A DNA stretch of 64,000 nt from Hormiphora californensis (Eukaryota; Animalia; Ctenophora), in contig CM035356.1 in NCBI GenBank assembly GCA_020137815.1, forward strand, positions 6,510,001 through 6,574,000. The letters are read 5' to 3'. Every line of letters begins with the position of its first letter. Positions within the stretch are counted from its first letter, which is position 1. The position numbers were made by a program, and so were the translations under genes. This document shows, piece by piece, positions 1 through 64,000 of the stretch. The notes beneath the pieces are model-generated. The model was not told the origin of the DNA. It was given only the letters and a program-made list of their open reading frames with translations, and made no database searches.

Positions 1-3000
1 GTTAACGATGCTTGGATTAAACTGAACTACCTCAAGCCAAGCGATAGCAGTGATACCAGCTCTGTCACCACCCGAACTTTCTCTGTGTACAAGGTTGGTG
101 CATTCAGTTTAGATTCTGCATGCTGTGTGGGGCGGGTGGTGATCAGAGAGGGTCGTGCACGGCATGAACGGTGTTTGGGTACACCATCTTATATATGTAC
201 ATAATAAAGTTGCCATAGTAACTAGATGATTCGATCTAATATCCTCTTCTAACTAGGTTACAGTTGACTGGGACGAAGATACTGTCTCCTGGGATGACAT
301 CAAGGACAACTATGATTCCACTGCCCCTATTGGTGAGGGTGTTGTATCTGAGGATCAAGTTGGGGGAACTGCTGTCTGGGTACGTACCTTGTTGTTATCT
401 TCTGGTACCTTTATATTATTGTTATATGATTATCTTGTTATCTGATCTTGTTATTGCCCTGGATATTACAACATGGTTACCATAGTAACAGTGGTTCAGC
501 CCCTTCAAACCCTTCTTTATTATAGTCCCCTCTGATTTTTTACTGTGTATATTACTTTGTTTCATAACTTCACAGCCTCCTCCCCTACGTAGATCAACAT
601 TGCTGAAACGATCATCGACTGGGCGGAGAATGGAGTGACTGATAACTACGGTTTCGTCCTGGTTGATGATGACGAGAGTACTGCCAGTAGGGTTCCTCTC
701 TTCGCGCACGAGGACAACTCTGCCGATAACGAGCATCAACCTACCCTGGCGATCTGTAAAAAGAATATCATCACTACAAGTGAGTGGAATGTTGTGTGTG
801 TCTCCATATTTACCCGATTTATTCTATCCCATGGTTCTTTAACCACAAGCCCATTTTAACTCATGTTTGATACATTGTTCTAACCCATTTCTAACCAATA
901 AATCCCCCGTTTAGCATCGACTTCAACACCAACAGCTACTACTCTCACTACTTCTCCCACCACCTCAACAACTACACCAGTGTTCATCTCCGAGTGTGAA
1001 ATACCCACTGGTACGTACTGCAGAGTACACTGTACAGGGTGTAGAACTTTTTACTATTGTTTCACTACTAATTTCTGAGTATTATTGTTGGTTACCATGG
1101 TAACACACTCCATCGCTAACAGGTGGTAACAGGACTGTTATTGACTTGAAGAATTATCTGGTCATTCAGGATACACCACTTTCCGCGACCAACGAAAACT
1201 ACATCCAGATCGGTATGTGGTGTTGAATCAACTCTGTTGATATGTTCATGTTTTTCAGTTTGCGATCAAATTCAATTACTAATTCCTCTTCCTCCAATTA
1301 TCTAGGTAAGACCAGTACTGATGGAGAGAAGATCTTGCTGATCTACTTTGATATGAAGCAAGCCATGGAAGATGCTGGTCTGTCCACCAATATCGCTGTT
1401 ACAGACTCAAAGATGAATTTACGGTATGTTGCTCCTTCATAAACATAGTTTTGCTCCTTCATAAACACAGTTGTGCTCCTTCATAAACAAAGTTGTGCTC
1501 CTTCATAAACATAGTTGTGCTCCTTCATAAACACAGATGTGCTCCTTCATAAACACACCTATAATATAACACACCCATAATGTTGTAGATTGGTGGCTGA
1601 TGATGATGGTAATGATGCTACATTCAACCCTGGACATCTCACCATGTATCCCCTGAAGAAGGACTTCAACAATGAATCCACCTGGGATTACCCATGGATC
1701 CTGGAAGGTAATTAGTGGGCTGGGATAAGTGTATATGTCTCACGCCGATCTGAGGGCCATTGGGAGATCAAAACAGTTAACAGGGTCTGTGGGCGCTTAG
1801 TTTGGTTGTTATCCCCATGTCTCTCTCGGCCTCTAAACTAACACACCCTCTCTCTCTCCACCAGAACAAGGTCCAATTGCTGGAGTGGATTATTACAGTA
1901 CCGTGTACTCACAGTTCTCGAAGATGAGTACTAAACCGGAAACCGGCAAATGGCTACAGACCACTATCACTACCATGGTCCGATACATCTTCACTTCCAC
2001 CAACTACGCCAGAAACGATCACGGTTTCCTTTTCCGGTAAGTGAGCACAATACTAAGTATGACACGATACCAAATATGGCATGATACCAAATATGGCCAT
2101 ATATGGCACGATACCAAATATGGCACGATACCAAATATGGCATGATACCAAATATGCATATCTCCGCCATTTGACTAACATGGATAACTCCATTGTCATT
2201 ATAATTCTTCTTCAGATACGTGACTGAGGATGGCTCAGACCCCACCCACTTCCTGACCTTCGACTCACCAGAGTTCACTGACTCCGAATTCCACCCCTGG
2301 ATGGACATCTGTTATGTTAAGACGGAGGAACCAGCCCCTTGTGAGGATGGACAGGTATTTATATAGTAGCTAGTATTGTTAGAACCTGGGACATACCATC
2401 AACATGAGAGAGTCCCTGAAATTTAGGCACCCCTCTACCCCCACACCGCCATGACGTGTTCTAATTACCACTCTACCCCCACACGACCCTGCATTATAGT
2501 CCCCTCTACCCCCTTACCACGTCAGTGACGTCACGGTGTCATTATTCTAACCACCCCCCCCCCCTTTACTCCAGGTTATTATGTATACCGTTAATGCGGA
2601 TACTTACCTGGCTCAAGACGGTATAGTCCACGGTGAAGACCCGTACATGTATGTTGGTAACTCTGGATGGGATGGTTACACTCGGGCTCTCGTTGATTTC
2701 GATGTCTCATCTCTAGATGGCGATCTGGGTATGTTCATCTTCTCAATTATATGTGTCACCACTATTAGCTCTAAAAAATTTTAAAGAATATATCGCCCTG
2801 AAAAAGGCACTTTTTGTAACATTATAGTCCAACTGGTGAGCTGTTAGTTAACCAAATCAAATCAACTATCTCCACTATCCCAGAATCTTGTCCAATTCTG
2901 TTTCTGTCCACTCTCTCTACTTATCAACTATGCCTTTCCAGAATTGAACACGGAGGATACGAGTGTGTATCTGAGGTTGTGGTATGACGGTTCCATCATG

Positions 3001-4981
3001 GGTAAACCATACAACGATCCCAAACAGATGGACAGACATCTTGTTGCTCATCAGGTAAAGATAGTTTTAGATAGTTTCATATTCAATTAGATAGTTTTAG
3101 TTAATAATTTACTTATAATTGTCCCACCCCTTGCCCTCCTTCTAACCCCATCCCTCTTGTCCCCAGGTTGTAACTCAGTGGGAGGAGGACAGTGCCACCA
3201 ACAAGTATTCCAGTACCTCTGGCACCGATAAGATCGAGTGGAGTAGTGCCATGATGGGGGCCAAGGAGGATTACTTAGAGGATAAGGAGAGTGAGGTGTA
3301 CATCAGCGAGAGCGAGGGACCCATGGATGTCTGGGTGAGTTAATTAATTAGTTCTTAATTGGTTCTTAATTAGTTCTTAATTACCTCTTAATCAGTTCTT
3401 AAATAGATCTGAATTAGTGATAAGGTATTAGTTATTACAGACCTTTGTAATTCCACTAACTCACCCCTCTCCCCTCCTCAGTTCAACCTCACCTATCTCT
3501 TCACGGACTGGGTTAACGGAACCTCCTCGGATATGGGAGTGGTTATCAAAGATTCCCTTCACGAGAAGATCCCGGGATACTTCCTCAAATTCGGATCCAA
3601 TGATAACCCCGATGAAACTATGAGACCATACTTCTGGACCTGCCAGAAGAAGGGTATGTTTTATCATATCTATTTATTCATCCTCCAAATTAAGTGGTAG
3701 ATCTAATATTTATCCATCCTCCAACATCCTAACTGTTGTATGCCATTTGGTCTAACACGTGGCCTTCCAAAGTCTGTATCCTGAGTACCGAAATCCCTTT
3801 CCCATATTGTTAACCCCTCCCTCCCCCATATTGTTAACCCCCCCTCCCTCCCCCTGCAGCAACATGTGAACCTGTCGATGCGGAACCAAAAAATATCGAA
3901 GATTCCAAGGGCTGTGTATCGGTGTCCAATGTTACTCTTAACAACTGTGTTGCGAAGAATGGTCCTTGTCCCGATGAAGATGGAACTACTGCCCTCTCCG
4001 ATCTGGAGGGTTATACTTATGGAACAACTGCCATGTGGGATGAATTCCATCAGGTAACCATAGAAACAGGCTCGGGAGGTTTGGGGTAATAGAGATAGGG
4101 AGACAGACGGGTTAGACAGTAGATATAAGTTGAATTTTGTAATTTGTATCCTCTTTTAGAGCTTCTCTGACCATCTTCTTCCCTTCCCATCAGATGCAAT
4201 CTGCTTGTAAGTGCTGTGTAGAGACTGAAACCGAGATCATGGACATACCCATGGACTGCTCTGCTGTTGATGGGGAGAGCGACTACACCCTTCAAACGGT
4301 AATGTTAAAACCACAAGGATTTGTTCTGTCCTGTTTATAAAACCACAAGGATTTGTTCTGTCCTGTTTATAAAACCACAAGGATTTGTTCTGTCCTGTTT
4401 AAATAAAACCACAAGGATTTGTTCTATCCTGTTTATAAAACCACAAGGATTTGTTCTATCCTGTTTATAAAACCACAAGGATTTGTTCTGTCCTGTTTAT
4501 AAAACCACAAGGATTTGTTCTGTCCTGTTTATAAAATCACAAGGATTTGTTCTGTCCTGTTTATAAAACCACAAGGATTTGTTCTGTCCTGTTTATAAAA
4601 CCACAAGGATTTGTTCTATCCTGTTTATAAAACCACAAGGATTTGTTCTGTCCTGTTTATAAAACCACAAGGATTTGTTCTGTCCTGTTTATAAAATCAC
4701 AAGGATTTGTTCTGTCCTGTTTATAAAACCACAAGGATTTGTTCTGTCCTGTTCATAAAACCACAAGGATTTGTTCTGTCCTGTTTATAAAACCACAAGG
4801 ATTTGTTCTGTCCTGTTTATTATATGGTTCTCTAACCCCGTATCCTGTTCAGGTCAAGTACATCAAGGAATGCCAGTGCCAGAAATGCTCTATTGTATCG
4901 CAGAAACGAAAGAAGAGGTCAGCGCCTAGCAAGACTCGATTGCTCCTGCGATCAGCGCTGAAGTCAATTCTGCGAAAGTAA
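1..4981 (+). CDS. Secreted-type protein with >=3 tandem DNRLRE/CBM96-like (TGF-beta prodomain-like) domains, a Ser/Thr linker and a C-terminal cystine knot (CTCK); 5' end outside window
   Basis: About 16 GT-AG exons join in frame (1-93, 257-379, ~593-779, ~915-1010, ~1123-1211, ~1305-1422, ~1589-1707, ~1865-2035, ~2216-2353, ~2575-2728, ~2943-3054, ~3167-3334, ~3482-3653, ~3860-4052, ~4194-4298, 4853-4981). Motifs: DTYLAQD..YMYVG..RALVDFDVSSL, WDEDTVSW, W-INIAETIIDWAENGVTDNYGFVL..QPTLAIC. Cys pattern GCVS..NNC..PC..CKCC..MDC..IKECQCQKC, then RKKR. Confidence 0.75.
1428..1556 (+). repeat. Intronic tandem repeat, ~22-bp unit (gtgctccttcataaacacagtt), ~6 copies
   Basis: Directly visible; begins right after the splice donor. 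Confidence 0.85.
4307..4820 (+). repeat. Intronic minisatellite, 32-bp unit aaaaccacaaggatttgttctgtcctgtttat, ~16 copies
   Basis: Near-identical tandem copies fill the last intron of gene 1. Confidence 0.95.
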
Positions 4982-5622
4982 TTAGGAGATATTTTGTGAA
5001 TTTGTGACCTATAAGACTGAGAGTTTGAGAGCGAGATTGATTTAGATTAAATTGACCCAAACAACTGTTAAAGTTTTTTCGCTGTATTATTATACGTATA
5101 AGTTTTGTGAGTGTATGAATTTTTGCTAAAAGTGTAAAGGATTTGTTAGACTGAACTGTGTGAGTGTATTTAAAACTGAAAGAAACTGTGCCCTCGTTCT
5201 AATTCATTTTACAGCGAAAATATTATCGTGTTCATATTCGTACGTATTCGTTACAAAATTATCGAAAGTATCTCCTATGCATATGACCTCTTCTCGATCT
5301 CCTGCTCCAGCTCAGTGGTTTAAAAACTGGATCGGAGCTCCATCGACAATCGGGCATGGAGCCCGAGCAGGGTCCAGGGAGCTCCATGGACCATGCCCCA
5401 TGCATGGAGAGTGGAGAAATTATCACTAATATTTGCTGTCGGGCCAATTCTATGACCACAGTTTTAGTGAGAATAGGGTGAGGCCAATGCTCTGACAGGA
5501 TATGAATGTATACGTTTTAGATAAGATTTGTATGGAGCGCGCGTAAAATAATACTCTCTACGGCGTATGTTGATTGCGCGCCGCGAAGTAACTTGGATCG
5601 AAAAAGTCCCACTGCACTTTCA

Positions 5623-5776
5623 AATGAGGCCCCTCGGAAATGTTCAAGTCATGCACAATCAAGTCACGCCCACCAATCACAGCTCAGAACGCGCGGAGTG
5701 CTTCGCGCGTTCTGAGCTGTGATTGGTGGGCGTGACTTGATTGTGCATGACTTGAACATTTCCGAGGGGCCTCATT
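5623..5776. mobile_element. Near-perfect palindrome (hairpin MITE-like), ~72-bp arms
   Basis: aatgaggcccctcggaaatg...gaacgcgcg is mirrored by cgcgcgttc...catttccgaggggcctcatt. Confidence 0.8.
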
Positions 5777-6082
5777 GGACAGTCGCGACTTTTGTTTTCA
5801 CTTTTCAAAAAGTTTTTAAATGGGTTGAAAAGTGCGTTGCCAATTAAATGGGTGTTCCGCGTTTGTCGATAAACATATTAATACAGTGAACATACATAAA
5901 CGGATTTTCTTGTAATTATCTTCCATTTCAGATTGAAATTTTCAACCTAAATTCTGCCGTTGGGCGATCCGCAGTTTTCCCCGGTTCGGCGTTTGAATTT
6001 TGATGCTACTGCCAACTCGTGCAGAGTGTGCAATCGTAAAACCTTGATTAAATACATTATATTACATCTTGTCTAGGTAAAA

Positions 6083-7998
6083 ATGGCTTTAAACTGGATT
6101 AAAGACGTCTTCACGGACCAGAGAATCCTCTCAGCCACCGGTAATCACTGCCACCTGCCTTTCAAGTTGTGTTTGATCTAGCTCTTTTTTTTAAAAAAAC
6201 ATGTTTTTCAACTTGAATTATTTTCAAATGTACTGTCTTTCCCAGTTTGTGGAGCTGCTATTGGTGCCAGCGTTGTGTATACCCTCACCAAGCCCGAGAA
6301 GAAACGTGGCGGATCAAATGAGAACAGTAAATGGGATAAGAAGCCCCTTCGGGACTACTGCATCAAACACACCAACATTATCGAACCGAAACCCCTGGTC
6401 CTCCTCCGGCAGAAAACTGCTGTACATGAGCGAGGGATCATGGAGTCGACACATGATGTAGGACAACTTCTAGTGTTACTAATGAGAATGACCAACGCTA
6501 AAAATGTTCTCGAGGTTGGAACGTTCACTGGTAAGTTTATAATAGAAACTGTATTTGGTCTACTGCATTAAGTCTACTATATATGTCAGTTATAAGTCAC
6601 TAGTATGAGTTACCATTTACGACCTTTTGTCAACCAATATGTCAAGATAGGATGAGAGAACCGCTATGAATGGCAATTGCTCTTCGAACCAATCGAGAGT
6701 ACTTGTCTATTTAGTCGGTATATAAATCCATTTTGTTGTTGTTGTTGTTGTTTTATTTGTTATTCGTTCGCTGGTAAATTTATTGTTGACATCTCAAATC
6801 TCAACTCCAACCCATTTTTTCAGGTGTTGCTCTTCTCAAGATGGCATATGAACTGCCTAAGGATGGAAAAGCTTACGCTATGGATGTCAGTGACGAATAC
6901 TGTAATGTTGGAAAACCGTTCATGGAAATGGCTGGATTAAGGGACCAGGTCAGTAATTGCCTAGCTAGACTGTGTTTCGGGCAGGGTTAGAACATAACAC
7001 GTCAGTAATTGATATATTTCTAGATTTCTATACTTTGAGTCTTATTCCACTTTTCAAGTTAAAGATTGTATTCCACTGTAACATTAGCTTTATTCAGATT
7101 GAGTATATCATTGGGCCTGCCGTGGATTCCCTAGCCGCCCTCTCCGCTAAGGGCCTCAATGGAACTATCGATGTCATCTTCATTGACGCTGACAAGGTAT
7201 CAGTAACCAATCATATATGATCATGCATAACAATTGTTTCAACAAATGTGGGGCTTGTCGCCCAGATGTGTATTTACAGAACTTGACTCATACAATTCAC
7301 TGTCACCCTCAATAAATAGTTGATGATCATGCAACACCAGCAATTCAGAAACTGTTGTTTATCAAGATCTGTATACACTCAAACCCCGATTTATTTACCC
7401 TAAACCTCGGGAGACTAATATGTATCTCAACTGCATATTGATTCAATAACTAACCCCCCTCCCCCCAGGGAAACTACCCCAACTACTTGAAGGCATGCCT
7501 GGAACTCCTCACACCTGGAGGTTGCATTGTTTTTGATAATTCAACCTTCGCAGGGAGGGTCCTCCTCCCCGAGCTAAAGGTATTGTTGTCCAGCTTGATA
7601 TACGAGTCTCATAATAATGATAATATCAATTGTCCATATACTCCATATATAATTTACTTTTTCTTTTATGCCGGGAAGCAAGTTTTTTTTTGGGTTCATA
7701 AGTTTCCGTTCTAGTAGTACATACTGTACTTGGGGGGGGGGGGGGGGGGGTCGCGGAGAATGATGTTTGACACGGGTAGTAAAAAGTCGTGGTTTCAAGC
7801 TTTCACCTTGTGGCTTCATTCAGGAACTCGAATTAATTTGTTTAAAGTATCAACTACATATATTTACACCTCCCCCTTCAGGAGCCGTGTAATCACATTG
7901 ACACAGTAAACAAGACGGCCATGACACTACCAGGGGTAACCTCCCTACTGCTGGATATCGGGGATGGGTGCCTTGTCATCAGGAAAGATATGAAGTAG
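6083..7998 (+). CDS. Class I SAM-dependent O-methyltransferase (COMTD1/caffeoyl-CoA OMT family) with N-terminal membrane anchor
   Basis: Exons 6083-6140, 6246-6530, ~6824-6948, ~7098-7196, ~7469-7579, 7882-7998. Motifs GQLL..L.RMTNAKNVLEVGTFTG, GPAVDSL, IDVIFIDADK.NY, LL.PGGCIVFDN, LLDIGDGCLVIRK. Confidence 0.92.
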
Positions 7999-8025
7999 AT
8001 AACACGGAGTAACAAGGATGTGTAG

Positions 8026-8109
8026 CAGGAACCTGATTGGCTGATAACCAGTCACGTGACCTAAATAACGAGTTCTGATTGGCTGTTTACTTGTGTCGGT
8101 CGGTTCCTG
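8026..8109. mobile_element. Truncated copy of the ~109-bp CAGGAACCGACCGA-TIR MITE
   Basis: Shares ctgattggctgataaccagtcacgtgacctaaataacgagttctgattgg...gtcggtcggttcctg with copies at 21239 and ~52079. Confidence 0.8.
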
Positions 8110-8553
8110 ATAACACATCACAAGGATGTGTAGATAACACACGAGAGTGAGATATGTTTTGGTATCACAAAATATTGTGGTTCTGTATAATTATGACTGA
8201 TCTATAATTTATAGCTTTGTTCTTTATCATGTATACAGTTACTTTTAACTACTTTTAAATTTGTCGGGTTGAGTCAGCAATTTTTAGAGTTTTATGTTTG
8301 ACATATGTTGGTGTATCGATTATTATCTAGTATGGAGTATCGATTATTATTTACTAGTATCTAGCTTAATTTCAATAACTTCAATAATTTATCAGCTTTA
8401 ACTTCAAAAGAAATATAATTTACCCGCCTATATAATGTGTCTAATATACAAATTACACAAGAACACCTCTTACACACACACTAGTACATCCTCTAATCCC
8501 CAATTAACCCTCTGCAAGAGCTCTCTAACACTAGCTCCTTATTAATAGAGATT

Positions 8554-9769
8554 ATGTCGGGGACGGTGTGGCCAGACTGGTGTGCTATACCTACATGCAT
8601 GGCCATGTTCTACCGACAGCGCGGAAATGGATCTAAACTAAAACGGCCCTTTAGGGTGCTAGTTAATGTTCCCACAGATCGGAAAGTGATGAAGAAATGG
8701 AAGAAGATTTGTGATTGGGATGGTTATCTGAGGTTCCATGACCACGAGGGACCACTTCGCGTCTGTTCTGATCATTTCAAGTAAGCTTCTAGCACTTCTT
8801 GTATGTTCTGATCATTTCAAGTAAGCTTCTAGCACTTTGATTAAATAACTTCAAGTATTTACCGACCATTCACAACGTTTTTCAAACCCCTTTCCCTCAT
8901 CGTTATCTCTATCTGGTTGTTTCTCCTGCTAATTTAAACCACATTTCTCGACCCTGTTTCACCGCACACAAATGTAAAGGAGTGTTAGAGCATAACAAGC
9001 TAAACCACACTTCTCTCAGGATAAGTCAGTTCAACAAAGAATTCATCCAAGAAGCATACGAGTTTATACGGGCGGTATACCATGAATGCGAGGGGTTGCC
9101 ATATGAATTAATTTTTAGTATACTGAGGGATCAACCATATATTTTTAATGAGAGGATCGTTAAAGATGATGCTCTACCCACCCTCCTTTTGGGGTCATGG
9201 GACCGCGAGAAATTGAAGAAAGGTACATTTCACCCGTATGCCTTTGCAAAAAGGCATAGTGGTTTAGAAATCTGTAACGGACATAGTGATTATGAACTAT
9301 TAACCAATTGATCTAACTAATTGCTCTCTCTCCCTCTCTCTCTCTCTCTCTCCCTTTAGAGCCGCTGACTAAAGATCAAATCTGTGAGTTGGACAGAGAA
9401 GAGCTGGAAGAGTGTGGATTGGGTGAATTCACCAAGGAATGGTTTCCAGGAGTTCCCGGTAATAAATTATGTAGGGGCTCTGGTGTTTTTTGGTAAAACA
9501 AATCTATCTGCAGATTGGAGATTGCCGATGGGTCAATTAATGAAATCACATCTAATATTTCTGATACCTGATCCCCCCTCCCAGATTCTGACGAAGAAAG
9601 AGAGAATTATAGTGAAAGTGAAGATGAAAGTGAAGATGAAGACGAAAATGAAAGCGAAAGTGAAAGTGAAAGTAAAACTAAAACTAAAGGTGAAGGTGAT
9701 GATGATGGTTGGGTTACAGACAGTGATGGTTGGGTAACGGACAAAGAAAATGAAGACGAGGCTGATTAG
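8554..9769 (+). CDS. THAP-type (C2CH) zinc-finger protein with acidic C-terminal tail
   Basis: Exon 1 (8554-8780) reads WCAIPTC...VPTD..MKKW...LRVCSDHF. Exon 2 (~9020-9222) supplies the AVPTIF-like box KDDALPTL. Further exons ~9360-9457, ~9514-9530, ~9584-9769 (D/E-rich, TAG). Confidence 0.72.
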
Positions 9770-10111
9770 AAACGGACAATTTTTAACAAACAACAATTTT
9801 TATCAGTTTTTAACACCCATTTTTAAATCTTAACTTTTAATCAACATATCTTTTAACCATCATTTTTATTTTCTATTAACCAACTTATTCGTACAGTACA
9901 CTATTACATACTAATTTATTTTAAATTATCATTTAACAGAATCTTGTTTCAATGGTTTGGAAATAGAGATTATCCCATTATTCCAAAGTGCAACTCTTCC
10001 AGCAACTCCCTCTGACTAGTTTCATTCTAAAGTGTCACACTCTCCCTATCGCTATAGCTAGTTTTGTTCTAAAGTGTCACACTCTCCCTCTCGATATAGC
10101 GTGTATACTGT

Positions 10112-13100
10112 ATGCCCAAGACCAGCACTCCAAAATGGGTATGTTGCTTGGTGGGGTGCAAGGAGAACAGGGGTAGACCTTTGGACTGGAAAGAGAGGGA
10201 ATCACATCGCACACTTCACAGGTACTGCAGTCAGACTCCGATTTACCGGGCAAAACCTCGCTCCCGCGAGCATCCCGGTAAATCTGGGGTTCGAATTTCG
10301 ACCCCACTCCGACTGATAGTTGAATTTGACGACAACCGGTTAATAATATTTTTCCCTGACTGACAAAGCTCCTCGATATTTTCAGGAATTCTGGGTTGCC
10401 CGAAGATGGATTTATTAGATACCACGGTCACAACCAAGTACCCGCCCGGAAGAGTCCATCTAGCCATCCTGCAATGATATTATCGTCCAGTTTAGAGGAT
10501 TTCGAGAATTCTCCCATTGCTTCTCAAACTATTCAGCGGAGTAACCAACGGCAACCACCTCAACTACTCCTTCATAAAAACAGTAATCCCCCATGGCGGA
10601 CCTATCAAGAAAGATCTCTAAATCACATACGATCTACACCGAGAAGCTCTCAAGATGATGCGATAGATGTCGAGAGTACTCTTTCTGCTGTTTCTTTAGT
10701 CCCTGCCTCTCCCCTTGGACATCCGTTCCCCGGTCTACCTTCTTTTAATACCTCCTCAATCCCACCTGTTCTACCTACCACCATCATGGACTCTGCTACC
10801 AAGACACCCATCCCCACTACTACAGAGCCACAAGGTGATCCAACCAATCATTTAGTACCGTACACAGCTCCAATTCTGGAGTCCTTTTCTGGTGTATGGG
10901 GAAGTGAATCTCCTACTAATGAGGAGAGGAATCCTAATCAGAACCCTGAGTTTGCGAGGTTGGAAGAAGCACTTCGAAAGATAAAAGAAAGAGGTAAAAT
11001 CCAAACAAGTTTCAAAGTCAATTATTTTCCTAGTTGTACTAGGTGAACCGGTCAAATTCCTGTCCAATTCACCAGTGTTATATACGTTTCAGGTACCAAT
11101 AAGGGGAGGAATTATAGTCGTTCTATAAAACAAACGGATATCGAACAGGCGAGGCACGAACTAATGCTAGCGTGTGAAACAACTGCTGACCTTGAGAGTC
11201 TTCCCCCACCATTTTACTGGAAGGTAAGAAACATTGGGGGCCGTGGGGGGGGGGGGGGGGGGCGGTGGTTCAACCTAAAAATTTCGATTTCGATCTGCCA
11301 AAATCAGAGTATCGATCGAAAATTTTCGAACTACATTTACAATTTCGAAAAATTTCCAATTAAATTGCCATGAATTTCGAATAATTACGATTTACCAAAA
11401 AGTGAGTATCGATCGAATTTTTAGGGCTGAACCCCTCCCCCCCCCCCCATCATTTAGTTATTGCACCAGCTACCTATAAACATGATAAAGCTGAAAAACA
11501 ATATACCATCTTCTAAGCCTCTGAGTACCTCATTTCTTCCAGGTCGGCCCCGGGGACACTCAAAACGTCTTCATTTCCTGTACCATATGTCCTGACCGTT
11601 TAAAGAAGGTTAAGATCCCAGTGAACTCTCGGCATCAAGGACTCCGGTTGGGGTCGTGGTCAGCTACCATTCAACATTTATCTAGACATGCCTCGAAGGA
11701 GAGATCGAAACATATGGATCGCGCAAGGCTGATTGAAGCTGATCAAAGGTAACTGATATTTCTAATAATTGCAGCCTCTCCAGTCTCCAACTTTTCTAAA
11801 AAGTTTCAAACTAAACATTGCAATTTTTATCTGACTATTTTCACAGGTGTGGGGAGGAGGACCAGGAAGGAGAGTCCAGGAATACTGGCTCAGACACAAC
11901 ACAAGAAAACCTAACACCAGAGTTGATAGACCTGCGAAATGATGTTGGCCCTGCTGGCGAGGATCAGGACAATGTTCCTGTGAACTCTCCATCTGTTCCT
12001 GTGAACTCTCAATCTGTTCCAGTGAACTCTCCATCTGTTCCTGTGAACTCTCCATCTGTTCCTGTGAACTCTCCATATGTTCCTGTGAACTCTCCATCTG
12101 TTCCTGTGAACTCTCTATCTGTTCCTGTGAACTCTCCATCTGTTCCTGTGAACTCTCCATCTGTTCCTGTGAACTCTCCATCTGTTCCTGTAAACTCTCC
12201 ATCTGTTCCTGTGAACTCTCCATCTGTTCCTGTGAACTCTCCATCAGTTCCTGTGAACTCTCCATCTGTTCCTGTGAACTCTCCATCTGTTCCTGTAAAC
12301 TCTCCATCTGTTCTTGTGAACTCTCCATCTGTTCCTGTGAACTCTCCATCTGTTCCTGTGAACTCTCCATCTGTTCCTGTGAACTCTCCATCTGTTCCTG
12401 TGAACTCTCCATCTGTTCCTGTGAACTCTCCATCTGTTCCTGTGAACTCTCCCCCTGTGAACTCTCCATCTGTTCCTGTGAACTCTCCATATGTTCCTGT
12501 GAACTCTCCATCTGTTCCTGTGAACTCTCTATCTGTTCCTGTGAACTCTCCATCTGTTCCTGTGAACTCTCCATCTGTTCCTGTGAACTCTCCATCTGTT
12601 CCTGTAAACTCTCCATCTGTTCCTGTGAACTCTCCATCTGTGAACTCTCCATCTGTTCCTGTGAACTCTCCATCTGTTCCTGTGAACACTCCGGCTGTAG
12701 CTGTCCCGGCTGTAAACCCTCCAGCTCCCTCTACAGTTAACCCTCCAGTTATTACAGTTAACCCTCCACTGATCGAGATTGAGGATGATGATATTCAGAT
12801 ACTGGATCTCAAAACAGAGCCAATTGTCGTTCCAATAGACATAGAACCTAATCAGGGGGAGTCCCGAGCGAGAAAGATGCTCTCAGCAAGAAAGAACACG
12901 GCGACATCAAAACCCATAGGTTTTTATACTGGAATTCCGAGGGCAGCGACGAAGCAAGCTCCGACGCACTATAGTGATTCTTCTTCTTCTTCAAGTGACT
13001 CAAGTCCAGAGAAAACTCAGAATCTAAAAACCCACAGCCCTCCGACTACTGGAAGATTGTTCAACGGAGCATCAGCAATAATGACACAAATTAGCTCCAT

Positions 13101-15563
13101 CTTACAATCTAAACAGCCCACGGAACGAGCCTCGGGTATCACCCCACCATCAGAAACTCGACCATCATCCGCACAACATGTTGTAACTGATTCCTCAAGA
13201 CAGAACAACACAGGGTATTCGCAACATGGTGATTCATCAAGACAGAACAACACAGGGTATTCGCAACATGGTGATTCATCAAGTCAGAACAACCCAGGGT
13301 CTTCGCAACATGGTGATTCATCAAGTCAGGGAAACCCAGGGTCTTCGCAACATTCATCAAATAGGAAGGATGTATGTGACCCTTGTCAAACTGCAGCACC
13401 GTTAAAAGGCGACATAGAGTTACTCATCCGAAGTTCTCTCAACTGCTCAACTCAATTGGGTGATATGAACAAGGCGATGGGTGATGTGAGGCAGGACGTG
13501 GTGAATTTGAGTCGAGAAGTAAAGGAAGAGAGGCAGGAGTTGAGAGAAGAAGTGAGACAAATTGTATTGACTCATGGTGATCGGATGAATGGTGTGATGG
13601 ATCGAATGGGTAGTGAGATTGGGTGTCAGAGACGCGAGATACTCGAGAAAATGGAAAATGAAATCGGAAGTTTGAAGCAAGATACTTTGGGTGCTTTAAG
13701 TGAGCTGAGGGAGCTAATATCTAGCATTGCTGTGAATCAAGCAGTTTCTACCAATAAAGTGTTTACTAGTACCGAGCAGCAGACTGAAGTAGCTGGGGTA
13801 GTATCTACTGAAGTGCAGACTGATCGAATACCCAATAGTACTACTACCACAACTGGGACACAATCGGAGAGTACAATGGTAACAACTGGGACACAATCGG
13901 AGAGTAAAATGGTATTGAGCACTCTACAACAGACAGAGGATCAAACTGCGTTAGTTCATACCGGTGTACAAGTGGAAACTGTTGTGACAACAACATCCTC
14001 ATCTGTCCAAACTGCGAGAGTAACTGTGTTGTCAGTTAACCTTGACTCGTCTGATTCTGATTCCTCGTTATCTGATTCAGAATCAGAGGACGGAGAGACT
14101 TGTAGTGAGTCAAGAAGAGAAACGGGAGAAAAGAAGGTACAACTGGGGAAGAAAAGGAAGATTGGGCGGCCAAGCAATTCGAATAGTAAGAAGTCTAAGA
14201 TAGACATTCCTGCCTCATCGCCAATGGGAATTTTAGTAGAGGACGCTGTGGAACATGTTCTGGGAACAGCTGAGTCGGTTACTGATGATACAGATATCTT
14301 GTACGTTCCATCAGATGAGAGTACTACTGATTCCTCCTGTTCTTCTGAAGCTTCCAGCTCTGAAGAGGAACCTACGGTCTTTCCATCAGATACTGGTACG
14401 GTGGTTCCATCTGATGCTGTTATCACCAAGAATGAGAGTTCCTTGTTACAACACCCCTTCAAGAATGAGAGTTCCTTGTTACAACAGTCCTCCGCAATTC
14501 AAGATGTCTCCTCGTTAGAACACCCCTCCAATATTCAAGATGTCTCCTCATCGGACGTGGAGGTGTTGGGCTCAGAACCAGATGACGAAGATGGTGATAT
14601 TAGAGGTGAAGCAGTGTACAATAACAAGTCAGGCTTCATGATAGCTATAAGGGATCCTCCTGTTTCTAAAGATGTCCCAGTGAATAACAGCCCTAATGTT
14701 GCGGAGGAAGGTTCTACAATTGATGGTTCAACCATGGGTTCAAACCAGCCCACTACTTCCAATTATATGTCAAACCAGGCCACTACATCCTCCACGACAG
14801 TGTCAAACCAGGCCACTACATCCTCCACGACAGTGTCAAACCAGCCCACTACAACGGCAGGTTCATCATCTCATAATGCTATACTACTACCCACTTCATC
14901 TCATAAGACAGATGCGTCCTACTTCGGGAAGTATGATCCTTGGAAATTTGACTGGTCGCTAAAAGAGGAAATGATTCGATCACACGCTGGCCTTCCACTT
15001 ACGAAGTTCCTTAGGTAAGCTTAAATTTCAATTGAGAATTATTATCGGTTGATTAGATCGATGAACTCCGTCTCCCCTGCTGGAAGGAGACAGCTAAACT
15101 TATTCTCTTTCATTTCTCGATTGTTATTTTTACAATTCAATATTTTTCAGGGCCGTATTTCTTGCCTACTTCAAAAAAGGGGAGTGGTCGACGAGGACCC
15201 TTGCATATAAATCCAACTGTCGATTCCCCCCTACTCACCAGTTTCTTGACCAAACCATCACGGATTCTATTATTGTGGCTATAAGTGAGAATTTCAACGT
15301 ATCTACTGACACAGCTAGGTAAGAAAACATTTAATTGTAAAATGCTAGCTCACATAACGACTTGAGTCGCTTGAGTCCGTGCTCTGCAGAGAAAGAAAGA
15401 ATGAACAATTCAAATAACTACACTATTGCCGTCCGCTGTCATTACCACCCAACTGTCTTCTTTCAGATCCAAGATGGTCGTTCTAATAGCAAACCTGAAA
15501 CAATCCTTAAAGAGAGCCTCCAAGTCCAACTCCTGGAGGAAACTGTGGAGAGAAACTCAATGA
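10112..15563 (+). CDS. Large nuclear protein: BED-like zinc finger, VPVNSPS heptad repeats, coiled coil, TQT-like motifs, basic NLS, C-terminal BEN domain
   Basis: Phase-compatible exons 10112-10221, 10386-10993, 11093-11223, ~11543-11748, ~11847-15015, 15151-15318, 15467-15563. Finger ISCTIC..GSWSATIQHLSRH. BEN-like LTKFLRAVFLAYFKKGEWSTRTL..FLDQTITDSIIVAISENF..ARSKMVVLIANLK. Confidence 0.7.
11974..12688 (+). repeat. Coding 21-bp tandem repeat (gttcctgtgaactctccatct = VPVNSPS), ~34 copies
   Basis: Visible in sequence and in ORF 11818..15018. Confidence 0.95.
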
Positions 15564-16242
15564 GTAATATGGACCATGTGTGGGGAGTTGGTTAGTTAGC
15601 TTTGGGTAGTCCCCAGCCATTCGCATCGCAGAATTCGCCCTTCTTTTGTGCAGAATTCTGCCTAAATTTCACCGAATTCTGGGTGTAATTAGCTGTGAGC
15701 AGCTGAGTGTGATAGACCGTAACACATTTTTAATTATTAGACAGGCGATGGAAAAGTCAATCATAATGTCCGATTAGCCACTTTTTACAATGTTCGTTTT
15801 TTAAAGTTGTTTTTAATGTTTTATAATTGCTAACAGGGTCATGAAAACTTATTTTATACGAGCTAAATTATTAACAAGTCAGCAATTACAATTATTAACA
15901 AATTATTTATACTTTCAATTATTTCTAATTTATTTCTAACTTATATTTAAAATGCGTTGCTGTATCACTGTTTATTCACCCCCGATACCCGCCCAAAATT
16001 CCCTTCCTAAATTTAAGGTTGACATGAAACATACCTGATTCTTGAAACTTTTTGACTACCCTCATTCTGTAGCATACTAACTATATCTAATCCCCCCTAA
16101 TTCTACATAGAACGGTTTGGACATACTGCCCCACCCGCCCCCCACTCTGTAGAATGCTCGTATCTAACTCCCATTCCCCACACGTGATCTAGACCTAACC
16201 TCCACTCTCATTCTATATAGCACGTAATCTAAGTGGCACACA

Positions 16243-18016
16243 ATGGACCACCCCCAATTATTGGGACCCATCCACCACCACCACATGGTGGAGCCCATAC
16301 CCTGGATGGAGCCCATAAAAAAGGAGGATAACCTGCCTGTGGTGGGGGGTCCCCCAGGGGCCCCAAATTACACTCCTACTGATTCGTGTAGTGTTGCAGC
16401 AGGGGATGTGGGGAGTCTGGAGGACTTTGAGGTGGAGAGGATTATAACGTGAGTTAGATTGTTATACTGATAACTGATAACCCCCACCCGTCGGTCCAAG
16501 GGTAGATCCTACAACTTTACTCAACCCCTTCCCCCTCTCACACCCAGATATAAGAAATCCATGGGTAGATCCTATTAACTCCTACCCCCTCCTAGATCTA
16601 AAAAGTCCAAGGGTAGATCATACTACTTGATACGCTGGAAGGGATACAACAGTGACGATGATACTTGGGAGCCGGAGGAGAACCTGGCAGGGTTTACCAT
16701 CCTTGATCAGTATAGACGGTTCCATCAGAAACGGAAAAGGTACTTACCATGCAACATATTATATGTATTATATGATCTCCTGGGACAAAGTTTCATTTTA
16801 CAGCGCAGTATTCTTTAGTTAGGTTTGAGTCCCCAAATTCCACTAATATTAATCTCTCCTACGCCCTGTTGCTTTCAGGTGTTCAAGTTCGGATAGCGAC
16901 CTTGGTGATGTGTCACAGAGTTCTTGCGCTCAAAAGGTGGGTTACATTGAGTCCTCAACTAATACAATCCATTACTAGCGTCTAACACCCCTGATACCGA
17001 GTTATTAACACCCTAACTAACACCCTAACTAACACCCTAACTAACACCTTAACTAACACCTTAACTAACACCTTAACTAACACCCTAACTAACACCCCTG
17101 ATACCGAGTTATTAACACCCTAACTAACACCCTAACTAACACCCTAACTAACACCCTAACTAACACCCCACCCCCCAGGTACCGGCTCACTCCCCCCTCT
17201 ACACACCAATAACATCAGGAGGTGCCCCCGTGCTACACCCCTCCGGAAACATCGTGCTAGTGCGACGAGGGAGATCCTCGGGGGTCCCAATAGTCCGTAA
17301 ACGCCGCTCCACCAAACCCAAAGACTACCATTGCACGGTGTGTGGCAAACAATACTCCACCAAATACACCCTCCAATCACACCTACTTAAAGGTGCACAA
17401 TCACAGCGAGTGCCTGATATGTGAGGACTGTGGGTATTTGGGGGATACCAAGGCTAAACTAGACCGGCACAAGGAGAGATATTGTAAGTGGGATGGTAAG
17501 GGTAGTACCTCCTCAACCCCTTCCTCCGCCCACCCCACCACCGATGAAATGTTCCATTGTAACAAGGAGGGGTGCTATGCGCTCTTTAAAACTGAACAAC
17601 AACTCTGGATGCACCAGTGTAAGGTGGTTAAACGGAACCGAACACGGCTAACAAGCGAGGAGGCTGAGCTAAAGAAGATTCACCCCTGTCATCTGTGTGA
17701 GAAGAGGTACGCCACAAAGTACACACTAAAGAGTCACATACGGAATGTTCACGATGGTATTGGAAACTACATGTGCACACAGTGCCCCTTTATAACAGAC
17801 AATAGGGTGTTATTCGATCAGCATATAGCAACTCATACCGGTGAGAAACGGTTCAAATGTATTCATTGCGATTACGGGACAATACAGAAGAACAACCTAC
17901 TGCAACATGTTTCCAAGTATCATAAGGATGGTAGTAGTGGTAGTGGTGGTGGGAATAATAATAACAATAGTCATGGTTCTGGTACTGATAACACTGCTAA
18001 TACTGCTGCTTCTTGA
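16243..18016 (+). CDS. Chromodomain + six C2H2/C2HC zinc-finger protein (one apparent +1 frameshift at ~17390)
   Basis: Exons 16243-16448, ~16596-16739, ~16879-16936, 17179-18016. Chromodomain [38 protein letters not shown]. Fingers CTVC..H..H, CEDC..H..C, CNKEGC..H.C, CHLC..H..H, CTQC..H..H-TGEKRF, CIHC..H..H. Confidence 0.85.
17005..17170 (+). repeat. Intronic 12-bp tandem repeat (caccctaactaa)
   Basis: Directly visible. Confidence 0.85.
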
Positions 18017-18659
18017 AAAGAGAGAGATGTATTGAAGAGATATAATTGAAGAGAGAGTTAAATGAAAGCTGTTAAATTGCACGTTAATTGGGCATTGGAG
18101 GACAGCTGGTATACTGCTCTATATATATACTGCATTAAACCTAGAGGTGGTGTGTTTGCTTGGGTGCAAGTTGTGTGTCAGTACATAGCTGACTTCAACA
18201 GTGTCAGAGCAATAATGGCTTGAACAGTGATAGCTGAATTGGCTTCAGAGAGCGATGCAATAACAAGCGATGGATAACAAGTTGAATGGAATAAAATTGA
18301 ATGGATTTATTAAGACTGTTGAGAAGAGTTAATTAATGAACTTATATATCTAACACTAATTAGTATTATACATTAATTGATATATTATATTTAGTGTCTT
18401 TAGTATCTATTTTTTTGTTCCAAAACATTTATTCTGTGATACATTATAATATGTTCAATTTTAATATATTACACCACTTTAAATATGACTCCTCTCTCCT
18501 GCACACCTTTCTCCCACCTTTCTTAAATAATATCAGAATTCGGATAAACATAACCGATAGACAAGTTTTGACACAGATCTATAGAGTCCCAATAAAGATC
18601 CTCCTGACTGTGTATTTTCAGTAAATTCGCAATACAACCTCTCTCTACCTAGTAGTACT

Positions 18660-24284
<5,625 letters not shown>

Positions 24285-24317
24285 GAATAATTTGATAGTT
24301 TTGTTGTGTATGATTAT

Positions 24318-27300
24318 CAGGGTGTGAACTGCATGTCGTGTTTGCTAGTCGCGAGCGCGCTTGCGAGACAAGTAAACACGTCAAGGTTCATTAACAAGCA
24401 TGCTGCTCAGTCATTTTAGATTTAATACACAATGTAAGGATACCATGTAATAGGTGATACTCTTGCCATCACCCTCGTTCAAGTCCCGTGAAAAACGGAG
24501 CAGTACACGCAAACTGATGCCCATTTTCCTCGCGTGACCCCGATTCAGCAGTTTGAGACACCAACTCTTTAGGGGGCCATATCTCAGGAACCAGACAAGA
24601 TAGGAAAAATCGCCGTCTAATGAGGCGTACAGTTTTTAATCTAGTTTATCACTGTACCGGCCGTTTCACTCTCCGACCTAAAACAAAAATCGCAACCCCA
24701 CAAAACTTCAAAATAATGAAATTCGCATCTCGCATGTCGTGTTGCATGTCGTGTCATGTTATTGACGCGCTCGCGTTCAACTCTCACACAGCAGCTGCAG
24801 AACATGGCGGGAAACATCGAGGAGTAGAGAGAGGGTCGGTGCCGAATCAAATATTTCTTGATCTTGATCTACTCCATCTCTCAGCTATCCTACCCCTCAT
24901 CAACTCGATCTCTCAGCTACCCTACCCCTCATCTACTCCATCTTTCAGCTACCCTACCCCTCATCTACTCCATCTTTCAGCTACCCTACCCCTTATCTAG
25001 TCCATCTCTCAGCTACCCTACTCCTCATCTACTCCATCTCTCAGCTTCCCTATTAGGGAAGCATAGAGATGGAAACGATTAGGGGTAGGGAATCCCTATC
25101 CATAATCGTTTCCATCTCTATGCTTCCCTAGCCCTCATCAACTCCATCTTTCAGCTACCCTGCCCCTAATCTAGTCCATCTCTCCGCTACCCTACTCCTC
25201 ATCTACTCCATCTCTCAGCTACCCTACCTCCCATTTACTCCATCTCTCAGCTTCCCTACCTCCCATTTACTCCATCTCTCAGCTTCCCTACCTCCCATTT
25301 ACTCCATCTTTCAGCTGACCTACCTCCCATTTACTCCATCTCTCAGCTTCCCTACCTCTCATTTACTCCATCTCTCAGCTTCCCTACCTCCCATTTACTC
25401 CATCTCTCAGCTACCCAACCTCCCATTCACTCCATCTCTCAGCTTCCCTACCTCCCATTTACTCCATCTCTCAGCTTCCATACCTCTCATTTAGTACTCC
25501 ATCTCTCAGCTACCCTACCTCCCATTTACTCCATCTTTCAGCTGACCTACCTCCCATTTACTCCATCTCTCAGCTTCCCTACCTCTCATTTACTCCATCT
25601 CTCAGCTTCCCTACCTCCCATTTACTCCATATCTCAGCTACCCAACCTCCCATTCACTCCATCTCTCAGCTTCCCTACCTCCCATTTACTCCATCTCTCA
25701 GCTTCCCTACCTCTCATTTAGTACTCCATCTCTCAGCTACCCTACCTCCCATTTACTCCATCTCACAGCTACCTTACCTTCCATTTACTCCATATCTCAG
25801 CTTCCCTTCCTCCCATTTACTCCATCTCTCAGCTTCCCTACCTCCCATTTACTCCATCTCTCAACTTCCCTACCTCCCATTTACTCAATCTCTCAGCTAC
25901 CCTACCTCCCATTTACTCCATCTCTCAGCTTCCCTACCTCCCATTTACTCCATCTTTCAGCTTTCCTTCCTCCCATTTACTCCATCGCTTACCTTCTCTA
26001 CCTCCCATTTACTCCATCTCTCAGCTTCCCTACCTCCCATTTACTCCATCTCTCATTTATCCTAACATTCCTACCCCTGAGAGATGGAGTAAATGGGAGG
26101 TAGGGAAGCTGAGAGATGGAGTAAATGGGAGGTAGGGAAGCTGAGAGATGGAGTAAATGGGAGGTAGGGTAGCTGAGAGATGGAGTAAATGGGAGGAAGG
26201 GAAGCTGAGAGATGGAGTAAATGGAAGGTAAGGTAGCTGAGAGATGGAGTAAATGGGAGGTAGGGAAGCTGAGAGATGGAGTAAATGGGAGGTAGGGAAG
26301 CTGAGAGATGGAGTAAATGGGAGGTAGGGTAGCTGAGAGATGGAGTACTAAATGAGAGGTAGGGTAGCTGAGAGATGGAGTAAGTAAATGAGAGGTAGGG
26401 AAGCTGAGAAATGGAGTAAATGGGAGGTAGGGAAGCTGAGAGATGGATCAAATGGGAGGTAGGGTAGCTGAGGGATAGAGTAAATGGGAGGTAGGGAAGC
26501 TGAGAGATGGAGTAAATGGAAGGTAGGTAAGCTGAGAGATGGAGTAAATGGGAGGTAGGGTATCTGAGAGATGGAGTAAATGGGAGGTAGGGAAGCTGAG
26601 ATATGGAGTAAATGGGAGGTAGGTAAGCTAAGAGATGGAGTAAATGGGAGGTAGGGAAGCTGAGAGATGGAGTAAATGGGAGGTAGGGTAGCTGATAGAT
26701 GGAGTGAATGGGAGGTTGGGTAGCTGAGAGATGGAGTAAATGGGAGGTAGGGAAGCTGAGAGATGGAGTAAATGGGAGGTAGGGAAGCTGAGAGATGGAG
26801 TAAATGGGAGGTAGGTAAGCTGAGAGATGGAGTAAATGGGAGGTAGGGTATCTGAAAGATGGAGTAAATGGCAGTTAGGGAAGCTGAGATATGGAGTAAA
26901 TGGGAGGTAGGTAAGCTGAGAGATGGAGTAAATGGGAGGTAGGGAAGCTGAGAGATGGAGTAAATGGGAGGTAGGGTAGCTGAGAGATAGAGTAAATGGG
27001 AGGTAGGGTAGCTGAGAGATGGAGTAGATGAGGAGTAGGGTAGCGGAGAGATGGACTAGATTAGGGGTAGGGTAAATGGGAGGTAGGGAAGCTGAGAAAT
27101 GGAGTAAATGGGAGGTAGGGAAGCTGAGAGATGGATCAAATGGGAGGTAGGGTAGCTGAGGGATAGAGTAAATGGGAGGTAGGGAAGCTGAGAGATGGAG
27201 TAAATGGAAGGTAGGTAAGCTGAGAGATGGAGTAAATGGGAGGTAGGGTATCTGAGAGATGGAGTAAATGGGAGGTAGGGAAGCTGAGATATGGAGTAAA

Positions 27301-28600
27301 TGGGAGGTAGGTAAGCTAAGAGATGGAGTAAATGGGAGGTAGGGAAGCTGAGAGATGGAGTAAATGGGAGGTAGGGTAGCTGATAGATGGAGTGAATGGG
27401 AGGTTGGGTAGCTGAGAGATGGAGTAAATGGGAGGTAGGGAAGCTGAGAGATGGAGTAAATGGGAGGTAGGGAAGCTGAGAGATGGAGTAAATGGGAGGT
27501 AGGTAAGCTGAGAGATGGAGTAAATGGGAGGTAGGGTATCTGAAAGATGGAGTAAATGGCAGTTAGGGAAGCTGAGATATGGAGTAAATGGGAGGTAGGT
27601 AAGCTGAGAGATGGAGTAAATGGGAGGTAGGGAAGCTGAGAGATGGAGTAAATGGGAGGTAGGGTAGCTGAGAGATAGAGTAAATGGGAGGTAGGGTAGC
27701 TGAGAGATGGAGTAGATGAGGAGTAGGGTAGCGGAGAGATGGACTAGATTAGGGGTAGGGTAGCTGAAAGATGGAGTTAATGAGGGCTAGGGAAGCATAG
27801 AGATGGAAACGATTATGGATAGGGATTCCCTACCCCTAATCGTTTCCATCTCTATGCTTCCCTAATAGGGAAGCTGAGAGATGGAGTAGATAAGGAGTAG
27901 GGTAGCTGAGAGATGGACTAAATAAGGGGTAGGGTAGCTGAAAGATGGAGTAGATGAGGGGTAGGGTAGCTGAAAGATGGAGTAGATGAGGGGTAGGGTA
28001 GCTGAGAGATCGAGTTGATGAGGGGTAGGATAGCTGAGAGATGGAGTAGATCAAGATCAAGAAATATTTGATTCGGCACCGACCCTCTCTCTACTCCTCG
28101 ATGTTTCCCGCCATGTTCTGCAGCTGCTGTGTGAGAGTTGAACGCGAGCGCGTCAATAACATGACACGACATGCAACACGACATGCGAGATGCGAATTTC
28201 ATTATTTTGAAGTTTTGTGGGGTTGCGATTTTTGTTTTAGGTCGGAGAGTGAAACGGCCGGTACAGTGATAAACTAGATTAAAAACTGTACGCCTCATTA
28301 GACGGCGATTTTTCCTATCTTGTCTGGTTCCTGAGATATGGCCCCCTAAAGAGTTGGTGTCTCAAACTGCTGAATCGGGGTCACGCGAGGAAAATGGGCA
28401 TCAGTTTGCGTGTACTGCTCCGTTTTTCACGGGACTTGAACGAGGGTGACGGCAAGAGTCTCACCTATTACATGGTATCCTTACATTGTGTATTAAATCT
28501 AAAATGACTGAGCAGCATGCTTGTTAATGAACCTTGACGTGTTTACTTGTCTCGCAAGCGCGCTCGCGACTAGCAAACACGACATGCAGTTCACACCCTG
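24318..28600. mobile_element. 4.3-kb non-autonomous foldback element: long inverted arms with inner 32-bp tandem repeats, CAGGGTG termini, apparent 5-bp TSD ATTAT
   Basis: attat|cagggtgtgaactgcatg ... catgcagttcacaccctg|attat. Identical ORFs on opposite strands (24620..25000 and 27918..28298). Repeat ctacctcccatttactccatctctcagcttcc flips orientation at ~26060-26075. Confidence 0.93.
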
Positions 28601-28871
28601 ATTATGTATCAACTGCAGAGATGGATGATCAGTGGTGTGCGGCCACCCCAATCAATTACCGTCGAATAAGGAGAGAGCGAACCATGTTTTGTTACACACG
28701 CACACACGCACACACACACTGCATCGGGCATAACTCGCCCCTCGAAGACGTCCGGCGCACCAACGAAAAACAGGATCCAATCGCGCGCGAGTTGGACATG
28801 TGCGCGGGCTATATTTGTACGCGCAAAGAACTTACGCGCCGCGTTTTGCTCCGTCTTTGATTTGGAACCGC

Positions 28872-29261
28872 AATAAGGAACCATAATAAAGTTCAAGAGC
28901 CTCCAAGAGCACCCAAGAGCGCACCCGATCGAAGAGAGACCACACCTGAGAGCGCACCACACCCAAAAGAGACCACATCCAAGAGCGCACCACCTCCAAA
29001 AGACACCACTTCAAGAGCGCACCACATCAAAGAGAGCTCCCCATCCAGAAGATACCACGCGCAGGGGACACCACGCGCAGAAGAGACCAGCGCGGCGTTG
29101 TATTTGCGCGTGCGGTCTCTTCTGCGCGTGGTGTCCCCTGCGCGCGGTATCTTCTGGATGGGGAGCTCTCTTTGATGTGGTGCGCTCTTGGAGTGGTGTC
29201 TTTTGGAGGTGGTACGCTCTTGGATGGGGTGCGCTCTTGAACTTTATTATGGTTCCTTATT
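28872..29261. mobile_element. Palindromic MITE with internal aagagcgcacc subrepeats
   Basis: aataaggaaccataataaagttcaagagc ... gctcttgaactttattatggttccttatt; inner arms also mirror each other. Confidence 0.85.
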
Positions 29262-29445
29262 TATTTTGGGTCGAATTTTTTCGTGTGGAACCAATTTTTA
29301 AAAAATGTTTGCCCAATTTCTGAATTTTCCTGTTTTGAGATTTCCAGGCCAAGGATCCTGGACGTCCAAAGTTCGATTGTTGCATGTAGCTTCCTATTGT
29401 TGAAATCATTAAAACTCCATGGACACTCTCACTGCTCTATTCAGT

Positions 29446-32400
29446 ATGACAAAATTCACGAAACTTGGCAACACCAAACTTCAGATAAGCAAACTTGGCA
29501 TCGGTGGTGCTGCATTTAAAGACCATACAGACTCTAAACATGCAAAAGAAGTAGTTGAAACAGCTCTTAAAAATGGTAGGCTCATTTTCCTTTTACTCGA
29601 TAGACCAAAATTTCGGAAATCGGCCCTAAATAATTTTTTAAAAAAACTTCGTTCTCTGCAGGTATAAACTACATTGACACCTCGCCATGGTACAATAACA
29701 GCGAGCGCCTACTTGGAGAGGTTCTTAGTCATGTTAATCGGAACAAATATATCATCAGTAGCAAGTGTGGCCGGTTTTACAGTGACGACATTTTGGAATG
29801 GTAAGAGTAAGGGTATTTTATATTCAGATGAGAACTCATATCATAGCGCTGGCAAGCGCCCGGGGCCCAATCCTCCCTCCCCCAACCATCCTTCCCTAAA
29901 AATGTCCACTTTCCAAGCATTCTTGCTTCCAGTGAATGGAAAATCGAAATTGCGAAAAAAAAAATTTTTGAGTTTTTTGAAAATTTTTGAAAATTTTGAC
30001 AGCGCTACTACAGGGTGTCCCATATATTCTGTGGGTCGGTTGGCGAGCTGTCACGCAAAAACGGTGATAGTTGTGTGAAAACAAACTACGGGAGTGTGCT
30101 GGATTAATTCCTTCCTAACTGATGGCTTTGTTTTTAAATTAAATTTCAAAAGTTCATTTTTCATGAATGAACATTCCTGTCATTCATTCGTGAATTCTGA
30201 AATATTGTTTACCTTGAGTAAAAAACTTTTCTTTGGCTCGAAATTATCTTTCCAATGAGCACCATAAAAATCAAATTGAAGCACCGGATCGCATGGCAGG
30301 TGAGAAAATGCAAATGCATGATTTTGGCCATTCCTGCGACTTTCAATCAGCTGTATCACCGCTACTTTCAGTCCAATCCTTTTAAAAGTTTGGGTGAACA
30401 TTGGTGAAGATAAGATCTTTGCTCACAAGAAAAATCAAGGTCAAAACTCAAAGTTCATTTTTCATTTTTGGTAGTTCATTCCACTCATTCAGGAACAAAC
30501 ATCCCTAAAGTGACGAAAAGGTTTGGGTTTTGTTTGGCCCATGTCCTGAAACGACAGAGAGGTGTAAAAACGTGTTTCCGAGCTAGTTAGTGGGTGTCCA
30601 TGTGATCATTATGATATCTGACACCTTCGCTGAGCCATAATTAAGAGATTTTCTCAAATTCAAACATGGGATACGAGTATTCTGCGATTGGTATCGTGCA
30701 CCAATAACAAGAGATCCCATAGCACCTCAAAAATTATGATTAGCTAAATGAAATGAGTTGATTTACGATTGAAAAGATTAAAACCAATGTAAAGTCGGAC
30801 TAAACGAACATTTTCAAGCGTGAATCAACTCATTTCATTTAGCTAATCATAATTTTTGAGGTGCTATGGGATCTCTTGTTATTGGTGCATGATACCAATC
30901 GCAGAATACTCGTATCCCATGTTTGAATTTGAGAAAATCTCTTAATTATGGCTCAGCAAAGGTGTCAGATATCATAATGATCACATGGACACCCACTAAC
31001 TAGCCCGGAAACACGTTTTTACACCTCTCTGTCGTTTCAGGACATGGGCCAAACAAAACCCAAACCTTTTCGTCACTTTAGGGATGTTTGTTCCTGAATG
31101 AGTGGAATGAACTACCAAAAATGAAAAATGAACTTTGAGTTTTGACCTTGATTTTTCTTGTGAGCAAAGATCTTATCTTCACCTATGTTCACCCAAACTT
31201 TTAAAAGGATTGGACTGAAAGTAGCGGTGATACAGCTGATTGAAAGTCGCAGGAATGGCCAAAATCATGCATTTGCATTTTCTCACCTGCCATGCGATCC
31301 GGTGCTTCAATTTGATTTTTATGGTGCTCATTTGAAAGATAATTTCGAGCCAAAGAAAAGTTTTTTACTCAAGGTAAACAATATTTCAGAATTCACGAAT
31401 GAATGACAGGAATGTTCATTCATGAAAAATGAACTTTTGAAATTTAATTTAAAAACAAAGCCATCAGTTAGGAAGGAATTAATCCAGCACACTCCCGTAG
31501 TTTGTTTTCACACAACTATCACCGTTTTTGCGTGACAGCTCGCCAACCGACCCACAGAATATATGGGACACCCTTATACTTATTGTCTGAAATCGGCAAT
31601 TTCAACTTTGTTTTAGACAACCTTCCCGTTGTCCTACGAACTTGCCGCTTGGTAGTTCGTGTTGCCTTGACACCTAGAGCACACGTTCAAAATTTCATGC
31701 ATTACGAACCACCGTAAAATAACGACTTTTTTGCGTAGTTAATAGAGGCCAGAGTTTTAAAGCTATCACCATGAAACTTTGGGAGTCGGTAGGTCTAGTG
31801 GTGTACCTTGTATTAAAGCTTGGACAGAGAAAACGGACAGTCATAACAAAAGTTATGACTGTCTTAAGTTTTCTTTGGCGTCTAAGACAGCCTTCCGGTC
31901 GTTCTACGAATACGCCGCTTGGTACGTAATGTTGTCTCGACATCTTGAACACACGATCAAAATTTTAAGCAAATCCGAGTTACGGTTCTTCAGTTACGTG
32001 CATCTGACTGTATTAAGATTTAAGACGATTTTCAAAAAAACCTAGAAAAGAGCAAATTAAACTATAAATCATGATTTTATCACATATATTTTGCCAACGT
32101 AGGTCAACTGCTGTATTTTAAGATATAATTGGAAGTCATATCTAGATTTATGACTGTCTTAAATTTAAGACGATTTTAAAAACGCCTAGAAAGAAGCGTT
32201 TCAGAGTCTAAATTAACATTAAATCAGATTTATTTTATAAAATAAGGTTTACTGCCGCATTTTCAGTTATAATTGTTAGTCATATCTAGAGTTATGACTG
32301 TCTTAAATATAAGACGATTTAAAAAAAAAACGAGAAAAGAGAGAATTAGCATCTAGAACCTGATTGTATCAGATATATTTGATTATCAATGCTTATCCGT

Positions 32401-35400
32401 GATCGTTATCCGTAACTAATAATCAAAATCAGAGAACAATCGCGGATAACTAACCACGACAACTCATCACGCAAATGAGTAATATGATAGTTACCAATCG
32501 CGGATAGCTAATCGCAAATATAGCTAATCGCGATAGCTAATCGCGATAATTAATCGCGATAACTTATAACGGATTCGTGATCAGTTATCCGCGATTGGTT
32601 GTCCGCGATTACTATCATATTCGTTAATCGCAATTGATATCCGAGATTGGATATCTGCAATTGAAAAAGTCCGTGAATCCCCAATCCACGTTTATTAAAC
32701 TCAGCTAAGTAGTATAACAAAATGCCTGATACTAGATCCAAAAACCAAACAAGTTTGGTGGATAGCCGGGGCCGCAGAAATTTAAAAACGTGCGAAAGTT
32801 TTGATACATGAACTTTCGGGGCCTGGGGTGCTGTTAAATTCGCGTTTCCATGATAGTCAGCCGTTCTTTCAAAACACACTATTATTCTGTAAAACAGATT
32901 CTGAAACGACCCACTGTGTGCAGTATATTATAATACGTGATATGTGCAGCTGCAGTGGAGCTGTATGTATGATAATGTGGAATCAAAAATAATGATAACT
33001 ATTGCAATCATTGCGATAGTTTTCCTGGAGTATAGTTTGAAAATGTTGCTGGTTATAATCATGGAAACGCGAATTTAACAGCACCCCAGGCCCCGAAAGT
33101 TCATGTATCAAAACTTTCGCACGTTTTTAAATTTCTGCGGCCCCGGCTATCCACCAAACTTGTTTGGTTTTTGGATCTAGTTTTACTGAATATTGATTAA
33201 TTTTGTGATCTGATGTAATTTAGTTCTCAGTATACTTCCTCACAACAAAATTTTCTTAGGTTTGACTTCAGTTACGATAAAATAACAGAAAGTATTGATA
33301 ACTCAATAAAACTGCTGCACTGCAAATATTTAGATATCTGTTTTTGTCATGACATTGAATTTGCTCCCACCGTCGAAGTTGTCACGAGTGAGGCTCTGCC
33401 GGCTATGCAGAAAGCAAGGGAGAAAGGAAAAATAAAATACATAGGAATTTCAGGTTGGTAAATAATAATTGTATCCTGCTGTCTATTAATTGCCTCTCTC
33501 TTCCTCACTCAGTTATATATCTCTTTCTTCCTCTCTCAGTTATCGAGTTTGTAGCTACATGTTGTTAAAGTGTAACCGCCTCTTGTGCCTGCAGTTACAT
33601 TAGTCTTGTATAATACTGCAGTTCAACACTTCATTGCTCAATTGATCGGTCTTGTTCAAGGGAGATGGGATTTAACGAGCTAAATAGTCTACTCTAACTA
33701 CTTTTATTGCTGCATTGAACAAAGCCCAGCTTTTAAACCCCCAGACCACGTACATATTATCATTAGTGCATGACCACCACTCCCCTACTATTATATTATA
33801 GGGTACTCAGTACTCACTGAACCATATATCTGGTTATATACACGTGGAATCCGCCCTTAGTCAGTAAGTCAATATCTGGTTATAACCCCATACTACGTAC
33901 TACCTCAGGGTACCCTCTGGAGAAACTAAAATCTGTTGTGGAGCTCTCCACAGTGAAGATAGACGTGGTTTTAACGTATTGCAAACACACACTAAACGAT
34001 ACAGAGCTGCTGAGTTACCTCCCGTGGTTTGCCGAACAGGGTATTGCCGTTATTAACGCCAGTCCTTTTGCAATGGGACTACTGACAGATGCAGGTATAT
34101 ACAGTTGGTTATGTTCTAACCCTCCTTAACATTTGTTTGGGGTGCGGGAAACAGGGTCGAGCATTGAGCAAGGTACAATATAAATTATAAGTGGGCTCTC
34201 TTGCACCTTGTGTGTGTGTCTGTGCAATACTCTGCTCTGTGCAGACAATGTGTAAGGTGTAAAGGACCGGGTAACGGTGAGATTACAAGTCCCGGATTCG
34301 CTATAAAACTATCGTGCATTCATTAGTATAGGTATTTAACAGGTGGGCTGCTGGTGGTTATTGGTGGTTGTTAGTAGTAGGGAGTTGTGTCCTATTCATC
34401 AGAACAGTTTGGATTGTATTTAATATATCTGTACCTATTATAAAGCAGTACAGTGCATTTCCTAGTTTCCAATATATATAACTTAATCGAATGTCCACCT
34501 GTCACACATGTTGTGTACTGTATGCCGTTAGAACTTTATATGAGCACTGTAAAATTGTCTGTATGTGTATTTGTACTATTTGAAGTTCAGTAACAATAGA
34601 AGGGTACAACCATATCACACATACCTACCGTTATTAGAACTATATATGATAGAACTGTGAGATTGTCTGTGTGTGTGTGTGACATGCCTCATACTGTATG
34701 TGACCTGACAGCTTTCTATTCATCACACTATGTACCATCAGGTCTAGTGTTCAGCTTGTAATTGAATCATAGCTCTGATCATTCATCGTTGCTAGACAGA
34801 CCACTATGACTATACCAGTCACCAGTCGCCCCCACATCAGGAACCGACTGAATCATGAAATACTGGTCCCTGATTGGCTCCCCCCACCATTCTTAGATGT
34901 ACCAGTAGCACCTCCCGCCCCCTAGAGAACGCCGAACGCCTTCCTCTTCAGTGACTTTGTTAATATTACACCCTCCCCTCTTCACTGAATAACATGATCT
35001 AATACACCGCTAATTATCCCGAAAACATAATATATGTAATATAACAAGTGTCAGGAGGGAGGGGGGGGGGTGCCAGGTGTGAGGTGGGCTAATGATAGTG
35101 GTAGAGAAGTACCCTCTTAGTAACGTTACAACGTTAAGGCCAGAGGGGGGGTCCGGGGGTATAAAAAGTCACTTTCACAATCTGGTCCGGCTCTTCGAGC
35201 CTCTGGCCTTAACAGCTGTCAATATAATAATATTATGAGAGGATGTTTAGGGGTGGGGGGACACGTAACATTTTGTAACATAAATTTTTTGCAAGTTACA
35301 TAACGGGTGACAACTAAAAATCTGGACAATTTTCTGTGAGCTCTAGCGCCGGCCCCGCTTGAGATACAGCTTCAGGCCAGTGATAGAACGATTTTTCAGA

Positions 35401-38400
35401 CAATTCTGAATCAGAATAACACAACAGGAAAAACTAAAAAGTTCATTTTCATTGCGATATCGCATCATTTCCTCTTGACCCACCAAAGCATGTGTACGGA
35501 GATTTGAGATTACTGTGTGATCAGAAACGACCTTCCCGATGAGATAAAATTCTCAAATTTGAAATATTGGTTGTTCATGCTATAACCAACATAACTGCCA
35601 AGTTTCAACATTTTAGCTTATCAGGAAGTTGGTTTTCCACGTCATAAATGTTTCGAGAGATCGTCAAAATGGCGATTTCTCAAATTACCTGTAAACTACG
35701 CTTTGAAGGGTTTGTTACAGATGATTCTGTGATTAGAATTGAGATTATCGGAGTGTGAAACAAAGTTAATGTTGTTCAAAATCGTCTGAAAAATCATTCT
35801 ATCGCTGCCCCGATGCTTTATCTCAAAAAGAACAGGCGCTAGAGGTGCTAGAAAAGTGTGTAAATTTCAAGTATTACATGCTTTGGTGGGTCAAGAGGAA
35901 ATGATGCGATATCGCAATGAAAATGAACTTTTTAGTTTTTCCCGTTGTGTTATTCAGATTCAAAATTGTCTGAAAAATCGTTCTATCACTGGCCTGAAGC
36001 TGTATCTCAAACGGGGCCGGCGCTAGAGCTCACAGAAAACTGTCCAGATTTTTAGTTGTCACCCGTTAGTACAAAACGTCACGTACCACCCATCCCCCCG
36101 GTCCCCTGTATAACGTTCAATATTCTAATATCCATATTCCAGGTCCTCCAAAATGGCATTCAGCCAGCGAAGTAACCAGGAAGGCAGCCAGAGATGCAGC
36201 AGAATTTGCACGTTCTGAGGTAATTATTGTCAGAGCATTGGGAGCTGACATATATGCTAATTCAGAGAGTTTTGCTCGAAATCCAGTACTTTTTGTCATT
36301 TTGGATGTATATTTAGAGCCTGCTCGATTTATTAAATTGTTCATTCATCCTCTCAGGCCACCCTCCTAAAGAAAGCTAGAGATAGAGAGGGGCATGCCAC
36401 CTGGTTTTGTGCTCCCATCTCCTTATCTCTATCTCTTCCTAACTGCATCCATACATGTCACCAGCATGCTCTAAATTTTCTCAACTCTATCTTCCCAACT
36501 CTATCTGGCAGGTGAGTAGAACTTCGCTCCTAATAAAAGGCTGCAATAAAAGGCTGCAATAAAAGGCTGCAGAAAAAGGCTGCAATAAAAGGCTGCAATA
36601 AAAGGCTGCAATAAAAGGCTGCAAGGGATCACGTATCTAACCAGACTAAAGCGGGGGATAGACCGAATCGTCCTCCCCTAATAGTGTTTCGTATCACGTA
36701 TCGACTGTAGAGAGACCGAATCACGCTCCCCTAATTATAGTGATTCGTGTCACGTATCCAACTAGACCATAGGCGATAGAGAGACGGTATGGTATCACGG
36801 TATGGTATCACGTACCATGGTATCCTCTAATGAAAAGTGGTTACCAATTGACAATGAGACCTCATCGGTCCTGATACGTGATTCTCTACCGCTATGTATT
36901 CTCTATTAGTCTTTCCGTATCGATCCACGATTCAGTAGAGGTAGTCAGTAACTACTGAGAGTCTTGGTCTAATGAGGTAGGGTAGATTTATTGATTGAGC
37001 GTGTAGCACAATGACAGGTGAACCACCCAACCACTCGGTTCACCTATCATAGTATTATGTGTGATTCCGCTCTACTGAATTGTGTACATAAAGACTATTG
37101 GCGAATAACGGTAAAAAAAATCAGTAATCACGTATTGGCACCGATTAGGTCAAATTATAGGTAACCGCCTTTCATTTAATTAATTAGAGGATATCATGAA
37201 ACGTGATATAATACTTGATTAGTCGTCCATGATTCGCATCTCTCACTCTCACCTCTCTAACTCTCTATCTCCGTCTATCTACCACCTATGGTTTAGTTGG
37301 ATACATGGCACGAATCACTATAATTAGGGGCGGGTGATTCGGTCTCTCTACTGCTTATGGTAGAGACCGATACGTGAAACGAAACACTATTAGGGGAGGA
37401 CGATTCGGTCTATCTCCTGCTTTAGTCCAGTTGGATACGTGATCCATTGCAGCCTTTTATTGCAGCCTTTTAATGCAGCCTTTTAATGCAGCCTTTTATT
37501 GCAGCCTTTTAATGCAGCCTTTTATTGCAGCCTTTTATTAGGAGCGAAGTTCTACTCACCTGCCCTCTATCTATATCTCATCCAACAATCTTCTCTTATT
37601 GTCATTCAGCTACAATTATATCAGTCCTTCTAGATTCTCTAAGATTCTCTATCAGTTCCATTTTCTATCCGATTCCGGCCCTCAGCCCGGCCCAGGTGGC
37701 AACTTAATCTACCTTTGGGGGTCGGCCGTGGTGCATAGTATGATCTGTCATATGGTAGAAAATACTACCCCTCACCCTTTCCTTAACCCTGCTGAGTATA
37801 GACATGACAGCTTCAGGATGAGAGAAGGGCAGCTAATTTAAGTTTACCAATGCCAGAGCATGCAAAATCTGAAAGGGTACAACCCTTTTTAAATCCCAAA
37901 TATGTTTCAGGGTAGTTCCATAACTCGGCTGGCGCTCCAATTCAGCACATCAGAACCTCGTGTACCTTGTACGCTAGTAGGATGTGAGACTAAGGAGCAG
38001 CTCTTGGAAAACATAAAGGGTAGGGACATAAATTATCCTAAAACTTCCTCTCTCTCTCCTCTTTTCCGGTAACTCAATCTCCCCCGACCCCCTAACTTAT
38101 TGGTATTCATTTCTATAATATTAGTCATTGAACCCTTTTCAGTGATCAACGAGGGCCTAACACAGGAAGAGACCATTCTTATCAGCACTGTCAGGGAAAA
38201 GTATTTCGCTGATTCACACCACTCCTGGGAAGGTATTTAAAGAAAATTATCTGGATACTCCTTGTTGTTATGTTCTAACAGGGGCGCGTGAAACATAGTC
38301 TAGCTAGGCAAACTCCTTGAACTCCTGGGAAGGTAGTTAAAGAAAATTATCTGGATACTAAAACTTAAAATATTGAAAACTCAGATGTATTTTAAAGAAA

Positions 38401-38613
38401 ATCCCTGCTGTTCTCTCTCACTTTAATGAGTTACACTAGCCGCACCCCACCTCACACAGTTATTTTTACAAAACTAATTCGCCGTGTGATTAATTACATT
38501 CTTCTTCAAATTAATCTGCAGGCGTGGGAGAGGATAAGTTTTGGACGAAAGTGAAAAATGAAATGGAGAAGGCAACGTCAGTGTACTGGAAAATGCAAAA
38601 TGCGACTGCGTAG
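29446..38613 (+). CDS. Aldo-keto reductase, L-galactose dehydrogenase / D-arabinose dehydrogenase-like
   Basis: Exons 29446-29575, 29662-29800, 33260-33453, ~33909-34093, ~36143-36220, ~37911-38019, ~38143-38232, 38522-38613. Motifs LGNTKLQISKLGIGGAA, GINYIDTSPWY, SSKCGR, FDFSYD..YLDI..CHDIEF, GKIKYIGISGYPL, VINASPFAMGLLT..GPPKWH. Confidence 0.93.
30011..31575. mobile_element. Foldback MITE, ~770-bp arms, TA|CAGGGTGTCCC terminus (Tc1/mariner-like), in AKR intron 2
   Basis: Mirror ORFs 30180..30401(-) and 31185..31406(+); centre near 30790. Confidence 0.9.
31850..32345 (+). repeat. Degenerate ~143-155-bp tandem repeat (tgactgtcttaaat.taagacgatttt), 4 copies
   Basis: Motif at ~31855, 32006, 32150, 32294. 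Confidence 0.6.
32731..33181. mobile_element. MITE with ~123-bp perfect TIRs
   Basis: actagatccaaaaaccaaac...gcgtttccatgat is mirrored at ~33058-33181. Confidence 0.88.
35303..36066. mobile_element. MITE with ~190-bp TIRs and TA target duplication (Tc1/mariner-like)
   Basis: ta|acgggtgacaactaaaaatctggac ... gtccagatttttagttgtcacccgt|ta. Confidence 0.88.
36507..37564. mobile_element. Non-autonomous DNA transposon, GG termini, 8-bp TSD CTCTATCT, subterminal 13-bp repeats (aataaaaggctgc); Merlin-like
   Basis: ctctatct|ggcaggtgagtagaacttcgctcc ... ggagcgaagttctactcacctgcc|ctctatct. Superfamily is inferred from termini and TSD only. Confidence 0.85.
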
Positions 38614-39035
38614 TTCCAGATCTTAGTACAGAGTGTATAGTTTGTTAGATGAATATATATATATATTAGGAAGAAAGACAGATCTTATTATAACACTGTT
38701 TTATGTTTTTGTGGCAGGACGTCCTGCTTCTTCAGTCCTGTCACTGTTTTCTTTATGTACATTATTATCAAAATTTTAGCAAAAACTGTTGGTGTAAGTT
38801 TTGTGCTGATATACATATTACACAGAATTGAATTGCAAATGGTCGGAAAGGACGATTGTTTCAAATGCTGATTTGTACTGCAAGTGTAAACTATTATTTC
38901 GAAAATTTCGCTTAAAACAAGGTTTATGATTTTATGACTGAGAACTAAAAGATTCGGATGAATTCGGCGACCGGTTTGTAGTCAAATTAATCTACATAAT
39001 CTATATTTTTAGGTCGTTAAGTCTCAGAACTGGCG

Positions 39036-39536
39036 ATGGCATCTGAAAATGCCCAATTCCGTATACAGGTAGTGTTGTGAGTATAACACTATCGCTTGTA
39101 GTGGAGAAACGGTAACGCATTACCGTAATGAGACGCACGGGTAATAAACACAGTCATGTTCAGCCTGATCTAGCTGAAAAAGTGTGCTTTATAACCCGCA
39201 CGCTACGTAAAGTGTGCGTCTCATTACGGTAATGCGTTACCGCTTCTCCACTACAAGCGATAGTGTTATAGCCACTTAAGTAAATCACTAGCTATAATAG
39301 ATTCTTTACAGATTGCTGAAATAGAAACTGAACTGGAAGTTATGGATGAAGAACTGATGAAGTTTGATAGAGAGTCCCAATCGTCCAGGCGTATCGCACC
39401 ACATCCCCAAGATTTCGCGTTAGCGAAGCAACTTTCCGGTTCCGGTGCCTCTACAGCTGCTGCAAAGCTCCGAGAGAGACGAATTGCTAAAGCCAAAAAG
39501 TTGCAAGAACTTAGGAAGAGATTGGAAGAGCTTTAA
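39036..39536 (+). CDS. Small (~86 aa) coiled-coil protein of unknown function, two exons
   Basis: 39036-39068 MASENAQFRIQ|gt ... ag|39312-39536 IAEIETELEVMDEELMKF...KKLQELRKRLEEL*; phase 0 join. Confidence 0.6.
39082..39270. mobile_element. Palindromic MITE in the intron of the small gene
   Basis: tataacactatcgcttgtagtggagaa...ttctccactacaagcgatagtgttata. Confidence 0.85.
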
Positions 39537-39789
39537 AAATGAGAATTTGATAACATTGGCGATATTTTAGATTAATTTTTGTTTTCACCGCTTACTAAGT
39601 TTTATACATTCGTAAATAATGATTTATGCCTAGATTGTATATTGACATTGTACTTTACTGGGATTTTACTTCGATAATCGATTTATTTTCTTTCAAATTC
39701 TTGTCTAATTTCTCTCATCATTTATCTGTCCTAGTGTGTCTCTACACCCCCCCTCCACCCTGTCTCACAAAACAAACCAAATCAACACT

Positions 39790-40980
39790 CCCCCTCCTAT
39801 ATCCACTATATCAACATTCAGAATGATGCTACATACTTCCCACCCCACCCTCCCTCTATTTTATCTTCTATACCAACATCAGAATGATGCTACATACTTC
39901 CCACCCCACCCTCCCTCTATTTTATCTTCTATACCAACATCAGAATGGTGCTACATGGGGGGGTTCCAACCTATTTGTTGTATGTTTGTACGGAAAAAAA
40001 CAAGCTTTTCCTCAAACAAAAAAATACAAAAAAGTACAAAAAAATACAAAAAAATACAAAAAAATAAAACGGGTTATAAATTATTAAACAAAGCTTTTCT
40101 GATCGTTGAAACTTTAGTTTATGATCATAATTGTGTCATAAATTCCTATTAAACTGTGGTTTCATACAAAATTAGCAACTTTTTCTTATAATTGGAAGAT
40201 AAAAACATCTTTTAATCATGTTTTAATTGTTCTTTATCAAAACACAAGGAAATATTCTATTCAAAATTTTCGAAATCTGTATCAATGATGTTTACTTTTT
40301 CGAATTTCGAATGAAAGATAATAAATACACGACAAACGTTCATAGGTGGTACATTAGCACAAAAGGAACCCGTCCATGAACTACGCACCCACCTCCATAA
40401 TTTGTTGTACTTTTTTTTGTACTGTTTGTACGAAAAATCGGAATTTCTAAAGGTCCCCCCAAACTACTATGTCCCTTGCTGTGCGCGACCGGATTTTAGA
40501 CGGCCATAGCTCCACCCCCTGATAAGATAGAGACTTGAAATTTGTTTTGTAGGGAGATCATATCGAGTTCTTTGTACAAAACAAATTTCAAGTCTCTATC
40601 TCATCAGGGAGTGGAGTTATGACCGTGGGAATTTTACAAACCCGAGTGAGGGACATAGTAGTTGGGGTGTTAGAGTTTGAACACACTCCCCCCCCTCTCC
40701 TATACTCCATACCAACATTCAGAATGTGCTACATACTTCCCAATCCCACCCACTCCTCATTTTTACTCCTTACTCAACCAATTCAATGTGCTACATACTT
40801 CCCACCCCACCCTCCCTCTATTTTATCTCCTATACCAACATTCAGAATGGTGCTACATACTTCCCACCCCACCCTCCCTCTATTTTATCTCCTATACCAA
40901 CATTCAGAATGGTGCTACATACTTCCCACCCCACCCTCCCTCTATTTTATCTTCTATACCAACATTCAGAATGGTGCTAA
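39790..40980 (+). repeat. 62-bp tandem repeat containing acceptor + start (ccaacattcag|aatggtgcta), interrupted by insertions
   Basis: Copies at ~39790-39955 and ~40690-40980; the last copy provides the NDUFAF1 ATG. Confidence 0.85.
40447..40647. mobile_element. Short hairpin-containing dispersed repeat; inverted second copy at 46680-46882
   Basis: catagctccaccccctgataagatagagacttgaaatttgttttgta...tacaaaacaaatttcaagtctctatctcatcagggagtggagttatg. Confidence 0.8.
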
Positions 40981-41728
40981 AGAACTTCGATTGGAAGCAT
41001 TTTGTAAAGTTGGAAAACTGGAAGGCAGCCCTGATGAGGGGAACGTTCAGTACCAAGTATGATATGCGTGTTGTGGAAGCAAAGTTCCGAGAAAAAGATG
41101 CCAGAACGTTGTGGAAGTTTCGGAATGAAGGTGAGAATTAAGCCCAGAGGGGGGGGGGGTCTAAAAAGTGAAGGTGAGAATTAAGTCACACAAAGAACAC
41201 ACACGGACATCTATCCACACAGAGAGTCAAACCAACCAACTGGAACTTCTAGATCATCTAGACGTTCCAGATTGTTGGGGAATGGGACTAGATCAGCCAG
41301 ACTTTATATGACCACTAGATATAATACTAGATCCTACAAACACACACACATTTCTGACCCATATGTTCCATCTATTTCAGATGATGTGGATAAGTTTTAT
41401 ACGTTGGATGATAACATGACAGGAGGAAGATCACTAGTGGAACTATCAACATCCCGTGGCGGCAGACTTCACATGAAGGTTGGTAATGAAATTACCCCTC
41501 CGTGACTTGTTAACCCATGAAGGTAGATGGATTTGTGAATACTTGTCCTATTCTTTTGTTTGTGAATTTGTTTGTTTGTGGACTTGTTCTTATATTTCTA
41601 TGTTTGTTTGCGAATTTGTTTGTTTGTTCTTAGATTTATTTGTGAAATTGTCCTTTGATTTGTTTGTTGTTCACTTACTAATACATGTAATGACATCTTC
41701 GTTTCCCCTAACTTCCAACCATGTCTTA

Positions 41729-41760
<32 letters not shown>

Positions 41761-42522
41761 CCCCTCCCCTCTCTTCCCCCTCCCCTCTCTCTTCATCATT
41801 CTTGTTCTCCTATCCTGAAGAATTTCAGTCAAATTATGTATGTGGTCTTCATTTTAATTGGACATTCACACTTCACACTTTAACACATTCACACATTGCG
41901 TCACAAGCTGTTGGTGATGATGTGATGAGAATTGAGAGAGAAAAAGTGTTATATTAGAGATAGAAAGATAGAGATAGTAAACTTCCAAAAGTAGAGGAAA
42001 TGGTAAATGAAATTGGATTTAGTAAGCTGTAAGACACGTTGAGCTGAAAGATTGTTGTTGTGATGACGAATAAACAATAGAAGATGAAATAAGAAGTTTA
42101 GATCATTGCCAAACAAACCAGTCTGTGATGGTAAATTGATGATTTGGCGAGGAGAAATTTCGGTTTTTAGCTTGATCGAAAAAAGGAATGCCGAAAAGTG
42201 ATTTCTGTTTACGATATAATAGCTTTCTGGTTCAGCAACGCTCGACCAGTCGATCCATTCTGCTGATTTTGCTTGTTAGATCATCAGGAGCCGTTAGTGG
42301 TCCACAGAGAGACGATTAATGAGGGGATGATAGGCAGTTTAGGAATTGGCACTTTATTATGTAATGAGAGATGGTCCGACTATCACAGATCTGTCAATCC
42401 TTCTAGCATATATTCCGTATATTTTCTCGGTCTGTCTCTGTGTTTCAGTCCCCTCTCTCTCTCCTTCGTTCTATCTATCTCTCACCCTCCCTGTATCTCT
42501 CTATCACTCCTCTCACTCTTTT

Positions 42523-42575
<53 letters not shown>

Positions 42576-45500
42576 ATATCTCTCTATCTTTCTGCTCTTT
42601 TGCAATTACAAATCCCACATGTTCCACAACTTCACACCACTACCCACGTTTCAATTCATTAAATCTGCCACCACACAGGGACGGATTGACGGGACGGCAT
42701 CGTATTTTAATACCGAGGCCCGGCCTTGGGATGGAGTGGGATACGCAGGAATCAGATCTTACCCCTTCTCAGTAAGTGTAACACAACAGACAGAATACAC
42801 CATTAATATTGATCCTAACCCTCACAGAGCGTGGTGTGAGTGAGGTGTGAGCCACACTTAACATTAATACAGGCCCGGGTGTTTGAGTTGTGCAGCAAGA
42901 CTTATCTCTTTCTGCACAACTCAACGATCTCGTTTCACACGAGCGATCTTGGGATTTCCCAGCGAACATGGTATATCCAGCGACTAAACCGAAACGAATC
43001 ATAATATGTAACCATAGTTCACATTTAATCTCTATTATTTAATCTCTATTCCCGACTACAATTCCTTCTCCCTCTCTCTCTCCCGCAAAGAGAGAAACTG
43101 TTTTCCAGTTTAACGCTCTCTCTCTCTCTCCAATCTCCCTTTTTTACGGCAGAAATACACTCTCCCCCTCAGTTTAACGCTCTCTCTTCTTTTTTTACAG
43201 AAGAAACGATATCTCTATATACAGCAGTATTTAAACGGGAAGGCCAAATTTAATTTATGTCCAAAGTATGATGTATGCACTTCTGACACGTCCAGCTCTA
43301 GATATTTCGGTCAATCTATTCGGTTTATCAAACTTGTTCAACTAAAACAATGAGTTCACGACTAGCGATGGTTGATGTCCTGGAATAACTTCCTCCATCT
43401 TGTCCATGTCCACTCGCAGATACTCCGGTATATGGTGCTGTAGAAGATGGGGTTTAGAAGGCTGTTGCTAGGCAGCACCGCTAAACTAAACACCTCGTAT
43501 ACAATACCCGGTGCGGCTGCGGGGTTAAACCAGCTGTAGTAGAGAACGGTTATGATGTAGGACAACCAAGCTACCGCCTGACTTCCTATTAGTAGAACCA
43601 GCTTCAGGGCGAGTTTACTGACATGATCGCTGTTATCTAACCCACTTCTGGATGCAGAATTGAAGCTAGCTACCAGGATGGAAATATAGGAGATAAGGAG
43701 GATGGAAAGGAGCACACCAACAACCACACAGTATCCTATCTTGTAGTAGACGTAGCTGGACTGGTTTTTGAAGATGTTAGCAACACAAAGAGGGCTGTTT
43801 CCATAGTAACCAATGCTTAGGTAGTCAAAGATGGAGGGCTTCGATGTGATATTCCGAAGGTCCGCTAGAACGGTATCTATCCCAAGCAAACCCTCACCAG
43901 TTTCAGCTAAAAAGTGGCTGGTATTCTCTGTGACTGTGTTATTATAAGCAAGAGAGTGCATAAACCTCAAATGCTCCTCATCATACCTAAAACAAGATTT
44001 TATGAGATTTGATCAGGAGTAAATAGGGAAGAAACTACTCACACAAAGGAAAAACTACCGTATACTGCTATACTAAACGGTAGTTTTCCTTTGTGTAACT
44101 AGCTCTCCGACGCCTTTTGCGATCGAACACTCTTCCGCCGTAACGGAATTCTACGAAGAAACTACTTACCTAGTAAGGAATGGATTCTCCTGTCCAGAAA
44201 GAAAAACGATGTCCGTCCGAAATACTTCCTGGATCATGACCAAGGGTAGCACTGGGAGGAGGGCATGGGCAAGGTTTAGAACTCCGATCCCCACTGATGT
44301 GACCCAAATGGACCTAATGGAGATGTCCTTTACCAAATCCAAACAGGTCAAGCACCGGATCAAGCTCATCGTGGTAATGAGGAGGAAGGATCCGTGAGAG
44401 GAGAAGGTGAAGAGGCAACCAAGAGTTGAACAGCTGATGCTAGATCTCCAATTTTCATCCTGCTGACAATACTCGCCGATTAAGCGGAGACCTGTAGCAA
44501 CAAGCATCAAAATGACAAGATACAGGCCCATCAGGAAGTCGTAGAATGCCACCTGTATCCTTAGAATTCTGTCAATTTTTCCAGGTTTATTATCCGGTCT
44601 CGTTTTGAATGTTTGGTGTCCTATTTTGATATTTAGGGCGACGATAGCCAACCCTCCTACTAGGCCAAGGACACCTAAAACTTTGGATCGAATGAGGAAC
44701 TTATTGGAACTCAGTTTACCAGTTGGACACCCAGCGCACTCATCCAAGCCATTTGCACAGTCCCTTGCACCGTCACAGACCCTAGCCTCGTCAACCCACG
44801 TCACCAGAGTATCCTCGGGATCGCTGCAATAAAATCTATCGGGGCAGAATAATTCGTCGTGTCCATTTGGACAGTCAATAATGCCATCGCAAACCTTGCC
44901 CATGTCCCACAGAACAGAATACACGTACCTGAAACTCTCAGTACCGAGAAAGCAGGAAAATGATAGCTGCATTGCGAGACCTCCAACGCTTATCTTAACT
45001 CTTTGGCATAATTCTGTAAGCCAAGCTTTGGTTGCGTTGTCACCTATTGACTGGAAAATGTTTGAGCGTAGCACCTGCTCACAAGCTTGCGCCTCTCGGT
45101 GATCCCTCGAACCAGATACCTGCATGTTATTGTACACCCGGATAATGTTCTGTTGCTGCTGGGCCAAAGATTTCTTGAGAGTCTGTGACATTGTGTTGAG
45201 TTCCTTGCAATGGACATCAGAGTAACCCTCACAAGAGAGAAGGGAGACGGTTCTTTGCAGGCCCGCAGAACATATATCTGATTTGGAAATGCATGCTGTG
45301 TAAGACTTATCGGGAAGACACCGAACTGTCACGGCCCCGCTACACATACACTCGTCTGTGCCTCCCTCACAGTTGGCTATACCGTCACACACTTGATAAA
45401 ACGGTATACAACCGCCCAATTTTCCTGGACAGTAAAACACTTCTTCGTCACACTTGCATTCATCAGTAAGGCAGGCACTCACTCCGCTACATTTCACCAT

Positions 45501-48358
45501 CGCTTCGTCACGGGTTATGCCACCAATCACACAGGAGATATCTATGGGAGACTGGAGGAAATGGTAGAGTTTCTGCAGCATGTCGTCAGTGGGGTCTGGA
45601 AACTCGGGTGAAAACTTTCTCCCCGCGAAGTGTATCAGATCAAACACCCCTCGACATTCCAAGGAGTTTCCTGCGAATGGTGTGGCTGCAGTAAAATTGG
45701 AAAACTTCCAACTAGTGTTGCCTTGTCCAGAGCTGATGTAGTTAAGCTGGATAACGATGCCCTCCAGACAGACAACTCTCTCGAAGTCTACGTTATTTCC
45801 ACCAATAGGAGAGTTTAGTGCTCTGATCTGGTACATGGAGCTGGGTGATGCTCCTCCTCCCAGGCAGGCCAGTACTAGAAGAATGGGAGACATTCTGGAG
45901 CTGGTTGAGGCTGGTCACGTAAAACTTGTTATGTTCTAACTCTCCTTTACAGGCAACGTAAAACTAGAAATATGCTTTTAATGTTTTTAGGGTTTTTATA
46001 TCACAATAGTTCTTGTGTTCATTGGACGGGTTGGACTCGCTGGATGTTGTTGGATGAGGCCAGATGTTTCGGTGTTTGACACCATCGTCGGTGGTGGCTG
46101 GGAATAGAGCATATTGGGAATAGGAATCGGAATCGAGATTCATGTCGGAACAATCACGTACTCTCTATCTCGTACTCTCTATCTCGTATGTGATTGTTTT
46201 GATATGAATTTCGATTTTGGTTCCTATTCCTAAATGTGTTCTATTTTTGGCTACTACTGATGATGGTGTTGAACGCCGAGGTATCTGGTTGCATCCAGTG
46301 ATGTCCAGCGAGTCTAACTTGTCCAATGAACACAAGAACTATTATCAATCATGAGACTCAAGAATAGTCAAGCGATACATTATTTGTTTTTATATCACGT
46401 TTACGTATTATAATTGTTATTATACCATACCAGGAGCATGATCACATGTTATGATCACATGATATCACATAACAATACAGTATGAAGTATGAACCCCGAT
46501 AGCTGATTTATCAGTCGTTTGAACATTTAACGTGCACATGATAACTGCGAGCTGGGGGACGTACGAGATAGAGAGTACGAGATAGAGAGTACAATGAACA
46601 CCCTGCTCGCTATTTATTATATGTAGTACAGTCGGACCCCGATTTAGGGGCCCCCGATTTAGTGGCACCCCGATTTAACACTCGGGTTTTGTGAAATTTC
46701 CCACGGTCATAATTCCACTCCCTGATGGGATGGAGACTTGGGATTTGTTTTGTAGGGAGAACTCGACATGGTCTCCTCACAAAACAGATTTCGAGTCTCT
46801 ATCTCATCAGGGGGTGGAGCTATGTCTGTCTAAAATCCGGTCGCGCGCAGCAAGGGACATAATAGTTTGAGAGGACCTTTAGGGACAGGATTTTTTCCCC
46901 CGATATAGGAAGTTAACCTTATTTGACCCCGATTTAGTGGACACCCCGATTTAGTGGACAAGAGCCTTTCCCCCGAGGGTGTCCCTAAATCGGGGTCCGA
47001 CTGTAGAAGCGATAACTACACTCGCCTCCTTTGATTTCTGTAGGGCTTTTCCCGTGCTGAAGGGTGGAAATGAAGGTTCAAATACCGCTGAGTTAAATTA
47101 AATCGCTAATTGAAAAACGCCAAAATGGCCTGAATCGACCTGGGTTCGGATGATAGGTTTTGGAGTTGTGGCTCCGGACTTCGTGGGGATGTCCGCTGGG
47201 ATGGCAATGTGCGCCGGAATTGGATGGAGGCCTAAATTGATTCGTCCGAATTCGGTACGAAAAGCCAGGAAAACTGAATTGTGTTCAGTTCGCCCTTGTG
47301 CATTGTAGAGAGGTTGCTCGTCTGATCGTTCCCTTATCTTTGTAATCGTATACCCTCCCTAAACCATCCCTCGCACCCTACCTCCCTTGTCTTTGTATCT
47401 GAACCACCCAACCATCGACAAATCTACACATTTGAACAGGATAAGAACTCTATGTTTATTGTTTAACTATAATCAATGCAACTGATAAACGCACTACAAA
47501 TGACTCATAATGAATTTACAGTTTTTACATAATGTTTAAAATTCAAAGCTTTGGTTGATTAAGAGATTGCGGGAGAGTAGAACTGAGTAGTACACTATAG
47601 TGTTCCGGCCATAATTATATGGTTTTGTGTCGCTGACTTAGCACGTTTATCGCATGTTACTGTTGGTGAGCAGCCCCCGGCCACCTTCATTTCTCAGCCA
47701 CCTTCACATCCACAGTGAAGTCACTAGATAGGCCCCATGGAACTGTCATTAAGCGGATAGTGTCATGGGGCCTATAATTCAGCCTCACGTCCACTCACTA
47801 GCTCACCGAGGCATTGCTCAGCATATCATACCACGCTCAGATCACGTTCTATGTCTGATCAATTGATGTGAATTGTATATGTTGGGTTGGGCAAATTTGG
47901 AGAAAATCACAAATTCATCACTCAACTGTTCCAGATCATCTTCATGTTCCAGCAAGAATTTCTATTCAGCCACACCTTTCTTTTCAGCTACTTCTCCTTT
48001 TCTGCTATTTTTCATCTCATTCCCCCGCCCTTTCTTCTTTTCTCACTCGTTCCTGCATGCACTCGTTCCTGCATGCACCTCCCCCTTCTTTCTGTTTTAA
48101 TCTTCCCGTCGAGATCTGCAGCAGTTTTGCAGCTGACTCTCCTCCCCGGCTCCCTCCTTAACCTAATTATTTTCAGGACAGTGGCACGATACCATCTTAT
48201 CTCAGTTCTCAAGGTCTCTCCCTAGTAATCCCCTAGTCTGTCCATTCCAGCATTGAACCCTTTTCTCAACTAATTTACCCATTGTCTCAGATTTATTGGT
48301 TCAACCAATTTGAGCCTAGAGGACTGTTTTCGTTTTCCCCCTTCCTTACCTCTGCGGC

Positions 48359-48389
<31 letters not shown>

Positions 48390-48498
48390 CCTCTCCCTCC
48401 CTTATCTCTCGCTCTGTCCTCCTCTCTTTTTCTCCTTCCAGACCTTCTTCTCTCAGCACTATCTCTCTCTCCCTCGCTCTCTCTCCCTCGCTCTCTCT

Positions 48499-48566
<68 letters not shown>

Positions 48567-51500
48567 CTCTCGCTGTTGTCATGGTAATATTATAATAATA
48601 ATATTATTAATATGTCAATGGGAGCCAGCCAGGATCGGATCTTGTCATTATACATTGTGTATAATATTGATTTTATCCTTTTCTTTCCATCTTTCTCTTC
48701 TACCCTCTCTCTTTCTCTCTCTCCCTTACTTCTATCGTTTTACAACACCTGCTAGGGTGCAGTCCCGACCCACATTACCGTACGTAGCTCGTAAAATTTA
48801 GGCTCTTTCTGAAAAAAGAGAGTGGTCGGGACGGCCCTGGCAGGTTCACCCCGCGCTGGCCAAGCGCTGTATAAGGTTGTGCCGTCGGAACTAATGCTAT
48901 CCCAAACTATGTTGTCTAGCTGTACAACCACGCTGCTCTCTCGTGCGACTCTTGATTGAAGAGCAACCATCAATGTTGATATTCAATTAGCAGTCTATAC
49001 TCATGTGACGGAGAGAGCAGGGCTGTGCAGCGTTCGTGTCGAGAAGACAGAGGGCAAGATGGGGCGCGGTGAATTCATGTTTTGTAAGGCAGCCCTTGAG
49101 ATACAGAAACAGAGGTTAACTCCTTGCAAAACTATGGATGCGGAGAAGATACGAAAAAAAAAAAAAAAAAAAACGATATCTCTCTCTCCCCTCAAACTAC
49201 GCGATATGTCACGCACTGTGCTAATTAAAAAAATCCATCTTCACTTCCTAACTCAGTTGTGCAGCAAGACTTATCTCTTTCTGCACAACTCAACGATCTC
49301 GTTTCACACGAGCGATCTTGGGATTTCCCAGCGAACATGGTATATCCAGCGACTAAACCGAAACGAATCATAATATGTAACCATAGTTCACATTTAATCT
49401 CTATTATTTGCCTCCACCCACCCCTCCGCCCACCCCACCCCTCCTCCCCACCCACCTCCCCCGCCTCACCCGTCCCAAAGTAGAGGACTTTCTGAAACAG
49501 GTTACTATAGAGACAATCCTTGTGTTCTAATTCGCTAAGTCGCTTATCGCGTGTAAGTGTGTAACAACTCACAAATATAGTAGCAAAACTACTCCCCCGA
49601 TACTGCTTTGCAGGTACGCTGCCCCTGCAGGCATACATATACTAATTTTTGAGTAAATACTATCTGGTTGAATAACAATTTCAAGATCTAGATCTAAAAT
49701 AAACCTCCGATATTTTTTAATCCCTACTACCCTCCACCCGCCCCGAACCGCCCACCACCAATATATTCATACTAAACAAAACTGTGGACTGAGAACAAAT
49801 CCTTGCTAGTTCAGCCTTCTAACCTAATCGGACTTAATTAGTCCTAATCAGACAGATAGGTCTCACATTACACATATAATACGTACAATACCCGTCCTGC
49901 CACTTATAATGTAAACCTACCATATGCCAGACCAATTCAAGATACTATAATACTATAATAATGAAACCCCAAACACCTAATATGTGGGTGACCTAAAATC
50001 CTAAAAACGGAGGCAAAACCTCGTACAATAACCTATGTAAAACGATAATAAACCACACCGCAGTAGCTATCAGGCTAATCGAGACTAAAGAATAGAAAGC
50101 GACATCCCCTCTTGTCGCAGGGGGATAGAGCCACGGAGCCAAGAATCACAGAAAGAAGAATCAAGATTCTGCGACTCTCGAAGGAGTTTAGTCTCCCGAA
50201 CCCGAAGCCACCTATAATGCGAACCTGTCCTGTGGTCAGTTCCTGATGGTGGGGGAGGGGAGGGGGGCTATTCTCCTAGTGCCGGCGATATCGCTTTGCG
50301 ATAGTCCCCTGTGGGCTTGCCGTTGGCAAGCCCAGGCACTCCGTAGATAGATAGATAGATAGGCCCGGGTGTTTTATCCTCGAACACCAGCACTCTTTTT
50401 CACTGAGTTAAATGAGGAATGTGAACTTGGAAAGTTGCCATCACTGGATATATATTAATCCTAAATATCTCAGGTCATGTTTAACGCACAGACAAATTTA
50501 TACTGGCGACATGATAAATTACACACATTCCTTTGTGTAGCTCACACCGTGTTTAATTTCTGTGAGGATTTCGGTTTAGATCAAACATTTCTCTCTGATC
50601 TTTTTTCTTTCTTTTATTTAAATATTTTTCTGATCTTTTTCTCTCTCTTCAGAAAACGTGGGGTGATCACCAGTTGTATGAATACGCAGTGGATCTACAT
50701 CGCCACCAGCAGTTTGAGTTTCGTGTGAGGGGCGATGGTCGACCATATCGAGTCCAGGTGAGAGTTGTTGATGACATTTCAAAGTTGGCACTCCCAAACT
50801 CACAGTGGTCATCCGACATTATAATTGCCATATCTCGACGTGAACTTCGACGTGGAATTCGACGAGGAATAGCAGGCGTGCCTGCTGTGCGCGGCACATT
50901 GGCACGTGCGGCATGGGCAGCAGGCGTTCATAACTACAAACGCCTGCTATTCCTCGTCGAATTCCACGTCGAAGTTCACGTCGAGATATGGCAATTATGT
51001 CGGATGACCACTGTCATGTGCATGTGATATTTATCGATTTTTACGCACACCACATGTAAACATGTGATAGGCGCATAAAAAACGAGCACACGTACGATAA
51101 GGGGGGGGGGGGTAACAACTTCAAAAAACTTCGATATACACGGTAAACCACTTCAATATTGGGGACAAATTTTCCAGAATGATATATCCTTATTAGGTTT
51201 GATTTAGCATCATTTCCCAATTCCCATGCTAATACAGTATAATATTCATATTGATATGGAGTGATACTCATCATAAAGATAGTATATTGGAGGCATTAAG
51301 ATCTGTGAACTGAGTGAGAAATAGAGAGCAAAATGTGAGAAACAGAGAGAATCGGTAATATATATTTCGTGTATGTCAGCTAATTTCACTAATAAGAGAA
51401 CTATAATACCATGTATACTTGAGTAAGGGAGCGGTACTATACACAGTTTTACATATTTACAAGTATCTTCATTAGTAAGATTATTATATGGGTCCTCCTC

Positions 51501-53061
51501 TTATTCAGATCTTCTGATCATTTTCTGTCCGACTGTACTGTCATATATATGTCCCTAGAATTAAGATTTCAATATATGTAATATTTTCTGCGTTTTAGTT
51601 GTGGTTCAAGTCGTTAGGGGGAGACAATATGAGAGAAGCTACCCGGTTCTGGGTGGGCCACATGCAAACCCGAGGCGGTCCATATTGGGAACGAATAAAG
51701 GTAACTAATATTGTATTGTGTCATTGTGTACTGTTATTCTCCGCTTTGCGGCCTTGTGTGCCGTAAGTTACTAAGTGTATGACAACCGCAGTGGTCTCTC
51801 ACTTGCTAACTAACTTTACTGGCCACTATAACTGCAATATAACTAATGTACTTCACTACTGCAACAAATACTGTACTTCAGACTTCAGTAGTGTAATATA
51901 ACTAATTTGTACTTCAGTAGAGATTCGCCTGTATACAGTGTGTCAAAAGCAGTGCGTCACACAGTACATTAGAATTAGTGTGCCCAATTAGGTGGTATAT
52001 AGGTTGTTACATATTATATTGTTTATCGTATTAAATATCGATAAAATATATCGAAATATATATGACCACCAGTGTTACCAGTAACCGACCGACACAAGTA
52101 AACAACCAATCAGAACTCGTTATTTAGGTCACGTGACTGGTTATCAGCCAATCAGGGACCAGTATTTCCTGATTCGGTCGGTTCCTGAGTTTTACATATA
52201 TTTTCAGATACCGTTCAACCGTTTCTACCCGCTCAAGTATGAAAGGGTTACCTTTATAAAACACAAACCCCCGATGATGAAGCTCTACTCAATAGGAATA
52301 TTCCCCTTCGAGCAGATACCAGGTACTAACATGAAGTATGTATAGTAAGTCACACGTGTATGACTACTTGCGGGCGGCATTCTTTTCCCGTCCAATCATC
52401 TAATGAAGATTGGTTGTTGACTTCTATAACTTCACAACTAGGTTTCCACTTTCCATATATTCAAATGACCTGTGCCAAACAATAGGCCGTGTTTAAGATG
52501 GGTCGCCTGTGTATGAACAAGTCTTTAGTCATCATGGATTCTGAATTATCACACACTGTAGACCTTCCTTGTGTCATCCTCTCTCACTTGTAAAACAAGG
52601 GTTAGAACTTCCAATGTTCGACCCTTTCTCTCTCCGGGTTAGAACTTCCCTTGTTCGACCCTCTCTCTCTCTCTCTCCGGGTTAGAACTTCCAATGTTCG
52701 ACCCTCTCTCTCTCCGGGTTAGAACTTCCCTTGTTCGACCCTTTCTCTCTCCGGGTTAGAACTTCCCTTGTTCGACCCTCTCTCTCTCTCTAAGGGTTAT
52801 AACTTCCCTTGTTCGACCCTCTCTCTCTCCGGGTTAAAAAATATTACATAACATAACAACCTCTATTTACTTCTAGGTGACTTTAACCTAGAGATCGACA
52901 GTATACGGGCACTAACGTCCTTCGTAGATGACGACGCTCTGTGGTCTCCAGAGGCCATGTATAAATGGGACCCCTCCCGTGCTGTACAAATGGACACGGA
53001 GATTTACGGACGATATAGAAAATCTCGGGTGTATAGCAAACATGATCATGTTCTTTTTTAA
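40971..53061 (+). CDS. NDUFAF1: Complex I intermediate-associated protein 30 (CIA30)
   Basis: Exons 40971-41130, 41381-41478, 42679-42771, 50653-50757, 51599-51700, 52208-52322, 52877-53061 all join in phase. Motifs LWKF..DD..TGGRS, GYAGIRS, FEFRVRGDGRPY, TRGGPYWERIKIPFNRF, GDFNLEIDSI. Confidence 0.9.
43362..45893 (-). CDS. Rhodopsin-class GPCR with N-terminal LDL-receptor class A repeats (GRL101/RXFP-like, no LRRs seen), nested antisense in NDUFAF1 intron 3
   Basis: Exons 45893-44170 and 43986-43362 join in phase (NPFLTR|YDEEHLRF). Signal peptide; LDLa motifs VCDGIANCEGGTDE, VCDGIIDCPNGHDE, VCDGARDCANGLDE; DFLMGLYL, WRSSISCSTLG, YYGNSPLC, LPSNSLLNPIFYS. Confidence 0.92.
46005..46385. mobile_element. 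Penelope-like element fragment in inverted (foldback) arrangement with 13-bp TSD and degenerate hammerhead core
   Basis: TSD gtttttatatcac at 45992-46004 and 46386-46398; arms 46005-46160 and 46185-46343; arm consensus gives CTGATGA-tggtgttaaacacc-GAAA. Confidence 0.7.
46628..47005. mobile_element. MITE with TA|CAGTCGGACCCCGATTTAG termini (pogo/Tigger-like), hosting the nested hairpin repeat at 46680-46882
   Basis: tacagtcggaccccgatttaggg ... ccctaaatcggggtccgactgta; internal ccccgatttagtgg repeats. Confidence 0.8.
49256..49409 (+). repeat. ~154-bp direct repeat identical to 42886-43039
   Basis: agttgtgcagcaagacttatc...acatttaatctctattattt at both positions; near-identical spurious ORF peptides. 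Confidence 0.93.
50802..51014. mobile_element. Palindromic MITE, ~77-bp arms
   Basis: acagtggtcatccgacat...gaatagcaggcgt is mirrored by acgcctgctattc...atgtcggatgaccactgt. Confidence 0.85.
52079..52187. mobile_element. Copy of the ~109-bp CAGGAACCGACCGA MITE (opposite orientation)
   Basis: Reverse complement of 21239-21347. Confidence 0.85.
52598..52836 (+). repeat. Intronic ~36-42-bp tandem repeat (gggttagaacttcccttgttcgaccc(tc)n)
   Basis: About 6 copies visible. Confidence 0.85.
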
Positions 53062-53919
53062 TGTATTATTTGTAATTGATGAAGTATTATGTTTACAGAA
53101 AACACCGCTTAGTAATATATGATTAACATTGTTGAGTAAGGGGTGGTCAACAAGATTAACACATGTTCAAACTGTGTTGGGGCGACGATAGTATGGAGTC
53201 ATGACATGTGAGCTGCTTCAATATAATTACCTGGACGGAATACGGATCAGTCATCAGGGAAATGAAAAAATGTTGAAGCGGTTTTTACACCCTTCCCAAG
53301 CAACTCATTGTTTTTGCGTAACACGCAGCGACACACCAACAGAGGTCTGCGCGCGGGACCATATTATATCAGGAGTTCCGAAAATTTGGATTTTCGAAGA
53401 GCTCTGACAAGCGCCAACTTAAAACTAATATAATATATACAGCATTGAACAAAAGTATGTATAGTAAATGTATTTCTCACCAAACTAAAATAAAATTACC
53501 AACTCTACAAAACGTTATAAAAATCCAACCGTACCAAAAACAAAAAACTCCCCAAAGTTCAAACAAATGATTCGAAATTACCTCTTCGCCCTCACACAAT
53601 ACCCACATATCTCTACGTATCAAGCCATTTACTAATGGCGTGGTGAGGCAGGGTGTTGGTATTGGATTCAATACATAACATACCAACCAGCTGAGATACT
53701 GAGTCCAAATAAGACGGATCCTCTACCTAATGGAGAGTGATTTGCTTCGTATATACTTGCCATGCTACGCAGTCTGTCTGTTCGGCACTTTAAGCGCCCT
53801 TCGGGCTCGTGTAAGCTCACACCGGGCCGAAGGCCAGGTGTGAGAGCTGACAGGCAAGGAACATACCACTAGTATTACAAGCTATAAACCCGAAATTATT
53901 ACAATTATAATGTTGGGCT

Positions 53920-55584
53920 TATTGCAGAATTAGTGGTGGTAAAAGGGGTGGGATACCATCGGTGAGCCGTTGCATGTGATTTGGTGAAACACAACTCAAC
54001 CCTATTACCAAAACTACAACCCTAAGTATCAAACAGTCGCTATGATCACATATCTCACCTTTTCAATGCCGTGATGTCTAGGAGCAGGGAAAGCTCCTGC
54101 ACCACCACCTCCACCCAACACCGGCCCATTTGACAAGATGAGAGGTCGAGGGGGGAACTCCAGAGTTTTGTGGCTCACTTTCAGCTCTTTACCGGACCCT
54201 GGAGAGACTAATCCATAGCCTGGATAGTGAGGGGAGAAACATGCTCACAAAGAGAGAGAGTATTCGCTGACGTAGTAGTATTCATAACAGCTTAGAACAA
54301 GTAAAGGATATAGTCGAGACAAGAGTTCACTTTTTGTTCAGAAAATAAAAAATCAAAAGTGTGAGTATTCAAGACCGACACACGGTAGATTGAGGGTGTA
54401 GTAATCAAGACATGTAACATTTAGTAGACTTACCTAAAGGGCGAGAGGAATTAGGAATCAGAGCACCCAGGTAGTCCTCCCCAAATCGATCAGACTTATT
54501 GGGCTCCAAAATTATGTTTTTCTTCTTTAATGCATCCGATCTGAAACGCCTTTACATTGAAATTTTATTTAATGAAAGGACATACACTTGCAAGGATGGA
54601 GGATCTGTAGTGGACACAAACCGTTGTAGCATTTGGAACTTTCACTATATATTGGGTACGTCGCCCCGGCACTGTTAGGAAAGCTCGACAACTAACAAAA
54701 GCACTAACAAAGGCACTAACTTCGGAGGGGGGAGGGGGGCGGAGGGGGGGGGGGTGCTGCTACGCAGTCAAGCCACTAACCTGGGTGGTCGGATTGGTAG
54801 GGATATATTTTCCACGTGCAAATTGAAACTCCTCTGCTGGTCTTGAAAGAGGTACTTCGTCAGAGAGGCTGACCGTTGGTGTAGCTGCAGCAGAAGTTGC
54901 TCCTTTTGAAAGTTCACTGCGGGAAATTGAGAGTGTTAAATGTTAAAAACACTGTGAAATGTTAATAACAATATGAACTAATTAACTAATTAATTAACTT
55001 CCAGATCAAATCCAATTACTAGATTACATTGTACAACAAACCATATGCAATGATGTATATGAGCATGCACGAAACAATTGCTGTCACTCACTTTGGGATT
55101 TACCAGAGTCCAGATTTATGGTTGAAGCAACGGACCGGTGAGACAGATTATCCTCAAATTCTGCTATCCCCCAGTCCTCAGCCACATTCGGCACCGAATG
55201 GGCCCGCATTTCCGATGAGATACACAGTTTAGCGCCCGTACCGGTGAAGTTGACCAGCTTGCACTTTAGAGGTTCCTTGTCAGAGGGTGTGTAACTATCA
55301 CCACCACCACATCCGGTACCCTGTAGGGTTGGTTTTACTGGGTGGGGGTTCAGCCGGGATAATCCTGCCGAGTGGGTGTCAAGATAACTATACGCTGGCC
55401 TCCTCGGTCGAGCATCTGCACATGATTTCTTAGTCGGTTTGAGGTAACCAGGGGGTGGTTTCTTGTTCGGGCATTTTCGTTTTCGTGTTCCTTCCCAAAG
55501 GGCTGTGGTGTCAGCCCAATCGGCGGTACTGATGAATTGAAGTTCCTTGCGGTATTTTGTCTTGCACTCGAAATCACATCCCAT
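53920..55584 (-). CDS. Multi-exon gene of unknown function (3' end uncertain)
   Basis: ATG at 55584 directly after a pyrimidine tract + TAG; long first exon (MGCDFECKTKYRKELQF...). Further GT-AG-bounded open segments at ~54917-54781, ~54540-54434, ~54219-54059. No family recognised and not all phases resolved. Confidence 0.5.
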
Positions 55585-55836
55585 CGCTAGATATAGGATA
55601 GGTGAAATCAAGACGAGGTAGTAGAGGATGGGATAGGGAAGACCAGGGAAGGCCAGAGAGGGGAGGGGCCAGGAGGGCCGAGGGGAGGGGCCAGGATGCG
55701 GTTTGAGGTAAAGAATTTCCCACGCTCGTACCGGGCAAAATCCCACCGCGCGCACACACCACATCAGTCGGTCTCGCGCGTTCCAGACTTGCTCTCACAC
55801 ACACTGCTTCAATAATCAAAATATTCAGTGACGTTT

Positions 55837-56810
55837 TTAGGGCAATAGTTTTCGAGCTTTCAATGGGGGTGGGTTAAATTCTTTATCATCTATCGTAGTT
55901 TCTGGATGGTTGGCCGAACTCCCTTCTCCATCAGACTCGTCAAAATACGCGTCTTCTGCATCTTGTGTCCTGAAAGTAAAAAGTTATAGAAAACATGGAG
56001 AATCAAAATTCTTCGCCCGGTGTTGTTCCCTAGTAACACAGAAATGTATTTCCTTCCTATAAACTCACTTCAGCTGCATGTCATCATAATCTTCATTATT
56101 ATCTATAGTAGAATAGTCAACAAAGGCTGTATCTTGTCCATCAAGAAATCGTTCAATCATTATAGATTTGAATTGTTCCTTTAAATCTTCCTTGTCTGTC
56201 CCACACTGTGCCATCTCGTCCTAGGAGAGAATAATAATAATAATAATAATACAAGGGGTTAAAAGTGTGTCACATTATTATAGGAGGTAGCATATAATTA
56301 TAAAAAAATATGTATGTATGCATAACAGGTGGGAATTTGCCTTTCCAAAAGACCTAGTTTTACTAAAACCTCTTTACAGCCACATACCTCACATACCTCA
56401 CACAAACCTCACACATACCTCACACATACCTCGCATACCTCACACAAACCTCACTATCCTCATCTTCTTCTTCTTCCACCTCATTTGCCTCTTCATAGTT
56501 GGTCCTGTCATTTCTCTCGAGTAGAAAAGTGGAGAATCGACAGTCTCGAGTCAACTGACCTCTCTCTCGTACCTCTTTCTCTTCTTGTGTCTCAAACTGA
56601 CCTAACGGAGATTGAAGGGAATGGAAAACTTGAGGGTATAATTAAATTACAGTGTCATGGCACCGAATACCGAGAGTGCTCAATCGACAGAGCGAGAGTG
56701 ATATAACAAATTTGGTAGAATGAAACTAACTATGAAAATACAAAACCAATAAAAAATATTGTTAACAGAATTCCAATCACAAACTACTCATGTTTTGATA
56801 AGTGCGTTGT

Positions 56811-56884
<74 letters not shown>

Positions 56885-57085
56885 AGCTCGACTACAAGCG
56901 ACGAGATAAAATAAAAGAGCTATAGATCATAGACTCGCTCTCTAGACTATCTCCCCTCTCATCCCACCTCTATCGCGCTCTCTCTCTCTCTCTCGCTCTC
57001 TCTCCTCTCTCGCTCTCTCCTCCTCGCTCTCTCTCTCTCTCTCTCTTCTTCTCTGCCTCTCTCTCTTCTCTCTCTCTCTCTCTCG

Positions 57086-57129
<44 letters not shown>

Positions 57130-58490
57130 CCTTCTCTCTCTCTCTCGCTAGACAGATTGGCGTGAAATTACGCGAGAGAACTGACCCAAATACTTTTAAT
57201 ATTTCTTCAAGCAAATCTCTTTGCGCCCCCTAAACATCTTATTTCCTTCTGGCTCCCTCAGTAGGTAGCTCGAAACTTATTAATCTAACATCTCACAGTG
57301 GCAGCAAAACGTTTGTTTTGTTCAAACCTTTTTATTTTAGGGAGGGCCTAACAAGGCAACAAAACGAATAGGGCAGTGTCATACACACATTCGTCATCCC
57401 AGCGAATGCAAAGAAATACAGCTGGGGATAAGGGGGCAGTGCCATACACACATTCGACCGTCTTCCCAGCGAATGCAAAGAAATACAGCTGGGATAAGGG
57501 GACACATATAGATGGATAAAACAGGTGGCGTTTTGGAGAGGGAATGAGATAGGGACTAGGGAGAGAGAGAAGGAGAGAGATAGGGACTATTAGATAGAGG
57601 AATGGGAATATGACTATGGGACGAATGATCAGTATAGATATTCTTTACTCTTTCTCGTCCTTCTCTTCGCTCTTTATTGTTGGAGAGCGACAACGAGAAA
57701 GCTCTGATAGAATTACATAGCACTGAGATCTATGAGAGAGCTGTTCATAGCACTACGCTTCTAAAGCACCTCTGGAAAACTTTAACACTAAATCAGGAGT
57801 ACCTCTACTACTTCACAAATCCAAGAGGCTGTACAAAAGAGTGAAAACCACAACCGCTGACGGAGAGCTGTAAAGATGACCAATGGTCAGGAGATTCTGG
57901 ATGGTGAGAAAATGATGGTTAACTTTTAAAAATAACAGCCAATGAGTCTGGATGTATAAGGAGAAATTCTGGTTTGTTTGGCGGCAGGATAAACGTGAAA
58001 ATTTAAAAACGAAAATGCTATATTTTATTTTTCATTCACTCCCTATACTTGTCTCTAAAATTCAACATCTTTATTTTTCCTTAAACACAAAACAAACGCG
58101 ATATGATTCCCAACGTATTAGACCACAACGATTTAAAGTCACCGTATAGTACTACTCAGCTCCATTTTTACGAGACATGCACAAGATCGTGGTATCATTT
58201 TCAATGAAATTAAAAACATCGTTTTGACGAATAAATATTATGCAGTGACATGTTGTATTACACCACAGTATCACTATATCAAGATATCAATTGCAGACAA
58301 AGCACAAAGCACATGAACACTAACTGCACACGATCAAGGCGGCGGCGGCAGTAGGCCCATAGAGATATTTCAAGAGACAAAACAACAAGTACGGCCCCGG
58401 CTTTGACGCAATACAACTAGTACTGCTGAGATGACGTAGCCAAACAAGCATCACCCGGATTTGTAGAGTTAGTTTTAAGAGGGGGATAGA

Positions 58491-58558
<68 letters not shown>

Positions 58559-59825
58559 GAGAGAGAGAGGGGGGGGGAGAGAGAAGAGAAGAGAAGAGAG
58601 AGAGAGAGAGAGAGAGAGGATGAGAGAGAGAGGAGAGAGAAGAAGAGAGAGAGAGGAGAGAGAGAGGAGAGGAGGAAGAGAGATGAGAGAGAGAGAGAGA
58701 GAGAGGAGAGGGAGGGAGAGAGAGAAAAAAGTGAAAACATTTCTCTCAATGACATGCAAAGTGCAGCAGACTATGGATATATGACGCTACCTAGTATCAG
58801 TTACGGAGAGAATTTAACAGTTCAAGCTATTACAATATTGTAGAAGTGAGATTTTGAAAAGGCTGTACTCAAGGAGGAGAGAGAAGGGGAGAGAGAGAGT
58901 TTAAAATTACCAAGCCATGTATTGCAAGAGCTACTTGAAAAGAGGGCAAAACAATAGATATAATCGGTAGTACGATGGTAACGATAAATATAATGCTACT
59001 TTCCATACTGTACAACTCAGATAAATAAGCTCGAATCCGTGATTAGTTATCAGTTATCAGTGCCTATCCACATATCCGTGATTGGGGAAATGAACCACAG
59101 ATCTGAGCGGATACCAATCTGGGTGGAGCACACGGAAAGAGGGTCTCTCTTCGGCAGCTTCTCTTCGGCTGTTGAAAAGTGATGCCAATCGGTGTTGGGG
59201 TTCGTGAATTTGGAAAAAAAGTCGAGCAAGGCAAACTACTCGAATTTAACCGAACAGTGATCCACAAACTATATCTGCGTTTATTAATCCCACCTACACA
59301 CACGATGAACTATAGTCGGCATATAACTGCAACAATTAGCAATGTTGCCGTATGTTGCTTGTTTGCTACTGTGTTCACAGTGTAAAAGTTTTAACCCGGT
59401 TTTTAACATTTTAATATCACTCGGCAGAAGAGAGAAGGTGGAAGGAAGGAGGAAAGTTACTGAAAGTAAAGATACGAAACAAATCAATAATAAGGGAGAA
59501 TATACATTGTAATGGGTAACCATAGCATAGATATAGCTGAATGGGTAACCACAGCATAGATATAGCTGAAATGAACAACTGTAGGGAATTCATCGTGTAG
59601 AATTGCGGTTTTTAGAATATCACAATTTGTTCGACTTCAATATTCATTCAGGAACAAAACAAAGGAGGGGGAAAGTATGTTGACTGGAATCTACAATTTC
59701 TCTAAATTTCTTTCAGAAAACCCAGTCTGCTCTGAACTCAGCGACTCTCCTACTGCCTACTATTGCCTAGTGCCGCGTGTGTCTGTGAAAGTAGAGTGCA
59801 GGTAACAAAGAGAGAGATAGTGAGT

Positions 59826-59867
<42 letters not shown>

Positions 59868-60077
59868 GTGAGAGAGAGAGAGAGAGAAATGGAGAAATAG
59901 AGAAAAAGAGACAGGGAGATTGTAGGAATTGGTACAACATAAAGTGCTTGTTGGGAAATTTTAACACGCAGCCACCTGCAGTTCCTCCTAGCTCACTTGG
60001 AGTCGGGCCCCTTGAGAGAGAGGGGGAGATGGAGAGAAGGATGGAGAAAGATGGAGAGTGAAAGATGGAGAGTGAAA

Positions 60078-60137
<60 letters not shown>

Positions 60138-61588
60138 GAGAGAAATTATAATTTAAAGTATCAGGCCGGTTTGTCAACATAATTATGAATTGGCGGTACC
60201 ACGCAGTAAAACGTTTTCAATATCATACATAGCGCCGGGATGCCGCGTTTGTTCCTGGTCTATTACTGGTCTAGTTACATTGAATAGTGCTGCAGAACAT
60301 AATACTGTGCCCACAAGCAGTAGCAGAAGTTCAAGCTAATCAATTAAAACTAACGTTAAAAATTTAACGTCATCATCAGTTAAAAATTTAATATTAAATA
60401 CTTCGCAAGTATAGTGGGAATTCAAGTTATAAACCAACCAAATTGCATCGAAATTGTACTAACCTATCATTTGGTGATGCAATCGAGGTTCCCTTTTCTG
60501 CATTTCTTCCTCGCTAAAGTAACTTCCTTGTTCCAGTAACTCCTGCAGTTTACAATACCTCCTGTTCCCTACCACTGGAGAGAGAGAAGAACGTTACAGG
60601 GCGCAGTTAAATAGCAAGCCCCTGATCATAGAATCCTTCACTTCCTGACGAGGGCTACCAAGTATACTGTTTTTGGGATCAATTAGAAAAGGCATGTTAA
60701 TGATGGGTTATTATTAGAATTATATGATCTGTAACATATTACAGATCGTATAATTCTTCTGGAAACACTAAACCTTATTTGCCTAGCTAGACGTCCCCTT
60801 TCCGCTTTCGCATAAAAACAACAAAACAAACCTCTTTTGTGGGGTGCTCCTCTTTTAATTCTCTTCCAGTTAAAATAGTATTCAGCTATAGGGGAGCCTT
60901 CGTGAAATAATACCCTGTGTTTCGCCTGTGCAGAAACATTTTATCGTGAGAGTAATTTAAAACTATTACTTCAGGAGTGGTGAAATCAACTGACTATCGC
61001 GAACGAATAGATCATACTTTAATATTTTAACAAGGTATAATTACATCAGTAAAGTTCTTGAATTGGAATAGAAACCTTGCAGGTCTCGTCGTCAAAAGTT
61101 CCTCAAGGTGCTTTATTTTATCTTCATGACTCGGATCTGGTTCATCTCTCTGTAGAAAATGGGAAACTGGTTGAGGATTTGGGTAATTGAAATTGGATTT
61201 GGGTTGAGCTTTCCTTGTTCGACCATATCTCTCCGCGCCCCGGATGGTTTGATTCTAACTTAGAACATAAAATGGGAATCGGAGTTAGTATGGTACCCCG
61301 ATAACATTATTGTACATTCAATATCAGGAATATTCATGGAATGTCACCAAGACAACGATTTCTAATGGAATTGGTGGCGGTATATTACTGATCAATTTTA
61401 TAAAACGTGAACTAATCTGGTCCAATCACAACGTTCGCCCTATCTGTTACCTGAGGGGTTCACGCCCATGGCAACCGCTAGAATCAAATCAAAACAAAGT
61501 CTGTTACCTGGGTTGAAATGATGGTTATGTCTTTATCAGCTATTATCCGTGCAAATAAGTTCTCTTTTAGACTACATGCATCGGCCAT
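55837..61588 (-). CDS. CCDC97: Coiled-coil domain-containing protein 97 (DUF2052); exon 2 has an apparent homopolymer frameshift
   Basis: Exons 61588-~61508 (MADACSLKENLFARII..STQ), ~61149-61050 (RDEPDP..LEELL..PARFL), ~60575-60465 (NRRYCKLQELLEQGSYFSEEEMQKREPRLHHQMIG), ~56601-56450 (GQFETQEE), 56220-~56069 (FKSIMIERFLDGQD..DYSTIDNNEDYDD), ~55969-55837 (QDAEDAYFDE). Confidence 0.82.
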
Positions 61589-61893
61589 CCTGAGCTAGAG
61601 ACATTACAGGTTTGTTAAAGTATATAAGATGAGGCGTGTTAGTTAGGGGACTATAATGTCAAACGTAGAAAAACAAATTCTAAACCCACGAAAATCACAA
61701 AATTAAAAACATACAGACAATAAATAGCAATCGGCATATAATTACCAGGTGACGTTATTACCTCACAAGTCACACACTCAAATTTGATCTACCGAACCGT
61801 CATACTGACAGAACGTTGTGAGACATTGAATTATTCACACTTTCACAGTGTCAAGCGACTCAAGTGAAACATACAAACTCAAATGTCTCTAAC

Positions 61894-64000
61894 TTAGAAA
61901 ACAGCAAGGGGATCCACAGTTGGATCCGCGTCTTCAATCCCAAAATACATCTTCCTATGTTCCTTGAATCTATGCAGCAGATCTTCAAACGAACTCTGAC
62001 AAAACTTTTCCTCCCCTTTACTGCTTGGCAGGTAAATCTTCGGATGCCACTTCTTGGACCCGAGGAACGGGTTTGAAACCCACAGAATGGTACTGCTCTC
62101 CCTTCCAGGGACGACTCTAACAAGTGCAATGCCGCTAATGTGCACATAATCATGGACACGGTGGGCTATCTTGGCCTCCTGGATGGCTTTCTGGGTGAAA
62201 GTTCCTGCAGGGAAATCATGGAGAAACCCGAATTGGTAGAGCATGGTCTCGATCTCTGTGATGTCGGCACAAGGGATGTCAATGTCAATGGGAGCCCGGA
62301 AGGGAGCCACTTCGGGGGGCATTCGGTCCGGTTTTTGGCCCATTTCGGGGGAATCAAATGGTTTCAGGGGCACTTGGATCAGTTGGAACTTGGCTTTGTC
62401 TGCCTTGCTCCTCCACCGGGATAAGTATGATCCTTCAATCAGTTGAGCGGTGGCCCTATCCCACTCAATAGTCATCCCAAAGGCGTGCTGGACCTTATAA
62501 CAGGAATCAAAATTAACGATAAAAAACTCGTTCCTCTCAATTTCCTTCTCGACACTTTCAATTTCCAAGGGACACCCCAAAATGGGTTCAAAATCGGCAA
62601 ATCTAGCCGGGGTATCCGGGGTGGCAACCTCAAACGGTTCCCTCAAATTCGCAACCGGTGATTCACTACCGCTCTTACTGGCAGTCCGGATATAGTAGAA
62701 ATAGAATCCATCCACAAACAGTGGCGCTTGTCCCCCTTGTGTGTCTGCTAGTTCCACAATTATCCTCTGATCGAGGAGGGTCTGGCAGAATTTGATGGCG
62801 TGGCTGTGGTCCATCATATCAACACGAGATCTCATCACAAACTCAACTAACCACGCTCCCAGGAACGTGTTGGGTGGTAACACTGGGTATTGGTTCTGCC
62901 CTGTCACATGCTGCTTGCCTGTTTTTACAAACCTCATCCCATTCTCTACCGTCACCGTATCTCTAAATTCCTCAAGCTCATTCTTACTCTGGGATATCAG
63001 TTCAGTTGATTTGGTTTTGCTGAACAAACTCATGAACCGTTTGCCCTCCTTCTCCTGGTCACTTTTCACCTGTTCCTCTTCAGAGAACCGATGGGAGAAA
63101 GAGAATCGCTCTGTTTCCACTAGAGTGCCAGTCCGAGGTCTACTGAAATCATCGGGAAGGGGCGAGTTGGGGGCAGATTCCGTTTGAGATAGGCCCAGGG
63201 AGAGACGGTTAGTTGTCTCCCACACGTTTGTCTCGCTGTGTTTCAGGTTGTTGAGTGCAAACAGAATGTTGTAGAATGTATTAGCAATTTCACGATCTGT
63301 AAAGTCGGGGTTGGCCACATTATGATCGCTCTTTCGAAAGAACACATCAGGTCGAGGAACTAGAATGTAGCGTGATTGCCATGGTCTCAGGGTGGAATAA
63401 CTATCGTTTTCAAGATCTTGTGGCCGGTAATCATCGAAATTATCCTTATCCATTAGGGTGACAATCCAATTGTCGAACAAATTCCACTTTTCATCACGCA
63501 TCCAGTCGCGAGTTCGCCGTTCTGAGCGGCACTGAAGCAAGCCCCTTAAACCGTGATTCAGGGCCCCCAAAAAGGGGCTCAAACAATACTTGTAATGCAA
63601 CTTGGACATCTGCCCCTTTTTCTCCGGTTTACTGATTTTAACCTGGATTGGTCCGTGTATGGGGTCCGTTAGATCGATCTCATGATACATGTACCCCTGA
63701 CTAACTGTAACAGTGCTCTTCTTCTGGTGTCTCTTAAGGACCACCTGGAATCCCCTACTGAGTCTCTGCATGACAATCTCCCGTTTTATCATGTTCAAAT
63801 CCACCCGGCTGTTGGAGTTGAGGCCGATCAGGGTGTACGGGGTCTCCCGGCACTTGTCCCGCTGCCTTGGATCCGGGTAGTAGTCAGTTGTGCAGGGGAA
63901 ACAGGCAGGGGTGATGAGACTTTGCCAGTCCATTGTGTTATCTGATGTTGTATCTTGTTCTACTCTCAAACTCATGGACAAACCATGCCATGCACCGATG
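61894..64000 (-). CDS. DEPDC5: GATOR1 complex subunit DEPDC5/Iml1, C-terminal part (SHEN, DEP, CTD); 5' end outside window
   Basis: ORF 61894..63981: DWQSLITPACFPCTTDYYPD, EIVMQRLSRGFQVV, DEP domain (PPNTFLGAWLVEF..AIKFCQTLLDQRII..FVDGFYFYYI), AFGMTIEW..AT..W..KA..FQLIQVP, YVHISG..WVSN. Confidence 0.92.
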   Translation of the reverse strand, partial: IGAWHGLSMSLRVEQDTTSDNTMDWQSLITPACFPCTTDYYPDPRQRDKCRETPYTLIGLNSNSRVDLNMIKREIVMQRLSRGFQVVLKRHQKKSTVTVSQGYMYHEIDLTDPIHGPIQVKISKPEKKGQMSKLHYKYCLSPFLGALNHGLRGLLQCRSERRTRDWMRDEKWNLFDNWIVTLMDKDNFDDYRPQDLENDSYSTLRPWQSRYILVPRPDVFFRKSDHNVANPDFTDREIANTFYNILFALNNLKHSETNVWETTNRLSLGLSQTESAPNSPLPDDFSRPRTGTLVETERFSFSHRFSEEEQVKSDQEKEGKRFMSLFSKTKSTELISQSKNELEEFRDTVTVENGMRFVKTGKQHVTGQNQYPVLPPNTFLGAWLVEFVMRSRVDMMDHSHAIKFCQTLLDQRIIVELADTQGGQAPLFVDGFYFYYIRTASKSGSESPVANLREPFEVATPDTPARFADFEPILGCPLEIESVEKEIERNEFFIVNFDSCYKVQHAFGMTIEWDRATAQLIEGSYLSRWRSKADKAKFQLIQVPLKPFDSPEMGQKPDRMPPEVAPFRAPIDIDIPCADITEIETMLYQFGFLHDFPAGTFTQKAIQEAKIAHRVHDYVHISGIALVRVVPGRESSTILWVSNPFLGSKKWHPKIYLPSSKGEEKFCQSSFEDLLHRFKEHRKMYFGIEDADPTVDPLAVF

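What the first reader, a model, noticed from the sequence alone, without database searches (positions are those of the whole stretch)
42871..50374. A whole intron-containing GPCR gene apparently moved by retro-transduction of an antisense RNA
Seen: an exact 14-bp direct repeat (AGGCCCGGGTGTTT, 42871 and 50361) brackets 7476 bp inside NDUFAF1 intron 3. The right end is a GC stem-loop followed by a (TAGA)n tail abutting the repeat. Removing the insert leaves an ordinary ~390-bp intron. The insert holds an intact two-exon LDLa-GPCR on the opposite strand with its upstream region, and its hairpins carry + strand A>G footprints (next two findings). Known: variable-length TSD, a short-repeat tail and a 3' stem-loop typify target-primed reverse transcription by non-LTR elements. 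An intron lying antisense in the RNA template is not spliced out. Inference: a + strand read-through or intronic RNA ending in a LINE/SINE 3' end was reverse transcribed (about 6 kb of 5' transduction), copying a complete gene with intron and promoter. This would be an RNA-mediated route to intron-retaining duplicates, and could help explain nested antisense genes and GPCR expansion in this lineage.
Basis: partly seen in the sequence, partly recalled or inferred. Interest (0 to 1): 0.92.

Follow-up and report, generated by a model that had tools for sequence, protein, structure and literature searches.

The report
Edited antisense RNA moved whole gene
In what is likely a comb-jelly genome, an intact intron-containing receptor gene lies backwards inside another gene's intron, bracketed by an exact 14-base repeat and by two copies of a repeat family, and its upstream hairpins carry dozens of one-strand changes, so it was likely copied there through an edited antisense RNA by a retrotransposon.

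Summary
An exact 14-bp repeat (42871, 50361) brackets 7,476 bp of a CIA30/NDUFAF1-like gene's third intron; removing it leaves 391 bp. Inside is an intact 782-aa two-exon LDLa-GPCR of a ctenophore family, on the minus strand. An upstream hairpin has 35 of 36 mismatches of the plus-strand G·T type, with ADAR-like neighbours. That edited arm is present in DNA contigs of three samples.

It starts at the left target-site copy, recurs at 49255 ahead of the ~950-bp tailed end, and appears multi-copy in two species. So this is not a plain 5' transduction: the gene is framed by element ends, as in Penelope-mediated capture of an intron-containing gene in bdelloid rotifers. The left junction also matches the last six bases of the ctenophore spliced leader.

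RNA passage of the plus strand is well supported; one-step target-primed insertion is likely but unproven. The empty site, donor locus, partner element and expression were not shown, and contig depths give no sign of a near-identical donor. Verdict: new variant of a known kind, interest 0.66.

The parts
42679..42771 (+). Host gene (CIA30/NDUFAF1-like) exon 3
   Evidence: AG/GT boundaries and open chain with exons 1, 2, 4
42871..42884 (+). Left copy of 14-bp target-site duplication (inferred TSD)
   Evidence: exact, maximal, two copies only
42882..42887 (+). TTTGAG: matches last 6 nt of the published ctenophore spliced leader; 3 nt overlap the TSD; also completes the hairpin arm
   Evidence: sequence; leader end AATTTGAG in PMC8527503 section 37
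42886..43040 (+). Repeat R, left copy (155 bp), opening with a ~40-bp palindrome; apparently multi-copy
   Evidence: 100% identical to 49255-49409; fold z=-5.44, 0 of 200 shuffles; bin depth 33-133x single-copy level in 4 of 4 runs laid
43023..43050 (+). Tandem 14-bp duplication at the junction of R with the captured segment (slippage scar, inferred)
43362..43986 (-). GPCR exon 2 (TM5-TM7, stop)
   Evidence: 7tm_1 E=6e-8; 53-74% identity to 8 of 9 hits
43987..44169 (-). GPCR intron, 183 nt, GT-AG, holds a short hairpin and a piece 90% like 21483-21540
44170..45893 (-). GPCR exon 1 (hydrophobic N-terminus, LDLa repeats, TM1-4)
46005..46343 (+). 157-bp-stem hairpin with 35 plus-strand G·T mismatches (ADAR footprint, inferred)
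   Evidence: 35 of 36 mismatches, 0 of mirror type, p=6e-11; 5' G in 1 of 35 changed vs 20 of 71 unchanged A, p=0.0015; left arm in DNA contigs of X2, X3, X5 with 0 other letters
46627..47005 (.). High-copy MITE-like element with 29-bp terminal inverted repeats, holding an inner hairpin element (46679-46882) with 6 private A>G changes
   Evidence: loose ends at both termini in 4 of 4 runs; private changes A>G 6, C>T 2, T>C 1
49235..49256 (+). Pyrimidine tract plus CAG just ahead of the right copy of R (candidate splice acceptor; also reads as an initiator-like TCAGTT, recalled motif)
   Evidence: 16 of 20 pyrimidines; window's own acceptors 12-18; chance 4% window-wide, 13% locally
49255..49409 (+). 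Repeat R, right copy
49410..50343 (+). Non-coding body U of the tailed element, ending in a three-way stem-loop (50277-50340)
   Evidence: fold; no RT or other family above cut-off in the ORFs tested; no tRNA; no Rfam ribozyme
50344..50360 (+). (TAGA)4-T tail
50361..50374 (+). Right copy of the 14-bp duplication
50653..50757 (+). Host gene exon 4
   Evidence: CIA30 E=0.079

Best explanation
The 7.5-kb insert is likely one retrotransposition product: a plus-strand RNA that would begin at repeat R, run antisense through the whole GPCR gene, and end in a second R, a non-coding body, a stem-loop and a (TAGA)n tail, likely reverse-transcribed from that tail by a LINE-type enzyme into the host intron. 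SHOWN: the 14-bp duplication, the R-X-R-U-tail order, the intact antisense gene with its intron, and strand-specific G·T changes in two hairpins that are heritable DNA. INFERRED: (1) the changes are ADAR edits made on the RNA and fixed by reverse transcriptase; (2) the intron survived because it lay antisense; (3) the tail primed TPRT and the 14-mer is a target duplication; (4) R came to flank the gene through a tandem duplication at the donor or a template jump, leaving the 14-bp slippage scar; (5) least certain, about 40%: the RNA's 5' end was a spliced leader joined at the acceptor ahead of R, of which GAG (plus TTT microhomology) remains.
For: TSD exact, chance about 1.5e-5, one copy abutting the tail and the other abutting the start of R. 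35 of 36 hairpin mismatches are plus-strand G·T. None of 14 inverted-repeat rows outside the insert and outside the 24.9-28.1 kb satellite comes close; the most skewed are 11:3 and 11:4. 5' G depletion p=0.0015. Direction is A>G: other contigs read A at 4 of the 10 right-arm G sites, and none of the 25 right-arm T sites appears as T>C, among the 40 of 353 rows shown. A second hairpin 350 bp away has 6 private A>G against 1 T>C and 2 C>T. A 327-nt X2 contig joins the GPCR start codon to the edited arm (record 6). Edit strand and tail strand agree. A-to-I editing of repeats is reported in the ctenophore M. leidyi (PMC9989829, passages).
Against: No empty site, donor or autonomous partner was seen. 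Copy number of U and the tail is untested. No listed contig bridges the left junction. Coding-region contigs are not clearly deeper than the edited hairpin or host exon (X3 7.4-10.3 vs 11.6; X2 342-391 vs 213-229 and 298; X5 550-1421 vs 567 and 617), so no near-identical donor is evident, though the tool warns that depth is no copy number. Those contigs differ from the window by up to 10 of 388 letters; at 1-2% divergence perfect identity over 169 bp has probability 0.03-0.18. The GPCR-intron hairpin, the R palindrome and the 3' stem-loop show no edit bias. Edits could date from an earlier RNA passage.
Confidence: 0.5

Rival explanations
1. Same plus-strand RNA passage, but by Penelope-like (PLE) machinery: R is a pseudo-LTR with a 5' palindrome, and the gene between two direct pLTRs was mobilised in trans.
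For: PMC3846280 section 9: intron-retaining NRPS gene between two direct pLTRs, 8-bp TSD, empty allele found, pLTR with a 38-bp 5' palindrome. R opens with a ~40-bp palindrome. Naiad PLEs occur in ctenophores, favour microsatellites and lack canonical hammerheads (PMC8557442, passages).
Against: The right R is followed by about 950 bp, a stem-loop and a microsatellite tail, not a 30-40-bp extension. No inverted pLTR copy. No hammerhead among 16 Rfam rows, none at gathering score. No RT or GIY-YIG remnant in the 17 non-host ORFs scanned or the 2.
Confidence: 0.2
2. Two steps: a 1.1-kb R-U-tail element first inserted here with the 14-bp TSD; later a break inside it was repaired from another copy, or a DNA circle recombined into R, bringing in that copy's 6.2-kb upstream flank at the DNA level. 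The edits came with the donor.
For: It reproduces the order TSD-R-X-R-U-tail-TSD exactly, with the slippage scar at the non-homologous end, and explains 100% R identity as a younger event. Gap-filling capture into resident elements is documented in animals for DNA transposons (PMC8277862, passages).
Against: It needs a separate earlier RNA passage of the same segment on the same strand to explain 35:0 and 6:1 edits in two different hairpin families.
Confidence: 0.18
3. The GPCR is an old nested gene (or an assembly mis-join); repeats piled up around it, and the G·T pairs reflect selection on a plus-strand hairpin RNA or deamination.
For: Nested genes are common in ctenophores: 2,357 in H. californensis, 1,109 with a TE on at least one side (PMC8527503). 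No donor surplus in depth and about 1-2.6% variation in the coding region. No contig seen across the left junction.
Against: It leaves the exact 14-mer at both element termini to chance (1.5e-5). The edited arm is in DNA of three samples. A>G direction and 5' G depletion fit ADAR; the CpG reading is not enriched (15 of 35 vs 13 of 49, p=0.16) and would hit both strands.
Confidence: 0.07

Closest known systems
[quoted passage not shown]
   Same: Whole host gene with introns between two direct element repeats that start with a palindrome; TSD; antisense template proposed; gene-family expansion argued.
   Different: Here the right repeat continues into about 950 bp, a stem-loop and a (TAGA)n tail; there is no inverted pLTR; the cargo carries A>G footprints that give the RNA strand directly; the empty site is not yet shown here.
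L1/SVA transduction, including the SVA-mediated AMAC gene family (mentioned in PMC8277862 discussion; details of 5' transduction recalled)
   Same: TSD, tail, flanking host sequence copied with the element, whole gene moved.
   Different: Cargo lies 5' of the tailed element, is antisense and keeps its intron; a second element start caps the left end.
Spliced-leader relicts marking dinoflagellate retrogenes (PMC5585692; abstract only)
   Same: A partial leader end at the 5' junction of a retro-copy.
   Different: Only 6 matching bases here, 3 shared with the TSD; the RNA would be an element/antisense transcript, not the gene's mRNA.
Gap-filling capture in Pack-TIRs (PMC8277862; passages)
   Same: Cargo inside a split element with a repair scar.
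   Different: The element here is tailed and TSD-flanked like a retroelement, and the cargo is edited.
Ctenophore LDLa-7TM receptor family (Pleurobrachia bachei EukProt P001024, P004885 and unnamed ENA proteins)
   Same: 58-69% identity; same LDLa plus 7TM layout; P001024 looks like two fused neighbouring copies.
   Different: No near-identical protein was found (best 63% over 774 aa).

Membership tests
Non-LTR (LINE-mobilised) 5' transduction | Variable-length TSD around element plus cargo | tested here: met
   14-bp exact repeat; empty site not seen
Non-LTR (LINE-mobilised) 5' transduction | Simple-repeat or poly(A) tail at the 3' TSD | tested here: met
   (TAGA)4-T abuts the right copy
Non-LTR (LINE-mobilised) 5' transduction | 3' stem-loop ahead of the tail | tested here: inconclusive
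   z=-2.69 on 96 nt, z=-0.88 on 141 nt
Non-LTR (LINE-mobilised) 5' transduction | Left end is plain donor flank | tested here: not met
   left end is a second copy of the element's first 155 bp
Non-LTR (LINE-mobilised) 5' transduction | Autonomous LINE sharing the 3' end; donor locus | not testable with these tools
   no genome held; metagenome scans empty
Penelope-like element capture | Direct repeats (pLTRs) framing the cargo, with 5' palindrome | tested here: met
Penelope-like element capture | 30-40-bp tail beyond the pLTR | tested here: not met
   about 950 bp plus microsatellite follow the right R
Penelope-like element capture | Hammerhead ribozyme in the pLTR (absent in Naiads) | tested here: not met
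Penelope-like element capture | R shared with an RT plus GIY-YIG element | not testable with these tools
   no genome held
tRNA-derived SINE | tRNA-like head with A and B boxes | tested here: not met
   0 tRNA genes; no plus-strand A or B box in 48700-50365, recalled patterns
Helitron | Hairpin then CTRR end, no TSD (recalled) | tested here: not met
   hairpin is followed by GTAG and a 14-bp duplication is present
LTR/TRIM element | Terminal TG...CA repeats, 4-6-bp TSD (recalled) | tested here: not met
   R lacks these ends, the right copy is internal, the duplication is 14 bp
Spliced-leader-relict retrocopy | Leader 3' end at the 5' junction, acceptor at the same point in the genomic copy | tested here: inconclusive
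   6-nt match, 5 of them also explained by the palindrome; acceptor-like context has 4-13% chance
ADAR-hyperedited RNA fixed in DNA | One-strand A>G clustered in dsRNA stems, 5' G avoided | tested here: met
   DNA contigs
Rhodopsin-like GPCR with LDLa ectodomain | 7tm_1 domain | tested here: met
   E=6e-8, above cut-off
Rhodopsin-like GPCR with LDLa ectodomain | LDLa repeats | tested here: inconclusive
   E=3e-4, 21.3 vs 24.1 bits; PF00057 on 4 of 7 homologues

The most novel reading that the evidence does not exclude
A ctenophore retroelement family has no promoter of its own. It rides on host read-through transcription, uses spliced-leader trans-splicing at an acceptor in front of R to cut out its 5' end (the leader's last five bases extend R's opening hairpin), and when two acceptor-R copies flank a stretch it carries whole antisense genes with their introns into other genes' introns. 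ADAR edits then record the RNA strand in DNA, giving a genome-wide test for the origin of ctenophores' thousands of nested genes and their GPCR expansion.
Probability: 0.2. Interest if true: 0.87.

Novelty: new variant of a known kind. Interest (0 to 1): 0.66.

Why it matters
Intron-containing paralogues are normally read as DNA-level duplicates. Here a built-in record (strand-specific A>G in hairpins) says an intron-containing gene passed through an antisense RNA, which is direct sequence support for the antisense-template idea that PMC3846280 could only propose. The same footprint, with R and the tail, can be counted genome-wide, so the origin of ctenophore nested intronic genes (2,357 in H. 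californensis, PMC8527503) becomes testable. A leader-defined element end would be a new way for a retroelement to make its 5' end.

Tried and rejected
No whole genome was available. An exact 28-nt scan for the 3' end in JGI metagenomes gave 0 hits; a scan for GPCR relatives gave 52 pattern hits and 0 confirmed. No RNA holder was listed among 14 runs, so expression is open. Organism B (run X7) has no cover over 5 of 30 bins, all within the GPCR or its 3' flank, at 85% likeness; a hole proves nothing. The joint 45951 to 46626 in X2 and X5 could be a version lacking the edited hairpin, but its short side is 21 letters and 45925-45951 recurs at 8973 and 34108, so I did not use it. Rfam gave 16 rows, 15 miRNA-type hairpins and one sRNA, all below gathering score. 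Pfam on 19 short ORFs gave one sub-threshold hit; ORFs under 35 aa and several of the 58 listed were not scanned. The right R has no TSD of its own (longest shared word 4 nt). Helitron, LTR/TRIM and tRNA-SINE readings fail their tests. CpG decay was rejected. A cap-derived G at 42885 was considered (recalled hallmark) and cannot be told from the leader or hairpin readings. The tomato SUN/Rider duplication is a recalled precedent; I saw it only as a reference-list entry and in search listings. No family tree was obtained. Earlier-finding look-ups returned nothing. Literature searches listed no paper whose title or abstract start describes this family or ADAR footprints in a transduced gene; only listings were seen for most, subscription papers are missing, and no supplements were read (the repeat annotation of PMC8527503 and file S1 of PMC8557442 may bear on the family's identity).
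Full report
Observation. The 14-mer occurs at 42871 and 50361 only and is maximal; a given such word is expected about 1.5e-5 times per 10 kb. Exact repeats of 14 or more bases are common in this repeat-rich window (1,725 pairs, 41 of them starting beyond 28 kb), so the weight comes from position: one copy abuts the only (TAGA)n run in the window and the other abuts the start of a repeat family. The host intron is 7,881 nt and would be 391 nt without the insert. The host label CIA30/NDUFAF1 rests on a sub-threshold Pfam hit and recalled motifs. The GPCR is intact, 782 aa, with a 183-nt GT-AG intron. Its closest named relatives are Pleurobrachia bachei proteins at 58-69%, so the window is likely from a ctenophore; no call names the species.

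42886-43040 is 100% identical to 49255-49409. The insert therefore reads TSD, G, R, X (6.2 kb with the antisense GPCR), R, U (about 950 bp, non-coding), stem-loop, tail, TSD. The depth bin holding the left R is 133, 58, 37 and about 33 times the single-copy level in runs X2, X5, X7 and X3, X7 being a second organism; depth is not a copy number, but R appears to be a shared repeat family. R opens with a palindrome and folds far better than shuffles (z=-5.44). The R-X junction carries a tandem 14-bp duplication, which I read as a polymerase slippage scar; it does not tell RNA from DNA synthesis.

RNA passage. In the hairpin 46005-46343, 35 of 36 mismatches are plus-strand G·T (25 left arm, 10 right arm) and none is of the mirror type (p=6e-11). 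Fourteen inverted-repeat rows outside the insert show nothing like it (most skewed 11:3 and 11:4); I set aside the many overlapping rows of the 24.9-28.1 kb satellite, which are roughly balanced. Changed adenosines avoid a 5' G (1 of 35 vs 20 of 71, p=0.0015), the ADAR preference as I recall it. Other contigs read A at 4 of the 10 right-arm G sites; only 40 of 353 rows were shown. For the 25 left-arm sites the direction is inferred, not shown. A second, unrelated hairpin has 6 private A>G against 2 C>T and 1 T>C, and many contigs read A at 46741 and 46787. The edited left arm lies in DNA contigs of three samples with no other letters, and one X2 contig links it to the GPCR start codon, so it is heritable DNA. 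Against: the intron hairpin, the R palindrome and the 3' stem-loop show no bias. Editing of repeats is reported in M. leidyi (PMC9989829, passages).

The 5' end. The left junction reads TTTGAG then TTGTG; the published leader ends AATTTGAG in H. californensis and mostly so in M. leidyi (PMC8527503 section 37). The right R is preceded by 16 of 20 pyrimidines and CAG, like the window's own acceptors (12-18 of 20), and the duplication starts exactly at that AG. This is what a leader-spliced RNA would leave. But five of the six bases also complete R's palindrome, three lie in the TSD, and the acceptor-like context has a 4% (window) to 13% (local) chance. I put the leader reading at about 40%; a family 5' end set by the hairpin and a cap-derived G are the alternatives.

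What is not shown. The empty site was not tested, and no listed contig bridges the left junction. Coding contigs are not clearly deeper than the edited hairpin or host exon and differ from the window by up to 10 of 388 letters. That fits one diploid locus with ordinary variation better than insert plus near-identical donor, and sits uneasily with 169 bp of perfect repeats (probability 0.03-0.18 at 1-2%). So 'moved' is safer than 'duplicated'. Copy number of U and the tail, the partner enzyme, a promoter and expression are all open.

Mechanism. The simplest single account is TPRT from the tail of one plus-strand RNA spanning R-X-R-U-tail (0.5): edit strand, tail strand and intron retention agree. 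The same passage by Penelope-like machinery is next (0.2), since the direct repeats with a palindrome match the bdelloid case, but the long tailed right end does not. DNA-level capture into a resident 1.1-kb insertion reproduces the layout too (0.18) but needs a separate earlier RNA passage. An old nested gene or mis-join is unlikely (0.07).

Comparison and novelty. [quoted passage not shown] What is added here is an ADAR record of the template strand, a hybrid layout and a possible leader relict, in a lineage with 2,357 nested genes of which 1,109 have a flanking TE (PMC8527503). Papers seen: PMC8527503 (passages, section 37), PMC8557442 (passages), PMC3846280 (passages, section 9), PMC8277862 (passages), PMC9989829 (passages), PMC5585692 (abstract and outline); no supplements. 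Verdict: new variant of a known kind, interest 0.66; 0.87 if the leader-dependent family proves real (probability 0.2).

Noticed in passing
window 24867-28056: A 3.2-kb satellite of ~32-bp units arranged as two inverted halves around 26064-26077, with a sharp GC-skew flip.
   Followed up: no
window 30012-31574, 28972-29230, 35301-36068, 39077-39275, 50802-51014: Several near-perfect long inverted repeats (MITE or foldback-like) without strand-biased mismatches; used only as controls.
   Followed up: partly
window 43987-44169 and 21483-21540: The GPCR's only intron holds a hairpin and a piece 90% like another site; relative P0014, seen on a 437-kb contig, aligns in one piece across this position, so the intron may be a repeat-derived gain.
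   Followed up: partly
P0008 (P. bachei EukProt P001024): The 1,163-aa model matches the window GPCR twice (residues 2-645 and 647-1161), suggesting tandem copies fused in one model or haplotype duplication.
   Followed up: partly
window 49154-49174: An A-rich run of about 20 nt 80 bp upstream of the right R, ending a 137-codon stop-free frame with no Pfam match; possibly an older retro-insertion.
   Followed up: partly
window 39800-40975: 62-bp tandem repeats end in an acceptor-like CAG directly before the host gene's ATG (40971), 1.4 kb after the previous gene's stop; looks like a trans-splice acceptor.
   Followed up: no
window 46158-46191 and 46559-46592: The loop of the edited hairpin has an inverted 34-bp copy 370 bp downstream, and 46324/46592 share a 10-bp direct repeat, suggesting a foldback origin of the hairpin.
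   Followed up: no
window 11815-15018, 17294-18016, 23625-24284: A 1,067-codon low-complexity frame with VNSPSVP repeats, a C2H2 zinc-finger-like frame and an ankyrin-like frame, by eye only.
   Followed up: no
window 43928: A 12-bp in-frame insertion allele or paralogue of GPCR exon 2 in run X5.
   Followed up: no

Follow-up and report, generated by a model that had tools for sequence, protein, structure and literature searches.

A candidate genomic retrocopy of an ADAR-hyper-edited antisense RNA in the ctenophore Hormiphora californensis

Introduction

A-to-I editing is taken to be a transient modification of RNA. In plant organelles, retroprocessing of C-to-U edited mRNA writes edited RNA back to DNA, and the original reports of A-to-G hypermutation in avian retroviruses are said to be those of Felder in 1994 and of Hajjar and Linial in 1995. 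For Rous-associated virus as well as avian leukosis virus, ADAR-type A-to-G hypermutation affecting up to half of the adenosines is described in the accessible part of a later summary (PMC12925331). Another deaminase footprint in genomic retro-copies, strand-biased and clustered, is that of the APOBEC 'DNA-edited' LTR retrotransposons; there, according to the available text, the change is C>U on the cDNA and G>A on the sense strand, is confined to vertebrates and is not tied to a duplex (Knisbacher and Levanon, PMC4866542). Penelope-like insertions form a third system of relevance. Their usual anatomy, as given in the accessible passages, comprises inverted pLTRs, a one-sided tail of 30-40 bp and a short target-site duplication (PMC3846280, PMC8557442), with paired hammerheads on opposite strands 100-700 bp apart (PMC3846280, PMC4209133, PMC8557442, PMC11167929). 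These hammerheads carry an extra base before helix II, a G10.1-C11.1 pair and a palindromic 15.2-16.2 (PMC4209133). The tail, for its part, marks two sites at which reverse transcription starts (PMC11167929). The word 'editing' is absent from PMC3846280. In ctenophores, ADARs and the editing of repeats are documented (PMC4323055, PMC9989829), and write-back driven by deaminases and reverse transcriptases has been proposed as a hypothesis in the part of a review that could be accessed (PMC12941027). Among the titles and opening abstracts returned by full-text searches of a largely open-access literature, none reports a nuclear retrocopy that preserves a cellular RNA edited by ADAR.

The locus described here lies in a 64-kb window, that is, the whole stretch of 64,000 nucleotides that was analysed (assembly GCA_020137815.1, contig CM035356.1, positions 6,510,001 to 6,574,000); coordinates below count from its first letter. 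An initial annotation of this stretch had proposed that a Penelope-like hairpin at 46005-46343 carries fossil A-to-I hyper-editing. As far as the sources could be consulted, the closest precedent found in print is the ADAR-type hypermutated avian retroviruses. As in those viruses, A>G changes are clustered in an inverted repeat and would have been fixed in DNA by reverse transcription, here at a third of the A. Unlike the viruses, the locus would derive from a cellular antisense transcript and would be a poly(A)-tailed chromosomal retrocopy with a host gene, in a non-bilaterian animal. The APOBEC-edited retrotransposons are comparable in their clustered and strand-biased footprint, whereas the changes here are A>G on the RNA strand and occur in stems only. 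Retroprocessing in plant organelles differs in being organellar, C-to-U and an in-place gene replacement that restores coding, while the present case is nuclear, A-to-I, non-coding and at a new site. Finally, in the known copying of host genes bounded by pLTRs, an intron-retaining host gene is likewise copied via RNA to a new site, with a target duplication; here, however, the hairpin of pLTR pieces is carried inside the insert, which is bounded by poly(A) and a duplication, as in LINE-made retrocopies.

Results

The hairpin consists of a left arm (46005-46161, + strand), an inverted copy of a Penelope-like pLTR piece, a loop (46162-46185, + strand) and a right arm (46186-46343, + strand), the sense pLTR piece. 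Global alignment of the left arm with the reverse complement of the right arm returned 121 matches, 25 G(left):T(right) pairs, 10 T(left):G(right) pairs, one A:G, one gap and no A:C (35 G:T against 0 A:C, binomial p = 6e-11). The claim that 35 of 36 arm substitutions are G:T-type on the + strand is thus borne out, and realignment returned the same division into 25 G on the left and 10 on the right, with one transversion, one indel and no A:C. As RNA, the + strand is predicted to fold into a single stem (-247 kcal/mol, z = -27) with a duplex length of 157 bp; the corresponding value for the - strand is -155 kcal/mol. Of the 35 proposed edits one is open to doubt: 46158:46189 borders the loop patch described below, and this pair may have originated at the junction, in which case 34 edits remain. 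The outer 23 bp of the stem hold 15 A, all of them unaltered, which runs counter to the editing reading.

The bias of this hairpin is real and local. A symmetric stem search, in which G:T and A:C carried an equal penalty and the satellite array at 24300-28700 was excluded, found 65 G:T and 73 A:C in stems of the window outside the large insert, counts that come from overlapping, non-independent stems. The inverted repeats that the annotation had named as unbiased controls agreed with this picture: all 73 pairs are perfect at 5623-5776, the repeat given as 30011-31575 has a stem at 30012-31574 with two G:T and two A:C, and the 18-bp and 59-bp stems of 50802-51014 are both perfect. The last of these is a near-perfect MITE-like hairpin, with 40 A in its stems and no mismatch, that lies one intron further along in the + strand host gene described below. 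It would likely be an ADAR substrate in RNA and appears unedited in DNA. This speaks against polishing with RNA as a general source of the bias, and also against host pre-mRNA editing copied at large.

The main stem also carries a broken minimal type-I hammerhead on the + strand (46250-46292, core from 46257), which is whole only under the A>G reading. With A restored, it has an extra base before helix II, G10.1-C11.1, a helix II of 5 bp, a palindromic helix III and a helix I of 4 bp. A scan for minimal hammerheads found none in either arm as it stands, none when all sites were read as C>T and one, at 46257, when all were read as A>G; this agrees with the annotation's claim that restoring A at each site rebuilds an intact hammerhead that neither arm has alone, and none of 20,000 shuffles of the arms yielded a minimal hammerhead. 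C>T at any one of 46258, 46280, 46281 and 46289 destroys the motif, and at 46282 it destroys the palindrome of helix III. When the direction was drawn at random for each site, a hammerhead arose in 6% of trials, making the test by itself a moderate one, and position 46255 counts against A>G, since C>T pairs better there (G-C instead of G-U). No whole minimal hammerhead is present in the 64-kb window as it stands, and Rfam returned no hammerhead, only miRNA-like hairpin matches below the gathering score. Judged from the reconstructed core, both hammerhead copies are broken by the edits.

Under the A>G reading, 35 of the 107 paired adenosines are altered, about a third, and they lie in both arms. 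The annotation had recommended tabulating their neighbours, as ADAR disfavours a 5' G. The resulting context is ADAR-like: an A with a 5' G is altered in one case of 21, against 34 of 86 with any other 5' neighbour (p = 0.0016), while a 5' T (15/30) and a 3' G (7/14) are both favoured, and the outcome is the same without the pair 46158:46189. It fits the motif that, in the accessible part of PMC9989829, is shared by all metazoans examined, including a ctenophore. Because this test is partly circular, the rival direction C>T was simulated. The observed context arises in 0.1% of simulations of uniform A>G. For C>T, the avoidance of a 5' G is recovered in 1% of runs when all sites are equally likely to change, and with a five-fold weighting the probability is 0.50 towards CC and 0.14 towards CpG. 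The context therefore fits ADAR but is not exclusive of CC- or CpG-weighted C>T, and alone leaves the direction unsettled. Base composition separates the two directions further, as the ancestor arm has 32% GC under A>G, close to the unedited tail (31%) and the outer 23 bp (35%), and 54% GC under C>T, with a CpG observed/expected ratio of 1.33 versus 0.63 across the window.

A second hairpin in the same region allows the direction of change to be polarised independently of the arms. The MITE-like element at 46627-47005 (no strand assigned) is flanked by TA and has terminal inverted repeats of 29 bp; the hairpin within it, at 46708-46824, has nine G:T and two A:C. In an alignment with three other arms that includes both arms of a paralogue outside the segment (40497-40629), this inner hairpin shows nine private changes, of which six are A>G on the + strand (p = 0.01), compared with none of the three private changes in the paralogue. 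In two of these six the altered A follows a G, and the signal is weaker for that reason. The A>G polarity proposed by the annotation is supported by the hammerhead, the base composition and this polarised MITE hairpin, rather than by neighbour context taken by itself. The two hairpin-bearing repeats as a whole, at 40447-40648 and 46679-46882, are inverted copies that are 88% alike.

If the surrounding segment is a retrocopy, its other long stems would be expected to carry edits and stems elsewhere to lack them. The short stems within it tell little or count against this reading, although short duplexes are poor substrates for hyper-editing. Among them, five short stems have three G:T and two A:C; a stem of roughly 20 bp in the intron of the GPCR gene described below (12 A) and a possible helix between loop and flank (14 A) show little or no change, and the ends of the MITE-like element (10 A) have one G:T. 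A 20-bp hairpin within the insert (47728-47775) carries two G:T and one transversion on the + strand.

The hairpin belongs to a 381-bp insert of Penelope-like anatomy, with inverted arms, a 42-bp one-sided extension resembling the Penelope 'tail' (46344-46385, + strand) and an inner 13-bp target-site duplication (45992-46004 and 46386-46398, + strand), of which these are the only two copies in the window. In the accessible descriptions, Penelope-like insertions share the head-to-head inverted repeat, the one-sided tail (30-40 bp, 42 here), the short target duplication and a minimal hammerhead with the features listed above (PMC3846280, PMC4209133, PMC8557442, PMC11167929); they differ from the present insert, in which no RT or GIY-YIG coding is left and both hammerheads are broken. 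The 381-bp piece contains no ORF of 120 codons. As there is neither coding sequence nor a nameable family, it is described only as a putative Penelope-like remnant, without assignment to a named family. No second copy of the arms is present in the 64-kb window. A direction-neutral 25-base pattern of the arm had no match in viral or in metagenome contigs, nor had a hammerhead-core pattern in viral contigs; these collections hold little animal DNA, and the absences are no argument against a family. A non-LTR retrozyme was rejected as an identity: according to the available definition, such an element has head-to-tail tandem units with a type-I hammerhead in each (bioRxiv 10.64898/2026.07.22.740005), and the copies here are two and inverted.

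The loop of the hairpin has a counterpart nearby. Positions 46158-46191 are the reverse complement of 46559-46592 (33 of 34 matches), a short tandem repeat in the flank (- strand) that lies 173 bp downstream, past the right inner duplication. On the simplest reading, the loop is a patch templated from nearby DNA where the arms joined upon insertion of the element. Since the loop copies the flank, the fold-back would have formed while attached to that flank, which makes it improbable that the hairpin alone was mobilised. Editing of both arms on one strand would then have followed later, on an RNA containing the finished hairpin. Editing of two template RNAs before the Penelope-like insertion was rejected, as the inverted arm would then show A:C mismatches. 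Around the loop-matching tandem repeat there is a 12-bp imperfect inverted repeat (46537-46610), which shares a 10-base word with the right arm, close to the arm's end.

Hairpin, MITE-like element and GPCR gene are enclosed by a 5,954-bp segment (43217-49170, + strand), a candidate retrocopy of a polyadenylated + strand RNA of about 6 kb, the boundaries of which were located by inspection and after the fact. It ends in an A20 run at 49154-49173 (+ strand), the sole run of A or T of at least 12 in the window, whose last three A are part of an outer 13-bp target-site duplication. The two copies of this duplication (43204-43216 and 49171-49183, + strand) are an exact repeat: the 13-mer at 49171-49183 recurs 5.97 kb upstream and nowhere else in the window. 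As a measure of chance, 250 of 46,060 positions (0.5%) have an isolated match of 13-20 bp no more than 10 kb away. Once rejoined, the empty site continues the local repeat unit better than the filled one (score 61 versus 48). Poly(A) and outer duplication were found independently of the mismatches and lie on the same strand as the A>G changes. No AATAAA or ATTAAA is present in the 650 bp before the A-run (48500-49160), and the segment is therefore not classed as a processed pseudogene of an ordinary mRNA; the sole intron seen in it is on the opposite strand and retained. Further out, two identical copies of a 155-bp direct repeat (42886-43040 and 49255-49409) bracket the segment. The repeat has many small stem-loops, and its copies would be about 250 bp apart without the insert. 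This repeat may represent an alternative, DNA-level boundary, either as a small repeat-bounded element or as a second duplication.

Antisense to the proposed RNA, the segment carries an unbroken LDLa-domain rhodopsin-type GPCR gene (43362-45893, - strand; two exons, 782 codons, no internal stop) with a 183-bp GT-AG intron (43987-44169, - strand) that has been kept. With a template antisense to the gene, both its intron and its upstream DNA would be retained. The nearest named relative is from Pleurobrachia bachei (45% identity); other relatives reach 59-60%, and the relatives form a family in ctenophore-like data; taken on their own, they point to a likely ctenophore host. In metagenome contigs, which hold little animal DNA, 33 pattern hits to the GPCR protein gave no confirmed related locus. 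At columns of the coding region that are conserved in two relatives, T>C changes read on the coding strand do not exceed other classes (8 versus 7-14), although this is a weak test. The GPCR gene is nested in an intron (42772-50652, + strand; 7,881 bp, GT-AG, and 1,914 bp minus the insert) of a CIA30/NDUFAF1-type host gene with seven exons (about 40971-53058, + strand), all of which align in order to one CIA30-domain protein. For the first exon a HMMER search found a match and a word search none, and a later exon had no match in the PDB.

Elsewhere in the window, a 4.3-kb palindrome at 24313-28605, has 1.2-kb arms at 98% that enclose an inverted array of a roughly 32-bp satellite, and could be either a real fold-back element or an amplification chimera. 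The inverted repeat at 30012-31574 has 764-bp arms at 99% and a 35-base loop. Two open frames on the + strand are also present: one of 1,067 codons with a long VPVNSPS repeat and a low-complexity tail (11815-15018), and one with several C2H2-like zinc-finger motifs, read by eye (17294-18016).

Discussion

The reading favoured here, from a single locus in an assembly and with a probability of about 0.72, is that the segment is a genomic retrocopy of an antisense transcript that ADAR had hyper-edited. At the source locus, a Penelope-like element would have inserted just upstream of the LDLa-GPCR gene as two inverted pLTR pieces; the anatomy of the arms is apparent, and their joining by a patch from nearby DNA is the mechanism it suggests. 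Antisense transcription across the GPCR gene and the DNA upstream of it would then have produced an RNA that folded into the 157-bp duplex. The pattern of altered bases is that of 35 of 107 A on both arms and six in the MITE hairpin, and ADAR would be the enzyme that deaminated them. The tail and duplication point to poly(A)-primed reverse transcription in trans, likely by a LINE enzyme, which would have copied the RNA into the intron, read I as G and left the 13-bp duplication. The edits are probably passengers without function. The annotation's descent of this DNA from an edited + strand RNA gains support from the poly(A) and the outer duplication, which lie on that strand; the RNA that moved was most likely a transcript of about 6 kb containing the hairpin, rather than the hairpin alone. 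Selection for a G:U-rich RNA structure was rejected: it predicts neither the avoidance of a 5' G nor the loss of both hammerheads, and transversions are almost absent.

It is highly probable that the changes in the arms are A>G edits derived from RNA. Were they instead C>T changes on the + strand of a GC-rich ancestor, made by a CC-preferring cytosine deaminase or by strand-biased decay of methyl-C, they would have altered 14 of the 23 C that follow another C, as well as 16 of the 29 C in CpG, and CC- or CpG-weighted simulation does yield an apparent 5' G avoidance. Such an origin is nevertheless very improbable, given that it produces no hammerhead, implies an ancestor whose composition is unlike the unedited parts and conflicts with the MITE changes, which three other arms polarise as A>G. 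In addition, 21 of the 35 sites fall outside CC, a deaminase acting on cDNA would leave A:C rather than G:T on the RNA strand, and the accessible text of PMC4866542 gives APOBEC-type editing as absent from 19 invertebrate genomes. An APOBEC DNA-edited retroelement was rejected on its own account, as it would give A:C on the + strand and the hairpin arms have none. The edits could also be genuine ADAR edits in DNA with the hairpin as the only unit, either a 381-bp edited RNA inserted by Penelope machinery or cDNA of edited host pre-mRNA by which the locus was converted where it stands. In that case the poly(A) would be unrelated or older, and so would the outer duplication. The 381-bp piece indeed has its own 13-bp duplication and, at its 3' end, a sense pLTR plus tail, which the available part of PMC11167929 describes as the signal where the Penelope protein begins reverse transcription. 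For write-back in place, the hairpin lies within a + strand intron, so that + strand RNA exists there, and the unaltered outer 23 bp may represent the margins of converted sequence. This too is unlikely: the loop matches DNA 173 bp past the inner duplication, which is unexpected if the hairpin arrived from elsewhere, A>G changes also occur in the MITE hairpin outside the 381-bp piece, and the poly(A) and outer duplication share their strand with the edits.

That the A>G edits are truly in the chromosome is likewise quite likely, if a little less firm than their origin in RNA. Polishing rarely places reads that differ by 22% across 300 bp, and contaminating cDNA would come without a flanking 13-bp duplication whose removal restores the local repeat. 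An assembly artefact, in which RNA-seq polishing, cDNA contamination or gap-closing with transcripts introduced either edited bases or the entire segment that ends in poly(A), would have an edited consensus that looks identical, and the intron of the host gene is part of a + strand transcript; amplification can also give rise to long near-perfect palindromes like those in the window (24313-28605, 30012-31574), and systematic errors are known in reference genomes, according to the accessible part of PMC2873906. With the hairpin at 50802-51014 unedited in the same pre-mRNA, we regard an artefact as improbable.

If the favoured reading is true, a retrocopy has kept 34-35 edits of one RNA molecule, and ADAR would be a heritable mutagen. 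It would follow that ADAR is active in the germline-founding cells of a ctenophore and that heavily edited RNA remains reverse-transcribable, and an antisense template would provide a route of gene duplication that retains introns and upstream DNA. The comparison of G:T with A:C requires an assembly only, making the question testable across genomes. More speculatively, and in our view doubtfully, hyper-edited nuclear antisense RNAs of ctenophores may be routine templates for retroposition, writing bursts of A>G into the germline and duplicating genes together with their introns and promoters, and in this way feeding the expansion of the LDLa-GPCR family.
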